A DNA stretch of 41,789 nucleotides from Bilabrum cf. latius (taxonomy: Eukaryota): positions 496,001 to 537,789 of the forward strand of contig OZ237776.1 in assembly GCA_965178125.1 (NCBI GenBank), given 5' to 3'. The notes below the pieces were generated by a model. The model worked only from the letters and a program-made list of their open reading frames with translations. It did not search any database and was not told the origin of the DNA. Shown here piece after piece: positions 1 through 41,789 of this stretch. Both the position numbers and the translations under genes were made by a program. How positions within the stretch are numbered: the stretch's first letter is position 1; every line of letters begins with the position of its first letter.

Positions 1-462
1 TCCTCGCTGCGGCCCGTGCTGGAGAACTCCGACTACGACAGCCCCCCGCTGCAGGGCGCTGCAGTGGTCGGCGAGGACCTCCACGGAAGGAGGGCAGTCG
101 GGGCCAGCAATCCGGGGAGCGGGCTCGTGCCCGGCCCGTCCACTGGCCTCGTGTGGAAGAACAGCACCTTCTCGCAGTGGCCCAAGGACGATGACATGGG
201 ATACAGCATCCGCACGGACAGGTGGAGGTACACCCGTTGGGTGGGCTTCGATTCCCACGCGCGGCAGGGCAAGTGGGACGAGCTCAAGGGGGAGGAGCTG
301 TACGACCAGCAGGAGGATCCCTTCGAGATCACCAACAGGGCGGGGGACCCCGCGGTGGCAGCCAAGAAGGCGGAGCTGTTCGAGCAGCTCAAGCTCGGGT
401 GGAGGGCTGCCCTGCCCAAGCAAGCGGGGGCAGCGCGTGATGGTGCGCGCAAGCAGGTCTGA
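1..462 (+). CDS. Sulfatase, iduronate-2-sulfatase-like, C-terminal part (5' truncated by window)
   Basis: Frame open from base 1. FSQWP...MGYSIRTDRWRYTRWVGFD...ELYD...DPFEITN resembles the IDS/choline-sulfatase C-terminal region (MGYSIRT..YRYT.WV.F, ELY...DP.E..N). Ends TGA 460-462. Confidence 0.8.
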   Translation, partial: SSLRPVLENSDYDSPPLQGAAVVGEDLHGRRAVGASNPGSGLVPGPSTGLVWKNSTFSQWPKDDDMGYSIRTDRWRYTRWVGFDSHARQGKWDELKGEELYDQQEDPFEITNRAGDPAVAAKKAELFEQLKLGWRAALPKQAGAARDGARKQV

Positions 463-634
463 TGCGCTTTCCGGAATTGGCCTGGAGTTGTGCAACCAGT
501 CCTGTCCGGGGCCACTACGATGGGGCAGCAGCGGTCAATGTAGAGCATGCAAGGCATGAAGGTGGCTTTCAGGCGAACCCAGTCCGACCCGGTTGTAGCA
601 AGTACAACGTATTCAGTATACACACAGCTCGCAG

Positions 635-3600
635 TCAACCCCGACCCGGGTCGTCGTCCCCCACACCCGAGGCGGGCTGCTCCTGGGCTGCCCCCGCATT
701 CGATCTACCTTCATCCATCCCCGCAGTTGCATCACCGCTCGCCAGTCGCTGCTCCCTTGCCCTGAGCGCCTCCTGGAACTGCGGGTTGGACTCCTCCATC
801 TGCAGGTAGGCTTGTCCCTGCACCACGGTCCAGTACCTGTACTCGGGCCGGTTCCTCTGCTCCCAGTCCATCTCGCCCTCGAGGGACCGGATGATGCGCG
901 CCTGCTCCAGCACCCACCTGTCCTCGGCCTGCTCCGCGATGTTCTGAAAGGTGTCGCTCATGCTGGCGATCAGAGTGTTGAGCAGCAGCACCGACATGAC
1001 CACCACATACCCCAGCAGGAGCCCCTGCGCCAGGGCACCCGTCACCACCCTCAGAGCGCCTGATACACTCCACACGCCCGCCCCTGCCCCCTCATCCCCA
1101 CCCACACCCGCATCTGCACCCCCTGCCAGCCAGTCCACTTCCTCATCAGCGCTCTCAGCCAGGTCATAGTCCTGCAGCACGATGCGGAAGGACTTGTACA
1201 GCCGCTGCATGAAGAGCCCTCCGCCACCCCCCAGCGCGGGGTCGTGCAGAGAGAAGGACGCCTGCGTATACCCCATGAGCAGGACCACCATGAGTACGCC
1301 GAAGCGGGCCACGTCCTTGCGCAGCATCTCATAGATTGCCACCACATAAGGCCCAGTTTCTGGAAAGCCAAGAACGAAAAACAACGTGCGGCCCCACGCG
1401 CCCAGCGCAGCACCAGTCAGTAGCAGCCGAAAGACGAGCCCAGCCAGCTCGGAATCGCCAAGCCATCCCCCGGCCACAGGCCCTGCATCTGCCCTGCACC
1501 ACGCCTCCTGCTCTTGCGACAAACCAGGGAACACACTTCCCGCCAACCAGCCCAGTGGCCGCCCCACATCCGAGCATACCACCGCCTGTGGCTGTCTCAG
1601 CACCGCCAGCACCGCCAGTGCCGCCACGCACGAGCTGAAGGTCAGTGCCGTGGTGTTCTCCACGAACCCAGCCCCCCTCACACTCAGGTACTCCCGGATG
1701 CCCTCCCTCGCCACCTCCATGCCCTCCACCATCAGCTTGGACAGAGCAAACGCAGTGACCCAGCCCTCCAGCAGCCCGGGGGCAACGCACGCCAGCCGGG
1801 CACGGAAATACGAATCTCCCACCAGCGTCAGCAGCACTGCGCTGGGCCCCGATCCATCGCTGGCACTCGGCGGATCCATCACTCGCAGGGCGCAGCTGTG
1901 CGTGTCCCGCAGCACCCAGGCGTGCTGTTCCCTGGCACCCACCGCCGAGGCCAGCACGATCCCCAGCACGAAGCACAGCAGCATCACTGCATGCTCCACG
2001 AACCGGCGCCCGAATACTTCCTGCGCGAACCGCTGCCACTTCTGCCGCAGCACCTCCCGCACCCTTGGCAGCCGCAGCATGTCCAGCCACTCCGCCTCGA
2101 TGATCAGATCCAGCGCGCTGCGGAACTCGATCCGGGGTGGGGGGCCCGAGTTACCACCGGGGGCGGGTTTCAAGCCTGTCGGTGTCGTTGGCTCCTCCGG
2201 CGCGCCACCAGGCGACGCTCCAACTGGACCGTTCGATTCATTCGATTTATTCGTTCCTCGGCTCGCTGCCGTGCTGCTGGCCCCAGACTCTTTGGATCCA
2301 AGCGGCGGACTGCCCGAATGCACTGCGTCCGCCCCTGCGTGCGGGAGCGCCTCCTGCCTCGCCCTGAGCACTAGCCTCGCCTCTCTCACCGCCCTCGCCT
2401 CCTCCTCGAACTGTTCCCTGGCCCTCCCCCGGTCCCCCTGCACCCCGTCCAGCTCTGCCAGGGGGTACAGCACGCACGATACAGGCCCGTAGGTCCAGAA
2501 TACCTGGCAGCTCGAGTCCAAGATGTGCTAGAACATGCGGCGCCGCCCGAGTCTGGCTGCCAGCTGCAGCGGAGTGAGTCCGGCTGCGCTCCTGACCCTC
2601 TCCAGAGGTGGGCGGCCCATGCGCCTGCCGGGGTCGTGCTCGTGCAGCTCCCTCCAGAGGTCACTCACGTAGTCGTACATGGCCGGCAGGTCGTGCACCA
2701 CGGCCATGTGCAGCGCGTGGTGGCCCATCACATCGGCCACGTACATGTCGCTAGAGGGGCACATGGCCAGCGCGCGCACCAGGGCGGGCTGGCAGGTGCT
2801 CACCTGCGGATGGGAAGGGGGCAGGGTGGTCAGGGGCATTGAAGGGCACCGGTAGCAGCTGTGACGAAGGAGCATGATTGCATACCATGCTACTATGTCC
2901 ATGCACCGGCAACTAAAGGCCGTACCAGCGTACAATTCGCAAGAGTACGGTGCACCACTGGCAGCACCGCGGCGAGACTCACAGCGAAAAGCAGCGGGAG
3001 CTCTCCGTAGTAGCAGCTCGTGTCTCTGTCAGCCGTGAAGCGCTGCCATGAAAAGAAGCTACCTATCGCTCTGTAATGCAGCAACCGAGGTGCTTGCTAC
3101 GCCAGCATTCGGACCCGCTACAAGTCACCGTTAACGACTGCGATGTGAAGAACGGTCTCCCCCTCGTACGCCGAGGGTCGACCATCGCCTGGTCCTACAT
3201 ATTGAGCCTCAACAAGCTTTGGAAACATGCCAACTAGCCAGTCAGCCAATTCGTAGTGCTTGTGCTCATGAAAAAGATAGCACAGGTGCAGAGCAGAAGC
3301 CCCGACAGCATCACGTTTTTTGTTGAAGAATTCCTCAGCATCGTCTCCTTGCTCGCTAGCAACAGCTTTTAACGCCTCGAGGTCCCCTTCTTTAACAATA
3401 TTCACGAGCGTCCCCTTCGTATGGGCGCTTGAAGCCTGAGCATCGTTGCGAAGCTTGGATTCCTGCATAAATGACACCGTGCGATGAAGCATCGGTGGAG
3501 CTTCTGCAGCAACTGTAGAAATTCCATCTGAACCAATCTACGTTTCCTTTGTAGCCATGCTGATTCGTGCTGCGTAGCAAGAACAGCTGTGATCAAAAGT

Positions 3601-3757
3601 CGAAAGATGAAGATCTAGTGATCGACTCACAGCAGAAGCTGCGGGCGAAGGGGCTGCACCTTTGGGCAGCGGCAGCGGCAGAGCGGGAGCCCGCGCCTCT
3701 TCTATCGGGCGCTTTCACGACGCCAGCTGTTGTCTATGGAAGCTGTGGTGGCATCAT
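635..3757 (-). CDS. TRPV-like ankyrin-repeat cation channel (spliced; in-frame TAG codons; 5' exon structure uncertain)
   Basis: Ankyrin motifs YEGETVLHIAVVN, YYGELPLLFA, GHHALHMAV, GLTPLQLAA; WTYGP motif; hydrophobic TM segments; S6 LLLNTLIASMSDTF and TRP-box-like WVLEQARII. GT-AG intron 2982..2804 (GCT|GTGAGT...CGCAG|GTG, phase 0) joins LPLLFA to VSTCQP. In-frame TAG at 3118-3120, 3097-3099, 2528-2530. Tentative first exon from ATG 3757/3754 with intron ~3630..3587; the link from there to the 3118..3492 frame is not resolved. Stop TGA 635-637. Confidence 0.8.
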
Positions 3758-4088
3758 CGAAGCGACCCACTGCAGGCGGCACCACAGCTGCAGTCACGCT
3801 GGCCACCGCTATGGCAGACCAGGATGGTGCGGAGGGCTATGATCAGGGGAGCGGGGAGGGTACCGAGGGGGACGTGGACGTGCCAGTCGTGCGGGGGGCG
3901 GGGGTCTATCTACCCTTGAGCTGTCTGTGGAGGAGCTGAGGCAGCTGCAGAGGGAGCTTCGCCCTTCACTGTGGCACGAACAGCCAACTCCAATGCCACA
4001 GTGTGGGCCGGCAAGTTCATGCCGGCTCTTGAACCTCCGTAAAGCGGAATACCTTGCGCAACAGATTAGTGAGATCATATCAAAAGAG

Positions 4089-4282
4089 AATCAGTATGCT
4101 TCAACTCAACCCACCAGGTCCCTTGCGGCCTTGCCACGGTCGCCCACCCCAACAATCAGTATGCTTCAACTCAACCCACCAGGTCCCTTGCGGCCTTGCC
4201 ACGGTCGCCCACCCCAACAATCAGTATGCTTCAACTCAACCCACCAGGTCCCTTGCGGCCTTGCCACGGTCACCCACCCCAA
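4089..4282. repeat. 65-bp tandem repeat, about 3 near-identical copies
   Basis: TCAGTATGCTTCAACTCAACCCACCAGG... recurs at 4091, 4156 and 4221. It overlaps the last codons and the TGA of the large minus-strand gene. Confidence 0.95.
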
Positions 4283-7200
4283 GCAGCAGGTCAAATACCA
4301 GCTCCGTCACCCCGCTATTCCGCAGCTTGTTGCACCGTAGGTCGCCGCCACCCCTCAAAGAAACCATGTCGTGCAGCTGCATCACTGCCGAAGTGGTAGC
4401 CACGTGCTGCCGCTCGCCCATCTCCCTCAGCTGCCAGATCCTGTTCTCGTACGAGCACTCCACGTCAAGCGGCCCCAGCACCCCGTCATCGTCCAGGTCC
4501 AGGACTCGGAACCAGTACTCCACGGATGTGTTCCCCATGCGGTCCTGCATTGCCTGCCGCAGCCACACGAAGTCCTCGAAGTTCAGGCACCCCGCCCTGC
4601 CGCTGGACAGAGTCCTCGCCCTGCCAGCAAACACCCGCTCCAGCGCATTGCTGCACACCGGCACGATCCGCTGCCCCGCGGGCAGAGAGCCGACAGTGCC
4701 CTCCTGGTCGTCTGCCCCGCCACCAGGTGGGTTGGAGGGACCGCCTCCCCCTCCATTGCCGCCTGCCCCGTGCAGAGGCAGCACCGGGCCCGGGCTGACC
4801 GCGTGCACAAGCTGCTGTAGAGTGAACGTGCCTCTGTTGGCCCGATCCACGGCCCTGTAGAGCGCCTCCACGTCCCTGAAGTATCGAACAGAGAAGGGCA
4901 ACACGTTGTCAGTTGTGGTGACGCTGCACATGAGGAAGGCATCCACCAGGTTGGACGAGCACAGCTCCTTCATCGTGACCCGAGAAGTGGTCAGCCCGTG
5001 CAGCGAGGCAAACAGAGACGCCAGCACGCAGGCCACGTACCTGGACCGGGCCACAGGGTCGCCCCGAATGCCGGACAGGTCGGGGTGCCTGTCCACGAGC
5101 GACTCAACCGCGGGTCTCAGATCGTCCATGTACACGTGGCTCCCGGCGGGGTGGTCGCACACCAGGCCCCCGGACCACACCACGTCATCCGCCCTGTCTC
5201 CTTGCCCCGGATCCTCCTCTGCACCAATGGGACTCCCCTGGCCAGAGTCAGAGCCAGAGTCAGCCCCGGCAGCCCACCGCGTCGCAGCGATCTCGCCCGA
5301 GGACTCGCGCCTGCGCCCGTGCTCGCTCTGTCTCCGCAATTCCAGCTCCGGATCCTGTAGGGGGGCAGAGTCTGGGTGCGGGGAAGGTGCCTCCAGCTCA
5401 AAGGCAGCTGGCAGCCGCGATTTGTCCCCGGGGGCAGGCAGGCCCGGGTACAGCTGGCCCCCGTTGCACCTCGCCGTCGAGGCCTCCACGAGCTCGTCCG
5501 CAGTAAGACCCAGCTGGCTCGTTTCTCCTCCGCCAGAAGAGCCATGTTCCCTCCGCCGCGAGCTCGAAGTCACGGACCCGCGCTTGTCTTTCCGGCCGCC
5601 CTCGCCCTTGTTCCGAACAGTCGTCCCGGCGGGAATCTGACCAGCTGCCACTAGCGTGCGGGTGACCGTGTCGGCGTTGTACACGTTCACAGGGGGCGGG
5701 ATCCACCCGTACGTCACCTGCGCGTCCACTTCGGGGAGGTTCCGCTCGCGGCGCCAGGCTTCCAGGTTCCGCACAGCCAGTCTAGAGGCGCCGCGCATGT
5801 GCCTTGCCTAGTTCCGCTTTGCCTCCCGTCCCAGCCGCATCCGCAGCAGATCCATCGGGCAAAACCCGTGTGCCGCCCCAAGAGAGGCCAGCTGGGCCGC
5901 TGCTGCCTCAGTTGGGTTGCGATACCGCTTGGACTGGAACGCCCGCCCACCGCTATCTTGCGCGGTTGGCGACAAAAGGCCCCCAGAGGTCGCGCGGGTG
6001 CCTCGGTCGTAGTCTGGGTCGTTCTCGTCTGCCAGTCCAATGACCATGTCACTCGTCACAGCGTCATCCGTGGTAGCCGACCGACCATCTCCTTTCCGCA
6101 AGCGGTCCATCTGGCCTACTTTTGCCCTGCCCTGTCCCCGTGCCTGATCCTGTCCCTGATCCAGGTAATCCACGGATGTCTCCAGCGAGCCATCTCCAAA
6201 GGACCCCTCGGCGCCATCCCCGTCCTCCTCCCCGGGCCCAAGATCTCCCGGCCCTGCGCTGCTGATGCTGCCGGAAGACGGCGACCGAGAGCTGTCTCCC
6301 CCACTGTCCCGGCTCTCCTTGCGCATGCTCGAGCGGCCCCGGACGGGGCTGGACTCGCCGGGCAGGGGCGTCTCCCCACCTGACGACTGCCTATCACCCA
6401 GCCCCCCAGGAGCCATGCTTGTCACTCGCAGGTGCACCTCCTTGAGACCAAGAGCGTCGGAGGCAGTTGAATTCCGCGCGTGGGGGACTTTGATCCCGAG
6501 CTTTGCGGCAACCGAAGAGCCGAGCACGCCCGCGGTCTCTTCCCCCGCTTCAGCGCAGCTGGGCAACACCGACACGGCCTTGCTGTCCCCATACATTTCG
6601 AGCAAGAGGGCCTTCAGCATCTCCCTCTGGCTGCTAGGCAGCTTCCGGATGCTGACCTTTGCCGACGAGTCGCCCTGTCCCTTGCCCTCCCCTGCAGAGC
6701 GAGACACAGCACCATGCTCCAGACCGCCTAGCAGCCAGTGCCCGATCGCATCAGATGCATGGGAAAAACTGGCCCCAGAGTCCAGCTGTGGCTATCCACC
6801 GATCCCAGCCACGAACAGCCCGCCTGACACTCTCGCAGACCCGCCTCCTGCAGCGCCCCGCGGTCCCCGGCACCAGTGCGCCAGGGACGGGTCCTGCACG
6901 CGCATCACCCCAGTCACTGCTCGAGGCCCGAACGCATCGGGTTCGAAGGCAGAGTCGATAGGACCCCGCTCTGTCGAAGGCCCGGCTGCTACAGACCGGA
7001 CGGGCTGCTGGCTTGGGCGCAAGACCACGGAGTCGTCCCAGTCCGAGGGTGGGTCAGCCTGCAGCACGCCGTCCAGAGACCTCCGCGCTAGGTCAAACGG
7101 GGTCCTTGGTGGCACCTCCCTGCTTCCTACTTGCGTCGGTGCAGGCACGGCCAGCAGTGCCCTGGGCACCACGCTGCTGCCTAGGCGCGACCGGGGGACG

Positions 7201-10200
7201 CTGTCATCCTCTCCACCCCCCTGCAACCGCGTGTCCTCGTGGTGGCCGTACACAGCCGATTGAATCTTCTGCTGCCGGCGCCGCGCAGGTACCCGGAGAG
7301 GCACCGGGACTAGCCCCGTCTCGCTAGTGCCGCCCCCAGCTGAGCCTGAGGCATCCAACCGGTCAGGCTTACGAGCCATCGCTGCAAGCTGCGCCGCATG
7401 CGAGTACACAGGAGGGCGCGTTCGAGGCTACAAGCGCCTCGGGGGGCATGGGTGACGCAGGAGCATCGTGACCCCGAGTCTGCGAGGCTCTTGCATCACG
7501 CCCGGGTGCCAGATCCTGAGGAACATCGCCATCGAGACCATGGGCCGGGGCCCGGGGGCCACCTCCCACGGCTCGGGGATCGCCCCGATCTGGGGACTCC
7601 AGCAACCAAAGTCCAGAGCAAATCCCCCGCTGGCATACCTAAACGCCCTGCGCCCGACGGTAGACCAGGCAAGGGGCCGTAGGGGATGCGACTGTGACAC
7701 GTGCCCTCTCTGCGTGGAAGACGACTGCCCCATCGCGTGCCTGCGGTCCTTGCACACTGGGCCCATGCCCAGCGGAACCACATCGGGCGCCGCGCCCACG
7801 ATTGCCGCCTGCAGGCGGGCCACAGAGGATGCCGATGAGTGTGACGAGTAAGAGTCTGTCGAGCCAGCGCTGTCCAAGCCACGACGCAGGCCGGCGATAT
7901 TCCGCAGAGCAGTGGCAGCGCGTTTCTCCCAGCGAATTGCCAGCCGCAGAGCCTCCTTGACGCCTGCTGCGGCCCTGCGCTTGTGTCCCGTGCTCATCGG
8001 AAGGGCAGGCACCTGGTCACCCATGCCAGGCGAGCTTGAGGAAGAAGTCTACTGCTTCCTGACAGCGTTGTGCGAGTCTCGGCTGGACCCCGGCCCGCCT
8101 ACTGGCCCTTCGTGTCGCTTGGAGGACGAGGTGGCACCGCCGCGTCCCATTGCGCCGGCAACTCCCTGCCCCAGCACGCCCTCTCTCGCCCGCCAGGTGT
8201 ACCAGTCCACGTCACGCTCCCGCAGCACTCCTCTCCGCAGGGCCTCGGAAACATACACTCGTTCCTGCTCCCACAGCCGCTGGTCCCGGCGCATGGCGCG
8301 GCGAGTACCACTACTGATCCTGGCTGCAGGCGCCTCCAGAGGCACCTCGTCCTCGCGCCTGGCGTCACCCACCCTGTACCCGAACTGCTTGCGCATGTCC
8401 TCGTCTTCCTTCTCCTCGCTCCTGCCGCTGGGTGCTCCTCGCCGACTACCACTCGCACCATTGCGGCGCATGCGATTCTGGGTCTTGGCTCGCAAGTCCC
8501 CACGCAGCTCGCGCAGTAGGGCTCGCAGACACCACGCGCGGCAGGCGCGGTGGTATGACGCGCGCGCAGGCCATATCCGCTGAGACTCGTATGCAACCGC
8601 GTGCTCCGCGAGGTGCATGAGCACTGGGGCCGCGTCCCTAAGCAAGGCAGCGACCAGGCGGGCGCATGAACGACCGCCAACCGGGCTATCACGACTACTC
8701 CCCACATCTGCGGCAGCTCTACACAGGATTTTGACGAAGATTTCCGCATACACTGCAGAGGCAGCTGCTTCTGCCGCGGCAGCCTGATGCGCATCTGCCC
8801 ATGCCTGATGGATCGCACGGAGGTGCAGCACAGGTCCAAAGTAGGCTGGCAGCCGGCAGTGGTCTCTCACCAGGTGCTTCCAGTTGCGGCCATCTGCTCG
8901 GCGCAGCTGTCCCTCAGACCTTAGAGCGTGGTTGGGGCGCCAGCTAGACAGCTGCAGGCCGCGCCAGTCCAGGCCTGCCAGCTGCATCGCCCGTAGCACA
9001 CCGCCTTGACCGCCGCCCAGCACTGGCGCGGCCCCAGCGCTGGCAACTTCCCTAGATGCGGCCCCGGCCCCACTCGTAGCATCAGAGGGTGCCATGAACT
9101 GAGAGGCAGCTGTGGTCACCGGACATGGCACGCTGTTGGATCCAGTGGCCATTCCATCCGGTGCCCCAGCCACAGCGCCGTCAACAGGCATGCCGAGCAC
9201 CGAGGTGCCGCTGGCTACCGCCTCAAATGCCGCGCCTCGTGCAGCAGCAGCCGCAGTGCTGGACAGCTGAGGGTACGGCGGCTGCGTCACCGACATGGGC
9301 GGTGCCGCCGTCCGGCACATGGAGCCCATGGTCCTCTCAATGCCGCTCTGCAGCCTGCGCTCGAAGGGAGGCCCATCCTTGGCCCCTGGCTTGCGGGCCG
9401 TGGCAGAGGTCCTCGAAAGGGACCGCCCCTCGGTGGCGTGCTCTGGTCCATCGCCCGCGTCTCGGCTCGATCCCACATCCAGACCAGTGGAAGAGTCACT
9501 CGGGTACACGTGTCCGTCCTGCGACACAGGCACCCTGCTGCGGGCCCCGAATACGGCCCTCGTGGTGGACGGCACCCGTTCTTTCCAGCGGAGGTACACG
9601 TCCATCGGCAAACGGGGATACAAGCACGCTCGAGCGGCCGCCAGCGCGGCCCGGTGTGCGGTCACCATGGCCAGCAGCAGGCAATGGGGCTAGGCCTCCA
9701 TGCCGGCCTAGCCCTCCCCATCGGCCCCCATCCCGCCCAAGCTCTAGCTTTTCATGTCAAGCCCGAACTGGCCGGGCCATGCGCCGCGCAGCAGCTCCGC
9801 GAGGGTGGCCATGGCAGGGAACACTAGAGCGGGGGCCTGGACCGCCCGCATGCTCTGCAGAGAGAAAGAAGCCGCGCCCAGAGCATCCGCAGGCTGCAGC
9901 CGACTGTGCTCCGGTGTTGTCCGCATCCAGGCGGGGGGGGCATCCCCAGTCGCCGTATTCCGCTCGAGGGCATCACGTGCGCCTGCCGCTGACGAGTCCG
10001 TGCCTCTGTGAGCCGAGCCACGCATGCGGCGCCGCGCATCTTTCAGAATCCATGCCTTCCGGAACCTGGACCCCGAGCCCCCATCATCCAGTCCCACGGG
10101 CGGCTACAAAGCATCGTCAGGGGACACCAGCCGCTTCTGCTGAAGGGTCAGTTCGCCCTTGTCTGCCTTGGCGATGCTCGCGCTCACTGGAGAGTCCTCG

Positions 10201-12617
10201 CGGCCTGGAGCATTCGGAGGATCTACGGCTCGGCTGCGCATGATCAGAGCGCATTCGTCACCCGCTACACGCGCGTCTACCCGCGCCAAGGCCTCGGCAG
10301 TCCCACAGAGATCGGCCCCACGCACCTTCCTGACCATCTGCTTCATGGTCGCATAGGCGGCCTGGCCTGCAGCTCTGGGATCTTCCTCCATTGCTACTAC
10401 AGCCTTGCTTGCCTTGCTCGTCTTGCCTGCTGCGCTAACCTCGCTGCTGCCCTGAATGTCGTCCTCACTGTCGTGCTTGCCCTCGCCGTCCCCCACGCTC
10501 TCCTCCGCTGCCTCCTTGCCCTGCAACCCCACCGCTACCTCCCGCCTCGCCGCCAGCGTGCCCTTTACCGCCCTGACCCTCAGCTCACCAGAGCGCCGCG
10601 CCAGCCCCGATAGCAGGTCCATCACCAGCGGCCAGTGAGTCGCAAAGGCGCACACAATCGCCTCCCCATCAGCGGGCAAAGCCCCGATCATGCTCTGGTA
10701 GGCCTCCCGGTCACCGGCGGGTGCCTGCCTCATCCGTTGTGCGTTGGCCCCCCGCCTGCTCTGCACCACCCCTGCGACCACGGCTGGCCTGGCGCTGGGC
10801 AGGGTGGGGTGCGGCACGTGGTGTAGCATGGGGCACGGAGGCGGGCGCAGCTCCGATCGGATGTCGCGCGAGGCATCTTTTACCCAGGCCGTGCCCTGTG
10901 TCAGTGACGCCTGCACCCAGGCAGCAATCGATTCTGGATCCGTCGGCATCGGAGTCTCGTCCGCATCCCCGCGCTGGGCCTTGCGCCTGACTTGCGCTGC
11001 AGCTGGCGCTGCCACACTGGAGGAGGCAGAGGCGGTCAGGTCCTGCCCGTCAGCACCAGCCCCTGCAGTCGATGTGTGCCGTGAGGCTCGCGGGGAGGAC
11101 TGGGCCGTGCTCTCGTGGTCTGCAAGAGAGCGGGGCATGCGAGCAGGGGACCGGACGGTCAAACTCTGCGCAAAGTGCCCGCTTGCACCCATGGAATTAA
11201 CGCCAGATGCGTCCCCGACAGCTCTCGCTGCAGCCCTGCGAACCCGATCCATCTCTCCTACAGAATCCGGGTCGGAAGGACCGGTGGCATGCGGGCGTTG
11301 GTGCCGCGTGGGCCCAGGGGGTAGACCTTCCAACGAGCTGGGGCCGGTGCTTGGCTCTCTAGCCGGCGGCGCGCCGATGCTGCCCTTGATCGCAGGGCCC
11401 CGCACCAGCCCGCCAAGACTTGCTGCTGCCCTGTCTCTGTCCGGACCTTCCTCCTCACCCTCCTCCTCTCCAATGACTTCGTCCACATCGGACCCATCCC
11501 TCTCTTGGCTAGCTCCTATCGTGGCATCCGCGCCATCCCCAGATACTGCCGCAGAAGCAGCTGCGGCCAGAGGTGGAGACAGGGGCGGGGACTCTCCTCT
11601 CCACGACCTCCGCCTGCTCTCCGCTTTGGACAGAGAGGCGCGCGTGGGGAAGTAGTCCTCCGGGGGAGCGGGCAAGCCCAGGCCGACTCCTGTAGAGCGG
11701 GCGGCCTGCGGGCTGGGAGGGGCGCCACTGGGGCTGCTCGGTCCAGATGTGATTGCACTCGTCACACTTTCCTTGCTATCGAGCCAGGCCAGCGCCTCCT
11801 CGTCGGCACTCACCTCTGAAGGTCCATAACTCTAGCCAGGAGTAGTGGGGGACTCATCACCAGTGCCCGGGGGCGTGCCGTTCCCGCTGCTGCTACCCTC
11901 TGTGGCGCGCGGACTTTGCGACCGGGGCGAAGAACCGCTCCCGCTTCCACTCCCGCTTCCCGTGCCCTCCGCCTGCCTCAGCTCTGAGCCTCCCCGGGAC
12001 ATGGAGCTGGGACTCAGCCCAGGGAGAACCCTGTCCCCGGTACTTGCAGCCCGCTGCAGCGCACGGGCGCGAGCACGGGCGTTGGCTCCCGCGCGCCCTC
12101 TACCCACATAGCCCGCACCCCTGGCCCCCTGCCCCCTCTGAGCACCCGAGGCCCCCGCCGCGGAGGGGAACATGCCCGCCATGCCTGCCTGGGTCCGAGG
12201 CATGGCGGGGCGGCCACCGAGGGCCATCGCGCTCACCGATGCACTCGTCATACTACCACCGCTACGGGCCTGATTGGACTCAGGGGTTGCCGCTGGGTCC
12301 GCACTCCGGTGCCCCTGCCCCCGCGCAGCATCACCCGCAGCACCTGTCACCCCGGTGGACCCCAGGCTGCGGGGCCGCATGGACGGGGAGGGGGTGTGCG
12401 GCTTGGTGGGCTGGAACACCGCGTCCCGTGCATATGCAGCCGCGGCTGCATGTGCCGTGGCCTCTTCCACGGAGGATCTGCTCGAGTGCCTCGTGCCGTC
12501 GGACCTGCTGCTTCGCACCGATGAGGCACGCGAGCCTGCACCGGGGTCGGTTCGGCTGGCACGGGCAGATGAGCTGTCTGAACCGTCCGACTCCGCTCTG
12601 CTGTTCTAATTCTCCAT
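4236..12617 (-). CDS. Very large (~2,793 aa if unspliced) protein with C-terminal PP2A regulatory subunit B'' (PR72/PPP2R3-like) EF-hand region; 10 in-frame TAG codons
   Basis: ORFs 11832..12518, 10104..11813, 9744..10097, 8049..9668, 7428..8024, 6792..7409, 5808..6707 and 4236..5798 share one frame. I read the gaps codon by codon and the only stops are TAG (12606, 11832, 10104, 9744, 9708, 9690, 8049, 7428, 6792, 5808). Start ACA-ATG-G at 12617 (MEN*NSRAESDGSDSSS). C-terminal part resembles B'' motifs: DDLRPAVESLVDRHPDL, NFEDFVWL, TSVEYWFRVLDLDDDGVL. Stop TGA 4236-4238. Confidence 0.75.
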
Positions 12618-13989
12618 TGTTCGCGACAGTCTGGCCCCTGCAGCCCGCAACACGCCGCCTAGTCGGTCCTATTCGTCCCTTGCTGCCATTTGGTCCGCAA
12701 GTCTCTGACGGGTCCACCAGTCACCCAATGACAAGACTGTTCACCACAGAGTGTGAACGTCTCCGCTGCACTCAAATGTCTTTCTGGTGTAACACGCGTA
12801 CCTGCGTCAAAACTGAGAGCGAAGGGGGGCCAGAGAAAAGATCACAGTCAGTAGTCTCGCCGTCCAGGTCGACAAATCCCCGGTGTCAATGCAGACTTTC
12901 ACTTGCCGACTAACAATTCACAATTGTTTTAAATACACTCAGTCCTTGATGCTTCGAAATGCTCTCCAGATCAGCGGGACGATCGCATGATTCCAGCACC
13001 CACACAGCTGTTGCATCACTACACCCTATCCAGGCCTTGCAATCCCTACAGGGACTCAATTGATATTAAACCAGCTGATGCAAATCACAGGATTGTATGG
13101 AATTGATGGTGGGCGGTGATTCCACTGGTAGACTGTGAACACACCATGCACCAAGATCTCCAAAACAAGCCGCCAGAACACAAGCGCCGACGGCCCGGCA
13201 TGTAGGGTCTCTGCCTACTAGTTGCCAGATCACGCTCAAGTAGCTGGCAAGATCAACCCGACATAAAAACCATTTGCCAATCGTCAATCCCACCAGCATT
13301 CTAGCCCGGCCCTCACGGCCAAATTAGCATGAAAGACCGAATTCTCCGGTCAGCAGTGAACAATCGAGCACATTAACTCCGAGAAAGCAAACCCAATGGG
13401 ACTTTTCTCACGTATTTCTTCTCCAGCCGCAACTACAAGGCTAGCGTGTGTCGCGATACAGGCTTTCAATCAGTACTGGTCGGGTACAGCGCGTGAGTAC
13501 CGCTTAGTGGTCTGGAAAAATGCAATTGCTCCGACGATACAGATTACCCGAATCTCAGCCGCCTCCGCTCTCTCGGACAGGTGCTGATAGCTCACAAGGT
13601 ATTTGGAACAGTGTCCATTGCAACGGAACCAACAGAAGAAGCCGCGCAAAAGTTGGTCGCAAAGGAGCGTGCCAGAAATTCGTTGGAGCTGAGCGCCATG
13701 CCTCAGCCAGCTGCAAACGGGTGAAATGTCGAGAGTTTGACTACTCGATGGACCGTATGAGGGCCGGGCCCGAAAAGCTTGATTCCATGTTGAACGAATG
13801 GTGATAGTCCACCCTCATATAATATCGATAGTTGTTTGCCGTTTGCCCTGTCGGGAGAATCCAAGCTGAGACACCGGACGGCCGTGGAAGCGAAGGGTGC
13901 ACCCTCCCGGTGTTCAACTGCAACGACTAATTTCAAACCAGGACATGATGCAGCCCCGCATGCAGATAATAGTGCCCAGCAGTCTCCAT

Positions 13990-16228
13990 TCATTCCTCAG
14001 GCTTGGATTCACCGGCATCCGCAGCCTTCCCGGCATCATCGGCTGCCTTGCGCAGAGTCTGTACCTCAGCCTCCAACGCCTCCTTGGCGGCTCGAAGGGC
14101 CGCCGTCTCTGCTGCAAGTTTTCCCTTCAGCTCGTCGTTCTCTGCCTTGAGGCGCGCGATCTCTGCCTGCGCCGCCTTCAGCGCGTCATCCCCTCCAGCG
14201 CCCGCCCCGCTGGCTGCCCCCGCCGCGGGATCCGCCGCCTTGGCAGCCTTGGCCTGCTCTCGCTCCGCGGCGGCCTTTTTGGCGGACTCGTCCACCACGA
14301 ATCCGGAGCTGCTGCCGGCTCCCGCTCCGCCGGTGGCAGCCCCCGCGCCCGCTCCCTCAGCGGGCTTCATGGAGGCCCGCTTTGGCTTGGCGTCCTTCCC
14401 GCCGAACCACTGGTCCGCAGTGAGGGCAGGGGCTGCCGACACGCAGTCGGGGTACAGATCCGACTGGAAGGACTCGCTCTTGCGAGGCACCTGGAAGGAG
14501 ATGCTGCGGACCTTCTTGTTCTCCAGCTTGATGAAGCGGGCGATCTCGGTCTTGCCCACGTCCACGGCGCGGCGAGGCACCTGGGCGATCCCCTTGGCCG
14601 CGTCTCCCATCGACATGCGGGCGATCTCGTAGGGCTTGGACTTGGGGATTTCCCAGTACCGGATGGAGGCGTCTCCCTTGGCTGCCACGTACAGGATGCA
14701 CGAGGCTTCGTCGTAGAAAGGCATCATCACACCCGCGGCCGAGTCCAGCTCCTGGTGGATGACGGGCGCGTCCAGACCCTTGCCCAGGTCCCACACCTTG
14801 AACTCGCGGCCCGACATGCGGGTGAACCCGGTGGTCACGAAGCGGTTCTTGCCGTCCATCCAGCACATGTTCACGGTCTTGGCACCCTCGTGCGCCGTGA
14901 AGGTCTGCTGGGCCTTCTTGGCGTCAGCCCTCGGGTCCCAGAGCCGGATCTTCTTGTCCTTGCTCGAGGTCAGCAGCAGCTTGCCGTCCTCGCTCCAGCA
15001 CAAGTTGGCGATGGGCTTGCTGTGACCAGTGATCGTGACTGCGTCAGTCAGCTTGGCCACGTCCCACAGCCGCACGGTGTTGTCTCTGGATGTGGATGCC
15101 AGCGTCTGGTTGGCGCAGGGGTGCCACTTGAGCAGCATCGTGTCCTTGTCGTGGCCCTTGAGCACCGCCGAGGGCTCCTCGATGTTCTCCTGCACGCCAC
15201 CCTCGGGGATGCTCCACACCATCACCGTAGCGTCCCTAGAGGTCGATGCCAGCAAGGAGTCGTTGTGTGGTGAAAAGGCCGTGTCCTGCACCTGCGCGCG
15301 GTGGCCCGTCAGCATGGGCACGTCGGGGCGCACCTTGCCGCTGCCGTCCACCGGCTGCACCAAAATCTTGCCGCCGCCGCCACGAGCCGCCACTGCCCAG
15401 TACAGTGCGCTTGCGCTGATCATGTACTGGTCGCCTGCGAATGTTGAACTATCCGAGGGCAGCAAGACGACGTGAACGTGCTGAGTGCATTCGTACGGAC
15501 GGAGCACGTGATACGATTGGCTCACCGGTACCGGAGGCCAGCTGAATATCAAGATATGAGGATTCATCTTTGGACTCGGTTCCAAAAACGTGCCTGCGAT
15601 GGTGTATTTGTTGATGAAGGGGTTGAAGGTCAAATCTTGCTGCTGCTGCTACTGCAAACTCTCGTTGATAGCCAACTACAAAGCAGCATCCAACCAAGCA
15701 TTCCAAGAGCACGGTACAGAGCTTAATATGCACTTATGCTGTGCACGCACATAAACAGGGAAGCTTCCTTTGCATATTCAGGTGTTCTTGGGCACTGAAC
15801 GGTACAGGGACGAGCTACGGATGAACACAAGCATGCCTTGCTTTAGGCCCGAGGTTTGCCATCCGTCAATCCTGAAAGTATTATAATGCTGGAACACTGG
15901 GAATTCCAGATTTGCTTCACGCTCTACATACACTAAAACAAATGCAAGCCACAACGTGGGCGATCCTGACGCATTCCATGTTGAAGCTGTCACATCAAGC
16001 AACACGTGCGGCACAAATTCAGTCAGAGCACAAATATGTATCTATGCAAATGGCATGCCTTGCCATTGGCACATTTGCAGGCGACATATCCACAACTAGC
16101 CCTGAGTCCAGATTTCGCCAAGCGAGCCAAAAACCGCAGATTATCATGCCCTTGCCACGAATGTAATCAGAACTTGCGGTCAAATATTCTCACCTGTAGC
16201 TACTCTACCTAACGAATCGGGAGGACAT
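13990..16228 (-). CDS. Coronin (WD40 actin-binding protein with C-terminal coiled coil), 3 exons, 515 aa, in-frame TAG at codon 8
   Basis: Exons 16228..16194, 15593..15526, 15434..13990 with GT-AG junctions and matching phases (total 1548 nt). N-terminus MSSRFVR*SSYRHVFG matches the coronin signature (VRQSKFRHVFG). WD repeats, KGDASIRYWEI, VPRKSESFQSDLYPD, coiled-coil tail. Stop TGA. Confidence 0.92.
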
Positions 16229-16747
16229 GCCTCAACGAGCTATCAAGTCGGACTAAGCAGTACAAAACGATTCTGCTCAGTCACGCAATTCCTTGCCTCA
16301 AATGCAGAATCTGTGAAGTAGCGTGCACTCTGCAACTCAGGGCGGCCAGGGCGGCACACGCAGCGAGGCGCCAGCTGGCGCCCCAGGCCCTTTCATGTCG
16401 CATTGGGGCATCACCGACTGGTTCTACTAGTCATGACAGTCGCTTCGACTACGCGAGATCCACAGGTGCACTGAGTGAGCAAGTGCGGAGTGGGCTTTTC
16501 TAAACGATACAAATCACAGGCATATCGCGGTGGAATATTCGATGGACAAGAAGCTAGTAGCACGCACATAGCACCAGCACTTGGCCGGTGGCACAACACC
16601 GCAGCCCGTGGCCGCCTTGCCTCCCGTGGTAAGGCCGTGCCCACACCGTGCTGTGGTTCAACCTTGTTGCGCCGTGTGCGCCTGCATGCATGTCAAAACA
16701 GTTCTTTCCTACGGCTTAGCACCGTCTCGGTCCCTAGATCGGATCGA

Positions 16748-17546
16748 TCACTCGTAGATCTGGGTCTCGATGCACGACGTGTACTCGGCGCAGCCCTCGG
16801 GGAACCACAGGCCGATCTCCTTGACGGCATCCTCGGGCACAGCGCTGGCGTGCACGGTGTTGCGGCCGATGTCCACGCAGAAGTCGCCGCGGATGGTGCC
16901 GGGCGTGGCGTCAGCGGGGTTGGTGGCGCCCACCAGCGAGCGGCCAGCCTTGATGGCTCCGAGGCCCTCCCACACCATGGCGAACACGGGGCCGGAGGTC
17001 ACGTACTCCACCAGAGAGGGGAAGAACCTGCAAGTAACGAACGTGTTGAGCGTGTGGCAAAGATAACTCGCGCCTGATGCACATCGTTAAGCACAACATC
17101 ATTTCGCGTGACAATCCTGAAATCAGCTCACTTCTTCTCGGTCAACTCAGAGTAATGCTCGGATAGGAGTTCCTTAGTGGCAGTGGTCATCTTCGCGGCG
17201 ACCAGCTTAAGTCCCTTCTGCGAAACAAAGAAGAGAAAGCCTGTCGGTACTGCAAGGGTGCCTAGCTGTTCATTTGCAGCTATGATGCACATAGAATCGG
17301 CAGTAAATCAGCCCTAAAAATACAATTTCGTAGCGCACACAATTTAATAGAACAGTTTGCAGCTAATGTTGACATCCAAGTTTTCATTGCTGCAGATCGA
17401 AGCCCCGACTAGCTCGAACAACAGGTGTTGCATGAACTCACCCGCTCGAAGCGGCCGATGATCTCGCCGACAAGACCACGCTGCACACCATCGGGCTTGA
17501 TCATCACATAAGTACGCTCCTTCTTGGCATCAGCAGCGGCGGCCAT
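16748..17546 (-). CDS. NDK: Nucleoside diphosphate kinase, 3 exons, 156 aa
   Basis: Exons 17546..17442 ([26 protein letters not shown]), 17217..17132 and 17027..16748 ([27 protein letters not shown]), GT-AG introns, total 471 nt. Stop TGA. Confidence 0.95.
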
Positions 17547-17691
17547 CTTTCACTAGTTGTCCTTAAGATGCGTTGGGGAGGGCCGATGCCGCAGCCAACT
17601 CCAAGGTTCGCTGGGGTTCTCTCCGAACTAAGCACATCTAAACGCGGCGCAACGAAGACTTCAAAAAGCATTCAAGCAATATAAAACGTCG

Positions 17692-18113
17692 CCCACACAC
17701 CTTCGACCCATGCAGCCATCCGCGGCCCTCGCCGCACATCTCGACACACCCTCGCCTTACCCTAACCCTAACCTATGCAGCCATCCGCGACCCTCGCCAC
17801 ACATCGGCCGCACACCCTCGCCCCTTGCAGCCATCCGCGGCCCTCGCCACACATCGGCCGCACATCCTCGACCCATGCAGCCATCCGCGGCCCTCGCCAC
17901 ACATCGGCCGCACACCCTCGCCCCTTGCAGCCATCCGCGGCCCTCGCCACACATCGGCCGCACACCCTCGCCCCTTGCAGCCATCCGCGGCCCTCGCCAC
18001 ACATCGGCCGCACACCCTCGCCCCATGCAGCCATCCGCGGCCCTCGCCACACATCGGCCGCACACTCTCGCCCCTTGCAGCCATCCGCGACCCTCGCCAC
18101 ACATCGGCCGCAC
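17692..18113. repeat. Subtelomeric 50-bp C-rich minisatellite (~8 copies)
   Basis: TGCAGCCATCC anchors at 17711, 17777, 17827, 17877, 17927, 17977, 18027, 18077. Runs directly into TTAGGG. Confidence 0.95.
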
Positions 18114-18114
18114 T

Positions 18115-19308
18115 TTAGGGTTAGGGTTAGGGTTAGGGTTAGGGTTAGGGTTAGGGTTAGGGTTAGGGTTAGGGTTAGGGTTAGGGTTAGGGTTAGGGTT
18201 AGGGTTAGGGTTAGGGTTAGGGTTAGGGTTAGGGTTAGGGTTAGGGTTAGGGTTAGGGTTAGGGTTAGGGTTAGGGTTAGGGTTAGGGTTAGGGTTAGGG
18301 TTAGGGTTAGGGTTAGGGTTAGGGTTAGGGTTAGGGTTAGGGTTAGGGTTAGGGTTAGGGTTAGGGTTAGGGTTAGGGTTAGGGTTAGGGTTAGGGTTAG
18401 GGTTAGGGTTAGGGTTAGGGTTAGGGTTAGGGTTAGGGTTAGGGTTAGGGTTAGGGTTAGGGTTAGGGTTAGGGTTAGGGTTAGGGTTAGGGTTAGGGTT
18501 AGGGTTAGGGTTAGGGTTAGGGTTAGGGTTAGGGTTAGGGTTAGGGTTAGGGTTAGGGTTAGGGTTAGGGTTAGGGTTAGGGTTAGGGTTAGGGTTAGGG
18601 TTAGGGTTAGGGTTAGGGTTAGGGTTAGGGTTAGGGTTAGGGTTAGGGTTAGGGTTAGGGTTAGGGTTAGGGTTAGGGTTAGGGTTAGGGTTAGGGTTAG
18701 GGTTAGGGTTAGGGTTAGGGTTAGGGTTAGGGTTAGGGTTAGGGTTAGGGTTAGGGTTAGGGTTAGGGTTAGGGTTAGGGTTAGGGTTAGGGTTAGGGTT
18801 AGGGTTAGGGTTAGGGTTAGGGTTAGGGTTAGGGTTAGGGTTAGGGTTAGGGTTAGGGTTAGGGTTAGGGTTAGGGTTAGGGTTAGGGTTAGGGTTAGGG
18901 TTAGGGTTAGGGTTAGGGTTAGGGTTAGGGTTAGGGTTAGGGTTAGGGTTAGGGTTAGGGTTAGGGTTAGGGTTAGGGTTAGGGTTAGGGTTAGGGTTAG
19001 GGTTAGGGTTAGGGTTAGGGTTAGGGTTAGGGTTAGGGTTAGGGTTAGGGTTAGGGTTAGGGTTAGGGTTAGGGTTAGGGTTAGGGTTAGGGTTAGGGTT
19101 AGGGTTAGGGTTAGGGTTAGGGTTAGGGTTAGGGTTAGGGTTAGGGTTAGGGTTAGGGTTAGGGTTAGGGTTAGGGTTAGGGTTAGGGTTAGGGTTAGGG
19201 TTAGGGTTAGGGTTAGGGTTAGGGTTAGGGTTAGGGTTAGGGTTAGGGTTAGGGTTAGGGTTAGGGTTAGGGTTAGGGTTAGGGTTAGGGTTAGGGTTAG
19301 GGTTAGGG
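18115..19308 (+). repeat. Telomeric tract, 199 perfect TTAGGG repeats
   Basis: Uninterrupted (TTAGGG)n, G-rich strand pointing rightward, as expected for a right chromosome end. Confidence 0.98.
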
Positions 19309-19369
19309 TATCTAATATAAAGTCAGGGACAGGGTCGGGGAAAAAAAATTTTCATCTTCACTTTTTGTC
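19309..19369 (+). other. 61-bp unique leader of the telomeric unit (first of 11 copies)
   Basis: TATCTAATATAAAGTCAGGGACAGGGTCGGGGAAAAAAAATTTTCATCTTCACTTTTTGTC, the same at every telomere-to-satellite junction. Confidence 0.9.
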
Positions 19370-20626
19370 GAAAAAATGCGCGCGACGATCTCGGCAACCA
19401 GATGAGATATGAGGACCGTTCAAACTGCATCGGGACGGCCTGGGGGTACAATGTTGGGCAAATGTTCCCCAGGTTCCGTTTTGACCGCGCGGCGACAATA
19501 TGGCTGGACGAAGATTGTCATGCAGAAAAAATGCGCGCGACGATCTCGGCAACCAGATGAGATATGAAGACCGTTCAAACTGCATCGGGACGGCCTGGGG
19601 GTACAATGTGGGGCAAATGTTCCCCAGGTTCCGTTTTGACCGCGCGGCGACAATATGGCTGGACGAAGATTGTCATGCAGAAAAAATGCGCGCGACGATC
19701 TCGGCAACCAGATGAGATATGAAGACCGTTCAAACTGCATCGGGACGGCCTGGGACCACAACAGGGGGCAAATGTTCCCCAGGTTCCGTTTTGACCGCGC
19801 GGCGACAATATGGCTGGACGAAGATTGTCATGCAGAAAAAATGCGCGCGACGATCTCGGCAACCAGATGAGATATGAAGACCGTTCAAACTGCATCGGGA
19901 CGGCCTGGGGGTACAATGTGGGGCAAATGTTCCCCAGGTTCCGTTTTGACCGCGCGGCGACAATATGGCTGGACGAAGATTGTCATGCAGAAAAAATGCG
20001 CGCGACGATCTCGGCAACCAGATGAGATATGAAGACCGTTCAAACTGCATCGGGACGGCCTGGGGGTACAATGTGGGGCAAATGTTCCCCAGGTTCCGTT
20101 TTGACCGCGCGGCGACAATATGGCTGGACGAAGATTGTCATGCAGAAAAAATGCGCGCGACGATCTCGGCAACCAGATGAGATATGACGACGATCTCGGC
20201 AACCAGATGAGATATGAAGACCGTTCAAACTGCATCGGGACGGCCTGGGGGTACAATGTGGGGCAAATGTTCCCCAGGTTCCGTTTTGACCGCGCGGCGA
20301 CAATATGGCTGGACGAAGATTGTCATGCAGAAAAAATGCGCGCGACGATCTCGGCAACCAGATGAGATATGAAGACCGTTCAAACTGCATCGGGACGGCC
20401 TGGGGGTACAATGTGGGGCAAATGTTCCCCAGGTTCCGTTTTGACCGCGCGGCGACAATATGGCTGGACGAAGATTGTCATGCAGAAAAAATGCGCGCGA
20501 CGATCTCGGCAACCAGATGAGATATGAAGACCGTTCAAACTGCATCGGGACGGCCTGGGGGTACAATGTGGGGCAAATGTTCCCCAGGTTCCGTTTTGAC
20601 CGCGCGGCGACAATATGGCTGGACGA

Positions 20627-20631
<5 letters not shown>
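19370..20631 (+). repeat. 155-bp satellite block, 8 monomers (first of 11 blocks; last monomer truncated into TTAGGG)
   Basis: Monomers start at 19370, 19525, 19680, 19835, 19990, 20145 (+30-bp duplication), 20330, 20485. Monomer 1 and monomer 3 carry diagnostic variants in every unit. Confidence 0.97.
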
Positions 20632-20670
<39 letters not shown>

Positions 20671-22681
20671 GGTTAGGGTTAGGGTTAGGGTTAGGGTTAG
20701 GGTTAGGGTTAGGGTTAGGGTTAGGGTTAGGGTTAGGGTTAGGGTTAGGGTTAGGGTTAGGGTTAGGGTTAGGGTTAGGGTTAGGGTTAGGGTTAGGGTT
20801 AGGGTTAGGGTTTTAGGTTAGGGTTAGGGTTAGGGTTAGGGTTAGGGTTAGGGTTAGGGTTAGGGTTAGGGTTAGGGTTAGGGTTAGGGTTAGGGTTAGG
20901 GTTAGGGTTAGGGTTAGGGTTAGGGTTAGGGTTAGGGTTAGGGTTAGGGTTAGGGTTAGGGTTAGGGTTAGGGTTAGGGTTAGGGTTAGGGTTAGGGTTA
21001 GGGTTAGGGTTAGGGTTAGGGTTAGGGTTAGGGTTAGGGTTAGGGTTAGGGTTAGGGTTAGGGTTAGGGTTAGGGTTAGGGTTAGGGTTAGGGTTAGGGT
21101 TAGGGTTAGGGTTAGGGTTAGGGTTAGGGTTAGGGTTAGGGTTAGGGTTAGGGTTAGGGTTAGGGTTAGGGTTAGGGTTAGGGTTAGGGTTAGGGTTAGG
21201 GTTAGGGTTAGGGTTAGGGTTAGGGTTAGGGTTAGGGTTAGGGTTAGGGTTAGGGTTAGGGTTAGGGTTAGGGTTAGGGTTAGGGTTAGGGTTAGGGTTA
21301 GGGTTAGGGTTAGGGTTAGGGTTAGGGTTAGGGTTAGGGTTAGGGTTAGGGTTAGGGTTAGGGTTAGGGTTAGGGTTAGGGTTAGGGTTAGGGTATCTAA
21401 TATAAAGTCAGGGACAGGGTCGGGGAAAAAAAATTTTCATCTTCACTTTTTGTCGAAAAAATGCGCGCGACGATCTCGGCAACCAGATGAGATATGAGGA
21501 CCGTTCAAACTGCATCGGGACGGCCTGGGGGTACAATGTTGGGCAAATGTTCCCCAGGTTCCGTTTTGACCGCGCGGCGACAATATGGCTGGACGAAGAT
21601 TGTCATGCAGAAAAAATGCGCGCGACGATCTCGGCAACCAGATGAGATATGAAGACCGTTCAAACTGCATCGGGACGGCCTGGGGGTACAATGTGGGGCA
21701 AATGTTCCCCAGGTTCCGTTTTGACCGCGCGGCGACAATATGGCTGGACGAAGATTGTCATGCAGAAAAAATGCGCGCGACGATCTCGGCAACCAGATGA
21801 GATATGAAGACCGTTCAAACTGCATCGGGACGGCCTGGGACCACAACAGGGGGCAAATGTTCCCCAGGTTCCGTTTTGACCGCGCGGCGACAATATGGCT
21901 GGACGAAGATTGTCATGCAGAAAAAATGCGCGCGACGATCTCGGCAACCAGATGAGATATGAAGACCGTTCAAACTGCATCGGGACGGCCTGGGGGTACA
22001 ATGTGGGGCAAATGTTCCCCAGGTTCCGTTTTGACCGCGCGGCGACAATATGGCTGGACGAAGATTGTCATGCAGAAAAAATGCGCGCGACGATCTCGGC
22101 AACCAGATGAGATATGAAGACCGTTCAAACTGCATCGGGACGGCCTGGGGGTACAATGTGGGGCAAATGTTCCCCAGGTTCCGTTTTGACCGCGCGGCGA
22201 CAATATGGCTGGACGAAGATTGTCATGCAGAAAAAATGCGCGCGACGATCTCGGCAACCAGATGAGATATGAAGACCGTTCAAACTGCATCGGGACGGCC
22301 TGGGGGTACAATGTGGGGCAAATGTTCCCCAGGTTCCGTTTTGACCGCGCGGCGACAATATGGCTGGACGAAGATTGTCATGCAGAAAAAATGCGCGCGA
22401 CGATCTCGGCAACCAGATGAGATATGAAGACCGTTCAAACTGCATCGGGACGGCCTGGGGGTACAATGTGGGGCAAATGTTCCCCAGGTTCCGTTTTGAC
22501 CGCGCGGCGACAATATGGCTGGACGAAGATTGTCATGCAGAAAAAATGCGCGCGACGATCTCGGCAACCAGATGAGATATGAAGACCGTTCAAACTGCAT
22601 CGGGACGGCCTGGGGGTACAATGTGGGGCAAATGTTCCCCAGGTTCCGTTTTGACCGCGCGGCGACAATATGGCTGGACGA

Positions 22682-22725
<44 letters not shown>

Positions 22726-24724
22726 GGTTAGGGTTAGGGTTAGGGTTAGGGTTAGGGTTAGGGTTAGGGTTAGGGTTAGGGTTAGGGTTAGGGTTAGGGT
22801 TAGGGTTAGGGTTAGGGTTAGGGTTAGGGTTAGGGTTAGGGTTAGGGTTAGGGTTAGGGTTTTAGGTTAGGGTTAGGGTTAGGGTTAGGGTTAGGGTTAG
22901 GGTTAGGGTTAGGGTTAGGGTTAGGGTTAGGGTTAGGGTTAGGGTTAGGGTTAGGGTTAGGGTTAGGGTTAGGGTTAGGGTTAGGGTTAGGGTTAGGGTT
23001 AGGGTTAGGGTTAGGGTTAGGGTTAGGGTTAGGGTTAGGGTTAGGGTTAGGGTTAGGGTTAGGGTTAGGGTTAGGGTTAGGGTTAGGGTTAGGGTTAGGG
23101 TTAGGGTTAGGGTTAGGGTTAGGGTTAGGGTTAGGGTTAGGGTTAGGGTTAGGGTTAGGGTTAGGGTTAGGGTTAGGGTTAGGGTTAGGGTTAGGGTTAG
23201 GGTTAGGGTTAGGGTTAGGGTTAGGGTTAGGGTTAGGGTTAGGGTTAGGGTTAGGGTTAGGGTTAGGGTTAGGGTTAGGGTTAGGGTTAGGGTTAGGGTT
23301 AGGGTTAGGGTTAGGGTTAGGGTTAGGGTTAGGGTTAGGGTTAGGGTTAGGGTTAGGGTTAGGGTTAGGGTTAGGGTTAGGGTTAGGGTTAGGGTTAGGG
23401 TTAGGGTTAGGGTTAGGGTTAGGGTTAGGGTATCTAATATAAAGTCAGGGACAGGGTCGGGGAAAAAAAATTTTCATCTTCACTTTTTGTCGAAAAAATG
23501 CGCGCGACGATCTCGGCAACCAGATGAGATATGAGGACCGTTCAAACTGCATCGGGACGGCCTGGGGGTACAATGTTGGGCAAATGTTCCCCAGGTTCCG
23601 TTTTGACCGCGCGGCGACAATATGGCTGGACGAAGATTGTCATGCAGAAAAAATGCGCGCGACGATCTCGGCAACCAGATGAGATATGAAGACCGTTCAA
23701 ACTGCATCGGGACGGCCTGGGGGTACAATGTGGGGCAAATGTTCCCCAGGTTCCGTTTTGACCGCGCGGCGACAATATGGCTGGACGAAGATTGTCATGC
23801 AGAAAAAATGCGCGCGACGATCTCGGCAACCAGATGAGATATGAAGACCGTTCAAACTGCATCGGGACGGCCTGGGACCACAACAGGGGGCAAATGTTCC
23901 CCAGGTTCCGTTTTGACCGCGCGGCGACAATATGGCTGGACGAAGATTGTCATGCAGAAAAAATGCGCGCGACGATCTCGGCAACCAGATGAGATATGAA
24001 GACCGTTCAAACTGCATCGGGACGGCCTGGGGGTACAATGTGGGGCAAATGTTCCCCAGGTTCCGGTTCCGTTTTGACCGCGCGGCGACAATATGGCTGG
24101 ACGAAGATTGTCATGCAGAAAAAATGCGCGCGACGATCTCGGCAACCAGATGAGATATGAAGACCGTTCAAACTGCATCGGGACGGCCTGGGGGTACAAT
24201 GTGGGGCAAATGTTCCCCAGGTTCCGTTTTGACCGCGCGGCGACAATATGGCTGGACGAAGATTGTCATGCAGAAAAAATGCGCGCGACGATCTCGGCAA
24301 CCAGATGAGATATGAAGACCGTTCAAACTGCATCGGGACGGCCTGGGGGTACAATGTGGGGCAAATGTTCCCCAGGTTCCGTTTTGACCGCGCGGCGACA
24401 ATATGGCTGGACGAAGATTGTCATGCAGAAAAAATGCGCGCGACGATCTCGGCAACCAGATGAGATATGAAGACCGTTCAAACTGCATCGGGACGGCCTG
24501 GGGGTACAATGTGGGGCAAATGTTCCCCAGGTTCCGTTTTGACCGCGCGGCGACAATATGGCTGGACGAAGATTGTCATGCAGAAAAAATGCGCGCGACG
24601 ATCTCGGCAACCAGATGAGATATGAAGACCGTTCAAACTGCATCGGGACGGCCTGGGGGTACAATGTGGGGCAAATGTTCCCCAGGTTCCGTTTTGACCG
24701 CGCGGCGACAATATGGCTGGACGA

Positions 24725-24768
<44 letters not shown>

Positions 24769-26581
24769 GGTTAGGGTTAGGGTTAGGGTTAGGGTTAGGG
24801 TTAGGGTTAGGGTTAGGGTTAGGGTTAGGGTTAGGGTTAGGGTTAGGGTTAGGGTTAGGGTTAGGGTTAGGGTTAGGGTTAGGGTTAGGGTTAGGGTTAG
24901 GGTTAGGGTTAGGGTTTTAGGTTAGGGTTAGGGTTAGGGTTAGGGTTAGGGTTAGGGTTAGGGTTAGGGTTAGGGTTAGGGTTAGGGTTAGGGTTAGGGT
25001 TAGGGTTAGGGTTAGGGTTAGGGTTAGGGTTAGGGTTAGGGTTAGGGTTAGGGTTAGGGTTAGGGTTAGGGTTAGGGTTAGGGTTAGGGTTAGGGTTAGG
25101 GTTAGGGTTAGGGTTAGGGTTAGGGTTAGGGTTAGGGTTAGGGTTAGGGTTAGGGTTAGGGTTAGGGTTAGGGTTAGGGTTAGGGTTAGGGTTAGGGTTA
25201 GGGTTAGGGTTAGGGTTAGGGTTAGGGTTAGGGTTAGGGTTAGGGTTAGGGTTAGGGTTAGGGTTAGGGTTAGGGTTAGGGTTAGGGTATCTAATATAAA
25301 GTCAGGGACAGGGTCGGGGAAAAAAAATTTTCATCTTCACTTTTTGTCGAAAAAATGCGCGCGACGATCTCGGCAACCAGATGAGATATGAGGACCGTTC
25401 AAACTGCATCGGGACGGCCTGGGGGTACAATGTTGGGCAAATGTTCCCCAGGTTCCGTTTTGACCGCGCGGCGACAATATGGCTGGACGAAGATTGTCAT
25501 GCAGAAAAAATGCGCGCGACGATCTCGGCAACCAGATGAGATATGAAGACCGTTCAAACTGCATCGGGACGGCCTGGGGGTACAATGTGGGGCAAATGTT
25601 CCCCAGGTTCCGTTTTGACCGCGCGGCGACAATATGGCTGGACGAAGATTGTCATGCAGAAAAAATGCGCGCGACGATCTCGGCAACCAGATGAGATATG
25701 AAGACCGTTCAAACTGCATCGGGACGGCCTGGGACCACAACAGGGGGCAAATGTTCCCCAGGTTCCGTTTTGACCGCGCGGTATGGCTGGACGAAGATTG
25801 TCATGCAGAAAAAATGCGCGCGACGATCTCGGCAACCAGATGAGATATGAAGACCGTTCAAACTGCATCGGGACGGCCTGGGGGTACAATGTGGGGCAAA
25901 TGTTCCCCAGGTTCCGTTTTGACCGCGCGGCGACAATATGGCTGGACGAAGATTGTCATGCAGAAAAAATGCGCGAAAAAATGCGCGCGACGATCTCGGC
26001 AACCAGATGAGATATGAAGACCGTTCAAACTGCATCGGGACGGCCTGGGGGTACAATGTGGGGCAAATGTTCCCCAGGTTCCGTTTTGACCGCGCGGCGA
26101 CAATATGGCTGGACGAAGATTGTCATGCAGAAAAAATGCGCGCGACGATCTCGGCAACCAGATGAGATATGAAGACCGTTCAAACTGCATCGGGACGGCC
26201 TGGGGGTACAATGTGGGGCAAATGTTCCCCAGGTTCCGTTTTGACCGCGCGGCGACAATATGGCTGGACGAAGATTGTCATGCAGAAAAAATGCGCGCGA
26301 CGATCTCGGCAACCAGATGAGATATGAAGACCGTTCAAACTGCATCGGGACGGCCTGGGGGTACAATGTGGGGCAAATGTTCCCCAGGTTCCGTTTTGAC
26401 CGCGCGGCGACAATATGGCTGGACGAAGATTGTCATGCAGAAAAAATGCGCGCGACGATCTCGGCAACCAGATGAGATATGAAGACCGTTCAAACTGCAT
26501 CGGGACGGCCTGGGGGTACAATGTGGGGCAAATGTTCCCCAGGTTCCGTTTTGACCGCGCGGCGACAATATGGCTGGACGA

Positions 26582-26625
<44 letters not shown>

Positions 26626-28426
26626 GGTTAGGGTTAGGGTTAGGGTTAGGGTTAGGGTTAGGGTTAGGGTTAGGGTTAGGGTTAGGGTTAGGGTTAGGGT
26701 TAGGGTTAGGGTTAGGGTTAGGGTTAGGGTTAGGGTTAGGGTTAGGGTTAGGGTTAGGGTTAGGGTTAGGGTTTTAGGTTAGGGTTAGGGTTAGGGTTAG
26801 GGTTAGGGTTAGGGTTAGGGTTAGGGTTAGGGTTAGGGTTAGGGTTAGGGTTAGGGTTAGGGTTAGGGTTAGGGTTAGGGTTAGGGTTAGGGTTAGGGTT
26901 AGGGTTAGGGTTAGGGTTAGGGTTAGGGTTAGGGTTAGGGTTAGGGTTAGGGTTAGGGTTAGGGTTAGGGTTAGGGTTAGGGTTAGGGTTAGGGTTAGGG
27001 TTAGGGTTAGGGTTAGGGTTAGGGTTAGGGTTAGGGTTAGGGTTAGGGTTAGGGTTAGGGTTAGGGTTAGGGTTAGGGTTAGGGTTAGGGTTAGGGTTAG
27101 GGTTAGGGTTAGGGTTAGGGTTAGGGTTAGGGTTAGGGTATCTAATATAAAGTCAGGGACAGGGTCGGGGAAAAAAAATTTTCATCTTCACTTTTTGTCG
27201 AAAAAATGCGCGCGACGATCTCGGCAACCAGATGAGATATGAGGACCGTTCAAACTGCATCGGGACGGCCTGGGGGTACAATGTTGGGCAAATGTTCCCC
27301 AGGTTCCGTTTTGACCGCGCGGCGACAATATGGCTGGACGAAGATTGTCATGCAGAAAAAATGCGCGCGACGATCTCGGCAACCAGATGAGATATGAAGA
27401 CCGTTCAAACTGCATCGGGACGGCCTGGGGGTACAATGTGGGGCAAATGTTCCCCAGGTTCCGTTTTGACCGCGCGGCGACAATATGGCTGGACGAAGAT
27501 TGTCATGCAGAAAAAATGCGCGCGACGATCTCGGCAACCAGATGAGATATGAAGACCGTTCAAACTGCATCGGGACGGCCTGGGACCACAACAGGGGGCA
27601 AATGTTCCCCAGGTTCCGTTTTGACCGCGCGGCGACAATATGGCTGGACGAAGATTGTCATGCAGAAAAAATGCGCGCGACGATCTCGGCAACCAGATGA
27701 GATATGAAGACCGTTCAAACTGCATCGGGACGGCCTGGGGGTACAATGTGGGGCAAATGTTCCCCAGGTTCCGTTTTGACCGCGCGGCGACAATATGGCT
27801 GGACGAAGATTGTCATGCAGAAAAAATGCGCGCGACGATCTCGGCAACCAGATGAGATATGAAGACCGTTCAAACTGCATCGGGACGGCCTGGGGGTACA
27901 ATGTGGGGCAAATGTTCCCCAGGTTCCGTTTTGACCGCGCGGCGACAATATGGCTGGACGAAGATTGTCATGCAGAAAAAATGCGCGCGACGATCTCGGC
28001 AACCAGATGAGATATGAAGACCGTTCAAACTGCATCGGGACGGCCTGGGGGTACAATGTGGGGCAAATGTTCCCCAGGTTCCGTTTTGACCGCGCGGCGA
28101 CAATATGGCTGGACGAAGATTGTCATGCAGAAAAAATGCGCGCGACGATCTCGGCAACCAGATGAGATATGAAGACCGTTCAAACTGCATCGGGACGGCC
28201 TGGGGGTACAATGTGGGGCAAATGTTCCCCAGGTTCCGTTTTGACCGCGCGGCGACAATATGGCTGGACGAAGATTGTCATGCAGAAAAAATGCGCGCGA
28301 CGATCTCGGCAACCAGATGAGATATGAAGACCGTTCAAACTGCATCGGGACGGCCTGGGGGTACAATGTGGGGCAAATGTTCCCCAGGTTCCGTTTTGAC
28401 CGCGCGGCGACAATATGGCTGGACGA

Positions 28427-28470
<44 letters not shown>

Positions 28471-30277
28471 GGTTAGGGTTAGGGTTAGGGTTAGGGTTAG
28501 GGTTAGGGTTAGGGTTAGGGTTAGGGTTAGGGTTAGGGTTAGGGTTAGGGTTAGGGTTAGGGTTAGGGTTAGGGTTAGGGTTAGGGTTAGGGTTAGGGTT
28601 AGGGTTAGGGTTAGGGTTTTAGGTTAGGGTTAGGGTTAGGGTTAGGGTTAGGGTTAGGGTTAGGGTTAGGGTTAGGGTTAGGGTTAGGGTTAGGGTTAGG
28701 GTTAGGGTTAGGGTTAGGGTTAGGGTTAGGGTTAGGGTTAGGGTTAGGGTTAGGGTTAGGGTTAGGGTTAGGGTTAGGGTTAGGGTTAGGGTTAGGGTTA
28801 GGGTTAGGGTTAGGGTTAGGGTTAGGGTTAGGGTTAGGGTTAGGGTTAGGGTTAGGGTTAGGGTTAGGGTTAGGGTTAGGGTTAGGGTTAGGGTTAGGGT
28901 TAGGGTTAGGGTTAGGGTTAGGGTTAGGGTTAGGGTTAGGGTTAGGGTTAGGGTTAGGGTTAGGGTTAGGGTTAGGGTTAGGGTTAGGGTATCTAATATA
29001 AAGTCAGGGACAGGGTCGGGGAAAAAAAATTTTCATCTTCACTTTTTGTCGAAAAAATGCGCGCGACGATCTCGGCAACCAGATGAGATATGAGGACCGT
29101 TCAAACTGCATCGGGACGGCCTGGGGGTACAATGTTGGGCAAATGTTCCCCAGGTTCCGTTTTGACCGCGCGGCGACAATATGGCTGGACGAAGATTGTC
29201 ATGCAGAAAAAATGCGCGCGACGATCTCGGCAACCAGATGAGATATGAAGACCGTTCAAACTGCATCGGGACGGCCTGGGGGTACAATGTGGGGCAAATG
29301 TTCCCCAGGTTCCGTTTTGACCGCGCGGCGACAATATGGCTGGACGAAGATTGTCATGCAGAAAAAATGCGCGCGACGATCTCGGCAACCAGATGAGATA
29401 TGAAGACCGTTCAAACTGCATCGGGACGGCCTGGGACCACAACAGGGGGCAAATGTTCCCCAGGTTCCGTTTTGACCGCGCGGCGACAATATGGCTGGAC
29501 GAAGATTGTCATGCAGAAAAAATGCGCGCGACGATCTCGGCAACCAGATGAGATATGAAGACCGTTCAAACTGCATCGGGACGGCCTGGGGGTACAATGT
29601 GGGGCAAATGTTCCCCAGGTTCCGTTTTGACCGCGCGGCGACAATATGGCTGGACGAAGATTGTCATGCAGAAAAAATGCGCGCGACGATCTCGGCAACC
29701 AGATGAGATATGAAGACCGTTCAAACTGCATCGGGACGGCCTGGGGGTACAATGTGGGGCAAATGTTCCCCAGGTTCCGTTTTGACCGCGCGGCGACAAT
29801 ATGGCTGGACGAAGATTGTCATGCAGAAAAAATGCGCGCGACGATCTCGGCAACCAGATGAGATATGAAGACCGTTCAAACTGCATCGGGACGGCCTGGG
29901 GGTACAATGTGGGGCAAATGTTCCCCAGGTTCCGTTTTGACCGCGCGGCGACAATATGGCTGGACGAAGATTGTCATGCAGAAAAAATGCGCGCGACGAT
30001 CTCGGCAACCAGATGAGATATGAAGACCGTTCAAACTGCATCGGGACGGCCTGGGGGTACAATGTGGGGCAAATGTTCCCCAGGTTCCGTTTTGACCGCG
30101 CGGCGACAATATGGCTGGACGAAGATTGTCATGCAGAAAAAATGCGCGCGACGATCTCGGCAACCAGATGAGATATGAAGACCGTTCAAACTGCATCGGG
30201 ACGGCCTGGGGGTACAATGTGGGGCAAATGTTCCCCAGGTTCCGTTTTGACCGCGCGGCGACAATATGGCTGGACGA

Positions 30278-30321
<44 letters not shown>

Positions 30322-32128
30322 GGTTAGGGTTAGGGTTAGGGTTAGGGTTAGGGTTAGGGTTAGGGTTAGGGTTAGGGTTAGGGTTAGGGTTAGGGTTAGG
30401 GTTAGGGTTAGGGTTAGGGTTAGGGTTAGGGTTAGGGTTAGGGTTAGGGTTAGGGTTAGGGTTAGGGTTTTAGGTTAGGGTTAGGGTTAGGGTTAGGGTT
30501 AGGGTTAGGGTTAGGGTTAGGGTTAGGGTTAGGGTTAGGGTTAGGGTTAGGGTTAGGGTTAGGGTTAGGGTTAGGGTTAGGGTTAGGGTTAGGGTTAGGG
30601 TTAGGGTTAGGGTTAGGGTTAGGGTTAGGGTTAGGGTTAGGGTTAGGGTTAGGGTTAGGGTTAGGGTTAGGGTTAGGGTTAGGGTTAGGGTTAGGGTTAG
30701 GGTTAGGGTTAGGGTTAGGGTTAGGGTTAGGGTTAGGGTTAGGGTTAGGGTTAGGGTTAGGGTTAGGGTTAGGGTTAGGGTTAGGGTTAGGGTTAGGGTT
30801 AGGGTTAGGGTTAGGGTTAGGGTTAGGGTTAGGGTTAGGGTATCTAATATAAAGTCAGGGACAGGGTCGGGGAAAAAAAATTTTCATCTTCACTTTTTGT
30901 CGAAAAAATGCGCGCGACGATCTCGGCAACCAGATGAGATATGAGGACCGTTCAAACTGCATCGGGACGGCCTGGGGGTACAATGTTGGGCAAATGTTCC
31001 CCAGGTTCCGTTTTGACCGCGCGGCGACAATATGGCTGGACGAAGATTGTCATGCAGAAAAAATGCGCGCGACGATCTCGGCAACCAGATGAGATATGAA
31101 GACCGTTCAAACTGCATCGGGACGGCCTGGGGGTACAATGTGGGGCAAATGTTCCCCAGGTTCCGTTTTGACCGCGCGGCGACAATATGGCTGGACGAAG
31201 ATTGTCATGCAGAAAAAATGCGCGCGACGATCTCGGCAACCAGATGAGATATGAAGACCGTTCAAACTGCATCGGGACGGCCTGGGACCACAACAGGGGG
31301 CAAATGTTCCCCAGGTTCCGTTTTGACCGCGCGGCGACAATATGGCTGGACGAAGATTGTCATGCAGAAAAAATGCGCGCGACGATCTCGGCAACCAGAT
31401 GAGATATGAAGACCGTTCAAACTGCATCGGGACGGCCTGGGGGTACAATGTGGGGCAAATGTTCCCCAGGTTCCGTTTTGACCGCGCGGCGACAATATGG
31501 CTGGACGAAGATTGTCATGCAGAAAAAATGCGCGCGACGATCTCGGCAACCAGATGAGATATGAAGACCGTTCAAACTGCATCGGGACGGCCTGGGGGTA
31601 CAATGTGGGGCAAATGTTCCCCAGGTTCCGTTTTGACCGCGCGGCGACAATATGGCTGGACGAAGATTGTCATGCAGAAAAAATGCGCGCGACGATCTCG
31701 GCAACCAGATGAGATATGAAGACCGTTCAAACTGCATCGGGACGGCCTGGGGGTACAATGTGGGGCAAATGTTCCCCAGGTTCCGTTTTGACCGCGCGGC
31801 GACAATATGGCTGGACGAAGATTGTCATGCAGAAAAAATGCGCGCGACGATCTCGGCAACCAGATGAGATATGAAGACCGTTCAAACTGCATCGGGACGG
31901 CCTGGGGGTACAATGTGGGGCAAATGTTCCCCAGGTTCCGTTTTGACCGCGCGGCGACAATATGGCTGGACGAAGATTGTCATGCAGAAAAAATGCGCGC
32001 GACGATCTCGGCAACCAGATGAGATATGAAGACCGTTCAAACTGCATCGGGACGGCCTGGGGGTACAATGTGGGGCAAATGTTCCCCAGGTTCCGTTTTG
32101 ACCGCGCGGCGACAATATGGCTGGACGA

Positions 32129-32172
<44 letters not shown>

Positions 32173-33979
32173 GGTTAGGGTTAGGGTTAGGGTTAGGGTT
32201 AGGGTTAGGGTTAGGGTTAGGGTTAGGGTTAGGGTTAGGGTTAGGGTTAGGGTTAGGGTTAGGGTTAGGGTTAGGGTTAGGGTTAGGGTTAGGGTTAGGG
32301 TTAGGGTTAGGGTTAGGGTTTTAGGTTAGGGTTAGGGTTAGGGTTAGGGTTAGGGTTAGGGTTAGGGTTAGGGTTAGGGTTAGGGTTAGGGTTAGGGTTA
32401 GGGTTAGGGTTAGGGTTAGGGTTAGGGTTAGGGTTAGGGTTAGGGTTAGGGTTAGGGTTAGGGTTAGGGTTAGGGTTAGGGTTAGGGTTAGGGTTAGGGT
32501 TAGGGTTAGGGTTAGGGTTAGGGTTAGGGTTAGGGTTAGGGTTAGGGTTAGGGTTAGGGTTAGGGTTAGGGTTAGGGTTAGGGTTAGGGTTAGGGTTAGG
32601 GTTAGGGTTAGGGTTAGGGTTAGGGTTAGGGTTAGGGTTAGGGTTAGGGTTAGGGTTAGGGTTAGGGTTAGGGTTAGGGTTAGGGTTAGGGTATCTAATA
32701 TAAAGTCAGGGACAGGGTCGGGGAAAAAAAATTTTCATCTTCACTTTTTGTCGAAAAAATGCGCGCGACGATCTCGGCAACCAGATGAGATATGAGGACC
32801 GTTCAAACTGCATCGGGACGGCCTGGGGGTACAATGTTGGGCAAATGTTCCCCAGGTTCCGTTTTGACCGCGCGGCGACAATATGGCTGGACGAAGATTG
32901 TCATGCAGAAAAAATGCGCGCGACGATCTCGGCAACCAGATGAGATATGAAGACCGTTCAAACTGCATCGGGACGGCCTGGGGGTACAATGTGGGGCAAA
33001 TGTTCCCCAGGTTCCGTTTTGACCGCGCGGCGACAATATGGCTGGACGAAGATTGTCATGCAGAAAAAATGCGCGCGACGATCTCGGCAACCAGATGAGA
33101 TATGAAGACCGTTCAAACTGCATCGGGACGGCCTGGGACCACAACAGGGGGCAAATGTTCCCCAGGTTCCGTTTTGACCGCGCGGCGACAATATGGCTGG
33201 ACGAAGATTGTCATGCAGAAAAAATGCGCGCGACGATCTCGGCAACCAGATGAGATATGAAGACCGTTCAAACTGCATCGGGACGGCCTGGGGGTACAAT
33301 GTGGGGCAAATGTTCCCCAGGTTCCGTTTTGACCGCGCGGCGACAATATGGCTGGACGAAGATTGTCATGCAGAAAAAATGCGCGCGACGATCTCGGCAA
33401 CCAGATGAGATATGAAGACCGTTCAAACTGCATCGGGACGGCCTGGGGGTACAATGTGGGGCAAATGTTCCCCAGGTTCCGTTTTGACCGCGCGGCGACA
33501 ATATGGCTGGACGAAGATTGTCATGCAGAAAAAATGCGCGCGACGATCTCGGCAACCAGATGAGATATGAAGACCGTTCAAACTGCATCGGGACGGCCTG
33601 GGGGTACAATGTGGGGCAAATGTTCCCCAGGTTCCGTTTTGACCGCGCGGCGACAATATGGCTGGACGAAGATTGTCATGCAGAAAAAATGCGCGCGACG
33701 ATCTCGGCAACCAGATGAGATATGAAGACCGTTCAAACTGCATCGGGACGGCCTGGGGGTACAATGTGGGGCAAATGTTCCCCAGGTTCCGTTTTGACCG
33801 CGCGGCGACAATATGGCTGGACGAAGATTGTCATGCAGAAAAAATGCGCGCGACGATCTCGGCAACCAGATGAGATATGAAGACCGTTCAAACTGCATCG
33901 GGACGGCCTGGGGGTACAATGTGGGGCAAATGTTCCCCAGGTTCCGTTTTGACCGCGCGGCGACAATATGGCTGGACGA

Positions 33980-34023
<44 letters not shown>

Positions 34024-35818
34024 GGTTAGGGTTAGGGTTAGGGTTAGGGTTAGGGTTAGGGTTAGGGTTAGGGTTAGGGTTAGGGTTAGGGTTAGGGTTA
34101 GGGTTAGGGTTAGGGTTAGGGTTAGGGTTAGGGTTAGGGTTAGGGTTAGGGTTAGGGTTAGGGTTAGGGTTTTAGGTTAGGGTTAGGGTTAGGGTTAGGG
34201 TTAGGGTTAGGGTTAGGGTTAGGGTTAGGGTTAGGGTTAGGGTTAGGGTTAGGGTTAGGGTTAGGGTTAGGGTTAGGGTTAGGGTTAGGGTTAGGGTTAG
34301 GGTTAGGGTTAGGGTTAGGGTTAGGGTTAGGGTTAGGGTTAGGGTTAGGGTTAGGGTTAGGGTTAGGGTTAGGGTTAGGGTTAGGGTTAGGGTTAGGGTT
34401 AGGGTTAGGGTTAGGGTTAGGGTTAGGGTTAGGGTTAGGGTTAGGGTTAGGGTTAGGGTTAGGGTTAGGGTTAGGGTTAGGGTTAGGGTTAGGGTTAGGG
34501 TTAGGGTTAGGGTTAGGGTTAGGGTTAGGGTATCTAATATAAAGTCAGGGACAGGGTCGGGGAAAAAAAATTTTCATCTTCACTTTTTGTCGAAAAAATG
34601 CGCGCGACGATCTCGGCAACCAGATGAGATATGAGGACCGTTCAAACTGCATCGGGACGGCCTGGGGGTACAATGTTGGGCAAATGTTCCCCAGGTTCCG
34701 TTTTGACCGCGCGGCGACAATATGGCTGGACGAAGATTGTCATGCAGAAAAAATGCGCGCGACGATCTCGGCAACCAGATGAGATATGAAGACCGTTCAA
34801 ACTGCATCGGGACGGCCTGGGGGTACAATGTGGGGCAAATGTTCCCCAGGTTCCGTTTTGACCGCGCGGCGACAATATGGCTGGACGAAGATTGTCATGC
34901 AGAAAAAATGCGCGCGACGATCTCGGCAACCAGATGAGATATGAAGACCGTTCAAACTGCATCGGGACGGCCTGGGACCACAACAGGGGGCAAATGTTCC
35001 CCAGGTTCCGTTTTGACCGCGCGGCGACAATATGGCTGGACGAAGATTGTCATGCAGAAAAAATGCGCGCGACGATCTCGGCAACCAGATGAGATATGAA
35101 GACCGTTCAAACTGCATCGGGACGGCCTGGGGGTACAATGTGGGGCAAATGTTCCCCAGGTTCCGTTTTGACCGCGCGGCGACAATATGGCTGGACGAAG
35201 ATTGTCATGCAGAAAAAATGCGCGCGACGATCTCGGCAACCAGATGAGATATGAAGACCGTTCAAACTGCATCGGGACGGCCTGGGGGTACAATGTGGGG
35301 CAAATGTTCCCCAGGTTCCGTTTTGACCGCGCGGCGACAATATGGCTGGACGAAGATTGTCATGCAGAAAAAATGCGCGCGACGATCTCGGCAACCAGAT
35401 GAGATATGAAGACCGTTCAAACTGCATCGGGACGGCCTGGGGGTACAATGTGGGGCAAATGTTCCCCAGGTTCCGTTTTGACCGCGCGGCGACAATATGG
35501 CTGGACGAAGATTGTCATGCAGAAAAAATGCGCGCGACGATCTCGGCAACCAGATGAGATATGAAGACCGTTCAAACTGCATCGGGACGGCCTGGGGGTA
35601 CAATGTGGGGCAAATGTTCCCCAGGTTCCGTTTTGACCGCGCGGCGACAATATGGCTGGACGAAGATTGTCATGCAGAAAAAATGCGCGCGACGATCTCG
35701 GCAACCAGATGAGATATGAAGACCGTTCAAACTGCATCGGGACGGCCTGGGGGTACAATGTGGGGCAAATGTTCCCCAGGTTCCGTTTTGACCGCGCGGC
35801 GACAATATGGCTGGACGA

Positions 35819-35862
<44 letters not shown>

Positions 35863-37675
35863 GGTTAGGGTTAGGGTTAGGGTTAGGGTTAGGGTTAGGG
35901 TTAGGGTTAGGGTTAGGGTTAGGGTTAGGGTTAGGGTTAGGGTTAGGGTTAGGGTTAGGGTTAGGGTTAGGGTTAGGGTTAGGGTTAGGGTTAGGGTTAG
36001 GGTTAGGGTTTTAGGTTAGGGTTAGGGTTAGGGTTAGGGTTAGGGTTAGGGTTAGGGTTAGGGTTAGGGTTAGGGTTAGGGTTAGGGTTAGGGTTAGGGT
36101 TAGGGTTAGGGTTAGGGTTAGGGTTAGGGTTAGGGTTAGGGTTAGGGTTAGGGTTAGGGTTAGGGTTAGGGTTAGGGTTAGGGTTAGGGTTAGGGTTAGG
36201 GTTAGGGTTAGGGTTAGGGTTAGGGTTAGGGTTAGGGTTAGGGTTAGGGTTAGGGTTAGGGTTAGGGTTAGGGTTAGGGTTAGGGTTAGGGTTAGGGTTA
36301 GGGTTAGGGTTAGGGTTAGGGTTAGGGTTAGGGTTAGGGTTAGGGTTAGGGTTAGGGTTAGGGTTAGGGTTAGGGTTAGGGTTAGGGTATCTAATATAAA
36401 GTCAGGGACAGGGTCGGGGAAAAAAAATTTTCATCTTCACTTTTTGTCGAAAAAATGCGCGCGACGATCTCGGCAACCAGATGAGATATGAGGACCGTTC
36501 AAACTGCATCGGGACGGCCTGGGGGTACAATGTTGGGCAAATGTTCCCCAGGTTCCGTTTTGACCGCGCGGCGACAATATGGCTGGACGAAGATTGTCAT
36601 GCAGAAAAAATGCGCGCGACGATCTCGGCAACCAGATGAGATATGAAGACCGTTCAAACTGCATCGGGACGGCCTGGGGGTACAATGTGGGGCAAATGTT
36701 CCCCAGGTTCCGTTTTGACCGCGCGGCGACAATATGGCTGGACGAAGATTGTCATGCAGAAAAAATGCGCGCGACGATCTCGGCAACCAGATGAGATATG
36801 AAGACCGTTCAAACTGCATCGGGACGGCCTGGGACCACAACAGGGGGCAAATGTTCCCCAGGTTCCGTTTTGACCGCGCGGCGACAATATGGCTGGACGA
36901 AGATTGTCATGCAGAAAAAATGCGCGCGACGATCTCGGCAACCAGATGAGATATGAAGACCGTTCAAACTGCATCGGGACGGCCTGGGGGTACAATGTGG
37001 GGCAAATGTTCCCCAGGTTCCGTTTTGACCGCGCGGCGACAATATGGCTGGACGAAGATTGTCATGCAGAAAAAATGCGCGCGACGATCTCGGCAACCAG
37101 ATGAGATATGAAGACCGTTCAAACTGCATCGGGACGGCCTGGGGGTACAATGTGGGGCAAATGTTCCCCAGGTTCCGTTTTGACCGCGCGGCGACAATAT
37201 GGCTGGACGAAGATTGTCATGCAGAAAAAATGCGCGCGACGATCTCGGCAACCAGATGAGATATGAAGACCGTTCAAACTGCATCGGGACGGCCTGGGGG
37301 TACAATGTGGGGCAAATGTTCCCCAGGTTCCGTTTTGACCGCGCGGCGACAATATGGCTGGACGAAGATTGTCATGCAGAAAAAATGCGCGCGACGATCT
37401 CGGCAACCAGATGAGATATGAAGACCGTTCAAACTGCATCGGGACGGCCTGGGGGTACAATGTGGGGCAAATGTTCCCCAGGTTCCGTTTTGACCGCGCG
37501 GCGACAATATGGCTGGACGAAGATTGTCATGCAGAAAAAATGCGCGCGACGATCTCGGCAACCAGATGAGATATGAAGACCGTTCAAACTGCATCGGGAC
37601 GGCCTGGGGGTACAATGTGGGGCAAATGTTCCCCAGGTTCCGTTTTGACCGCGCGGCGACAATATGGCTGGACGA

Positions 37676-37719
<44 letters not shown>

Positions 37720-39538
37720 GGTTAGGGTTAGGGTTAGGGTTAGGGTTAGGGTTAGGGTTAGGGTTAGGGTTAGGGTTAGGGTTAGGGTTAGGGTTAGGGT
37801 TAGGGTTAGGGTTAGGGTTAGGGTTAGGGTTAGGGTTAGGGTTAGGGTTAGGGTTAGGGTTAGGGTTTTAGGTTAGGGTTAGGGTTAGGGTTAGGGTTAG
37901 GGTTAGGGTTAGGGTTAGGGTTAGGGTTAGGGTTAGGGTTAGGGTTAGGGTTAGGGTTAGGGTTAGGGTTAGGGTTAGGGTTAGGGTTAGGGTTAGGGTT
38001 AGGGTTAGGGTTAGGGTTAGGGTTAGGGTTAGGGTTAGGGTTAGGGTTAGGGTTAGGGTTAGGGTTAGGGTTAGGGTTAGGGTTAGGGTTAGGGTTAGGG
38101 TTAGGGTTAGGGTTAGGGTTAGGGTTAGGGTTAGGGTTAGGGTTAGGGTTAGGGTTAGGGTTAGGGTTAGGGTTAGGGTTAGGGTTAGGGTTAGGGTTAG
38201 GGTTAGGGTTAGGGTTAGGGTTAGGGTTAGGGTTAGGGTTAGGGTTAGGGTATCTAATATAAAGTCAGGGACAGGGTCGGGGAAAAAAAATTTTCATCTT
38301 CACTTTTTGTCGAAAAAATGCGCGCGACGATCTCGGCAACCAGATGAGATATGAGGACCGTTCAAACTGCATCGGGACGGCCTGGGGGTACAATGTTGGG
38401 CAAATGTTCCCCAGGTTCCGTTTTGACCGCGCGGCGACAATATGGCTGGACGAAGATTGTCATGCAGAAAAAATGCGCGCGACGATCTCGGCAACCAGAT
38501 GAGATATGAAGACCGTTCAAACTGCATCGGGACGGCCTGGGGGTACAATGTGGGGCAAATGTTCCCCAGGTTCCGTTTTGACCGCGCGGCGACAATATGG
38601 CTGGACGAAGATTGTCATGCAGAAAAAATGCGCGCGACGATCTCGGCAACCAGATGAGATATGAAGACCGTTCAAACTGCATCGGGACGGCCTGGGACCA
38701 CAACAGGGGGCAAATGTTCCCCAGGTTCCGTTTTGACCGCGCGGCGACAATATGGCTGGACGAAGATTGTCATGCAGAAAAAATGCGCGCGACGATCTCG
38801 GCAACCAGATGAGATATGAAGACCGTTCAAACTGCATCGGGACGGCCTGGGGGTACAATGTGGGGCAAATGTTCCCCAGGTTCCGTTTTGACCGCGCGGC
38901 GACAATATGGCTGGACGAAGATTGTCATGCAGAAAAAATGCGCGCGACGATCTCGGCAACCAGATGAGATATGAAGACCGTTCAAACTGCATCGGGACGG
39001 CCTGGGGGTACAATGTGGGGCAAATGTTCCCCAGGTTCCGTTTTGACCGCGCGGCGACAATATGGCTGGACGAAGATTGTCATGCAGAAAAAATGCGCGC
39101 GACGATCTCGGCAACCAGATGAGATATGAAGACCGTTCAAACTGCATCGGGACGGCCTGGGGGTACAATGTGGGGCAAATGTTCCCCAGGTTCCGTTTTG
39201 ACCGCGCGGCGACAATATGGCTGGACGAAGATTGTCATGCAGAAAAAATGCGCGCGACGATCTCGGCAACCAGATGAGATATGAAGACCGTTCAAACTGC
39301 ATCGGGACGGCCTGGGGGTACAATGTGGGGCAAATGTTCCCCAGGTTCCGTTTTGACCGCGCGGCGACAATATGGCTGGACGAAGATTGTCATGCAGAAA
39401 AAATGCGCGCGACGATCTCGGCAACCAGATGAGATATGAAGACCGTTCAAACTGCATCGGGACGGCCTGGGGGTACAATGTGGGGCAAATGTTCCCCAGG
39501 TTCCGTTTTGACCGCGCGGCGACAATATGGCTGGACGA

Positions 39539-39582
<44 letters not shown>

Positions 39583-39779
39583 GGTTAGGGTTAGGGTTAG
39601 GGTTAGGGTTAGGGTTAGGGTTAGGGTTAGGGTTAGGGTTAGGGTTAGGGTTAGGGTTAGGGTTAGCGCAGGTGTGGGGGGCAACTGTCGGGATTTGGAT
39701 ATTTGAAAAAGCAAAGAGGGGTGCCGTTGCGTTTTTCTGGCCTGTGCCGGGCTTGGTGGGCAGGGTGCGAGGGCGCAAT

Positions 39780-39786
39780 GAGGAGG
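39780..39786 (+). promoter_or_regulatory. Shine-Dalgarno sequence
   Basis: GAGGAGG 5 nt upstream of ATG 39792. Confidence 0.8.
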
Positions 39787-39791
39787 GGACG

Positions 39792-40562
39792 ATGGAACGG
39801 GTTGTGGTCGAGATCGAGGCGGGGGTCGCGCAAGTGCGCCTGAACCGTCCTGACAAGAAGAACGCGGTGGATATTGCCATGGCCGAAGCGATTGTCGCGG
39901 CGGGGCAGGGCCTGCGCGACGCGGATATTCGCGCGGTGGTGCTGTCGGGGGCAGGGGGCGCGTTTTGTGCGGGCCTCGATGTGATGAGTTTCGCGCAACT
40001 GGCCCAACCGGACATGCTGGCGCGGTTCATGGCGCGCAGCCATGACGACTGTAATCTGATGCAAGAGGTCGCGATGATCTGGCAGCGGCTCGACGTGCCG
40101 GTGATCGCGGCCTTGCAGGGGGTGGCCTATGGCGCCGGGTTTCAGATGGCGCTGGGCGCGGATATTCGGATCGCGGCCCCGGACACGAAGCTGGCGATCA
40201 TGGAGATGAAATGGGGGCTGATCCCCGATATGGGCGGGATGGTGTTGCTGCCACGCCTGACGCGGTCGGACGTTATTCGGCGCATGACCTATACCGCGCG
40301 GCCCATTGATGGGGAGCAGGCCGAACGCTGGGGGCTGGTAACGGAGCTTGCCGAAGATTCGGTTGCGGCGGCCACGCAGATGGCGGCAGAGATCGCTGGC
40401 AAAGGGCCGAACGCGATCAAGGCCGCCAAGCGCCTGATCGGACTGGCCGAGACGGCGGGGCGCGCGGAGGTATTGCTGGCTGAGAGCGCCGAGCAAAAGG
40501 CCCTGATCGGGCAGGCCGAGCAGATGGGCATCATCGCGGCCAATATGGCGCGCGGGGGCTGA
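39792..40562 (+). CDS. Bacterial enoyl-CoA hydratase/isomerase (crotonase family), 256 aa
   Basis: LNRPDKKNA, AFCAGLD, PVIAALQGVAYGAG, MEMKWGLIPDMGG motifs; SD-supported start; no introns. Confidence 0.92.
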   Translation: MERVVVEIEAGVAQVRLNRPDKKNAVDIAMAEAIVAAGQGLRDADIRAVVLSGAGGAFCAGLDVMSFAQLAQPDMLARFMARSHDDCNLMQEVAMIWQRLDVPVIAALQGVAYGAGFQMALGADIRIAAPDTKLAIMEMKWGLIPDMGGMVLLPRLTRSDVIRRMTYTARPIDGEQAERWGLVTELAEDSVAAATQMAAEIAGKGPNAIKAAKRLIGLAETAGRAEVLLAESAEQKALIGQAEQMGIIAANMARGG

Positions 40563-40573
40563 GAGAACAGACA

Positions 40574-40608
40574 AAAGCCCCCCAACGTGCTGCCAAGTGG
40601 GGGGCTTT
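40574..40608. terminator. Probable bidirectional rho-independent terminator
   Basis: Perfect 11-bp inverted repeat AAAGCCCCCCA / TGGGGGGCTTT with a 13-nt loop between two convergent bacterial genes. Confidence 0.75.
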
Positions 40609-40691
40609 CAAAAGAGCTTGATCGCGCGTGTCACGATCCGCGCCGAAAGGAAGATGCCTCCGGCGGGGATATTTAGGAAAGCAAAGAGCGG

Positions 40692-41789
40692 CTAGCCGAT
40701 CTCGGCCAAGCGGGCGAGGGCGGCTTTGAGTTTGGCCTCCTCGGCCTCTTTCTGGGCCAGCAGCTCGCGGTTCTCGGCCACGACCTCATCCGGCGCGCTC
40801 GCGACGAATTTGGGGTTGTTGAGACGGCCCCTGAGGCCCCCTAGGTCCTTGGCGAGCTTGCCCATGGCCTTTTCCAGCCGCGCCTTTTCCTCGTCTACGT
40901 CGATCAGATCGGCGAGCGGCAAGCAGAAGGTGGCGCCCTCGACTGCGATGGTGACGCTGCCTTTGGGCAGGGTGTCCACCGGGGTCAGGCTTTCGATGCG
41001 CGCGAGGCGTTTGATCATCGTCTCGTTGTTGGTCCAGGCGGTTTGGCCGGCCTCGCTCAGCTCAAGGCACTGCATATGGACCTTGAGGCCCACAGGCACG
41101 TGCATTTCTCCGCGTGCGGAGCGGACGTTTTCGATCAGGCTGATCACCCAGTTCATCTCGCGGCTCGCGGCCTCGTCGGTCAGATCGGCGGCGGCATATG
41201 TCGGCCAATCGCCATGCACGAGCATTTTCTGGCGGCTCGCAAGGGTGCCCCAAAGCTCTTCGGTGATGAACGGCATAAACGGATGCGCCATCAGCAAGCA
41301 CTGGTCGAGCACCCATGCCATGGTCTGGCGCGTTTCCTCTTTTTGCGCGTCGGTGCCGTCGAGCAGCAGGGGCTTCGACAGCTCCACATACCAATCGCAG
41401 ACCGTGCCCCACACGAAGCTGTAAAGCGCGCTGGCGGCGTCGTTGAAGCGGTAGGCGTGGAGCGCCTCGTCGATGACCTCGCGCGTTTTCGCGGTCTCGC
41501 CGATGATCCAGCGGTTGACCGTCTCGGTGCAGGCGTCGGGCTTGGTGGTCGCGCCCTCATAGGCACCGTTCATTTCGGCAAACCGGCAGGCGTTCCACAG
41601 CTTCGTGCCGAAGTTGCGATAGCCTGCGATGCGGTCTTTGCTGAGCTTGAGAACCCCGCCGATGGAGGCCATGGAGGCGTTGGTAAACCGCAGCGCATCG
41701 GCCCCGTATTCGTCAACGATCTCAAGCGGGTCGATGACGTTGCCGGTGGTCTTGGACATTTTCTTGCCCTTCTCGTCGCGCACGAGCTG
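40692..41789 (-). CDS. valS: Valyl-tRNA synthetase, C-terminal part (5' truncated by window)
   Basis: KMSKT (KMSKS-type) motif, [38 protein letters not shown]-terminal coiled coil with [11 protein letters not shown]. Ends at TAG 40692-40694. Confidence 0.96.

Follow-up and report, generated by a model that had tools for sequence, protein, structure and literature searches.

UAG most probably functions as an ordinary, fairly rare Gln sense codon in the nuclear code of the organism sequenced as Bilabrum cf. latius, and UGA terminates every gene end seen (probability about 0.85). We analysed a stretch of 41,789 nucleotides from this assembly (GCA_965178125.1 OZ237776.1:496001-537789; hereafter the window). 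Its DNA contains these codons, as do transcripts that are spliced and polyadenylated; the sequence downstream of them is under selection, and TAG and CAG interchange among relatives. A preliminary description of this DNA had proposed an amino acid, probably Gln, as the meaning of UAG, and that reading is now supported by assembled contigs, a colinear transcript and the TAG/CAG exchange.

In-frame TAG codons and gene ends

The window has a GC content of 58-67%; the genome, at about 65% GC, carries TTAGGG arrays and has GT-AG introns of 91-610 nt. It was compared with contigs from DNA runs of one sample, possibly the source of the window itself (X1-X4), and from RNA-like runs (X5, X6 and X7), which come from two further studies. 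The features used below are as follows.

1-462, plus strand: 3′ end of a sulfatase-like gene that runs off the left window edge; stop TGA 460-462; weak Pfam match to SGSH_C (E 0.0048, below the curated cutoff)
635-3492, minus strand: TRPV-like cation channel gene (phmmer against PDB); stop TGA 635-637
2983-3492, minus strand: TRPV-like exon A, by homology (alternative start ATG at 3558)
2804-2982, minus strand: putative TRPV-like intron, placed purely by homology (frame change and GTGAGT donor)
635-2803, minus strand: TRPV-like exon B, by homology
3118-3120, 3097-3099 and 2528-2530, minus strand: in-frame TAGs of the TRPV-like gene, in ankyrin-repeat sequence aligned to TRPV, Nanchung and Inactive structures
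4236-12799, minus strand: main exon of the big EF-hand gene (4236 to at least 13610), encoding a very large, mostly low-complexity protein (frame reading, Pfam, RNA-like contigs); stop TGA 4236-4238
5808, 6792, 7428, 8049, 9690, 9708, 9744, 10104, 11832, 12606 and (12669), minus strand: low coordinates of the big-gene TAGs (frame reading)
7428-7430, minus strand: TAG at codon 1771 of the big open frame, in the conserved motif PCPPRRL-TAG-PRTRPP
4671-4673, minus strand: CAG (Gln 2690) in GTVGSLPAG-Q-RIVPVCSNALERVFAG
12800-13409, minus strand: 610-nt GT-AG intron toward the 5′ end of the big gene (X5 and X6 contain the joint 12799/13410; DNA run X1 lacks it)
At least 13410-13610, minus strand: upstream exon of the big gene (spliced contigs)
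13990-16228, minus strand: coronin gene, 516 codons; exons 16194-16228, 15526-15593 and 13990-15434; stop TGA 13990-13992
16205-16207, minus strand: coronin TAG at codon 8, between MSSRFVR and SSYRHVFG (direct reading)
15594-16193, minus strand: coronin intron (spliced contigs of X6 and X7)
15435-15525, minus strand: coronin intron (spliced contigs of X5, X6 and X7)
16748-17546, minus strand: nucleoside diphosphate kinase (NDK) gene, 157 codons, no TAG; exons 17442-17546, 17130-17217 and 16748-17025; stop TGA 16748-16750

Across the four minus-strand genes (TRPV-like, big EF-hand, coronin and NDK; ~4,360 codons) 14 TAGs stand in frame, TAA and internal TGA are both absent, and UAG accounts for about 8-9% of the Gln codons. 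Re-reading the frames returned the distribution first described, with 10 TAGs in the big gene, three in the TRPV-like gene and one in coronin, and direct reading of the stops bore out the claim that all five genes terminate at TGA (5/5 ends examined in the window). With the single gene end of a metagenome contig from a relative (L001) added, UGA accounts for 6/6 ends and TAA for 0/6.

The open frame of the big gene (4236-12740) runs for 2,834 codons and includes 11 TAG and neither TAA nor an internal TGA, while the two other minus-strand frames of the same stretch contain 42 and 46 TGA, 20 and 23 TAG, and 3 and 2 TAA. The coding frame has thus been purged of TGA, and TAG is merely about halved. 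The counts behind the preliminary description's "no in-frame TAA/TGA" stand, but the zero for TAA is uninformative because TAA is scarce here whichever of the six frames is read (0-5 per ~2,834 triplets); a CAA:CAG ratio of ~1:8 leads us to expect only ~1-2 in-frame TAA in ~4,360 codons. The big protein is 2,794 codons long from ATG 12617, with 10 TAGs after the start, or 2,818 from ATG 12689, with 11. Its one Pfam domain, a PP2A-B''-type EF-hand near the C-terminus (EF-hand_13, 4.7e-09, aa 2533-2602), lies downstream of these 10-11 UAGs.

The TRPV-like protein matches Inactive best among PDB structures (5.9e-24), followed by TRPV3, Nanchung, TRPV6 and TRPV5. Opposite its three TAGs stand Nanchung A/TRPV6 N, Nanchung D/TRPV6 A and Inactive R/TRPV3 K; these columns are variable and do not discriminate between residues. 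Loose contig ends at 922 (X5 and X7) were considered as an alternative TRPV-like 3′ exon and dropped, as homology to solved channels is colinear past 922. NDK (Pfam NDK, 4.4e-29) has two splice joints, 17025/17130 and 17217/17442; the poly(A) tail of its transcript is seen as a loose end of poly-T before 16533.

The residue at UAG

The coronin TAG falls within the N-terminal signature, and the single ATG giving the conserved N-terminus stands upstream of it. At codon 8 the coronin of a ~99% identical strain (P0124, 515 aa) has Q, and L001, which represents a ~75% identical relative, has CAG. Among 75 homologues with the N-terminal motif (P0124 included), this column holds Q in 33, A in 17, S in 17, K in 3, P in 2 and T, R and D in 1 each; Leu and Glu are both 0/75.

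In the big gene, TAG 7428-7430 corresponds to Q in two orthologues, P0127 (94% identical, with identical flanks) and P0129 (136 residues aligned, 71% identity). P0127 begins at the first Met past TAG 9708-9710 and stops one residue before TAG 6792-6794. It follows that its gene caller took TAG as a stop, and the internal Q of P0127 is therefore a genuine sense codon. The opposite exchange is found in L001, where an in-frame TAG (L001 406-408) stands at exactly the codon of window CAG 4671-4673, again with identical flanks. TAG/CAG exchange between the window and L001 thus runs both ways, in two different genes, and CAG accounts for just ~3.5% of the codons aligned, in each of the two sequences. 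Between the two, dN/dS is 0.144 over 143 codons downstream of the L001 TAG and 0.159 over 135 codons upstream. The reassignment is probably shared with a minimum of one further species, well diverged from this one (dS above 1) and represented here by L001, a single metagenome contig.

Sites with Q or CAG in relatives number three (coronin codon 8, 7428-7430 and L001 406-408), a small sample. A homologue search with a 330-aa piece containing four TAGs found none within the length range searched, and the whole big protein matched P0127, P0130 and P0131 alone among shorter proteins, covering no further TAG site; the search of protein representatives gave 3 matches only.

We consider it unlikely that UAG is a sense codon for some other residue, of which Ser is the strongest candidate, followed by Glu, Lys, Tyr and Leu. 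P0127 spans three big-gene TAG sites and has Q at 1/3 and Ser at 2/3, Ser is also frequent in the coronin column (17/75), and TAG differs from TCG by a single base. Both Ser sites, however, lie in variable or indel patches: at 9690-9692 MEA-TAG-PH aligns with MEA-S-SQ, and 8049-8051 adjoins an indel of two residues within a stretch of poly-Ser. UAG is reported to encode Leu (PMC5304391) and Glu (PMC10553269) in other protists, but neither residue occurs in the coronin column. The Q at 7428-7430, set in unchanged flanks in P0127 and kept in the more distant orthologue, and the reciprocal CAG and TAG codons in L001 DNA also argue against another residue. We infer that the residue in the actual protein is Gln.

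Transcripts and decoding of UAG

The RNA-like runs X5, X6 and X7 show five GT-AG joints missing from DNA run X1, and a poly(A) tail too. Contigs from these runs carry 12/14 TAGs unspliced and unaltered (in X5, the 11 of the big gene including 12669, plus that of coronin); among the contigs listed for X5-X7, none covers the three TRPV-like TAGs. X5 pieces over these 12 positions show no other letters and no gaps. X5 record 11 (7,875 nt) is colinear with 4242-12116 with no differences, spans nine TAGs and contains no joint; record 12 covers 12154-12799, and record 13 covers 15525-16222, also with no differences and with the coronin TAG inside. Identical TAGs in the big gene and coronin occur in contigs from three studies. 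For these two genes, the possibilities raised at the outset that transcripts splice out or edit the TAGs, or that raw reads show CAG at these sites, are answered at the level of contigs: DNA and RNA-like contigs solely show TAG, with the proviso that all runs were compared as assembled contigs, from which minority variants drop out and in which partial RNA editing would go unseen.

Expression of the big gene would require efficient ribosomal decoding of UAG, because 10-11 UAGs upstream of the sole conserved domain would otherwise block the protein. By analogy with other stop-to-Gln lineages, decoding would involve tRNA-Gln bearing the anticodon CUA (or both UUA and CUA) and an altered eRF1 that no longer recognises UAG. 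A tRNA gene scan and an Rfam scan of the window gave no matches.

Very improbable, in our view, is that UAG is still a stop codon and is overcome by readthrough, whether context-dependent, programmed or leaky, via a near-cognate tRNA-Gln(CUG), making the code ambiguous. Ambiguous stop/sense codes are reported from Condylostoma (PMC4967479) and Blastocrithidia (PMC12153298), and that no gene was seen ending in TAG comes from six gene ends only. Against this, 10-11 UAGs in one frame demand near-complete decoding at each, the UAGs lie far from mRNA 3′ ends with TGA at every gene end (5/5 in the window, 1/1 in L001), and their 3′ contexts are diverse, in agreement with the earlier remark that the codon 3′ of TAG differs from site to site. 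Least probable is a standard code with TAGs as true stops, owing to a pseudogene or several genes, to removal by splicing or editing, or to assembly errors: the big protein is mostly low-complexity with a single Pfam domain and long spurious open frames arise on both strands in GC-rich DNA, but this explanation is largely refuted by the lack of TGA in frame against its abundance off-frame, by the nine TAGs with unchanged letters inside one colinear transcript contig, by the recurrence of the same TAGs across studies, by a coronin TAG past the only ATG giving the conserved N-terminus, and by orthologues conserved across TAG sites, with dN/dS about 0.15 downstream of a TAG.

Known variant codes and significance

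UAG as an ordinary Gln codon has counterparts among known nuclear codes. UAG-only reassignment to Gln (table 15 type) is described from Iotanema spirale (Fornicata) and two phyllopharyngean ciliate lineages (PMC5304391, PMC11687900); these resemble the window in having in-frame UAG where conserved genes have Gln and no UAA seen in frame. Iotanema is reported to keep UAA as its dominant stop (PMC5304391), whereas in the window UGA stands at all ends seen and UAA is not observed. The window further differs from Iotanema and these ciliates in its ~65% GC, TTAGGG arrays, GT-AG introns of 91-610 nt and coronin gene. Ciliates have other telomere repeats and AT-rich genomes. Coronin is reported missing from Giardia, the single fornicate examined, and absent from Viridiplantae (PMC3203266), so green algae and Giardia-type diplomonads are unlikely source lineages because coronin is present here.

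UAR is read as Gln (table 6 type) in many ciliates, hexamitid diplomonads, Streblomastix, ulvophyte green algae and Amoeboaphelidium protococcarum. These codes are alike in using UGA as sole terminator, as at 6/6 ends in the window and L001, and in CAG/TAG interchange. They differ in that the window has no in-frame TAA in ~4,360 codons, where codon bias predicts just ~1-2. TAA is also absent from gene ends (0/6) and scarce in all frames, and the code may be of either the table 15 or the table 6 type. Amoeboaphelidium itself was ruled out by GC content (40-40.5% in NCBI-annotated genomes, PMC10608142, vs 58-67%) and by the lack of close protein matches. The rhizarian exLh offers another parallel: this non-ciliate protist, in which UAG alone is seen as sense, first came to light in the data of other organisms. 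There, UAG is reported at conserved Leu positions and genes end in UAA (56) or UGA (15) (PMC5304391), whereas here the evidence favours Gln, with no Leu in the coronin column and UGA ends only.

The best named match of the coronin is 44% identical, with none >44% outside the organism's own cluster, and a protein atlas labels the query "coronin, Eukaryota" and nothing finer; a scan of genome contigs with coronin gave no match. In a quick tree of 69 rows (the first 56 matches, the named matches and P0124, with other listed matches omitted), the query has a long branch (0.99) and pairs with two unnamed sequences (SH-aLRT 99). The sister of these three (94) is a clade that includes Triparma, Aphanomyces and Rhodomonas; fungi and animals lie elsewhere in the tree, which is too weak a basis for naming the lineage.

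Together, our results add a lineage in which several expressed genes use UAG as a sense codon, almost certainly for Gln, to the short list of changed nuclear codes. Nuclear codes seldom change, and ideas on their evolution can be tested against every independent case. More tentatively, the window may represent a protist lineage, very rich in GC, outside the ciliates and probably marine, in which UAG alone was reassigned to Gln in an independent and as yet unreported event. The lineage would comprise at least two well-diverged species and terminate translation at UGA, GC pressure having all but eliminated UAA. Searches of the openly accessible literature found no account of this code for any GC-rich organism that has TTAGGG telomeres.

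The finding also bears on annotation. Standard gene callers truncate these proteins at TAG, P0127 and P0004 being such fragments, and this assembly and its relatives need a variant translation table. Near-identical sequence of the lineage occurs in RNA-like runs under two other organism labels, and TAG-bearing transcripts may therefore be mis-assigned or lost elsewhere. Most stop-to-Gln lineages are AT-rich. A lineage of ~65% GC in which UAA is almost gone from all frames and UGA stands at all ends seen would provide a useful contrast for codon-capture and ambiguous-intermediate models, and an independent UAG-only change, if true, would represent stop-codon capture under GC pressure rather than AT pressure.

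In-frame TAG codons in the eukaryotic genes

The first 17,600 bases of the window (57–67% GC) hold five eukaryotic genes. Models of the four minus-strand CDSs combine RNA joints with homology.

Eukaryotic genes in the window
1–462, plus strand: 3′ end of a sulfatase-like gene (weak Pfam match; stop TGA at 460–462)
635 to ~3492, minus strand: TRPV-like channel, 893 codons (homology to solved structures; model partly inferred)
4236–12799 plus 5′ exon 13410–13610, minus strand: the big gene, 2,794 codons (open frame, RNA joint; 2,818 codons from an alternative ATG at 12689, with 10 or 11 TAGs accordingly)
13990–16228, minus strand: coronin, 516 codons (family N-terminal signature, RNA joints)
16748–17546, minus strand: nucleoside diphosphate kinase (NDK), 157 codons

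Across the four minus-strand CDSs (516 + 2,794 + 893 + 157, ~4,360 codons) we count 14 in-frame TAGs, no TAA, and TGA only as terminator, and the stop codons read at the five gene ends are all TGA (5/5), in agreement with the preliminary description on both points. The minus-strand frame at 4236–12740 stays open for 2,834 codons with 11 TAGs and neither TAA nor TGA before its terminal TGA, whereas the other two minus-strand frames of the same stretch contain 42 and 46 TGAs, 20 and 23 TAGs, and 3 and 2 TAAs. In the big-gene frame TGA has been fully removed by selection while TAG persists at roughly half of background, a pattern that marks a rare sense codon and not a frame left open by chance in GC-rich DNA. 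The single Pfam domain of the big protein, EF-hand_13 (PP2A B″ type), is C-terminal and downstream of all its TAGs. Coronin begins ATG TCC TCC CGA TTC GTT AGG TAG AGT AGC TAC AG/GTGAG (MSSRFVR-TAG-SSYR), and its exon 2 opens with HVFGTESK, the N-terminal signature of the family. All three TAGs of the TRPV-like gene fall in ankyrin repeats, for which Nanchung, Inactive, TRPV3, and TRPV6 provide solved structures that align.

Upstream of the assumed TRPV start at 3492 are a further in-frame ATG (3556–3558) and then a TAG (3538–3540), which would be a fourth in this gene if that ATG is the start. A 65-bp unit present three times (99% matches) at 4089–4282 extends over the final codons and the TGA of the big gene, so that the C-terminal ...GDRGKAARDLVG-stop motif is found again in the 3′ UTR.

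Presence of the TAGs in transcripts

Among 24 public runs listed, X1–X4 (DNA, one sample) contained all sampled words from the test stretch, and X5, X6, and X7 (X5 and X7 from one study, X6 from another) contained 0.57–0.86 of them. Assembled contigs of X1, X5, X6, and X7, aligned to window 600–17600, show no differing letter or indel in any of the four runs. Between them, X5, X6, and X7 have five joints absent from X1, all GT..AG, and a poly-T loose end in X5 before 16533 corresponds to the poly(A) tail of NDK; these three runs thus behave as RNA.

Introns from joints in X5, X6, and X7 contigs
12800–13409, minus strand
15435–15525, minus strand
15594–16193, minus strand
~17026–17129, minus strand
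17218–17441, minus strand

The listed contig pieces cover 12 of the 14 TAGs with no differences. A 7,875-nt X5 contig is colinear over 4242–12116 and spans nine TAGs, so the splicing out of TAGs considered in the preliminary description does not occur there; a second X5 contig carries two more (12154–12799, joined to 13410–13610), and X5 record 13 (15525–16222) includes the coronin TAG. The three TRPV TAGs are covered by no listed contig. The big-gene and coronin TAGs are present in mRNA, as that description had called for confirming, although assembled contigs leave room for editing in a minority of transcripts.

Coronin intron 1 (15594–16193, 600 nt) is retained in an X5 contig from which intron 2 is removed, whereas X6 and X7 show intron 1 spliced; its retention in X5 may reflect partial splicing or pre-mRNA. 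At 922, X5 and X7 contigs that match the TRPV-like gene at higher coordinates pass into more than 250 nt of unrelated sequence; they may represent a paralogue or an alternative transcript.

Decoding of UAG and the residue inserted

Related sequences place glutamine opposite the TAGs. P0124, a 515-aa Logan protein and full-length coronin, reads MSSRFVR-Q-SSYRHVFG, with Q at the TAG; it shares a 90% cluster with P0004, which is 99% identical to the window coronin. Over 75 homologues with a recognizable N-terminus, P0124 included, this column holds Q 33, A 17, S 17, K 3, P 2, T 1, R 1, and D 1. P0127 (969 aa), an orthologue of the big protein with 94% identity, starts at the first Met after TAG 9708–9710 and ends one residue before TAG 6792–6794, indicating that its gene caller stopped at TAG and that any residue inside it stands for a real codon. 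Its residue opposite TAG 7428–7430 is Q, in an identical context (PCPPRRL-Q-PRTRPP); P0129 (71% identical over 136 aligned residues) has Q at this site too. L001, a 3,424-nt metagenome contig whose coronin is 75% identical, has CAG at coronin codon 8, and its big-gene C-terminal domain has an in-frame TAG (406–408) where the window has CAG (4671–4673), with identical flanks on both sides and a terminal TGA. CAG makes up only ~3.5% of aligned codons in window or L001, so these pairings are not chance.

Serine is a minor alternative. P0127 has Ser opposite TAGs 9690–9692 and 8049–8051, but at the first the next two residues differ too and the second adjoins an indel in a poly-Ser run; we read both as probable ordinary substitutions at unconstrained positions. 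UAG is a sense codon in a genuine variant nuclear code, as the preliminary description claimed, and these alignments make Gln the most likely residue.

Window and L001 differ at synonymous sites by dS ~1.1–1.4, near saturation, and therefore represent different species.

dN/dS between window and L001
C-terminal domain upstream of the L001 TAG, 135 codons: 0.159
C-terminal domain downstream of the L001 TAG, 143 codons: 0.144
Coronin, 355 codons: 0.179

By these ratios, translation evidently goes on past TAG. Leaky readthrough could also bypass UAG, but with at least 10 UAGs upstream of a conserved domain it would need efficient decoding at every one, which argues against it.

In L001 coronin shares its strand with the big gene and lies ~490 nt downstream of the big-gene 3′ end, while in the window coronin is upstream of the big gene; L001 coronin lacks the second intron found in the window.

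Extent of the change and affinities of the organism

The code may be UAG-only (table 15 type) or UAR (table 6 type), with about equal likelihood. TAA is absent from coding frames but nearly absent from any frame; CAA is ~1/8 as frequent as CAG, so that only 1–2 in-frame TAAs are expected even if UAA encodes Gln; and TGA at 6/6 gene ends, L001 included, could be accounted for by base composition alone.

Outside its own cluster, the best hit to the window coronin is P0005 of Triparma eleuthera (44% identical). In a quick tree the window coronin is on a long branch grouped with two unnamed sequences, beside a clade that includes an oomycete, a cryptophyte, and a stramenopile alga and apart from fungi and animals. 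Between 17.6 and 39.7 kb lie (TTAGGG)n arrays (17776–39666, G-rich on the plus strand), eleven long ones of ~91–199 copies and a short one of ~21 copies, in alternation with blocks of a 155-bp satellite; the pattern has a period of ~1.85–2.05 kb. A 50-bp × 6.8 tandem repeat (17776–18113) comes ahead of the first array. The region is a higher-order subtelomeric repeat or else the product of chromosome ends concatenated in assembly. The final 2 kb, directly after the last array, is bacterial, with two intron-less genes.

Bacterial genes within 39667–41789
Plus strand: enoyl-CoA hydratase (Pfam ECH_1, 2e-38)
Minus strand: valyl-tRNA synthetase, C-terminal 365 aa (stop TAG; 94% identical to L002, a Dinoroseobacter sp. 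MAG)

Most likely this end is a chimeric assembly join with a co-cultured Roseobacter-group bacterium, which hints at a marine culture.

Amoeboaphelidium, described as a UAR=Gln lineage in PMC5304391 and PMC11687900, has NCBI-annotated genomes of 40–40.5% GC (PMC10608142, Table 1) and is rejected as the source given 57–67% in the gene region here. The ulvophyte and diplomonad UAR=Gln lineages are disfavored by the coronin gene, reported missing in Viridiplantae, Rhodophyta, Microsporidia, Giardia, and Emiliania in PMC3203266. The rhizarian exLh, according to PMC5304391, uses UAG for Leu, with UAA at most gene ends, in contrast to the most likely Gln and the TGA ends (5/5) here. Our search, which covered literature outside subscription journals and supplements, found no published report fitting this code. 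Reassignment of a stop to a sense codon is a kind of change already known, of which this case is a further member, and the UAG variant code is common to at least two species of a GC-rich lineage.

What the first reader, a model, noticed from the sequence alone, without database searches (positions are those of the whole stretch)
635..17546. UAG and UAA may be decoupled: many sense TAG, no TAA as either sense or stop
Seen: over roughly 4,500 codons there are 14-15 sense TAG and no in-frame TAA, and no gene ends in TAA. Inference: either UAA remains a rare stop (the unusual UAG-only code) or UAA=Gln is simply rare under strong GC3 bias. The window alone cannot decide; the first case would be the more remarkable.
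Basis: inference. Interest (0 to 1): 0.7.

Follow-up and report, generated by a model that had tools for sequence, protein, structure and literature searches.

The report
Sense TAG (glutamine) in protist genes
The genes in this GC-rich stretch of a marine protist chromosome read the stop codon TAG as glutamine and all end in TGA, but this much sequence is too little to say whether the sister codon TAA is still a stop or is just a very rare glutamine codon.

Summary
In five gene models (window 1-17546; about 4,555 sense codons) I count 16 in-frame TAG, 0 in-frame TAA and 0 in-frame TGA. All 5 stops are TGA.

TAG is a real sense codon:
- The 2,817-codon giant ORF carries 11 TAG and no TGA, where about 48 TGA are expected from the off-frame rate.
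- Contigs that behave as RNA keep the TAGs unchanged and unspliced.
- Three comparisons pair TAG with glutamine. The coronin of a near-identical strain has Q at codon 8. A 75%-identical relative (L001) has CAG there, and it has TAG where the window has CAG inside an invariant block.

The decoupling idea is not decided. CAA is only 10.6% of CAR codons, so 0.4-2.9 TAA would be expected among 16 TAG. P(0) is 0.07-0.17, or 0.66 if TTA:TTG is the guide. Five of five TGA stops is equally weak evidence. No tRNA gene, eRF1 gene or further genome was available.

My odds: TAA is a rare glutamine codon 0.6; TAA is still a stop 0.2-0.25; TAA is unused about 0.1.

UAG=Gln with UAA as stop is already known, for example in Iotanema spirale. 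Even the bolder reading would therefore be a new member of a known kind. The organism is unidentified.

The parts
4236..12689 (-). Giant single-exon gene (2,817 aa, stop TGA at 4236-4238). It has 11 sense TAG codons at 12669-71, 12606-08, 11832-34, 10104-06, 9744-46, 9708-10, 9690-92, 8049-51, 7428-30, 6792-94 and 5808-10. Its only Pfam hit is EF-hand_13 near the C-terminus.
   Evidence: ORF and TAG positions. Pfam EF-hand_13 E 4.6e-9. 0 TGA against about 48 expected. Run X5 has a colinear piece 4242-12116 (7,875 letters, 0 differences); pieces 12154-12799 (X5) and 12385-12799 (X6) cover the two 5' TAGs. L001 carries a homologue of the C-terminus, 205 of 275 aligned columns identical.
12800..13409 (-). 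610-nt GT..AG intron in the 5' UTR of the giant gene.
   Evidence: Joint 12799/13410 in X5 and X6. The upstream in-frame TGA and the first ATG at 12689 are shown.
635..3558 (-). TRPV-like cation channel gene (ankyrin repeats plus an ion-transport domain). Exon 1 is 2983-3558, the predicted intron is 2804-2982 and exon 2 is 635-2803. Stop TGA at 635-637. Four sense TAG at 3538-40, 3118-20, 3097-99 and 2528-30.
   Evidence: Pfam Ank_2/Ank_4 and Ion_trans. PDB hits Inactive, TRPV3 and TRPV6, E 2e-24 to 1e-17. TAG positions. The intron is inferred from GTGAGT..CAG and from restored TRPV homology across the junction; no contig joint was reported for it. The start codon is the first ATG of the ORF and is inferred.
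13990..16228 (-). Coronin gene (515 aa) with exons 16193-16228, 15525-15592 and 13990-15433. Stop TGA at 13990-13992. One sense TAG at codon 8 (16205-16207).
   Evidence: WD40 and WD40_4 hits. Joints 15433/15525 (X5, X6, X7) and 15592/16193 (X6, X7). The spliced model equals P0243 at 510 of 515 positions, with Q opposite the TAG. L001 has CAG at that codon.
16748..17546 (-). Nucleoside diphosphate kinase gene (156 aa) with exons 17442-17546, 17130-17217 and 16748-17025. Stop TGA at 16748-16750. No TAG.
   Evidence: Joints 17025/17130 and 17217/17442 and a poly(T) loose end at 16533. Translation. NDK homologues (PF00334).
1..462 (+). C-terminal 153 codons of a sulfatase-like gene that runs off the window. 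Stop TGA at 460-462. No TAG.
   Evidence: ORF. Weak Pfam SGSH_C hit (E 0.005, below the curated cutoff). Stop codon read. Pieces of X5 and X7 cover 1-610/615.

Best explanation
This is nuclear DNA of a GC-rich, intron-poor marine protist whose cytoplasmic translation reads UAG as glutamine and, in every gene seen, terminates at UGA.

Shown here: TAG is a frequent sense codon, 16 of 176 glutamine codons (9%). It is kept in transcripts and it swaps with CAG between strains and relatives.

Inferred: a tRNA-Gln with a stop-reading anticodon and an eRF1 that no longer recognises UAG.

The lack of TAA is most likely compositional. With GC3 of 0.72-0.88, and A-ending twofold codons at 3-18% of their pair, a TAA that shares TAG's meaning (a table-6-type code) would be expected only 0.4-2.9 times in this sample. 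I therefore take UAA to be most probably a rare glutamine codon, with UGA the sole stop. The data do not show that UAG and UAA are decoupled.
For: - The giant ORF is open for 2,817 codons, with 11 TAG and 0 TGA against about 48 expected.
- GC3 stays above GC2 in every long segment between the TAGs except codons 28-285 (GC2 0.77, GC3 0.71).
- Runs X5-X7 give 5 GT..AG joints and a poly(T) end, so they behave as RNA. Their pieces carry 12 of the 16 TAGs (giant and coronin) colinear with the DNA, and the call lists no other letters.
- TAG pairs with Gln three times. P0243 has Q at coronin codon 8. L001 has CAG at the same codon. L001 has TAG where the window has CAG (4671-4673), inside the invariant block GTVGSLPAGQRIVPVCSNALERVFAGR.
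- In coronin homologues that column holds S, Q or A.
- 5 of 5 stops here and 1 of 1 in L001 are TGA.
- CAA:CAG is 17:143 and TTA:TTG is 1:38, so P(0 TAA) is 0.07-0.66.
- By the passages read, joint UAR reassignment is the commoner pattern: at least 13 cases (PMC5304391), listed again in PMC11687900.
Against: - No in-frame TAA was seen, so the claim that UAA=Gln has no positive evidence here. With the pooled NAA:NAG ratio (0.153), P(0) is 0.07, which leans mildly towards avoidance of TAA.
- No tRNA gene and no eRF1 gene could be examined.
- The TRPV-like intron and start codon are inferred. Cover of its four TAGs by RNA-like contigs is not shown piece by piece: X5 has depth 4.6-5.1 in those bins, but the pieces were not listed.
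- The tool labels X5 'RNA? (probably DNA)'.
- The prior for joint reassignment comes from papers, not from this organism.
Confidence: 0.6

Rival explanations
1. UAG-only code: UAG=Gln while UAA is kept as a minor stop beside UGA, the type known from Iotanema spirale. A tRNA-Gln(CUA), one mutation away from the dominant CUG isoacceptor of a CAG-rich genome, reads UAG only. eRF1 has lost UAG but keeps UAA and UGA.
For: 0 in-frame TAA in about 4,555 sense codons against 16 TAG. Off-frame TAA does occur within the same coding sequences, 12 times. With the pooled NAA:NAG ratio P(0) is 0.07. In a genome with CAG:CAA of 143:17, a CUA anticodon is the more accessible suppressor (inference). Precedents exist (PMC5304391 and PMC11687900, passages read).
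Against: No gene ends in TAA: 0 of 5 here and 0 of 1 in L001. No in-frame TAA lies within 50 codons downstream of any of the five TGA stops. Iotanema and the rhizarian exLh use UAA as the main stop (PMC5304391), unlike here. GC3 bias alone explains the absence of TAA at P = 0.17.
Confidence: 0.22
2. UAA is effectively unassigned. GC pressure has removed it from both coding sequences and stop sites, so it is neither a working stop nor a used sense codon.
For: TAA is absent as a sense codon and as a stop in all 5 gene models and in L001's two coding pieces. TAA is the rarest of the three triplets throughout 635-17546: 27 on the coding strand, against 113 TAG and 239 TGA.
Against: The sample is far too small to show absence. 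12 off-frame TAA in coding sequence and 15 in non-coding DNA show that the triplet is not excluded by mutation bias alone. Truly unassigned codons are rare in nuclear genomes (general knowledge).
Confidence: 0.1
3. The TAGs are not decoded as a standard sense codon. They would instead be real stops in pseudogenes, sites of low-level readthrough, edited in the mRNA, or hidden in unrecognised in-frame introns.
For: Most of the 11 TAGs of the giant gene lie in low-complexity, poorly conserved sequence. No protein-level data exist.
Against: The frame stays free of TGA for 2,817 codons. The contigs carry the TAGs unspliced, and the call lists no other letters. One TAG is codon 8 of a conserved coronin whose full-length product exists in a sister strain with Q there. 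The relative L001 has its own TAG at an invariant Gln. None of the 5 genes uses TAG as its stop.
Confidence: 0.03

Closest known systems
Table-6-type nuclear code (UAA and UAG = Gln, UGA the only stop): many ciliates, ulvophycean green algae, hexamitin diplomonads, the oxymonad Streblomastix, the aphelid Amoeboaphelidium protococcarum (as listed in passages of PMC11687900 and PMC5304391)
   Same: TAG is read as Gln and every observed stop is TGA.
   Different: No in-frame TAA was seen (0 of about 4,555 sense codons). The genome is GC-rich (57-67%), whereas, from recall, the classic cases are mostly AT-rich and use TAA heavily. The lineage appears to be none of those listed: TTAGGG arrays, long conventional chromosome DNA, and coronin at most 45% identical to anything else apart from one near-identical protein (P0002, 99%).
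UAG=Gln with UAA kept as stop: Iotanema spirale (PMC5304391), Protocruzia tuzeti and two phyllopharyngean ciliate lineages (PMC11687900); passages read
   Same: TAG = Gln and no sense TAA.
   Different: In Iotanema UAA is the predominant stop. Here 0 of 5 stops are TAA (0 of 6 with L001). The defining feature, TAA acting as a terminator, is not observed.
Rhizarian exLh, UAG=Leu with UAA/UGA stops (PMC5304391, passages read)
   Same: Only UAG is found in frame.
   Different: The amino acid differs. Here TAG pairs with CAG/Gln in 3 of 3 comparisons, and the TRPV-like sites are polar surface positions.
Amoebophrya sp. ex Karlodinium veneficum, with all three stops read contextually (PMC12005148 passages; PMC6394959 abstract only)
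   Same: A marine protist with GT/AG introns and in-frame TAG thought to be Gln.
   Different: There TAA and TGA also occur in frame in about half of the genes. Here 0 TGA and 0 TAA occur in about 4,555 sense codons.

Membership tests
Nuclear code with UAG = Gln (either variant) | In-frame TAG inside expressed, conserved coding sequence | tested here: met
   16 TAG in 3 of 5 gene models. 12 of them lie on listed colinear contig pieces from runs that show splicing.
Nuclear code with UAG = Gln (either variant) | TAG aligns with Gln in homologues | tested here: met
   3 of 3 informative comparisons: P0243 has Q at coronin codon 8, L001 has CAG at the same codon, and L001 has TAG opposite the window's CAG 4671-4673. 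Only two distinct sites are involved.
Nuclear code with UAG = Gln (either variant) | TAG not used as a terminator | tested here: met
   0 of 5 stops here and 0 of 1 in L001 are TAG. The sample is small. The TAG stop at 40692-40694 belongs to bacterial DNA.
Nuclear code with UAG = Gln (either variant) | Cognate suppressor tRNA-Gln (CUA and/or UUA anticodon) and altered eRF1 | not testable with these tools
   No tRNA gene in the window or in L001-L003. No eRF1 gene in the window. No genome is held.
Table 6 type (UAA also = Gln) | In-frame TAA at Gln positions | tested here: inconclusive
   0 found, with 0.4-2.9 expected; P(0) = 0.07-0.66.
UAG-only type (UAA = stop; Iotanema type, NCBI table 15 as written) | Genes that terminate at TAA | tested here: inconclusive
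   0 of 5 genes here and 0 of 1 in L001 end in TAA. This is too few to exclude a minor stop.

The most novel reading that the evidence does not exclude
A GC-rich marine protist from a lineage not known for code changes has reassigned only UAG (to Gln). UAA would be left as a rarely used stop or as an unassigned codon. This would be an independent case of UAG/UAA decoupling outside ciliates and metamonads, driven by GC pressure through a tRNA-Gln(CUA) derived from the dominant CUG isoacceptor.
Probability: 0.3. Interest if true: 0.6.

Novelty: new member of a known kind. Interest (0 to 1): 0.5.

Why it matters
Stop-codon reassignments in nuclear genomes are rare, and each independent case tests ideas on how codes change.

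Here a GC-rich, TGA-terminating genome carries sense TAG at 9% of its glutamine codons. From recall, that composition is the reverse of the AT-rich classic cases. It fits a route in which GC pressure first depletes TAA and TAG stops, and a CUG-to-CUA change in a tRNA-Gln then captures TAG.

If UAA proved to be still a stop or unused, this would add a non-ciliate, non-metamonad example of UAG/UAA decoupling.

There is also a practical point. Standard-code gene callers will fragment this organism's genes. The giant ORF falls into pieces of 198-569 aa under table 11, and the database coronin P0002 starts at Met-39, downstream of the TAG.

Tried and rejected
- Whole genome: none is held.
- tRNA and Rfam scans of the window found nothing. 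No tRNA in L001-L003.
- Sequencing runs: no listed holder is on record as RNA. I treated X5-X7 as RNA-like because of their joints and the poly(T) end. Parts without cover, and the low cover of the TRPV-like gene, are not used as evidence.
- More DNA of the organism or its relatives:
  - The metagenome scan with coronin gave one relative (L001) and two irrelevant coiled-coil matches, L002 and L003.
  - A 30-mer of the satellite found nothing in genome contigs.
  - Two viral-contig scans found nothing.
  - The Dinoroseobacter MAG behind L004 has no (TTAGGG)5.
- Protein searches:
  - An 851-aa piece of the giant protein gave no hit at E <= 1e-5.
  - The coronin and NDK searches gave no close named relative. 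The best named NDK hit is Bicosoecida sp. ms1 at 64%, too weak for placement.
  - The Atlas gave only generic coronin clusters.
- Identity of the organism: I considered an aphelid, Amoebophrya, ulvophytes, labyrinthulomycetes and diplonemids. None could be tested.
- Literature: seven full-text searches found no paper describing sense UAG in a GC-rich non-ciliate marine protist. The library lacks most subscription journals, so this does not prove that none is in print.
- Ideas dropped:
  - TAG = Leu (exLh type) was rejected on the three Gln pairings.
  - Tandem stops downstream of TGA were inspected and are uninformative.
  - Using strain polymorphism at CAA codons to detect TAA was dropped, because about 0.1 events would be expected.
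Full report
WHAT THE WINDOW IS

The window has three parts.
- Bases 1-17.7 kb are 57-67% GC and carry eukaryotic genes.
- 17.7-39.7 kb is a higher-order repeat. Eight copies of a 155-bp satellite are followed by about 93 TTAGGG units, with a period near 1,851 bp. There are longer TTAGGG blocks of 199, 127 and 124 units at the left.
- 39,665-41,789 is bacterial. It is 99.8% identical over 2,127 bp to a Dinoroseobacter sp. MAG contig (L004). It is joined directly to the last TTAGGG block, so the contig end is chimeric. Its valyl-tRNA synthetase gene ends in TAG as an ordinary bacterial stop and has no bearing on the finding.

No genome is held for the window.

GENE MODELS

Contigs of four public runs were laid on 1-17,800. 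Run X1 is colinear and even in depth, like DNA. Runs X5, X6 and X7 give five joints with minus-strand GT..AG ends: 12800-13409, 15434-15524, 15593-16192, 17026-17129 and 17218-17441. They also give a poly(T) loose end at 16533. I therefore treat them as RNA-derived, although the tool labels them only 'RNA?' and labels X5 'probably DNA'.

With these joints, ORFs and homology I obtain five models.
- Nucleoside diphosphate kinase: 17546..16748, 3 exons, 156 aa.
- Coronin: 16228..13990, 3 exons, 515 aa.
- Giant single-exon gene: 12689..4236, 2,817 aa, with a 5' UTR intron. Its only Pfam hit is EF-hand_13, E 4.6e-9.
- TRPV-like channel: 3558..635. It has ankyrin repeats plus Ion_trans, and PDB hits to Inactive, TRPV3 and TRPV6 with E down to 2e-24. 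Its single intron (2804-2982) is inferred from GTGAGT..CAG and from restored homology across the junction.
- Plus-strand C-terminus of a sulfatase-like gene: 1..462.

These rest.

The coronin model is confirmed independently. P0243 is a 515-aa protein from a 1,602-nt Logan contig. It equals the model at 510 of 515 positions.

THE OBSERVATION

Over 4,561 codon positions (5 stops and one extra 5' codon included) there are 16 in-frame TAG. The giant gene has 11, the TRPV-like gene 4 and coronin 1. There are no in-frame TAA and no in-frame TGA. All five stops are TGA.

Four other TAGs that look in-frame in raw ORFs lie in introns.

IS TAG REALLY SENSE?

1. Off-frame TGA occurs at 0.0171 per codon within these coding sequences. 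The giant frame should hold about 48 TGA and holds none, while it holds 11 TAG. In-frame TAG (16) is close to the off-frame counts of 24 and 30.
2. X5's piece 4242-12116 (7,875 letters, no differences, no gaps) carries nine of the giant gene's TAGs. Pieces 12154-12799 (X5) and 12385-12799 (X6) carry the other two. X5's piece 15525-16222 carries the coronin TAG. The table of other letters is empty, so there is no sign of editing.
3. The coronin TAG is codon 8 (MSSRFVR-TAG-SSYRHVFG). In homologues that column holds S, Q or A.

WHICH AMINO ACID?

Three comparisons all give glutamine.
- P0243, from a near-identical strain, has Q at codon 8. A standard-code ORF caller would otherwise have started at Met-39, as in P0002.
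- L001 is a 3.4-kb metagenome contig from a relative (coronin 75% identical, 56.5% GC). It has CAG at that codon.
- L001 has TAG where the window has CAG (4671-4673), inside the invariant block GTVGSLPAGQRIVPVCSNALERVFAGR of the giant protein's C-terminal domain.

TAG and CAG differ by a single transition. Glutamine codons make up about 3.9% of codons here. The TRPV-like TAGs sit at polar, variable positions (R, K or Q in TRPV homologues), which argues against leucine.

IS TAA DECOUPLED?

The window cannot say.
- CAA:CAG is 17:143 (0.106), GAA:GAG is 45:209, AAA:AAG is 22:113 and TTA:TTG is 1:38.
- If TAA shared TAG's meaning and the same A/G bias, 0.4-2.9 TAA would be expected. P(0) is 0.17 with the CAR ratio, 0.07 with pooled NAR and 0.66 with TTR.
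- If TAA were a stop, the only test is stop usage. 0 of 5 genes here and 0 of 1 in L001 end in TAA.
- From recall, TAA's share of TAA-plus-TGA stops in GC-rich eukaryotes is 0.2-0.6. Six of six TGA would then have a probability of roughly 0.004-0.26.

The two likelihoods are of the same order, with a slight lean to 'sense but rare'.

The passages I read report at least 13 joint UAR changes (PMC5304391). They report fewer UAG-only cases: Iotanema, the rhizarian exLh, Scotinosphaera, Protocruzia and the phyllopharyngean lineages (PMC5304391, PMC11687900).

My odds:
- UAA is a rare Gln codon: about 0.6.
- UAA is still a stop: 0.2-0.25.
- UAA is unused or something else: about 0.1.
- TAG is not truly sense: about 0.03.

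No tRNA gene or eRF1 gene was available, and every attempt to reach more of the organism's DNA failed.

MECHANISM (INFERRED)

Termination at UAG must be lost by eRF1, and UAG must be read by a tRNA-Gln.
- In a genome where CAG outnumbers CAA 8:1, a CUG-to-CUA anticodon change is the shortest route. It would read UAG only.
- A UUA anticodon would read both UAA and UAG.

Which of these exists here is the decisive unknown.

COMPARISON AND NOVELTY

The code is either the common UAR=Gln type with TAA nearly squeezed out by GC pressure, or the rarer UAG-only Gln type. Both are known.

The organism is unidentified.
- It is marine by association with the Dinoroseobacter DNA.
- It has TTAGGG repeats and few introns.
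- Apart from one near-identical database protein (P0002, 99%), its coronin is at most 45% identical to any other database protein.
- The best named NDK hit is a bicosoecid at 64%.

Seven literature searches found no description of such a code in a GC-rich non-ciliate marine protist. The library is incomplete. I rate the finding as a new member of a known kind, of moderate interest.

Noticed in passing
window 39665-41789: Bacterial DNA, 99.8% identical over 2,127 bp to a Dinoroseobacter sp. MAG contig. It holds the 3' part of a valyl-tRNA synthetase gene that ends in TAG at 40692-40694. It abuts the last TTAGGG block directly, so the contig end looks like a chimeric join of a protist chromosome end and a co-cultured or co-sampled bacterium.
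   Followed up: yes
window 17776-39666: About 22 kb of higher-order repeat. A 50-bp repeat (17776-18113) comes first, followed by blocks of 8 x 155-bp satellite alternating with 91-199 TTAGGG units. The period is about 1,851 bp in the regular part, and one 30-mer occurs 88 times exactly. This is unusually long interstitial or subtelomeric telomere-repeat architecture.
   Followed up: partly
window 16205-16207 versus protein P0243: Coronin codon 8 is TAG in the window but Q (so presumably CAR) in a 99%-identical database protein. This is a TAG/CAR polymorphism between very close strains or alleles.
   Followed up: yes
window 4236-12689: A 2,817-aa single-exon protein, mostly Ala/Gly/Ser/Arg-rich low-complexity sequence. 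Only its C-terminal part of about 280 aa is conserved in the relative L001 (205 of 275 aligned columns identical). That part contains an EF-hand_13 (PP2A B''-like) domain. A database search with its last 851 aa found nothing.
   Followed up: partly
window 4089-4282: A 65-bp tandem repeat (3 copies, 99% matches) that starts inside the giant gene's last codons and runs past its TGA stop. Contigs of the short-read runs break here, at 4242.
   Followed up: no
window 15593-16192: The 600-nt coronin intron is skipped in X6 and X7 but retained in X5's contig (15525-16222). This could be intron retention or unspliced precursor.
   Followed up: no
window 2424, 3958, 5738, 7581, 7853 (loose ends of run X1): Contigs of the DNA-like run diverge from the window at several points inside the TRPV-like and giant genes. 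This suggests paralogous copies, heterozygous variants or repeats of parts of this region elsewhere in the genome.
   Followed up: no
L001 1-3424: In the relative, the C-terminus of the giant-protein homologue lies directly upstream of coronin on the same strand. In the window coronin lies upstream of the giant gene. L001's coronin also lacks the window's 91-nt intron. Gene order and intron content therefore differ between relatives whose coronins are 75% identical.
   Followed up: partly

Follow-up and report, generated by a model that had tools for sequence, protein, structure and literature searches.

In-frame TAG codons of a TRPV-like channel gene are probably read as glutamine in a GC-rich eukaryote

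Nuclear genetic codes in which UAG alone has become a glutamine codon, that is, codes of the NCBI table 15 type, are described for the fornicate Iotanema spirale, the ciliate Protocruzia tuzeti and two phyllopharyngean ciliate lineages (PMC11687900, PMC5304391). The same two sources list codes in which UAA and UAG both specify glutamine (UAR = Gln; table 6) for many ciliates, the Ulvophyceae, Hexamita, Streblomastix (an oxymonad) and Amoeboaphelidium protococcarum. Other changes that involve UAG alone are UAG = Leu in an uncultured rhizarian and some phyllopharyngeans, and UAG = Ser in the green alga Scotinosphaera (PMC11687900); the meanings of UAG and UAA are given there as split in the rhizarian, Iotanema, Scotinosphaera, Protocruzia, some phyllopharyngeans and one oligohymenophorean. 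Nuclear code changes are few outside the ciliates, and an even smaller number of cases separates UAG from UAA in meaning.

Here, we analyzed a window of 41,789 nucleotides (the whole stretch of DNA under study) that includes a channel gene interrupted by in-frame TAGs. We conclude that the window is very probably nuclear DNA of a GC-rich eukaryote in which TAG (UAG) means glutamine, with the TAGs of the channel gene being ordinary glutamine codons and the gene itself being intact and under selection.

A TRPV-like channel gene with four in-frame TAGs

Judged by the similarities of its predicted protein, the minus-strand gene in which the TAGs were noticed encodes a putative TRPV-like channel (Table 1). 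Exon 2 matches the solved Inactive, Nanchung, TRPV3 and TRPV6 chains (E values from 1.6e-24 to 1e-14), while exon 1 matches Nanchung (E 1e-8) and the TRPV6 ankyrin domain 2rfa (E 5.8e-8) in phmmer searches. An ankyrin domain of the TRPV type is present in exon 1, where Ank_4 and Ank are found besides the best Pfam model, and exon 2 encodes the end of this domain, the WTYGP linker, the putative transmembrane and pore region, and a TRP-helix-like RWVLEQAR segment. In the W.YGP linker/pre-S1 region, FWTYGPVSCVLYPLAELD aligns with FWRYSNITCSAYPLNALD of Inactive and WAYGPVSSSLYDLTNVD of TRPV3, and the W and G of the linker motif are found in 126 and 122, respectively, of the 127 aligned homologue stretches. 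The S4-S5/S5 and S6 segments can also be aligned to Inactive and TRPV3 (Pfam Ion_trans at 20.6 bits, below the cut-off of 25), and a TRP helix is present after S6, with LLLNTLIASMSDTFQNIAEQAEDRWVLEQARII aligned to TRPV3. The ankyrin domain, the YYGE.PL motif, the WTYGP linker, the putative S5-pore-S6 region and the TRP-helix-like segment can all be aligned with TRPV-type channels, that is, animal TRPV1-6 and insect Inactive and Nanchung. Unlike these channels, the protein carries a low-complexity insert of ~100 residues after the WTYGP...LD linker, and more inserts in the transmembrane region. Its best homologues are just ~41% identical; the homologues of exon 2 came from an exhaustive HMMER search, and a word-indexed protein search with exon 2 gave 0 matches.

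The two conserved blocks of the gene lie in different frames, and the frame changes at a putative intron (2982-2804) that would join them. The intron is proposed on the basis of this frame switch, of collinearity and of an orthologous intron, rather than of RNA. That is, YYGELPLLFA/VSTCQP across the junction is collinear with TRPV YFGE.PL..A, and a syntenic orthologue, found on a metagenome contig (L002) that shares both the sulfatase-TRPV gene order and the intron position, has its intron (1722-1954 of that contig) at the identical LPLLFA/VSTCQP boundary. The run contigs placed on the window show no splice joint at this intron; RNA cover of the TRPV-like gene is thin (depth 2-5 in run X5). 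The orthologue, which has in-frame TAGs of its own, is identical at 108 of 186 positions in exon 1 and 402 of 666 in exon 2. Over the 914 codons of the joined frame there are 4 TAG, 0 TAA and 0 TGA, as opposed to 8, 5 and 37 in the other two frames, and no frameshift was found within it either.

The original prediction had placed three TAGs inside the ankyrin domain, with frame and motif spacing preserved through each, and had taken this as evidence from a folded domain. We found the quoted peptides on the minus strand exactly as described; the alignments to solved TRPV chains, to homologues and to the orthologue are gap-free across the TAGs, and the TAGs do sit in ankyrin repeats, not in low-complexity sequence. 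The fourth TAG, near the first ATG, may lie 5' of the true start, because the open reading frame of a close relative (P0277) begins at the second ATG; the alignment with the orthologue is poor around this TAG, with 2 of 20 flanking positions identical.

Table 1. Features of the window, with coordinates counted from its first nucleotide
Feature	Position	Strand	Details
Sulfatase gene, 3' end	1..462	plus	TGA stop; convergent with the TRPV-like gene; neighbour also in L002
TRPV-like channel, exon 2	635..2803	minus	722 codons (2803-638) plus TGA stop (637-635)
In-frame TAG	2528-2530	minus	codon 92 of exon 2; RRRMF(TAG)HILDSSCQVFWTYGP; final ankyrin repeat ahead of the WTYGP linker
TRPV-like gene, putative intron	2804..2982	minus	179 nt; GTGAGT...CGCAG; GT-AG; phase 0
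TRPV-like channel, exon 1	2983..3558	minus	192 codons counted from first ATG; alternative start ATG 3492
Exon 1 product		minus	N-terminal ankyrin repeats, through YYGELPLLFA; Pfam Ank_2 E 1e-6; Nanchung and TRPV6 ankyrin-domain matches
In-frame TAG	3097-3099	minus	codon 154; RMLA(TAG)QAPRLL
In-frame TAG	3118-3120	minus	codon 147; NGDL(TAG)RVRML; ankyrin repeat helix
Fourth in-frame TAG	3538-3540	minus	codon 7 counted from first ATG (3558)
2834-codon frame	4236..12740	minus	low-complexity protein; C-terminal EF-hand_13 domain; 11 TAG, 0 TAA, 0 TGA; ends TGA
5' intron of the 2834-codon gene	12800-13409	minus	spliced out in RNA-type contigs; joint 12799>13410
Coronin gene, last exon	13990..15648	minus	TGA stop; TAG-free; control for splicing and stop use
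Nucleoside diphosphate kinase (NDK)	16748..17549	minus	three exons; TGA stop; TAG-free control

TAG is a sense codon in the window organism

TAG is used as a sense codon in this organism. Across four genes of the window (4300 codons), the in-frame counts are 15 TAG, 0 TAA and 0 TGA, versus 53, 10 and 149 off frame, and the chance that all 15 in-frame stops would be TAG, given the off-frame mix, is 9e-10. The corresponding counts for the genes of L002 (2089 codons) are 16, 0 and 0 in frame versus 29, 26 and 94 off frame. Two further genes of L002 also have TAGs within their Pfam Sulfatase domain. TAG accounts for 9% of the Gln-type codons in the window and 19% in L002. As for terminators, all five window genes end in TGA and the three genes of L002 end in TGA, TGA and TAA, so TAG is the end of none of the eight genes in this small sample.

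These counts also bear on the possibility that TAG is ambiguous, acting as a terminator in some contexts and being read through as glutamine by a near-cognate or suppressor tRNA elsewhere, as in codes of the Condylostoma or Blastocrithidia type. Eight gene ends make for a limited sample, and the genes with the highest cover, coronin and NDK, are without TAG (0 in ~700 codons), as such a scenario might predict. However, no gene end is a TAG, the share of TAG among Gln-type codons is substantial in both the window and L002, and partial read-through could not give a useful yield of a protein whose frame holds 11 TAGs. We therefore regard an ambiguous TAG as decidedly unlikely.

The neighbouring 2834-codon frame provides a view of TAG at the level of transcripts. 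Contigs of run X5 span 4242-12116 and 12154-12799 and, with them, all 11 TAGs of this frame, without a single difference or gap, and pieces from X11 and X7 also cover several of these TAGs; since the X5 contigs span the TAGs unchanged, this frame holds no hidden introns and its TAGs are not removed by RNA editing. It is important to note that no run is recorded as RNA and that the automatic label of X5 reads "RNA? (probably DNA)". We treat X5, X7 and X11 as RNA because they carry GT..AG splice joints, which are absent from the DNA-like run X1, and because adjacent genes are covered in them to depths that differ by a factor of more than 50. For instance, coronin is highly covered in the RNA-type runs and shows the joints 15433>15525 and 15592>16193.

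Alternatively, the TAGs of the TRPV-like gene might be true stops, either in a decaying pseudogene or in a gene from which short introns or RNA editing remove them; a pseudogene and short introns had been named as ways in which the original prediction could fail. The thin RNA cover of the gene leaves some room for this view, and each TAG is spanned by 73-107 chance GT..AG intervals that measure 20-400 nt and keep the frame (length a multiple of three), which renders their count uninformative. Nevertheless, the comparison with the orthologue over 792 codon pairs gives a pN of 0.27, far below a (saturated) pS of 0.76, as expected from purifying selection and not from decay, and the frame runs for 914 codons free of TAA, TGA and frameshifts. 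Nor does excision fit: a 93%-identical relative (P0271 and P0277) has sense codons at both exon-1 TAG columns (D or A at one, K at the other; neither is Q) at identical spacing. Because the alignments to the solved TRPV chains, 150 homologues, the orthologue and this relative are all gap-free over the TAGs, excision would delete conserved ankyrin residues. Together with the 11 TAGs kept by the neighbouring gene in spliced RNA-type contigs, these data make it extremely improbable that the TAGs are stops, and the gene is better seen as an intact one in which TAG is translated.

Glutamine as the probable meaning of TAG, and the status of TAA

The decisive evidence on the amino acid comes from codon pairs between the window gene and its orthologue on L002, rather than from the columns of distant homologues. 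Among the eight well-aligned pairs of a TAG with a sense codon, five have glutamine as the partner, in every case as CAG, and the others have K (AAG), E (GAG) and D (GAC). At the three ankyrin-domain TAG columns of the window, the orthologue has CAG twice and GAC (Asp) once, while three well-aligned TAGs of the orthologue face CAG in the window; the flanks of three of the glutamine pairs are strongly conserved, with 16-19 of 20 residues identical. With a glutamine frequency of 6%, the binomial probability of at least five such partners out of eight is 3.7e-5, and a BLOSUM62-based posterior over the eight pairs, which stem from one gene pair, is 0.979 for Q, 0.018 for E and 0.002 for K. Hence, TAG is almost certainly read as glutamine in both the window organism and the organism of L002, as far as can be judged from aligned codons. 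The same grading extends to the TAGs of the TRPV-like gene because TAG is a normal part of coding sequence in the window organism and its metagenome relative, most of whose genes end in TGA.

Glutamine had been proposed from the outset, on a different basis. According to the original prediction, TRPV5/6 read MFQHL just ahead of the WTYGP motif, and this was taken to support glutamine at the MF(TAG)HIL column (2528-2530). As an argument for glutamine, this column turned out to be weak, since it is variable (Q23 E19 S18 D15 A13 in 127 aligned homologue stretches): Q is found in L002/P0213 and P0121, E in P0160, R in the solved Inactive chain and K in TRPV3. Tabulating the residues at all three columns, as the prediction had suggested, had a mixed outcome; the homologues align without gaps, but the columns are variable and slightly favour Glu over Gln. 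The column of TAG 3118-3120 reads E36 D19 A17 in distant homologues (n = 102), with Asp in the orthologue (GAC), D in P0271 and A in P0277, and that of TAG 3097-3099 reads E20 D16 A12 K11 ... Q4 (n = 100), with CAG in the orthologue and K in both P0271 and P0277. The open reading frames of P0271 and P0277 both stop exactly where the window carries CAG.

Taken on its own, the three-column profile of distant homologues (posterior E 0.50, A 0.14, D 0.10, K 0.07, S 0.06, Q 0.055) would favour another amino acid, with Glu as the best candidate, followed by Lys; codes with UAG = Glu are known (PMC11687900, PMC12153298), and E, K and D do occur among the orthologous partners of TAG. However, the residues at these columns lie on the surface and vary, which leaves the profile with little power, whereas the CAG partners leave Glu and Lys with very small posteriors. 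We consider a meaning other than glutamine very improbable.

On sequence grounds, the code change looks restricted to TAG, i.e., of the NCBI table 15 type, because in-frame TAA never occurs in 6389 codons. It could be argued instead that TAA and TAG both specify glutamine (NCBI table 6) and that TAA is merely rare in a GC-rich genome. Indeed, CAA makes up 19 of the 157 Gln codons of the window, so that, alongside 15 TAG, one would expect to find ~2 TAA, and the observed zero is not significant; further, the window genes all terminate in TGA, and the sole candidate TAA terminator, that of the TRPV gene of L002, is followed by a TGA 7 codons further on. The L002 contig, with a GC content of 0.55, is more telling: CAA represents 25 of its 68 Gln codons, and off frame the two triplets TAA and TAG are about equally frequent, but TAA is absent in frame beside the 16 TAGs (P 6.5e-4 if TAA tracked CAA). 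A double reassignment is thus an unlikely reading, and we favour a change of TAG alone.

Lineage, mechanism and comparison with known codes

The evidence for a possible clade with this code comes from the window organism, the 93%-identical relative (from public assemblies) and the more distant relative represented by two metagenome contigs. No named NCBI protein is found among the close matches, and a search with the coronin protein returned one 99% match in Logan, all others being 45% identical or less. A Dinoroseobacter-like fragment at 39.7-41.8 kb was co-assembled with the window, and for this reason the clade would probably be a marine one. The assembled stretch also carries a TTAGGG/155-bp array. 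We tentatively suggest, as a possibility that falls somewhat short of probable, that these organisms form an undescribed clade of GC-rich, probably marine non-ciliates in which UAG alone means glutamine and UGA is the main terminator. An assignment to the aphelids of the Amoeboaphelidium type (UAR = Gln) was considered and rejected; Amoeboaphelidium genomes have a GC content of ~40% (PMC10608142), compared with 55-67% here, and the close matches include none with a name.

By analogy with Iotanema, Protocruzia and other lineages, a tRNA-Gln with the anticodon CUA would read UAG and not UAA, and eRF1 would have lost the recognition of UAG; TGA, and probably TAA too, would stay terminators. A TAG-only change would follow from these two steps, which correspond to the route proposed for the escape of UAG. 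ARAGORN found 0 tRNA genes in the window, L001 and L002, and no eRF1 gene lies within the window.

If true, this reading means that the rare parting of UAG from UAA arose independently once more beyond the ciliates and Iotanema, with backing from DNA, RNA and synteny. One more lineage of this kind, GC-rich and with genes of ordinary structure, would allow the escape of UAG from UAA to be tested independently. A practical consequence is that genes of the window organism and its relatives will come out truncated or split when annotated with the standard code. For instance, the database proteins P0213, P0140, P0147, P0226, P0271 and P0277 are fragments that arose where one channel gene was cut at its TAGs. 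Apart from Iotanema, the full-text literature outside subscription journals yielded no GC-rich non-ciliate for which UAG = Gln is reported; what we describe is a known kind of code in a perhaps unreported lineage.

In comparison with the described systems, the code proposed here has in common with the UAR = Gln codes that a stop codon has turned into a glutamine codon while TGA is left as the terminator, and it differs from them in its lack of in-frame TAA over all codons counted. With the UAG = Leu and UAG = Ser codes it shares the uncoupling of UAG from UAA, but neither Leu nor Ser is found among the eight orthologous partners of TAG. Ciliate macronuclear DNA is not known to have the combination that characterizes the window organism, namely GC-rich sequence (0.57-0.67 in the genic part of the window), genes of great length, GT-AG introns that measure 91-610 nt, and TTAGGG arrays. 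The closest likeness is to the code of Iotanema and Protocruzia, in which TAG is likewise found in frame at glutamine positions, TAA is not a sense codon and TGA is a terminator, and the same mechanism would be expected to operate here.

In-frame TAGs in the window genes

The three TAGs of the TRPV-like channel gene, with the peptide contexts quoted for them in the original prediction, were confirmed exactly at the positions listed in the table, and the same frame carries a fourth TAG near its 5' end. The latter may lie upstream of the true start since the ORF of a close relative starts at the residue matching the second ATG (3492). We infer the intron from the switch in frame, its GT-AG ends, the collinearity with TRPV proteins, and the identical position of the intron (LPLLFA/VSTCQP boundary) in the orthologue on L002, a metagenome contig of a more distant relative. 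The two exons differ in composition (exon 1, GC 0.52 and GC3 0.52; exon 2, GC 0.66 and GC3 0.79), and three of the four TAGs are located in the GC-poorer exon 1.

Features of the window (window positions)
Feature	Position	Strand	Detail
TRPV exon 1	3558-2983	minus	192 codons, last residues ...CYYGELPLLFA
TRPV intron (inferred)	2982-2804	minus	179 nt, GTGAGT...CGCAG
TRPV exon 2	2803-638	minus	722 codons, first residues VSTCQPALV...
TRPV stop TGA	637-635	minus	directly after exon 2
In-frame TAG (fourth)	3538-3540	minus	codon 7 of TRPV frame
In-frame TAG	3118-3120	minus	NGDL-TAG-RVRML
In-frame TAG	3097-3099	minus	RMLA-TAG-QAPRLL
In-frame TAG	2528-2530	minus	RRRMF-TAG-HILDSSCQVFWTYGP
65-bp tandem repeat	4089-4282		3 copies, 99% matches, immediately 3' of big frame
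Big frame	12740-4239	minus	adjacent gene, upstream of TRPV; one 2834-codon frame
Coronin	13990-15648		
Nucleoside diphosphate kinase (NDK)	16748-17549		
50-bp repeat	17776-18113		6.8 copies
Repeat block	17776-39666		GC skew about +0.4
Last TTAGGG array	39542-39666		
Bacterial-type end	39786-41789		last 2 kb of window
Enoyl-CoA hydratase, bacterial-type	within 39786-41789	plus	
Valyl-tRNA synthetase (ValRS)	within 39786-41789	minus	C-terminal 356 residues, ends at TAG

Exon 2 matched the solved chains of Inactive, Nanchung, TRPV3, TRPV6, TRPV5 and TRPV2 (E 1.6e-24 to about 1e-14), the aligned regions being the final ankyrin repeats, W.YGP linker, S5, S6 and TRP helix. For exon 1, the matches are Nanchung (E 1e-8) and the ankyrin domain of TRPV6 (E 5.8e-8), and Pfam identifies Ank_2, Ank_4 and Ank in it. 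An exhaustive HMMER search returned 1094 relatives at E <= 0.001, 65 of them at 1e-30 or better, with a top identity of 41%. Because the Pfam Ion_trans score (20.6 bits) is under the cut-off of 25 bits, the predicted protein is classed only as TRPV-like, short of a proven TRPV member.

The TRPV frame (914 codons) contains four TAG, zero TAA and zero TGA codons, vs. 8, 5 and 37, respectively, in its two other frames, while the big frame has 11 TAGs, neither TAA nor TGA inside, and TGA as its terminator. Across four window genes (4300 codons), the TAG/TAA/TGA counts are 15/0/0 in frame vs. 53/10/149 off frame; the probability of 15 out of 15 in-frame stops being TAG under the off-frame mix is 9e-10. 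All five window genes with visible ends (sulfatase, TRPV, big frame, coronin and NDK) close with TGA. In the window organism, TAG is decoded as a residue, and genes terminate at TGA. Coronin and NDK, the two genes with the highest cover, have no TAG in about 700 codons, against a rate of about 4 per 1000 in genes with weak cover; these numbers are too small to show TAG avoidance in well-covered genes.

Introns, editing and pseudogene decay as alternatives

Four public sequencing runs (X1, X5, X7 and X11) were compared with window positions 1-16500. X1 shows even depth (10-14) and zero joints, and behaves as DNA. The recorded kind of the other three is a guess, with X5 additionally marked "probably DNA"; we read them as RNA based on their splice joints and depth profile, i.e., three joints with CT..AC ends (minus-strand GT..AG; 12799>13410, 15433>15525 and 15592>16193) and more than 50-fold differences in depth between adjacent genes (for X5, about 370 in coronin, 43 in the big frame and 2-7 in TRPV). 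One X5 contig covers 4242-12116 and a second covers 12154-12799 and is spliced to 13410, each with 0 differences and 0 gaps, so that all 11 big-frame TAGs are unchanged in processed transcripts; pieces from X11 and X7 also span several of them. Hidden introns or U-to-C editing are thus excluded for the big frame. RNA cover of the TRPV gene is thin; among the pieces listed none lies over its TAGs, and no joint for its intron was found among the four runs over the compared region. At the 65-bp tandem repeat, contigs break at 4242 in both the DNA-like X1 and the RNA-type X5.

For the TRPV gene itself, the database protein P0271 is 93% identical across 73% of exon 1, and it and its cluster mate P0277 read NGDL-D/A-RVRMLA-K-QAPRLL at the exon-1 TAGs. 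Since this gene, almost identical to that of the window, encodes residues at both positions with the spacing unchanged, excision of the TAG codons by short introns, an alternative that the original prediction had raised, is ruled out for both exon-1 sites. The ORFs of P0271 and P0277 terminate at ...GSFFSW, precisely at the point where a CAG (Q) follows in the window, ahead of the essential CYYGELPLLFA motif; most simply, their genes would carry TAG after GSFFSW. The short database proteins P0140, P0147, P0213, P0226, P0271 and P0277 are all fragments of a single TRPV-like gene, either that of the L002 organism or that of the 93% relative, arising from standard-code gene calling that cuts at TAGs. 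P0271 and P0277 also show that a close TRPV copy exists somewhere, and inside exon 2 an X1 contig (at 2424) and an X5 contig (at 2764) depart from the window with 255 unlike letters and may represent a paralogue or an allele.

The other alternative, a decaying pseudogene, was not borne out: between the window and L002 TRPV genes (792 codon pairs in ungapped blocks), pN is 0.27 (dN 0.33) vs. a saturated pS of 0.76, and both copies are free of frameshifts, TAA and TGA.

The residue at TAG

The best 150 of the 1094 homologues were aligned to both exons, and residues were counted by aligned stretch, with some proteins contributing more than one. The commonest residues are E36 D19 A17 R6 K4 S4 T4 G3 P3 at column 3118 (102 stretches), E20 D16 A12 K11 G10 R10 S6 T5 Q4 at column 3097 (100 stretches), and Q23 E19 S18 D15 A13 N8 T6 V4 K4 at column 2528 (127 stretches). 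Judging from these alignments, the three columns vary and lie on the surface of the ankyrin repeats. The tabulation thus upholds the need for a residue at each site and leaves its identity unspecified (E 0.50, A 0.14, D 0.10, K 0.07, S 0.06 and Q 0.055 in a weighted profile of all three columns). The earlier argument that the MFQHL motif supports Gln is likewise weak given that column 2528 is variable, being R in the solved Inactive chain and K in TRPV3.

More informative was P0213, a database protein that spans column 2528 and agrees with the window at 43/66 positions of the aligned segment. Through it, two metagenome contigs, L001 and L002, were identified. L002 (7707 nt, GC 0.55) is syntenic with the left end of the window: it carries a sulfatase gene and, convergent with it on the other strand, a TRPV-like gene (identity to the window: 108/186 in exon 1 and 402/666 in exon 2). 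It has eight in-frame TAGs in the TRPV gene and eight in two sulfatase frames, several of the latter within the Pfam Sulfatase domain. Eight TAGs had at least 9/20 identical flanking positions and were kept as pairs. Opposite three window TAGs, L002 has GAC (D), CAG (Q) and CAG (Q); opposite five TAGs of L002, the window has AAG (K), GAG (E) and three CAG (Q). The flanks of these three window CAG codons (VREVLR-Q-KWQRF, FRIVL-Q-DYDLAESADE and EGEMDWE-Q-RN) agree with L002 at 16 to 19 of 20 residues. Four TAGs with 1-2/20 identical flanks were left out (window codon 7 vs. Q, CAA; L002 TAGs vs. G, A and a gap), and two L001 TAGs were not counted, one in a divergent C-terminus facing CAG (8/20 flanks) and another facing CGA (R, 4/20). 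The posterior from the eight pairs, built on BLOSUM62-derived conditional probabilities with a flat prior, is Q 0.979, E 0.018 and K 0.002, and at least five Q in eight pairs has P 3.7e-5 at an assumed Gln frequency of 6% (observed, 3.8-3.9%). Hence, the comparative evidence points to Gln, which places the original prediction on firmer grounds than those first offered for it, and TAG is highly likely to encode Gln across the whole genome of the window organism. L001 and L002 coincide across the TRPV gene as far as ...NDTYSSI, past which L001 has a different, longer C-terminus with four additional TAGs; this divergence could reflect a paralogue, a recombinant or a chimeric contig.

Extent of the change, genomic setting and known codes

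In-frame TAA is absent from all 6389 codons (4300 in the window and 2089 in L002). For the GC-rich window, this absence carries little weight, because CAA is rare there (19/157 Gln codons; about 2 TAA expected). In L002, CAA makes up 25/68 Gln codons and off-frame TAA and TAG are about equal (26 vs. 29), and zero in-frame TAA alongside 16 TAG has P 6.5e-4. The L002 TRPV frame closes at TAA, a candidate terminator, with TGA seven codons further on. Provided that TAG is sense, the change is probably confined to it. Mechanistically, a tRNA-Gln with anticodon CUA would, by wobble rules, decode UAG and not UAA, and eRF1 would have lost UAG recognition; we propose both because they are established for other UAG-reassigned eukaryotes (PMC11687900; PMC5304391). 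No tRNA genes were found in the window, L001 or L002.

The right half of the window consists of eleven TTAGGG arrays (20 to 199 copies) that follow the 50-bp repeat, in alternation with 155-bp satellite arrays. This strongly GC-skewed block looks subtelomeric or telomere-associated, though it is internal to the window. The last 2 kb encode bacterial-type proteins; for the ValRS piece, identity is 92-93% to two MAG contigs of Dinoroseobacter sp. (L003 and L004) and 54-75% to the 78 other loci among the matches listed, mostly named Rhodobacteraceae/Paracoccaceae. This end probably reflects contamination or a chimeric join in the assembly, less likely a gene transfer, and its Dinoroseobacter-like character is a hint that the source is marine and xenic and the join chimeric.

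The genic part of the window is 57-67% GC, and its introns are GT-AG and 91-610 nt long. None of the named proteins matched is close; for coronin, database matches are at most 45% identical, except for one 99% Logan match. The organism's DNA is unlike ciliate macronuclear DNA. Amoeboaphelidium, an aphelid with UAR=Gln, was rejected as its identity on GC, its genomes being about 40% GC (PMC10608142, Table 1). A full-text literature search (subscription journals outside its coverage) returned no report of UAG=Gln in a GC-rich non-ciliate besides Iotanema, and we suggest, tentatively, that the lineage might be as yet unreported for this code. The code type itself, UAG=Gln with UAA unchanged, is already known from Iotanema spirale, Protocruzia tuzeti and two phyllopharyngean lineages (PMC11687900).

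Follow-up and report, generated by a model that had tools for sequence, protein, structure and literature searches.

The coronin gene of the window (that is, the whole stretch of 41,789 nucleotides that was analysed) carries a TAG triplet in frame as its eighth codon. The locus therefore raises two questions: whether the short piece of DNA that holds this triplet is a genuine first coding exon and, if so, what TAG means in it. The preliminary description had proposed that the piece is spliced to the remainder of the gene and that TAG stands for Gln, on the ground that it coincides with the Gln of an N-terminal coronin signature. The features of the gene are the following.

16228..16194, minus strand: coronin exon 1, 35 nt (direct reading, profile match, start of the near-identical protein P0123)
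16207..16205, minus strand: in-frame TAG, codon 8 of coronin (direct reading, homologue alignment)
16208..16203, minus strand: GTAGAG, an alternative in-frame donor whose GT uses the T of the TAG; five codons are lost by its use
16193..16189, minus strand: GTGAG, donor of coronin intron 1, a sequence common to all five modelled introns
15593..15526, minus strand: coronin exon 2, 68 nt, with a GTGAG donor (profile positions 10-35, 16.4 bits)
15434..13990, minus strand: coronin exon 3, coding the WD40 propeller and PF16300 and ending with a TGA stop at 13992..13990

Exon 1 is composed of the ATG (16228..16226, minus strand), six codons, the TAG, three codons and the first two bases of a split codon. 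Its 3' end reads ...TAC AG at position 16194 and is followed by GTGAG. A TGA is found in frame at 16234..16232, two codons upstream of the ATG, so that opening of the frame further upstream would need another exon. Intron 1 (16193..15594, minus strand; 600 nt, 47% GC) ends with the acceptor AG at 15595..15594, and exon 2 opens with a G at 15593. Intron 2 (15525..15435, minus strand) is of the type GTGAG...CGCAG. The exon joins are in frame and generate a spliced sequence of 1548 nt (516 codons). Apart from the TAG at codon 8 and the TGA at its end, this sequence has no stop-type codon in frame. The exon 3 translation matches WD40 (90.8 bits) and PF16300 (66.7 bits), and a search with it yielded 153 matches at E <= 0.001 with coronins on top. 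The C-terminal 60 residues of the product look heptad-like by eye. The window protein shares with the coronin family PF08953 with its basic signature, the WD40 propeller and PF16300. It differs in that its nearest distinct homologues are only 43-47% identical, in its long branch in the tree, and in having a Ser in the signature where most homologues have Lys.

The amino terminus was delimited with a profile made from 36 coronins, which are the motif-filtered set with an N-terminus from the 59 coronin matches P0004-P0062. Three frames of 15300..17700 were searched with TAG written as X. Among the 55 pieces, exon 3 ranks first (profile positions 29-79, 39.4 bits), exon 2 is next (16.4 bits) and the exon-1 piece is third (profile positions 1-11, 6.9 bits, E 0.026). 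The matches of exons 1, 2 and 3 are colinear and abutting.

A near-identical protein, P0123 (515 aa, coded by a 1602-nt contig), was found in the 90% cluster of the top match P0003. It starts with MSSRFVRQSSYRHVFG. Its alignment to the spliced window product is gapless, with 510 of 514 comparable residues identical (99%); the differences are at residues 118, 397, 398 and 501, to which residue 8 is added (Gln in P0123, TAG in the window). The length and junctions of P0123 are exactly those predicted for the spliced coronin, and the protein holds a complete PF08953 (residues 4-68, 55.7 bits for a cut-off of 20.7, profile positions 1-66). The preliminary description had asked for junction evidence, which is in effect given by the contig behind P0123: it has neither intron, and represents a slightly different strain or allele. 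By direct reading, profile and P0123, the coronin exon, both splice junctions and every coordinate originally put forward are right, and 16228..16194 is the true first coding exon of the coronin gene.

The coronin TAG is not an isolated case, and TAG is read as an amino acid in genes of the window. Four gene models were built, all on the minus strand, coding the coronin, a TRPV-like channel, a long protein and a nucleoside diphosphate kinase. The three further genes are as follows.

3558..635, minus strand: TRPV-like channel gene, with exons 3558..2983 and 2803..635, an intron at 2982..2804 and a TGA end
3540..3538, 3120..3118, 3099..3097 and 2530..2528, minus strand: the four in-frame TAGs of the TRPV-like gene
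12689..4236, minus strand: long gene, 2818 codons when counted from the first ATG, with EF-hand_13 close to the C-terminal end and a terminal TGA
12671, 12608, 11834, 10106, 9746, 9710, 9692, 8051, 7430, 6794 and 5810 (first base of each), minus strand: the eleven TAGs of the long gene
17546..16748, minus strand: nucleoside diphosphate kinase gene, with exons 17546..17442, 17217..17132 and 17027..16748 and a TGA end

The four gene models comprise 4406 codons, among which TAG occurs 16 times, TAA is absent and TGA is found four times, each time as the terminal codon. Three of the four models bear TAG, which accounts for 16 of the 168 Gln-type codons in the four models. All four eukaryotic gene models end in TGA, a sample of only four terminators. 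TAA occurs neither in frame nor as one of these terminators; were TAA:TAG to follow CAA:CAG, some 1.9 sense TAA should be present, and the probability of finding none in 4406 codons is P(0) = 0.15. The five modelled introns, which all begin with GTGAG, carry TAG, TAA and TGA triplets alike. The long gene holds 11 of the 16 in-frame TAGs and no in-frame TAA. Its frame (12740..4236, minus strand; 2835 codons) has a single TGA, the terminator, against 42 and 46 TGA in the two alternative frames of this DNA. The reading of TAG as a sense codon that had been proposed earlier is thus borne out by 16 in-frame TAGs in three genes from which in-frame TGA and TAA are excluded.

The long gene product is largely of low complexity, rich in Ala, Gly, Ser and Arg, and EF-hand_13 is its only Pfam match. 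A search with its C-terminal part detected three distant homologues, none of them near-identical and none covering its TAG; the nearest, P0129, shows 35% identity across 235 aligned columns of this part. As no homologue extends over a TAG of this gene, its 11 TAGs are uninformative on the amino acid. A 65-bp tandem repeat in three 99% identical copies (4089..4282) spans the stop region of the gene and its 3' flank. The nucleoside diphosphate kinase gene, which shares the strand of the coronin gene and lies 520 nt upstream of its start, is free of in-frame TAG and has a GC3 of 0.83. The absence of TAG from this gene fits TAG avoidance in highly expressed genes.

The coronin TAG might nevertheless escape translation if the upstream donor AG|GTAGAG were used, in which case it would be spliced out and the protein would be made without five N-terminal residues. 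This donor had been named in the preliminary description and is indeed present and in frame. Its product is a continuous reading frame of 1533 nt with no internal stop and, if codon 8 of P0123 is CAA or CAG, its C replaces the T that forms the GT, so that P0123 is compatible with such splicing. All five modelled introns begin with GTGAG, however, from which GTAGAG is different at intron positions 3, 4 and 5, and a donor of the consensus type lies 15 nt downstream of it. The five residues that would be lost belong to the signature and are kept in 35 of the 36 homologues. Splicing of this kind also leaves unexplained the other 15 in-frame TAGs, which are in two other genes, and removal of the TAG is needless in a genome that translates TAG. 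Use of the upstream donor is thus considered most improbable.

The TAG could also mark a null allele, a pseudogene or a base error (CAG to TAG), or the protein could start at the exon-3 Met with exons 1 and 2 untranslated. In favour of these explanations, the near-identical P0123 has Gln at codon 8, and P0003, a gene call of the same cluster, does start at the exon-3 Met. The latter start is, however, forced for a caller that reads TAG as a stop or that meets introns, and exons 1 and 2 encode the front of the PF08953 domain that is complete in P0123. The remainder of the coronin gene is intact. The 15 additional in-frame TAGs are found in two other TAG-bearing genes whose frames have no TAA and no TGA before the terminator, and a nonsense allele or base error cannot explain 16 TAG sites in three genes. 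This set of explanations is hardly credible.

With TAG read as sense, the coronin signature was the first place to look for the amino acid it specifies. In the N-terminal signature, the residue that aligns with the TAG is variable and is flanked by the conserved V-R and S-K/S. The corresponding column holds A 11, S 11, Q 7, P 3, N 2, E 1 and M 1 in the 36 homologues, and A 10, S 3, E 1, M 1 and Q 0 in the 15 homologues of the same sequence type. In the profile, Q has 0.09 at this column, compared to 0.12 for A, 0.11 for S and 0.092 for E. The claim that the signature identifies the residue as Gln fails on this variability and on the absence of Q from the 15 homologues of the nearest type. Furthermore, P0004, the closest distinct coronin homologue, has Ala at the TAG position, and with a residue other than Gln in a close homologue the argument from the signature falls. 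Gln is retained as the best-supported meaning of this TAG, while the reasoning that had first led to it is not: the coronin site is a good clue to the residue by virtue of P0123 and of the TRPV-like evidence, not of the signature. Note that P0005, a 44% identical coronin homologue from a 2267-nt contig, has its ORF Met aligned exactly to the window TAG (16205..16207) and has no residues upstream of that position.

The codons of P0123 and of the other relatives were deduced from the way gene callers operate, starting from protein records rather than nucleotides. When run with -p meta, Prodigal is limited to tables 11 and 4, and either table has TAG as a stop. The Logan proteins are Prodigal 2.6.3 -p meta calls, restricted to complete ORFs, according to section 3.13 of PMC12424806. 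Residue 8 of P0123 should consequently be encoded by a standard Gln codon, CAA or CAG. A C/T difference at codon 8 is needed under any meaning of TAG, so that P0123 alone favours Gln only moderately. Taken by itself, it shows no more than that the codon-8 change was tolerated or silent.

The TRPV-like gene provides a second set of relatives. Its product has ankyrin repeats and an ion-transport domain, and in the PDB it matches the insect Inactive/Nanchung channels and TRPV3 best; the PDB alignments have Arg or Lys at the TRPV-like TAG site and are uninformative. A probable intron in the 5' untranslated region (3571..3631, GTGAGT...ACGCAG), identified by eye only, ends 12 nt before the ATG. A word-index search with the TRPV-like protein gave no matches, candidates having probably been swamped by low-complexity words. 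An exhaustive representative search was also carried out; of the 150 matches listed, 126 cover the TAG at 2530..2528. Their residues in this column are Q 22, E 19, S 18, D 15, A 13 and others. The closest homologue among the matches listed, P0222 (61% identical), has Gln at this TAG, and the second and third closest among them, P0171 and P0243 (~50% identical), have Glu.

The ends of the relatives' ORFs are informative in their own right. In public gene calls, the relatives' copies of the TRPV-like gene are seen only in pieces of 80-180 aa, which would be expected of relatives that share a code in which TAG is sense. P0222, P0158, P0150 and P0235 report one common longest contig of 7707 nt, from which we infer that they are pieces of the gene of a single relative, split by a caller using the standard code. 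P0150 (84% identical) and P0235 (82%) are homologous up to their last residue, and their ORFs stop opposite CAG codons of the window, at 1174..1172 and 859..857, respectively. P0282, P0283 and P0284 (66% identical; 8129- and 4723-nt contigs) stop opposite the window CAG at 802..800. The exception is P0276 (59% identical), which stops opposite the Tyr codon TAC at 1198..1196, in a conserved L-Y-K motif. Three of the four ORF ends are therefore on window Gln codons (chance 2.4e-4, with 36 Gln codons in 913) and none on GAG, in a count whose 55% identity cut was chosen after the table was seen. Nine ORF ends of lower identity, which were not counted, fall opposite varied residues (Q in one of nine), mostly near the natural C-terminus.

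The main competitor for the meaning of a sense TAG is Glu, with Ala, Asp or Ser less likely. A profile-emission test with a flat prior was applied to four TAG sites, namely the coronin site, the TRPV-like site at 2530..2528 and the ankyrin sites at 3120..3118 and 3099..3097, and gave E 0.65, A 0.14, D 0.085, S 0.046, K 0.031 and Q 0.025. The preference for Glu is driven by the two ankyrin-repeat sites, whose columns are acidic (E 36, D 19 and Q 3 of 102; E 21, D 17 and Q 4 of 103). The Glu residues of P0171 and P0243 at the TRPV-like TAG point in the same direction, and codes that assign UAG to Glu exist, Glu being among the code changes in a figure legend of PMC11687900. The four columns are, however, variable surface positions where Gln often replaces Glu, and two of them share one ankyrin repeat. 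At the coronin site P0123 has Gln and not Glu, the nearest TRPV-like homologue among the matches listed, P0222, likewise has Gln rather than Glu, and the relatives' ORFs that end on window CAG (three of four) have no counterpart ending on GAG. Evidence from near relatives is considered to weigh more heavily than columns of distant homologues on the meaning of TAG, and Glu or one of the lesser candidates is an unlikely assignment. UAG as Leu is strongly disfavoured over the same four columns (log-likelihood -15.8, compared to -7.2 for Glu and -10.4 for Gln), and the near relatives have neither Leu nor Ser at the TAG sites.

Gln is the best-supported meaning of TAG and, as judged from these sequence comparisons, very probably the correct one. 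The complete reading, in which UAG codes an amino acid that is most probably Gln, the genes of the window end with UGA and the coronin exon 1 is a true exon, is held with high confidence. By analogy with other organisms that have such codes, UAG would be decoded by a tRNA-Gln with anticodon CUA, and the release factor eRF1 would have lost recognition of UAG. A tRNA scan of the whole window found no tRNA genes, an Rfam scan of the whole window gave no matches, and eRF1 is not among the genes of the window.

The gene-bearing part of the window is followed by the segment 17776..39666, which has a 50-bp repeat (6.8 copies), then (TTAGGG)199, then about ten blocks of 91-127 TTAGGG units that alternate with arrays of a 155-bp satellite. 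The period of this alternation is about 1.85-2.05 kb, and the GC skew of the segment is about +0.4. Either an unusual telomere-satellite array at the end of a chromosome or an artefact of assembly could account for it. The final segment, 39665..41789, is bacterial: over 2127 nt it shows 99.8% identity to a contig of a Dinoroseobacter sp. MAG (L001), and it includes the C-terminal 365 codons of valS with a genuine TAG stop. This TAG, the only one in the window that terminates a gene, was considered as evidence that TAG is a stop and rejected in view of its bacterial origin. As the bacterial sequence begins immediately where the last TTAGGG block ends, the record looks like a chimeric join of eukaryotic and culture-associated bacterial sequence.

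The position of the organism was approached with a coronin tree of 56 rows (P0123 and those of P0004-P0059 that reach 370 aa, which left out the shorter P0055; P0060-P0062 were not part of the input). P0123 is on a long branch within a well-supported clade, apart from fungi plus animals, and this clade adjoins another whose one named member is the ochrophyte Mallomonas. An aphelid origin, as for Amoeboaphelidium, is disfavoured by this separation from the fungi-plus-animals clade. The high GC content and the TTAGGG arrays of the window are taken here to argue against a ciliate. No described GC-rich lineage matching the code was found in the main texts searched, among which subscription papers are thinly represented. 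It is conceivable, as a tentative proposal on the doubtful side, that the window comes from an undescribed GC-rich lineage, neither ciliate nor opisthokont, in which UAG is Gln and UGA ends genes, and several of whose environmental relatives have their genes likewise broken at Gln by standard callers. If true, this would be a new independent origin of the UAG-Gln code, in a genome subject to GC pressure and not to AT pressure.

Only a modest number of eukaryotic lineages are known to deviate from the standard nuclear code, and the capture of stop codons is mostly treated as a matter of AT-rich genomes. A code with sense UAG in a genome of about 60-67% GC is a useful test case for such capture and, if UAA is still a stop, it also addresses the question of whether UAG and UAA have to be reassigned jointly. 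Annotation with the standard code would truncate or split three of the four window genes and miss the coronin start altogether. Codon 8 of coronin offers a compact site for a direct test, as one tryptic peptide tells Gln from Glu.

The kind of code, with UAG or UAR assigned to Gln, is already known, and the window can be set against its representatives. Amoebophrya sp. ex K. veneficum was considered as a match and rejected: its genome is AT-rich and it reads all three stops, according to PMC12005148. UAG is assigned to Leu in the rhizarian exLh and in ciliate MAGs, and to Ser in Scotinosphaera (PMC5304391 and PMC11687900). As in the window, UAG is the only codon shown to be reassigned in these lineages, but in the window Leu is strongly disfavoured and neither of the two residues is found in near relatives at the TAG sites. 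UAR is assigned to Gln (NCBI table 6) in many ciliates, Ulvophyceae, Hexamita, Streblomastix and Amoeboaphelidium, as listed in PMC11687900. The window shares with this code TAG as Gln and TGA as the sole terminator seen (four of four), but has no in-frame TAA in its 4406 codons. A code with UAG alone assigned to Gln, and with UAA and UGA as stops, is described in PMC5304391 and PMC11687900 for Iotanema spirale, Protocruzia tuzeti and some phyllopharyngean ciliates. These systems and the window have in common in-frame UAG in conserved genes, Gln as the best-supported meaning and UGA as terminator. UAG is a minor Gln codon in both, with 16 of 168 in the window and a reported share of about 8% in I. 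spirale. The window differs from the Iotanema-type code in that TAA is absent not only from its 4406 codons but also from its four terminators (P(0) = 0.15 for the codons), and from the lineages that use this code in that its gene-bearing part has 57-67% GC and is followed by TTAGGG arrays.

Follow-up and report, generated by a model that had tools for sequence, protein, structure and literature searches.

A putative TALT-like array of satellite-plus-TTAGGG cassettes in a contig of Bilabrum cf. latius that runs on into bacterial DNA

In a contig of Bilabrum cf. latius (OZ237776.1), 11 cassettes of satellite and TTAGGG repeats are arranged head-to-tail and on the same strand, distal to a pure (TTAGGG)199 tract (19310-39666 of the window, i.e., of the whole stretch of 41,789 nucleotides analysed). 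Was a chromosome end extended in the cell by copying such a cassette, or did the array arise in vitro or during assembly? The features that bear on this question are listed in Table 1.

Table 1. Features of the window, from left to right
Feature	Position	Strand	Basis or remark
Left flank, GC-rich eukaryotic nuclear DNA	1..17700	-	GC about 52-69% per kb; Pfam matches, intron-bearing genes
PP2A B''-like EF-hand ORF (left flank)	4236-5798	-	Pfam EF-hand_13
Coronin (left flank)	13990-15633	-	Pfam WD40/WD40_4; Atlas and PDB searches
NDK gene, three exons	17546-17442, about 17219-17134, 17026-16751	-	Pfam NDK on separate exons
50-bp subtelomeric repeat, 6.8 copies	17776..18113	+	TRF, sequence, hexamer scan
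Native telomere tract, (TTAGGG)199 + T, uninterrupted	18115..19309	+	TRF, hexamer scan, sequence
Leader starts, units 1-11	19310, 21395, 23432, 25289, 27140, 28991, 30842, 32693, 34532, 36389, 38252	+	Unit lengths (bp): 2085, 2037, 1857, 1851, 1851, 1851, 1851, 1839, 1857, 1863, 1415 (last truncated)
Units 1-2, long-tract subfamily	19310..23431	+	Tracts 3+T+27/26+TTTTAGG+96/94 repeats
Unit 1, private 30-bp tandem duplication	20158-20187
Units 3-10, short-tract subfamily	23432..38251	+	Tracts 3+T+28+TTTTAGG+59..63 repeats
Unit 3, 6-bp insertion	24059
Unit 4, 6-bp deletion	25781
Unit 4, 12-bp duplication	ends at 25974
Unit 5, representative leader, 61 bp	27140..27200	+	AT-rich; three degenerate G-rich hexamers, TCAGGG ACAGGG TCGGGG
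Unit 5, satellite block, eight 155-bp monomers	27201..28429	+	TRF, sequence, unit dissection
Unit 5, internal TTAGGG tract, 93 repeats	28430..28990	+	Both variant landmarks
Unit 11, leader and satellite complete	38252..39666	+	Tract stops after 3+T+17 repeats + TTAG
Breakpoint, telomere repeat / bacterial DNA	39665..39667		...GGGTTAG / CGCAGGTG...; alignment to L001 and blastn
Dinoroseobacter-type bacterial DNA, 2,123 bases	39667..41789		Pfam and match to MAG contig
Enoyl-CoA hydratase	39672-40562	+	Pfam
valS, 3′ end	40692-41789	-	Pfam

The two flanks of the array

The left flank is nuclear DNA with GT..AG introns, as found by frame analysis, and near-identical proteins were found only in the Logan entries P0001 and P0121. 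The NDK start codon lies about 570 bp from the telomere, and the native end is otherwise compact and orderly. Degenerate copies of the 50-bp subtelomeric repeat are seen from near 17703 onward, and a hexamer scan of this region found a short insert of inverted (CCCTAA)2 at 17760-17771. No variant repeats were found in the native 199-repeat tract.

The first-pass annotation described the array as a 20-kb extension of the end. The array does follow the 1.2-kb (TTAGGG)199 tract, but the contig continues beyond it into bacterial DNA. This tail shares 99.8% nucleotide identity over 2127 bp with a Dinoroseobacter MAG contig, CBDIHL010000043.1 (L001), positions 39665-41789 of the window corresponding to 8126-6001 of L001. 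In the locus fetched, L001 extends at least 4,970 bases past the breakpoint with ordinary ORFs. The telomere repeat thus passes abruptly into the DNA of an unrelated organism whose genome does not end there. Since the distal joint of the array enters mid-genome Dinoroseobacter DNA, the contig is chimeric at at least one point. The two sides share a 2-bp microhomology (AG), and neither adapter nor filler was found at the breakpoint. The bacterial ORFs are intact in the window where the MAG carries single-base indels, and thus the consensus quality is high. In the interval between the enoyl-CoA hydratase and valS genes, a hairpin followed by a T run was read by eye as an intrinsic terminator.

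Most likely, the distal join is a chimeric read or an assembly join at a molecule broken inside the tract of unit 11. A break there means that the real array may be longer and that its true terminus is unseen. Could a deprotected, eroded cassette tract instead have captured Dinoroseobacter DNA by in vivo end joining? The clean, adapter-free junction with its microhomology and the shortened tract at the joint would fit such a capture. However, the fragment has intact genes and is almost identical to the DNA of a free-living MAG, it begins at an arbitrary intergenic point beyond which the MAG genome continues, and no terminal telomere follows the bacterial DNA within the window. Chimeric reads are, moreover, far commoner than in vivo capture, and a biological join is considered very improbable. 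The same slight credence is given to the wider scenario in which a wild microbial eukaryote of an uncultivated lineage would keep at least one end by ALT-type rolling-circle copying of cassettes and an eroded tract would have captured the DNA of an associated Dinoroseobacter in vivo. If true, a TALT would exist in nature and not only in telomerase mutants of the laboratory, and the contig would capture a moment in the transfer of DNA from a bacterium to a eukaryote at a dysfunctional telomere.

Units, joints and landmarks in the telomere tracts

Each cassette is composed of a 61-bp leader, eight 155-bp satellite monomers, and a TTAGGG tract. The leader is present in 11/11 units with 0 mismatches. 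The satellite blocks are identical in eight of the 11 units, and not a single substitution was found across all 11; the units differ by four slippage-type indels of 6-30 bp, which are confined to units 1, 3, and 4. The telomere-to-leader joint has the same phase in every unit (...TTAGGG-T / ATCTAA...), and the satellite-to-telomere joint is likewise identical throughout (...GACGAAGA / TTAGGG). The near-identity of the 11 units, their single orientation, and their common junctions, all read from the letters at first pass, were thus confirmed.

The order of the monomers, B-A-D-A-A-A-A-C, is fixed in every satellite block, and therefore one pre-existing satellite segment was the source. The last monomer of unit 5 stops at 144 bp, where TTAGGG starts with a TT overlap. 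Such a joint inside a monomer is healing-like, as expected for de novo telomere addition. The DNA fold z-score of this satellite block was only -1.79.

Do the tracts themselves carry marks of their origin? An extra T follows repeat 3 in all 11 cassette tracts, and TTTTAGG follows after 26-28 further repeats in all of the 10 complete ones, while the tract of unit 11 ends before this second landmark. The native 199-repeat tract has neither. Thus, the cassette tracts are templated copies of one tract and not telomerase products. The sign of rolling-circle copying given in the part of PMC13287614 that deals with marker bases was also found, as the marker bases recur within telomere sequence at the same offsets and the array is periodic. 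The period is near constant in units 3-10 (1839-1863 bp), and units 5-7, all 1851 bp in length, have identical satellites, leaders, and tract patterns. In units 1-2 (2085 and 2037 bp), the distal run is about 34 repeats longer than in units 3-10. Where tracts differ by one or two repeats, the cause could be noise in the consensus.

No coding capacity was found in the cassettes, in agreement with the first-pass annotation: they hold only short ORFs generated by the repeats, the longest being 113 aa. Pfam found no family in three ORFs of unit 5, one per recurring type (113, 71, and 52 aa). Rfam gave no match at the gathering threshold over the whole window and none at E<=1 over 27100-28500, which covers the leader and satellite of unit 5. 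No terminal inverted repeats were found for the cassette.

A telomere-targeted element had been offered as an alternative. Is the cassette a non-autonomous retroelement that was reverse-transcribed onto a G-overhang, as in SART/TRAS, MoTeR, HeT-A, or Athena-like elements? Such elements either encode a reverse transcriptase or, as non-autonomous copies, show 5′ truncations in series and a 3′ joint that is poly(A)- or target-primed. The element-telomere-element layout in a single orientation and the degenerate telomere-like hexamers in the leader, beside the joint, are what a retroelement might show. In contrast, the three cassette ORFs tested have no reverse-transcriptase or other Pfam domain, and none is of reverse-transcriptase size; poly(T)/poly(A) is missing at the proximal joint; instead of a 5′ truncation series, 11/11 units are complete at the joint where truncation would be expected; both the length and the landmarks of the internal tract are fixed; and the body is plain satellite lacking terminal inverted repeats. 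It is hard to credit a retroelement origin, and a telomere-targeted non-LTR or Penelope-like retroelement is not supported, given the full-length units, the identical joints, and the absence of an A/T run and, in the ORFs tested, of a reverse transcriptase. The helicase-like ORF of yeast Y′-type elements is missing as well, as the cassette ORFs are of at most 113 aa and the three tested have no Pfam family.

Templated copying and other origins

The amplified module is one "subtelomere plus telomere" unit, namely a leader, eight monomers, and, seeded where a monomer was broken, a tract of about 93 repeats. At least 11 head-to-tail copies of it were added to a TTAGGG tract in the contig, and each copying took along the internal tract with its variant repeats. 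This anatomy best fits TALT-like copying, either rolling-circle or break-induced. I consider it somewhat probable that one module, copied repeatedly from a template, gave rise to a TALT-like telomere extension, putatively in the cell. This is favoured because the 11 leaders and the joints are identical in a single orientation, because the landmarks are common to the cassette tracts and missing from the native tract, because four slippage-type indels stand against no substitutions, and because the period is near constant in units 3-10 with units 1-2 forming a separate long-tract class. The TALT/Y′-like or rolling-circle reading proposed at first is partly supported: it fits the anatomy and is strengthened by the landmarks, the period, and the slippage-type indels, but the helicase-like ORF of Y′ is missing, and the lengths of units 1-2 do not fit a single constant circle.

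How might the copying have proceeded? A 3′ telomeric end may have invaded a cassette tract in its pure distal part. In rolling-circle copying ("roll and spread"), the template would be a circle of about 1.85 kb; in break-induced replication, it would be an array that already existed. Synthesis would then pass through leader, satellite, and tract over and over. The two positional subfamilies suggest at least two amplification steps, and the small tandem indels may be copying slippage. Maintenance of this kind would be telomerase-independent, with the 1.85-kb circle as a plausible template. A probe of the 61-bp leader had 0 matches in a bacterial and archaeal contig collection, nor was a match found in plasmid and phage collections.

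Several points stand against TALT-like copying, among them the possible consensus noise in the tract lengths. The distal junction to mid-genome bacterial DNA is certainly foreign, which compromises the integrity of the read or assembly; the unique flank and the array are connected by nothing but 1.2 kb of pure TTAGGG; and the length gap between units 1-2 and units 3-10 is not predicted by a single constant circle.

The first point leads to an origin in vitro or in silico, by phi29/MDA rolling-circle amplification of a small natural circle, by template switching at TTAGGG, or by a cassette that was expanded or looped by the assembler. In that case, the real locus would contain a single cassette or none. 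Such an origin is unlikely but deserves serious weight: one junction of the contig demonstrably leads into foreign DNA (2-bp microhomology), simple repeats contain or precede both flanking joints, and the near-perfect identity of the units is also what polishing of multi-mapped reads gives. On the other hand, the two positional subfamilies (96 and 94 distal repeats vs 59-63; 27 and 26 proximal repeats vs 28) and the four private indels in three units would not be created by looping one graph node, and the high consensus quality indicated by the intact bacterial ORFs also speaks against an artefact. The early caveat about an in vitro or assembly origin is the central issue, as the contig is chimeric at the distal joint, but random ligation of pieces into a concatemer is excluded by the common orientation of 11/11 units and the identical joints.

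The second point concerns the proximal joint, where a false overlap is possible. The array may be real but may come from another end, an internal site, or an extrachromosomal multimer. The 199 pure repeats have no landmark and allow any overlap register, the native tract is longer than every cassette tract, and the contig already holds one wrong join. However, no direct evidence favours a misjoin, and the array is oriented as a true distal extension would be. A recipient telomere that invades the pure distal run of a donor also predicts exactly such a landmark-free hybrid tract. I regard a misjoin of this kind as improbable.

Is a crisis needed at all? Arrays of this type might be a constitutive subtelomeric architecture at many ends of a telomerase-positive species, homogenised by ordinary recombination, with neither crisis nor ALT. 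TALT-type and interstitial-telomere-templated blocks do occur in wild-type nematodes, according to the part of PMC10760449 that treats them, and the compact, orderly native end with its NDK gene close to the telomere would suit such a species. The absence of substitutions among the 11 units argues, in contrast, for a very recent amplification, and this explanation is judged rather unlikely. It shares the copying mechanism with the TALT-like reading; only the physiological context differs.

If the array exists in the cell, it would be a natural, sequence-resolved case of a protist or alga extending a telomere by cassettes. Its variant repeats, two subfamilies, and slippage indels would be a record of its growth, and it would bear on the evolution of new subtelomeres and even of new telomere types. 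If it is an artefact, it warns that non-axenic long-read data can join natural chromosome ends to bacterial DNA and that repeats which contain telomere sequence can become inflated. In both cases, the bacterial tail makes the contig unfit to show where a chromosome ends, or that genes were transferred, unless individual reads support it.

Comparison with known systems

The Y′ elements of Saccharomyces cerevisiae are 5-7 kb long, have a helicase-like ORF, and are separated by short TG1-3 tracts. The array resembles Y′ arrays and type I survivors in having tandem subtelomeric elements in one orientation with telomere-repeat tracts between them, but the cassette is non-coding and its tracts are long. 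SART/TRAS, MoTeR, and HeT-A/TART are telomere-specific retrotransposons that form ordered, unidirectional arrays at chromosome ends. The cassettes are likewise ordered and unidirectional at a putative chromosome end, but have no reverse transcriptase, truncation series, or poly(A) joint. Laboratory or immortalised cells with known telomerase loss include a human ALT line with tandem telomere units of SV40 plus TTAGGG and the HAATI survivors of Schizosaccharomyces pombe. There too, DNA that is foreign or not telomeric is amplified along with the telomere repeats or in their place, whereas the cassette is read from a contig.

TALT, as defined in the passages of PMC4595603 on C. elegans ALT survivors and as applied here, consists of a unique block between telomere sequences of the same orientation and is tandemly integrated into telomeres; TALT2 has interstitial telomere sequence on one side and telomere on the other. 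In mouse ES cells, the mTALT unit is 7.4 kb according to the relevant part of PMC7889907. Each cassette block is bounded on both sides by same-strand TTAGGG tracts. Thus, the array resembles TALT1, TALT2, and mTALT in its tandem non-telomeric blocks with same-orientation telomere flanks, which in the contig lie distal to a putative chromosome end, and resembles the described TALT2 in being bounded by interstitial telomere sequence and telomere. Unlike TALT and mTALT, whose blocks are unique or genic DNA, the cassette block is pure 155-bp satellite, and its tracts, at about 0.55 kb, are long and include variant repeats that were copied along.

In the Kluyveromyces lactis experiments, as far as described in the section concerned of PMC2800209, URA3-telomere circles of 1.6 kb gave extensions of over 10 kb. 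The unit of 1.85 kb and the extension of 20 kb found here are comparable to this "roll and spread" case. The part of PMC13287614 on yeast t-circles describes circles of telomere repeats only, with units of 88-168 bp, whose indel-prone copying is marked by periodic odd bases in telomere reads. The K. lactis and yeast circles were introduced experimentally or are telomere-only, whereas the cassette is read from an assembled contig and its two subfamilies misfit a single constant circle. As in the copying described for yeast, the array has periodic marker bases in its telomere sequence and copies that differ by indels.

Anatomy of the cassette array

By TRF and a direct scan of the window, it was found that a pure (TTAGGG)199 telomere (tract 0) occupies positions 18115-19309 and that eleven units follow it directly, head to tail, at 19310-39666. 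Every unit opens with a 61-bp leader (11/11 copies, 0 mismatches), continues with a satellite block of eight 155-bp monomers in the order B-A-D-A-A-A-A-C throughout, and closes with a TTAGGG tract. Of the monomers, B and D represent older variants of the sequence, and C is cut at 144 bp. The lengths of units 1-10 are 2085, 2037, 1857, 1851, 1851, 1851, 1851, 1839, 1857, and 1863 bp, and the truncated unit 11 has 1415 bp. The telomere-to-leader joint has the same phase in every unit (...TTAGGG-T/ATCTAA..., where the slash marks the joint). The satellite-to-telomere joint is also constant (...GACGAAGA/TTAGGG), where an uncut monomer instead reads ...GACGAAGATTGTCATGCAG; this joint looks as if a break within a satellite monomer had been healed by de novo telomere addition. 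The repeat architecture described in the first-pass annotation, with 11 units, one orientation, and constant joints, was borne out far beyond chance.

In the leader (19310-19370 and its later copies), degenerate telomere-like hexamers (TCAGGG, ACAGGG, and TCGGGG) are followed by an A8T4 run. The leader is thus reminiscent of an old telomere's degenerate base, and its AT-richness could suffice for a putative replication-origin role.

The earlier statement that the cassette has no evident coding capacity was confirmed: its ORFs are generated by the repeats only (at most 113 aa), and Pfam gave no family for the three searched, one per recurring type. Across the whole window, Rfam gave 0 matches at the gathering threshold, and at E<=1 it gave 0 matches over 27100-28500 (the leader and satellite of unit 5). 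No tRNAs were found in the window, and the monomer fold is unremarkable (z = -1.79). Neither inverted repeats of at least 12 bp nor transposon ends were found within a unit. A 31-base leader probe had 0 matches in genome_contigs (bacteria and archaea only), and a 561-bp cassette probe had no match among plasmids or phages. Unit 1 without its telomere tract (19310-20629), compared with both flanks, gave only two 11-bp chance matches.

Further systems for comparison are Y' elements, the SV40-telomere arrays in a human ALT line, HAATI, and telomeric retrotransposons. On the features compared, the cassette does not belong to the Y' elements, since the three ORFs searched have no Pfam family, nor to the telomeric retroelements, from which it differs in coding content, joints, and full-length units. 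Thus, the proposed comparison with telomere-targeted retroelements is not supported.

Tract markers and templated copying

The tracts were compared by run-length coding of their TTAGGG repeats. Tract 0 proved to be without any variant repeat, and the cassette tracts begin with 3 repeats and an extra T; 28 repeats then lead to a TTTTAGG variant, beyond which lies a pure distal run. The repeats between the extra T and TTTTAGG number 27 in unit 1 and 26 in unit 2, versus 28 in units 3-10. The distal pure runs of units 1-10 consist of 96, 94, 61, 60, 61, 61, 61, 59, 62, and 63 repeats, and the last tract (unit 11) ends at 3+T+17 repeats plus TTAG, short of the TTTTAGG landmark. One marker pattern is common to the cassette tracts; therefore, they are copies of one ancestral tract, copied along with leader and satellite. 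Judged by their sequence, they are not independent telomerase products.

The satellite blocks are identical in 8/11 units, and there are 0 substitutions across all units; the indels between units are four short ones of tandem type, confined to three units (see the table). By position, the units fall into two subfamilies, units 1-2 with long tracts versus units 3-10 with short tracts. If the assembler had generated the array by looping a single unit, these two subfamilies and the private indels of 6-30 bp would not have arisen. Random ligation into a concatemer, an in vitro origin that the first-pass annotation wished to see excluded, is ruled out by the shared orientation of 11/11 units and the identity of their joints. 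The array may also be a phi29 rolling-circle product from a natural ~1.85-kb circle.

Genes of the left flank and indels that distinguish cassette units
Feature	Position	Strand	Location
Coronin gene			left flank
PP2A B''-type EF-hand protein	4236-5798	-	left flank
Nucleoside diphosphate kinase (NDK), three exons	16751-17546	-	final gene before telomere
+30 bp duplication	20158		unit 1
+6 bp	24059		unit 3
-6 bp	25781		unit 4
+12 bp	25974		unit 4

Templated, recombination-dependent copying is the best-supported account of the array. A telomeric 3′ end would pair with a cassette tract within its pure distal run, and this would explain the landmark-free tract 0. From there, leader, satellite, and tract would be synthesized over and over, the template being either a circle or an array already present. 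A template of fixed size is favoured by the near-constant period of units 3-10. To account for the greater length of units 1-2, one or more further steps would be needed, for example a duplication at an earlier stage or excision of a circle whose tract was shorter.

In C. elegans, TALT is described as a block flanked by telomere sequence of the same orientation and tandemly integrated in telomeres (PMC4595603). As assembled in the contig, the cassette has this structure, the likeness being one of sequence structure. A mouse analogue, mTALT, is 7.4 kb in length (PMC7889907). K. lactis given 1.6-kb URA3-telomere circles produced telomere extensions of >10 kb (PMC2800209), and in nanopore telomere reads of yeast survivors, odd bases that recur at a regular period are described as a signature of indel-prone t-circle copying (PMC13287614). 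Traces of such telomere events are reported in wild nematodes (PMC10760449), so a natural case would not be a new kind of thing. Of the TALT or rolling-circle interpretation proposed earlier, the templated copying of the tracts is supported, whereas the in vivo origin and the circle are putative. If the cassette array exists in vivo, which is slightly more likely than not, it would be a TALT/roll-and-spread structure.

Joints of the array and the bacterial tail

Does the array belong to the chromosome end? The claim that the array extends the end depends on two joints that are unverifiable from sequence, and the distal one is foreign. The proximal joint sits behind 1.2 kb of landmark-free TTAGGG, so a false overlap is possible there.

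The window runs 2,123 bases beyond 39666, a bacterial tail omitted from the first reading, whose observation was otherwise largely correct. This right flank carries a gene for an enoyl-CoA hydratase along with the 3′ end of valS. It matches positions 6001-8126 of L001, a locus on contig CBDIHL010000043.1 of a Dinoroseobacter sp. MAG, with 99.8% identity over 2127 bp. The match starts exactly at window position 39665, and past the breakpoint the MAG sequence goes on into ordinary genes. Thus, the contig is demonstrably a chimera, in which a truncated cassette tract runs into mid-genome bacterial DNA. At this joint, the two sequences have AG alone in common, with no filler. By far the most probable cause would be a chimeric read or an assembly join. 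The window and the MAG differ at four sites, of which one is a substitution and three are single-base indels. All three indels break reading frames in the MAG, whereas the frames of the window stay open; the indels are thus probably errors in the MAG.

The hydratase gene is flanked by bacterial intergenic regions that contain two similar short motifs, GGATATTTGAAAAAGCAAAGAGGGG (39700-39720) and GGATATTTAGGAAAGCAAAGAGCGG (40670-40690), one on each side. These may represent copies of a regulatory or REP-like element.

Left flank and subtelomere

The left flank (1-17700) is eukaryotic nuclear DNA. The NDK gene is interrupted by GT..AG introns, with Pfam NDK positions 1-26 and 56-132 on separate exons. 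Only ~570 bp separate its start codon from the first TTAGGG; this end thus has almost no subtelomere, and the genome looks compact. For the coronin, the matches listed include one near-identical Logan protein (P0001, 99%), after which the best identities are ~45%. The PP2A B'' ORF had one match, a near-identical protein, at E<=1e-60, a cut-off too strict for distant relatives. NDK exon 3, searched against longer proteins only, had three matches, which are mammalian fusion-length NDKs. Two Atlas look-ups gave no rank below Eukaryota. The near-identical matches are only the Logan entries P0001 and P0121, and the others are distant relatives. The host lineage appears to be absent among the named genomes in the protein set. 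A trypanosomatid left flank, considered for its long minus-strand ORFs, was dropped in view of the spliceosomal introns in NDK and the lack of close named homologues.

Directly beneath the native telomere lies a 50-bp subtelomeric repeat (17703-18113). Two of its units are separated by a 12-bp inverted (CCCTAA)2 block at 17760-17771, opposite in orientation to the terminal tract; the block could be the remnant of an old telomere event. A 65-bp tandem repeat at 4089-4282 (3.0 copies, 99% identity) overlaps the 3′ end of the PP2A B''-like ORF.
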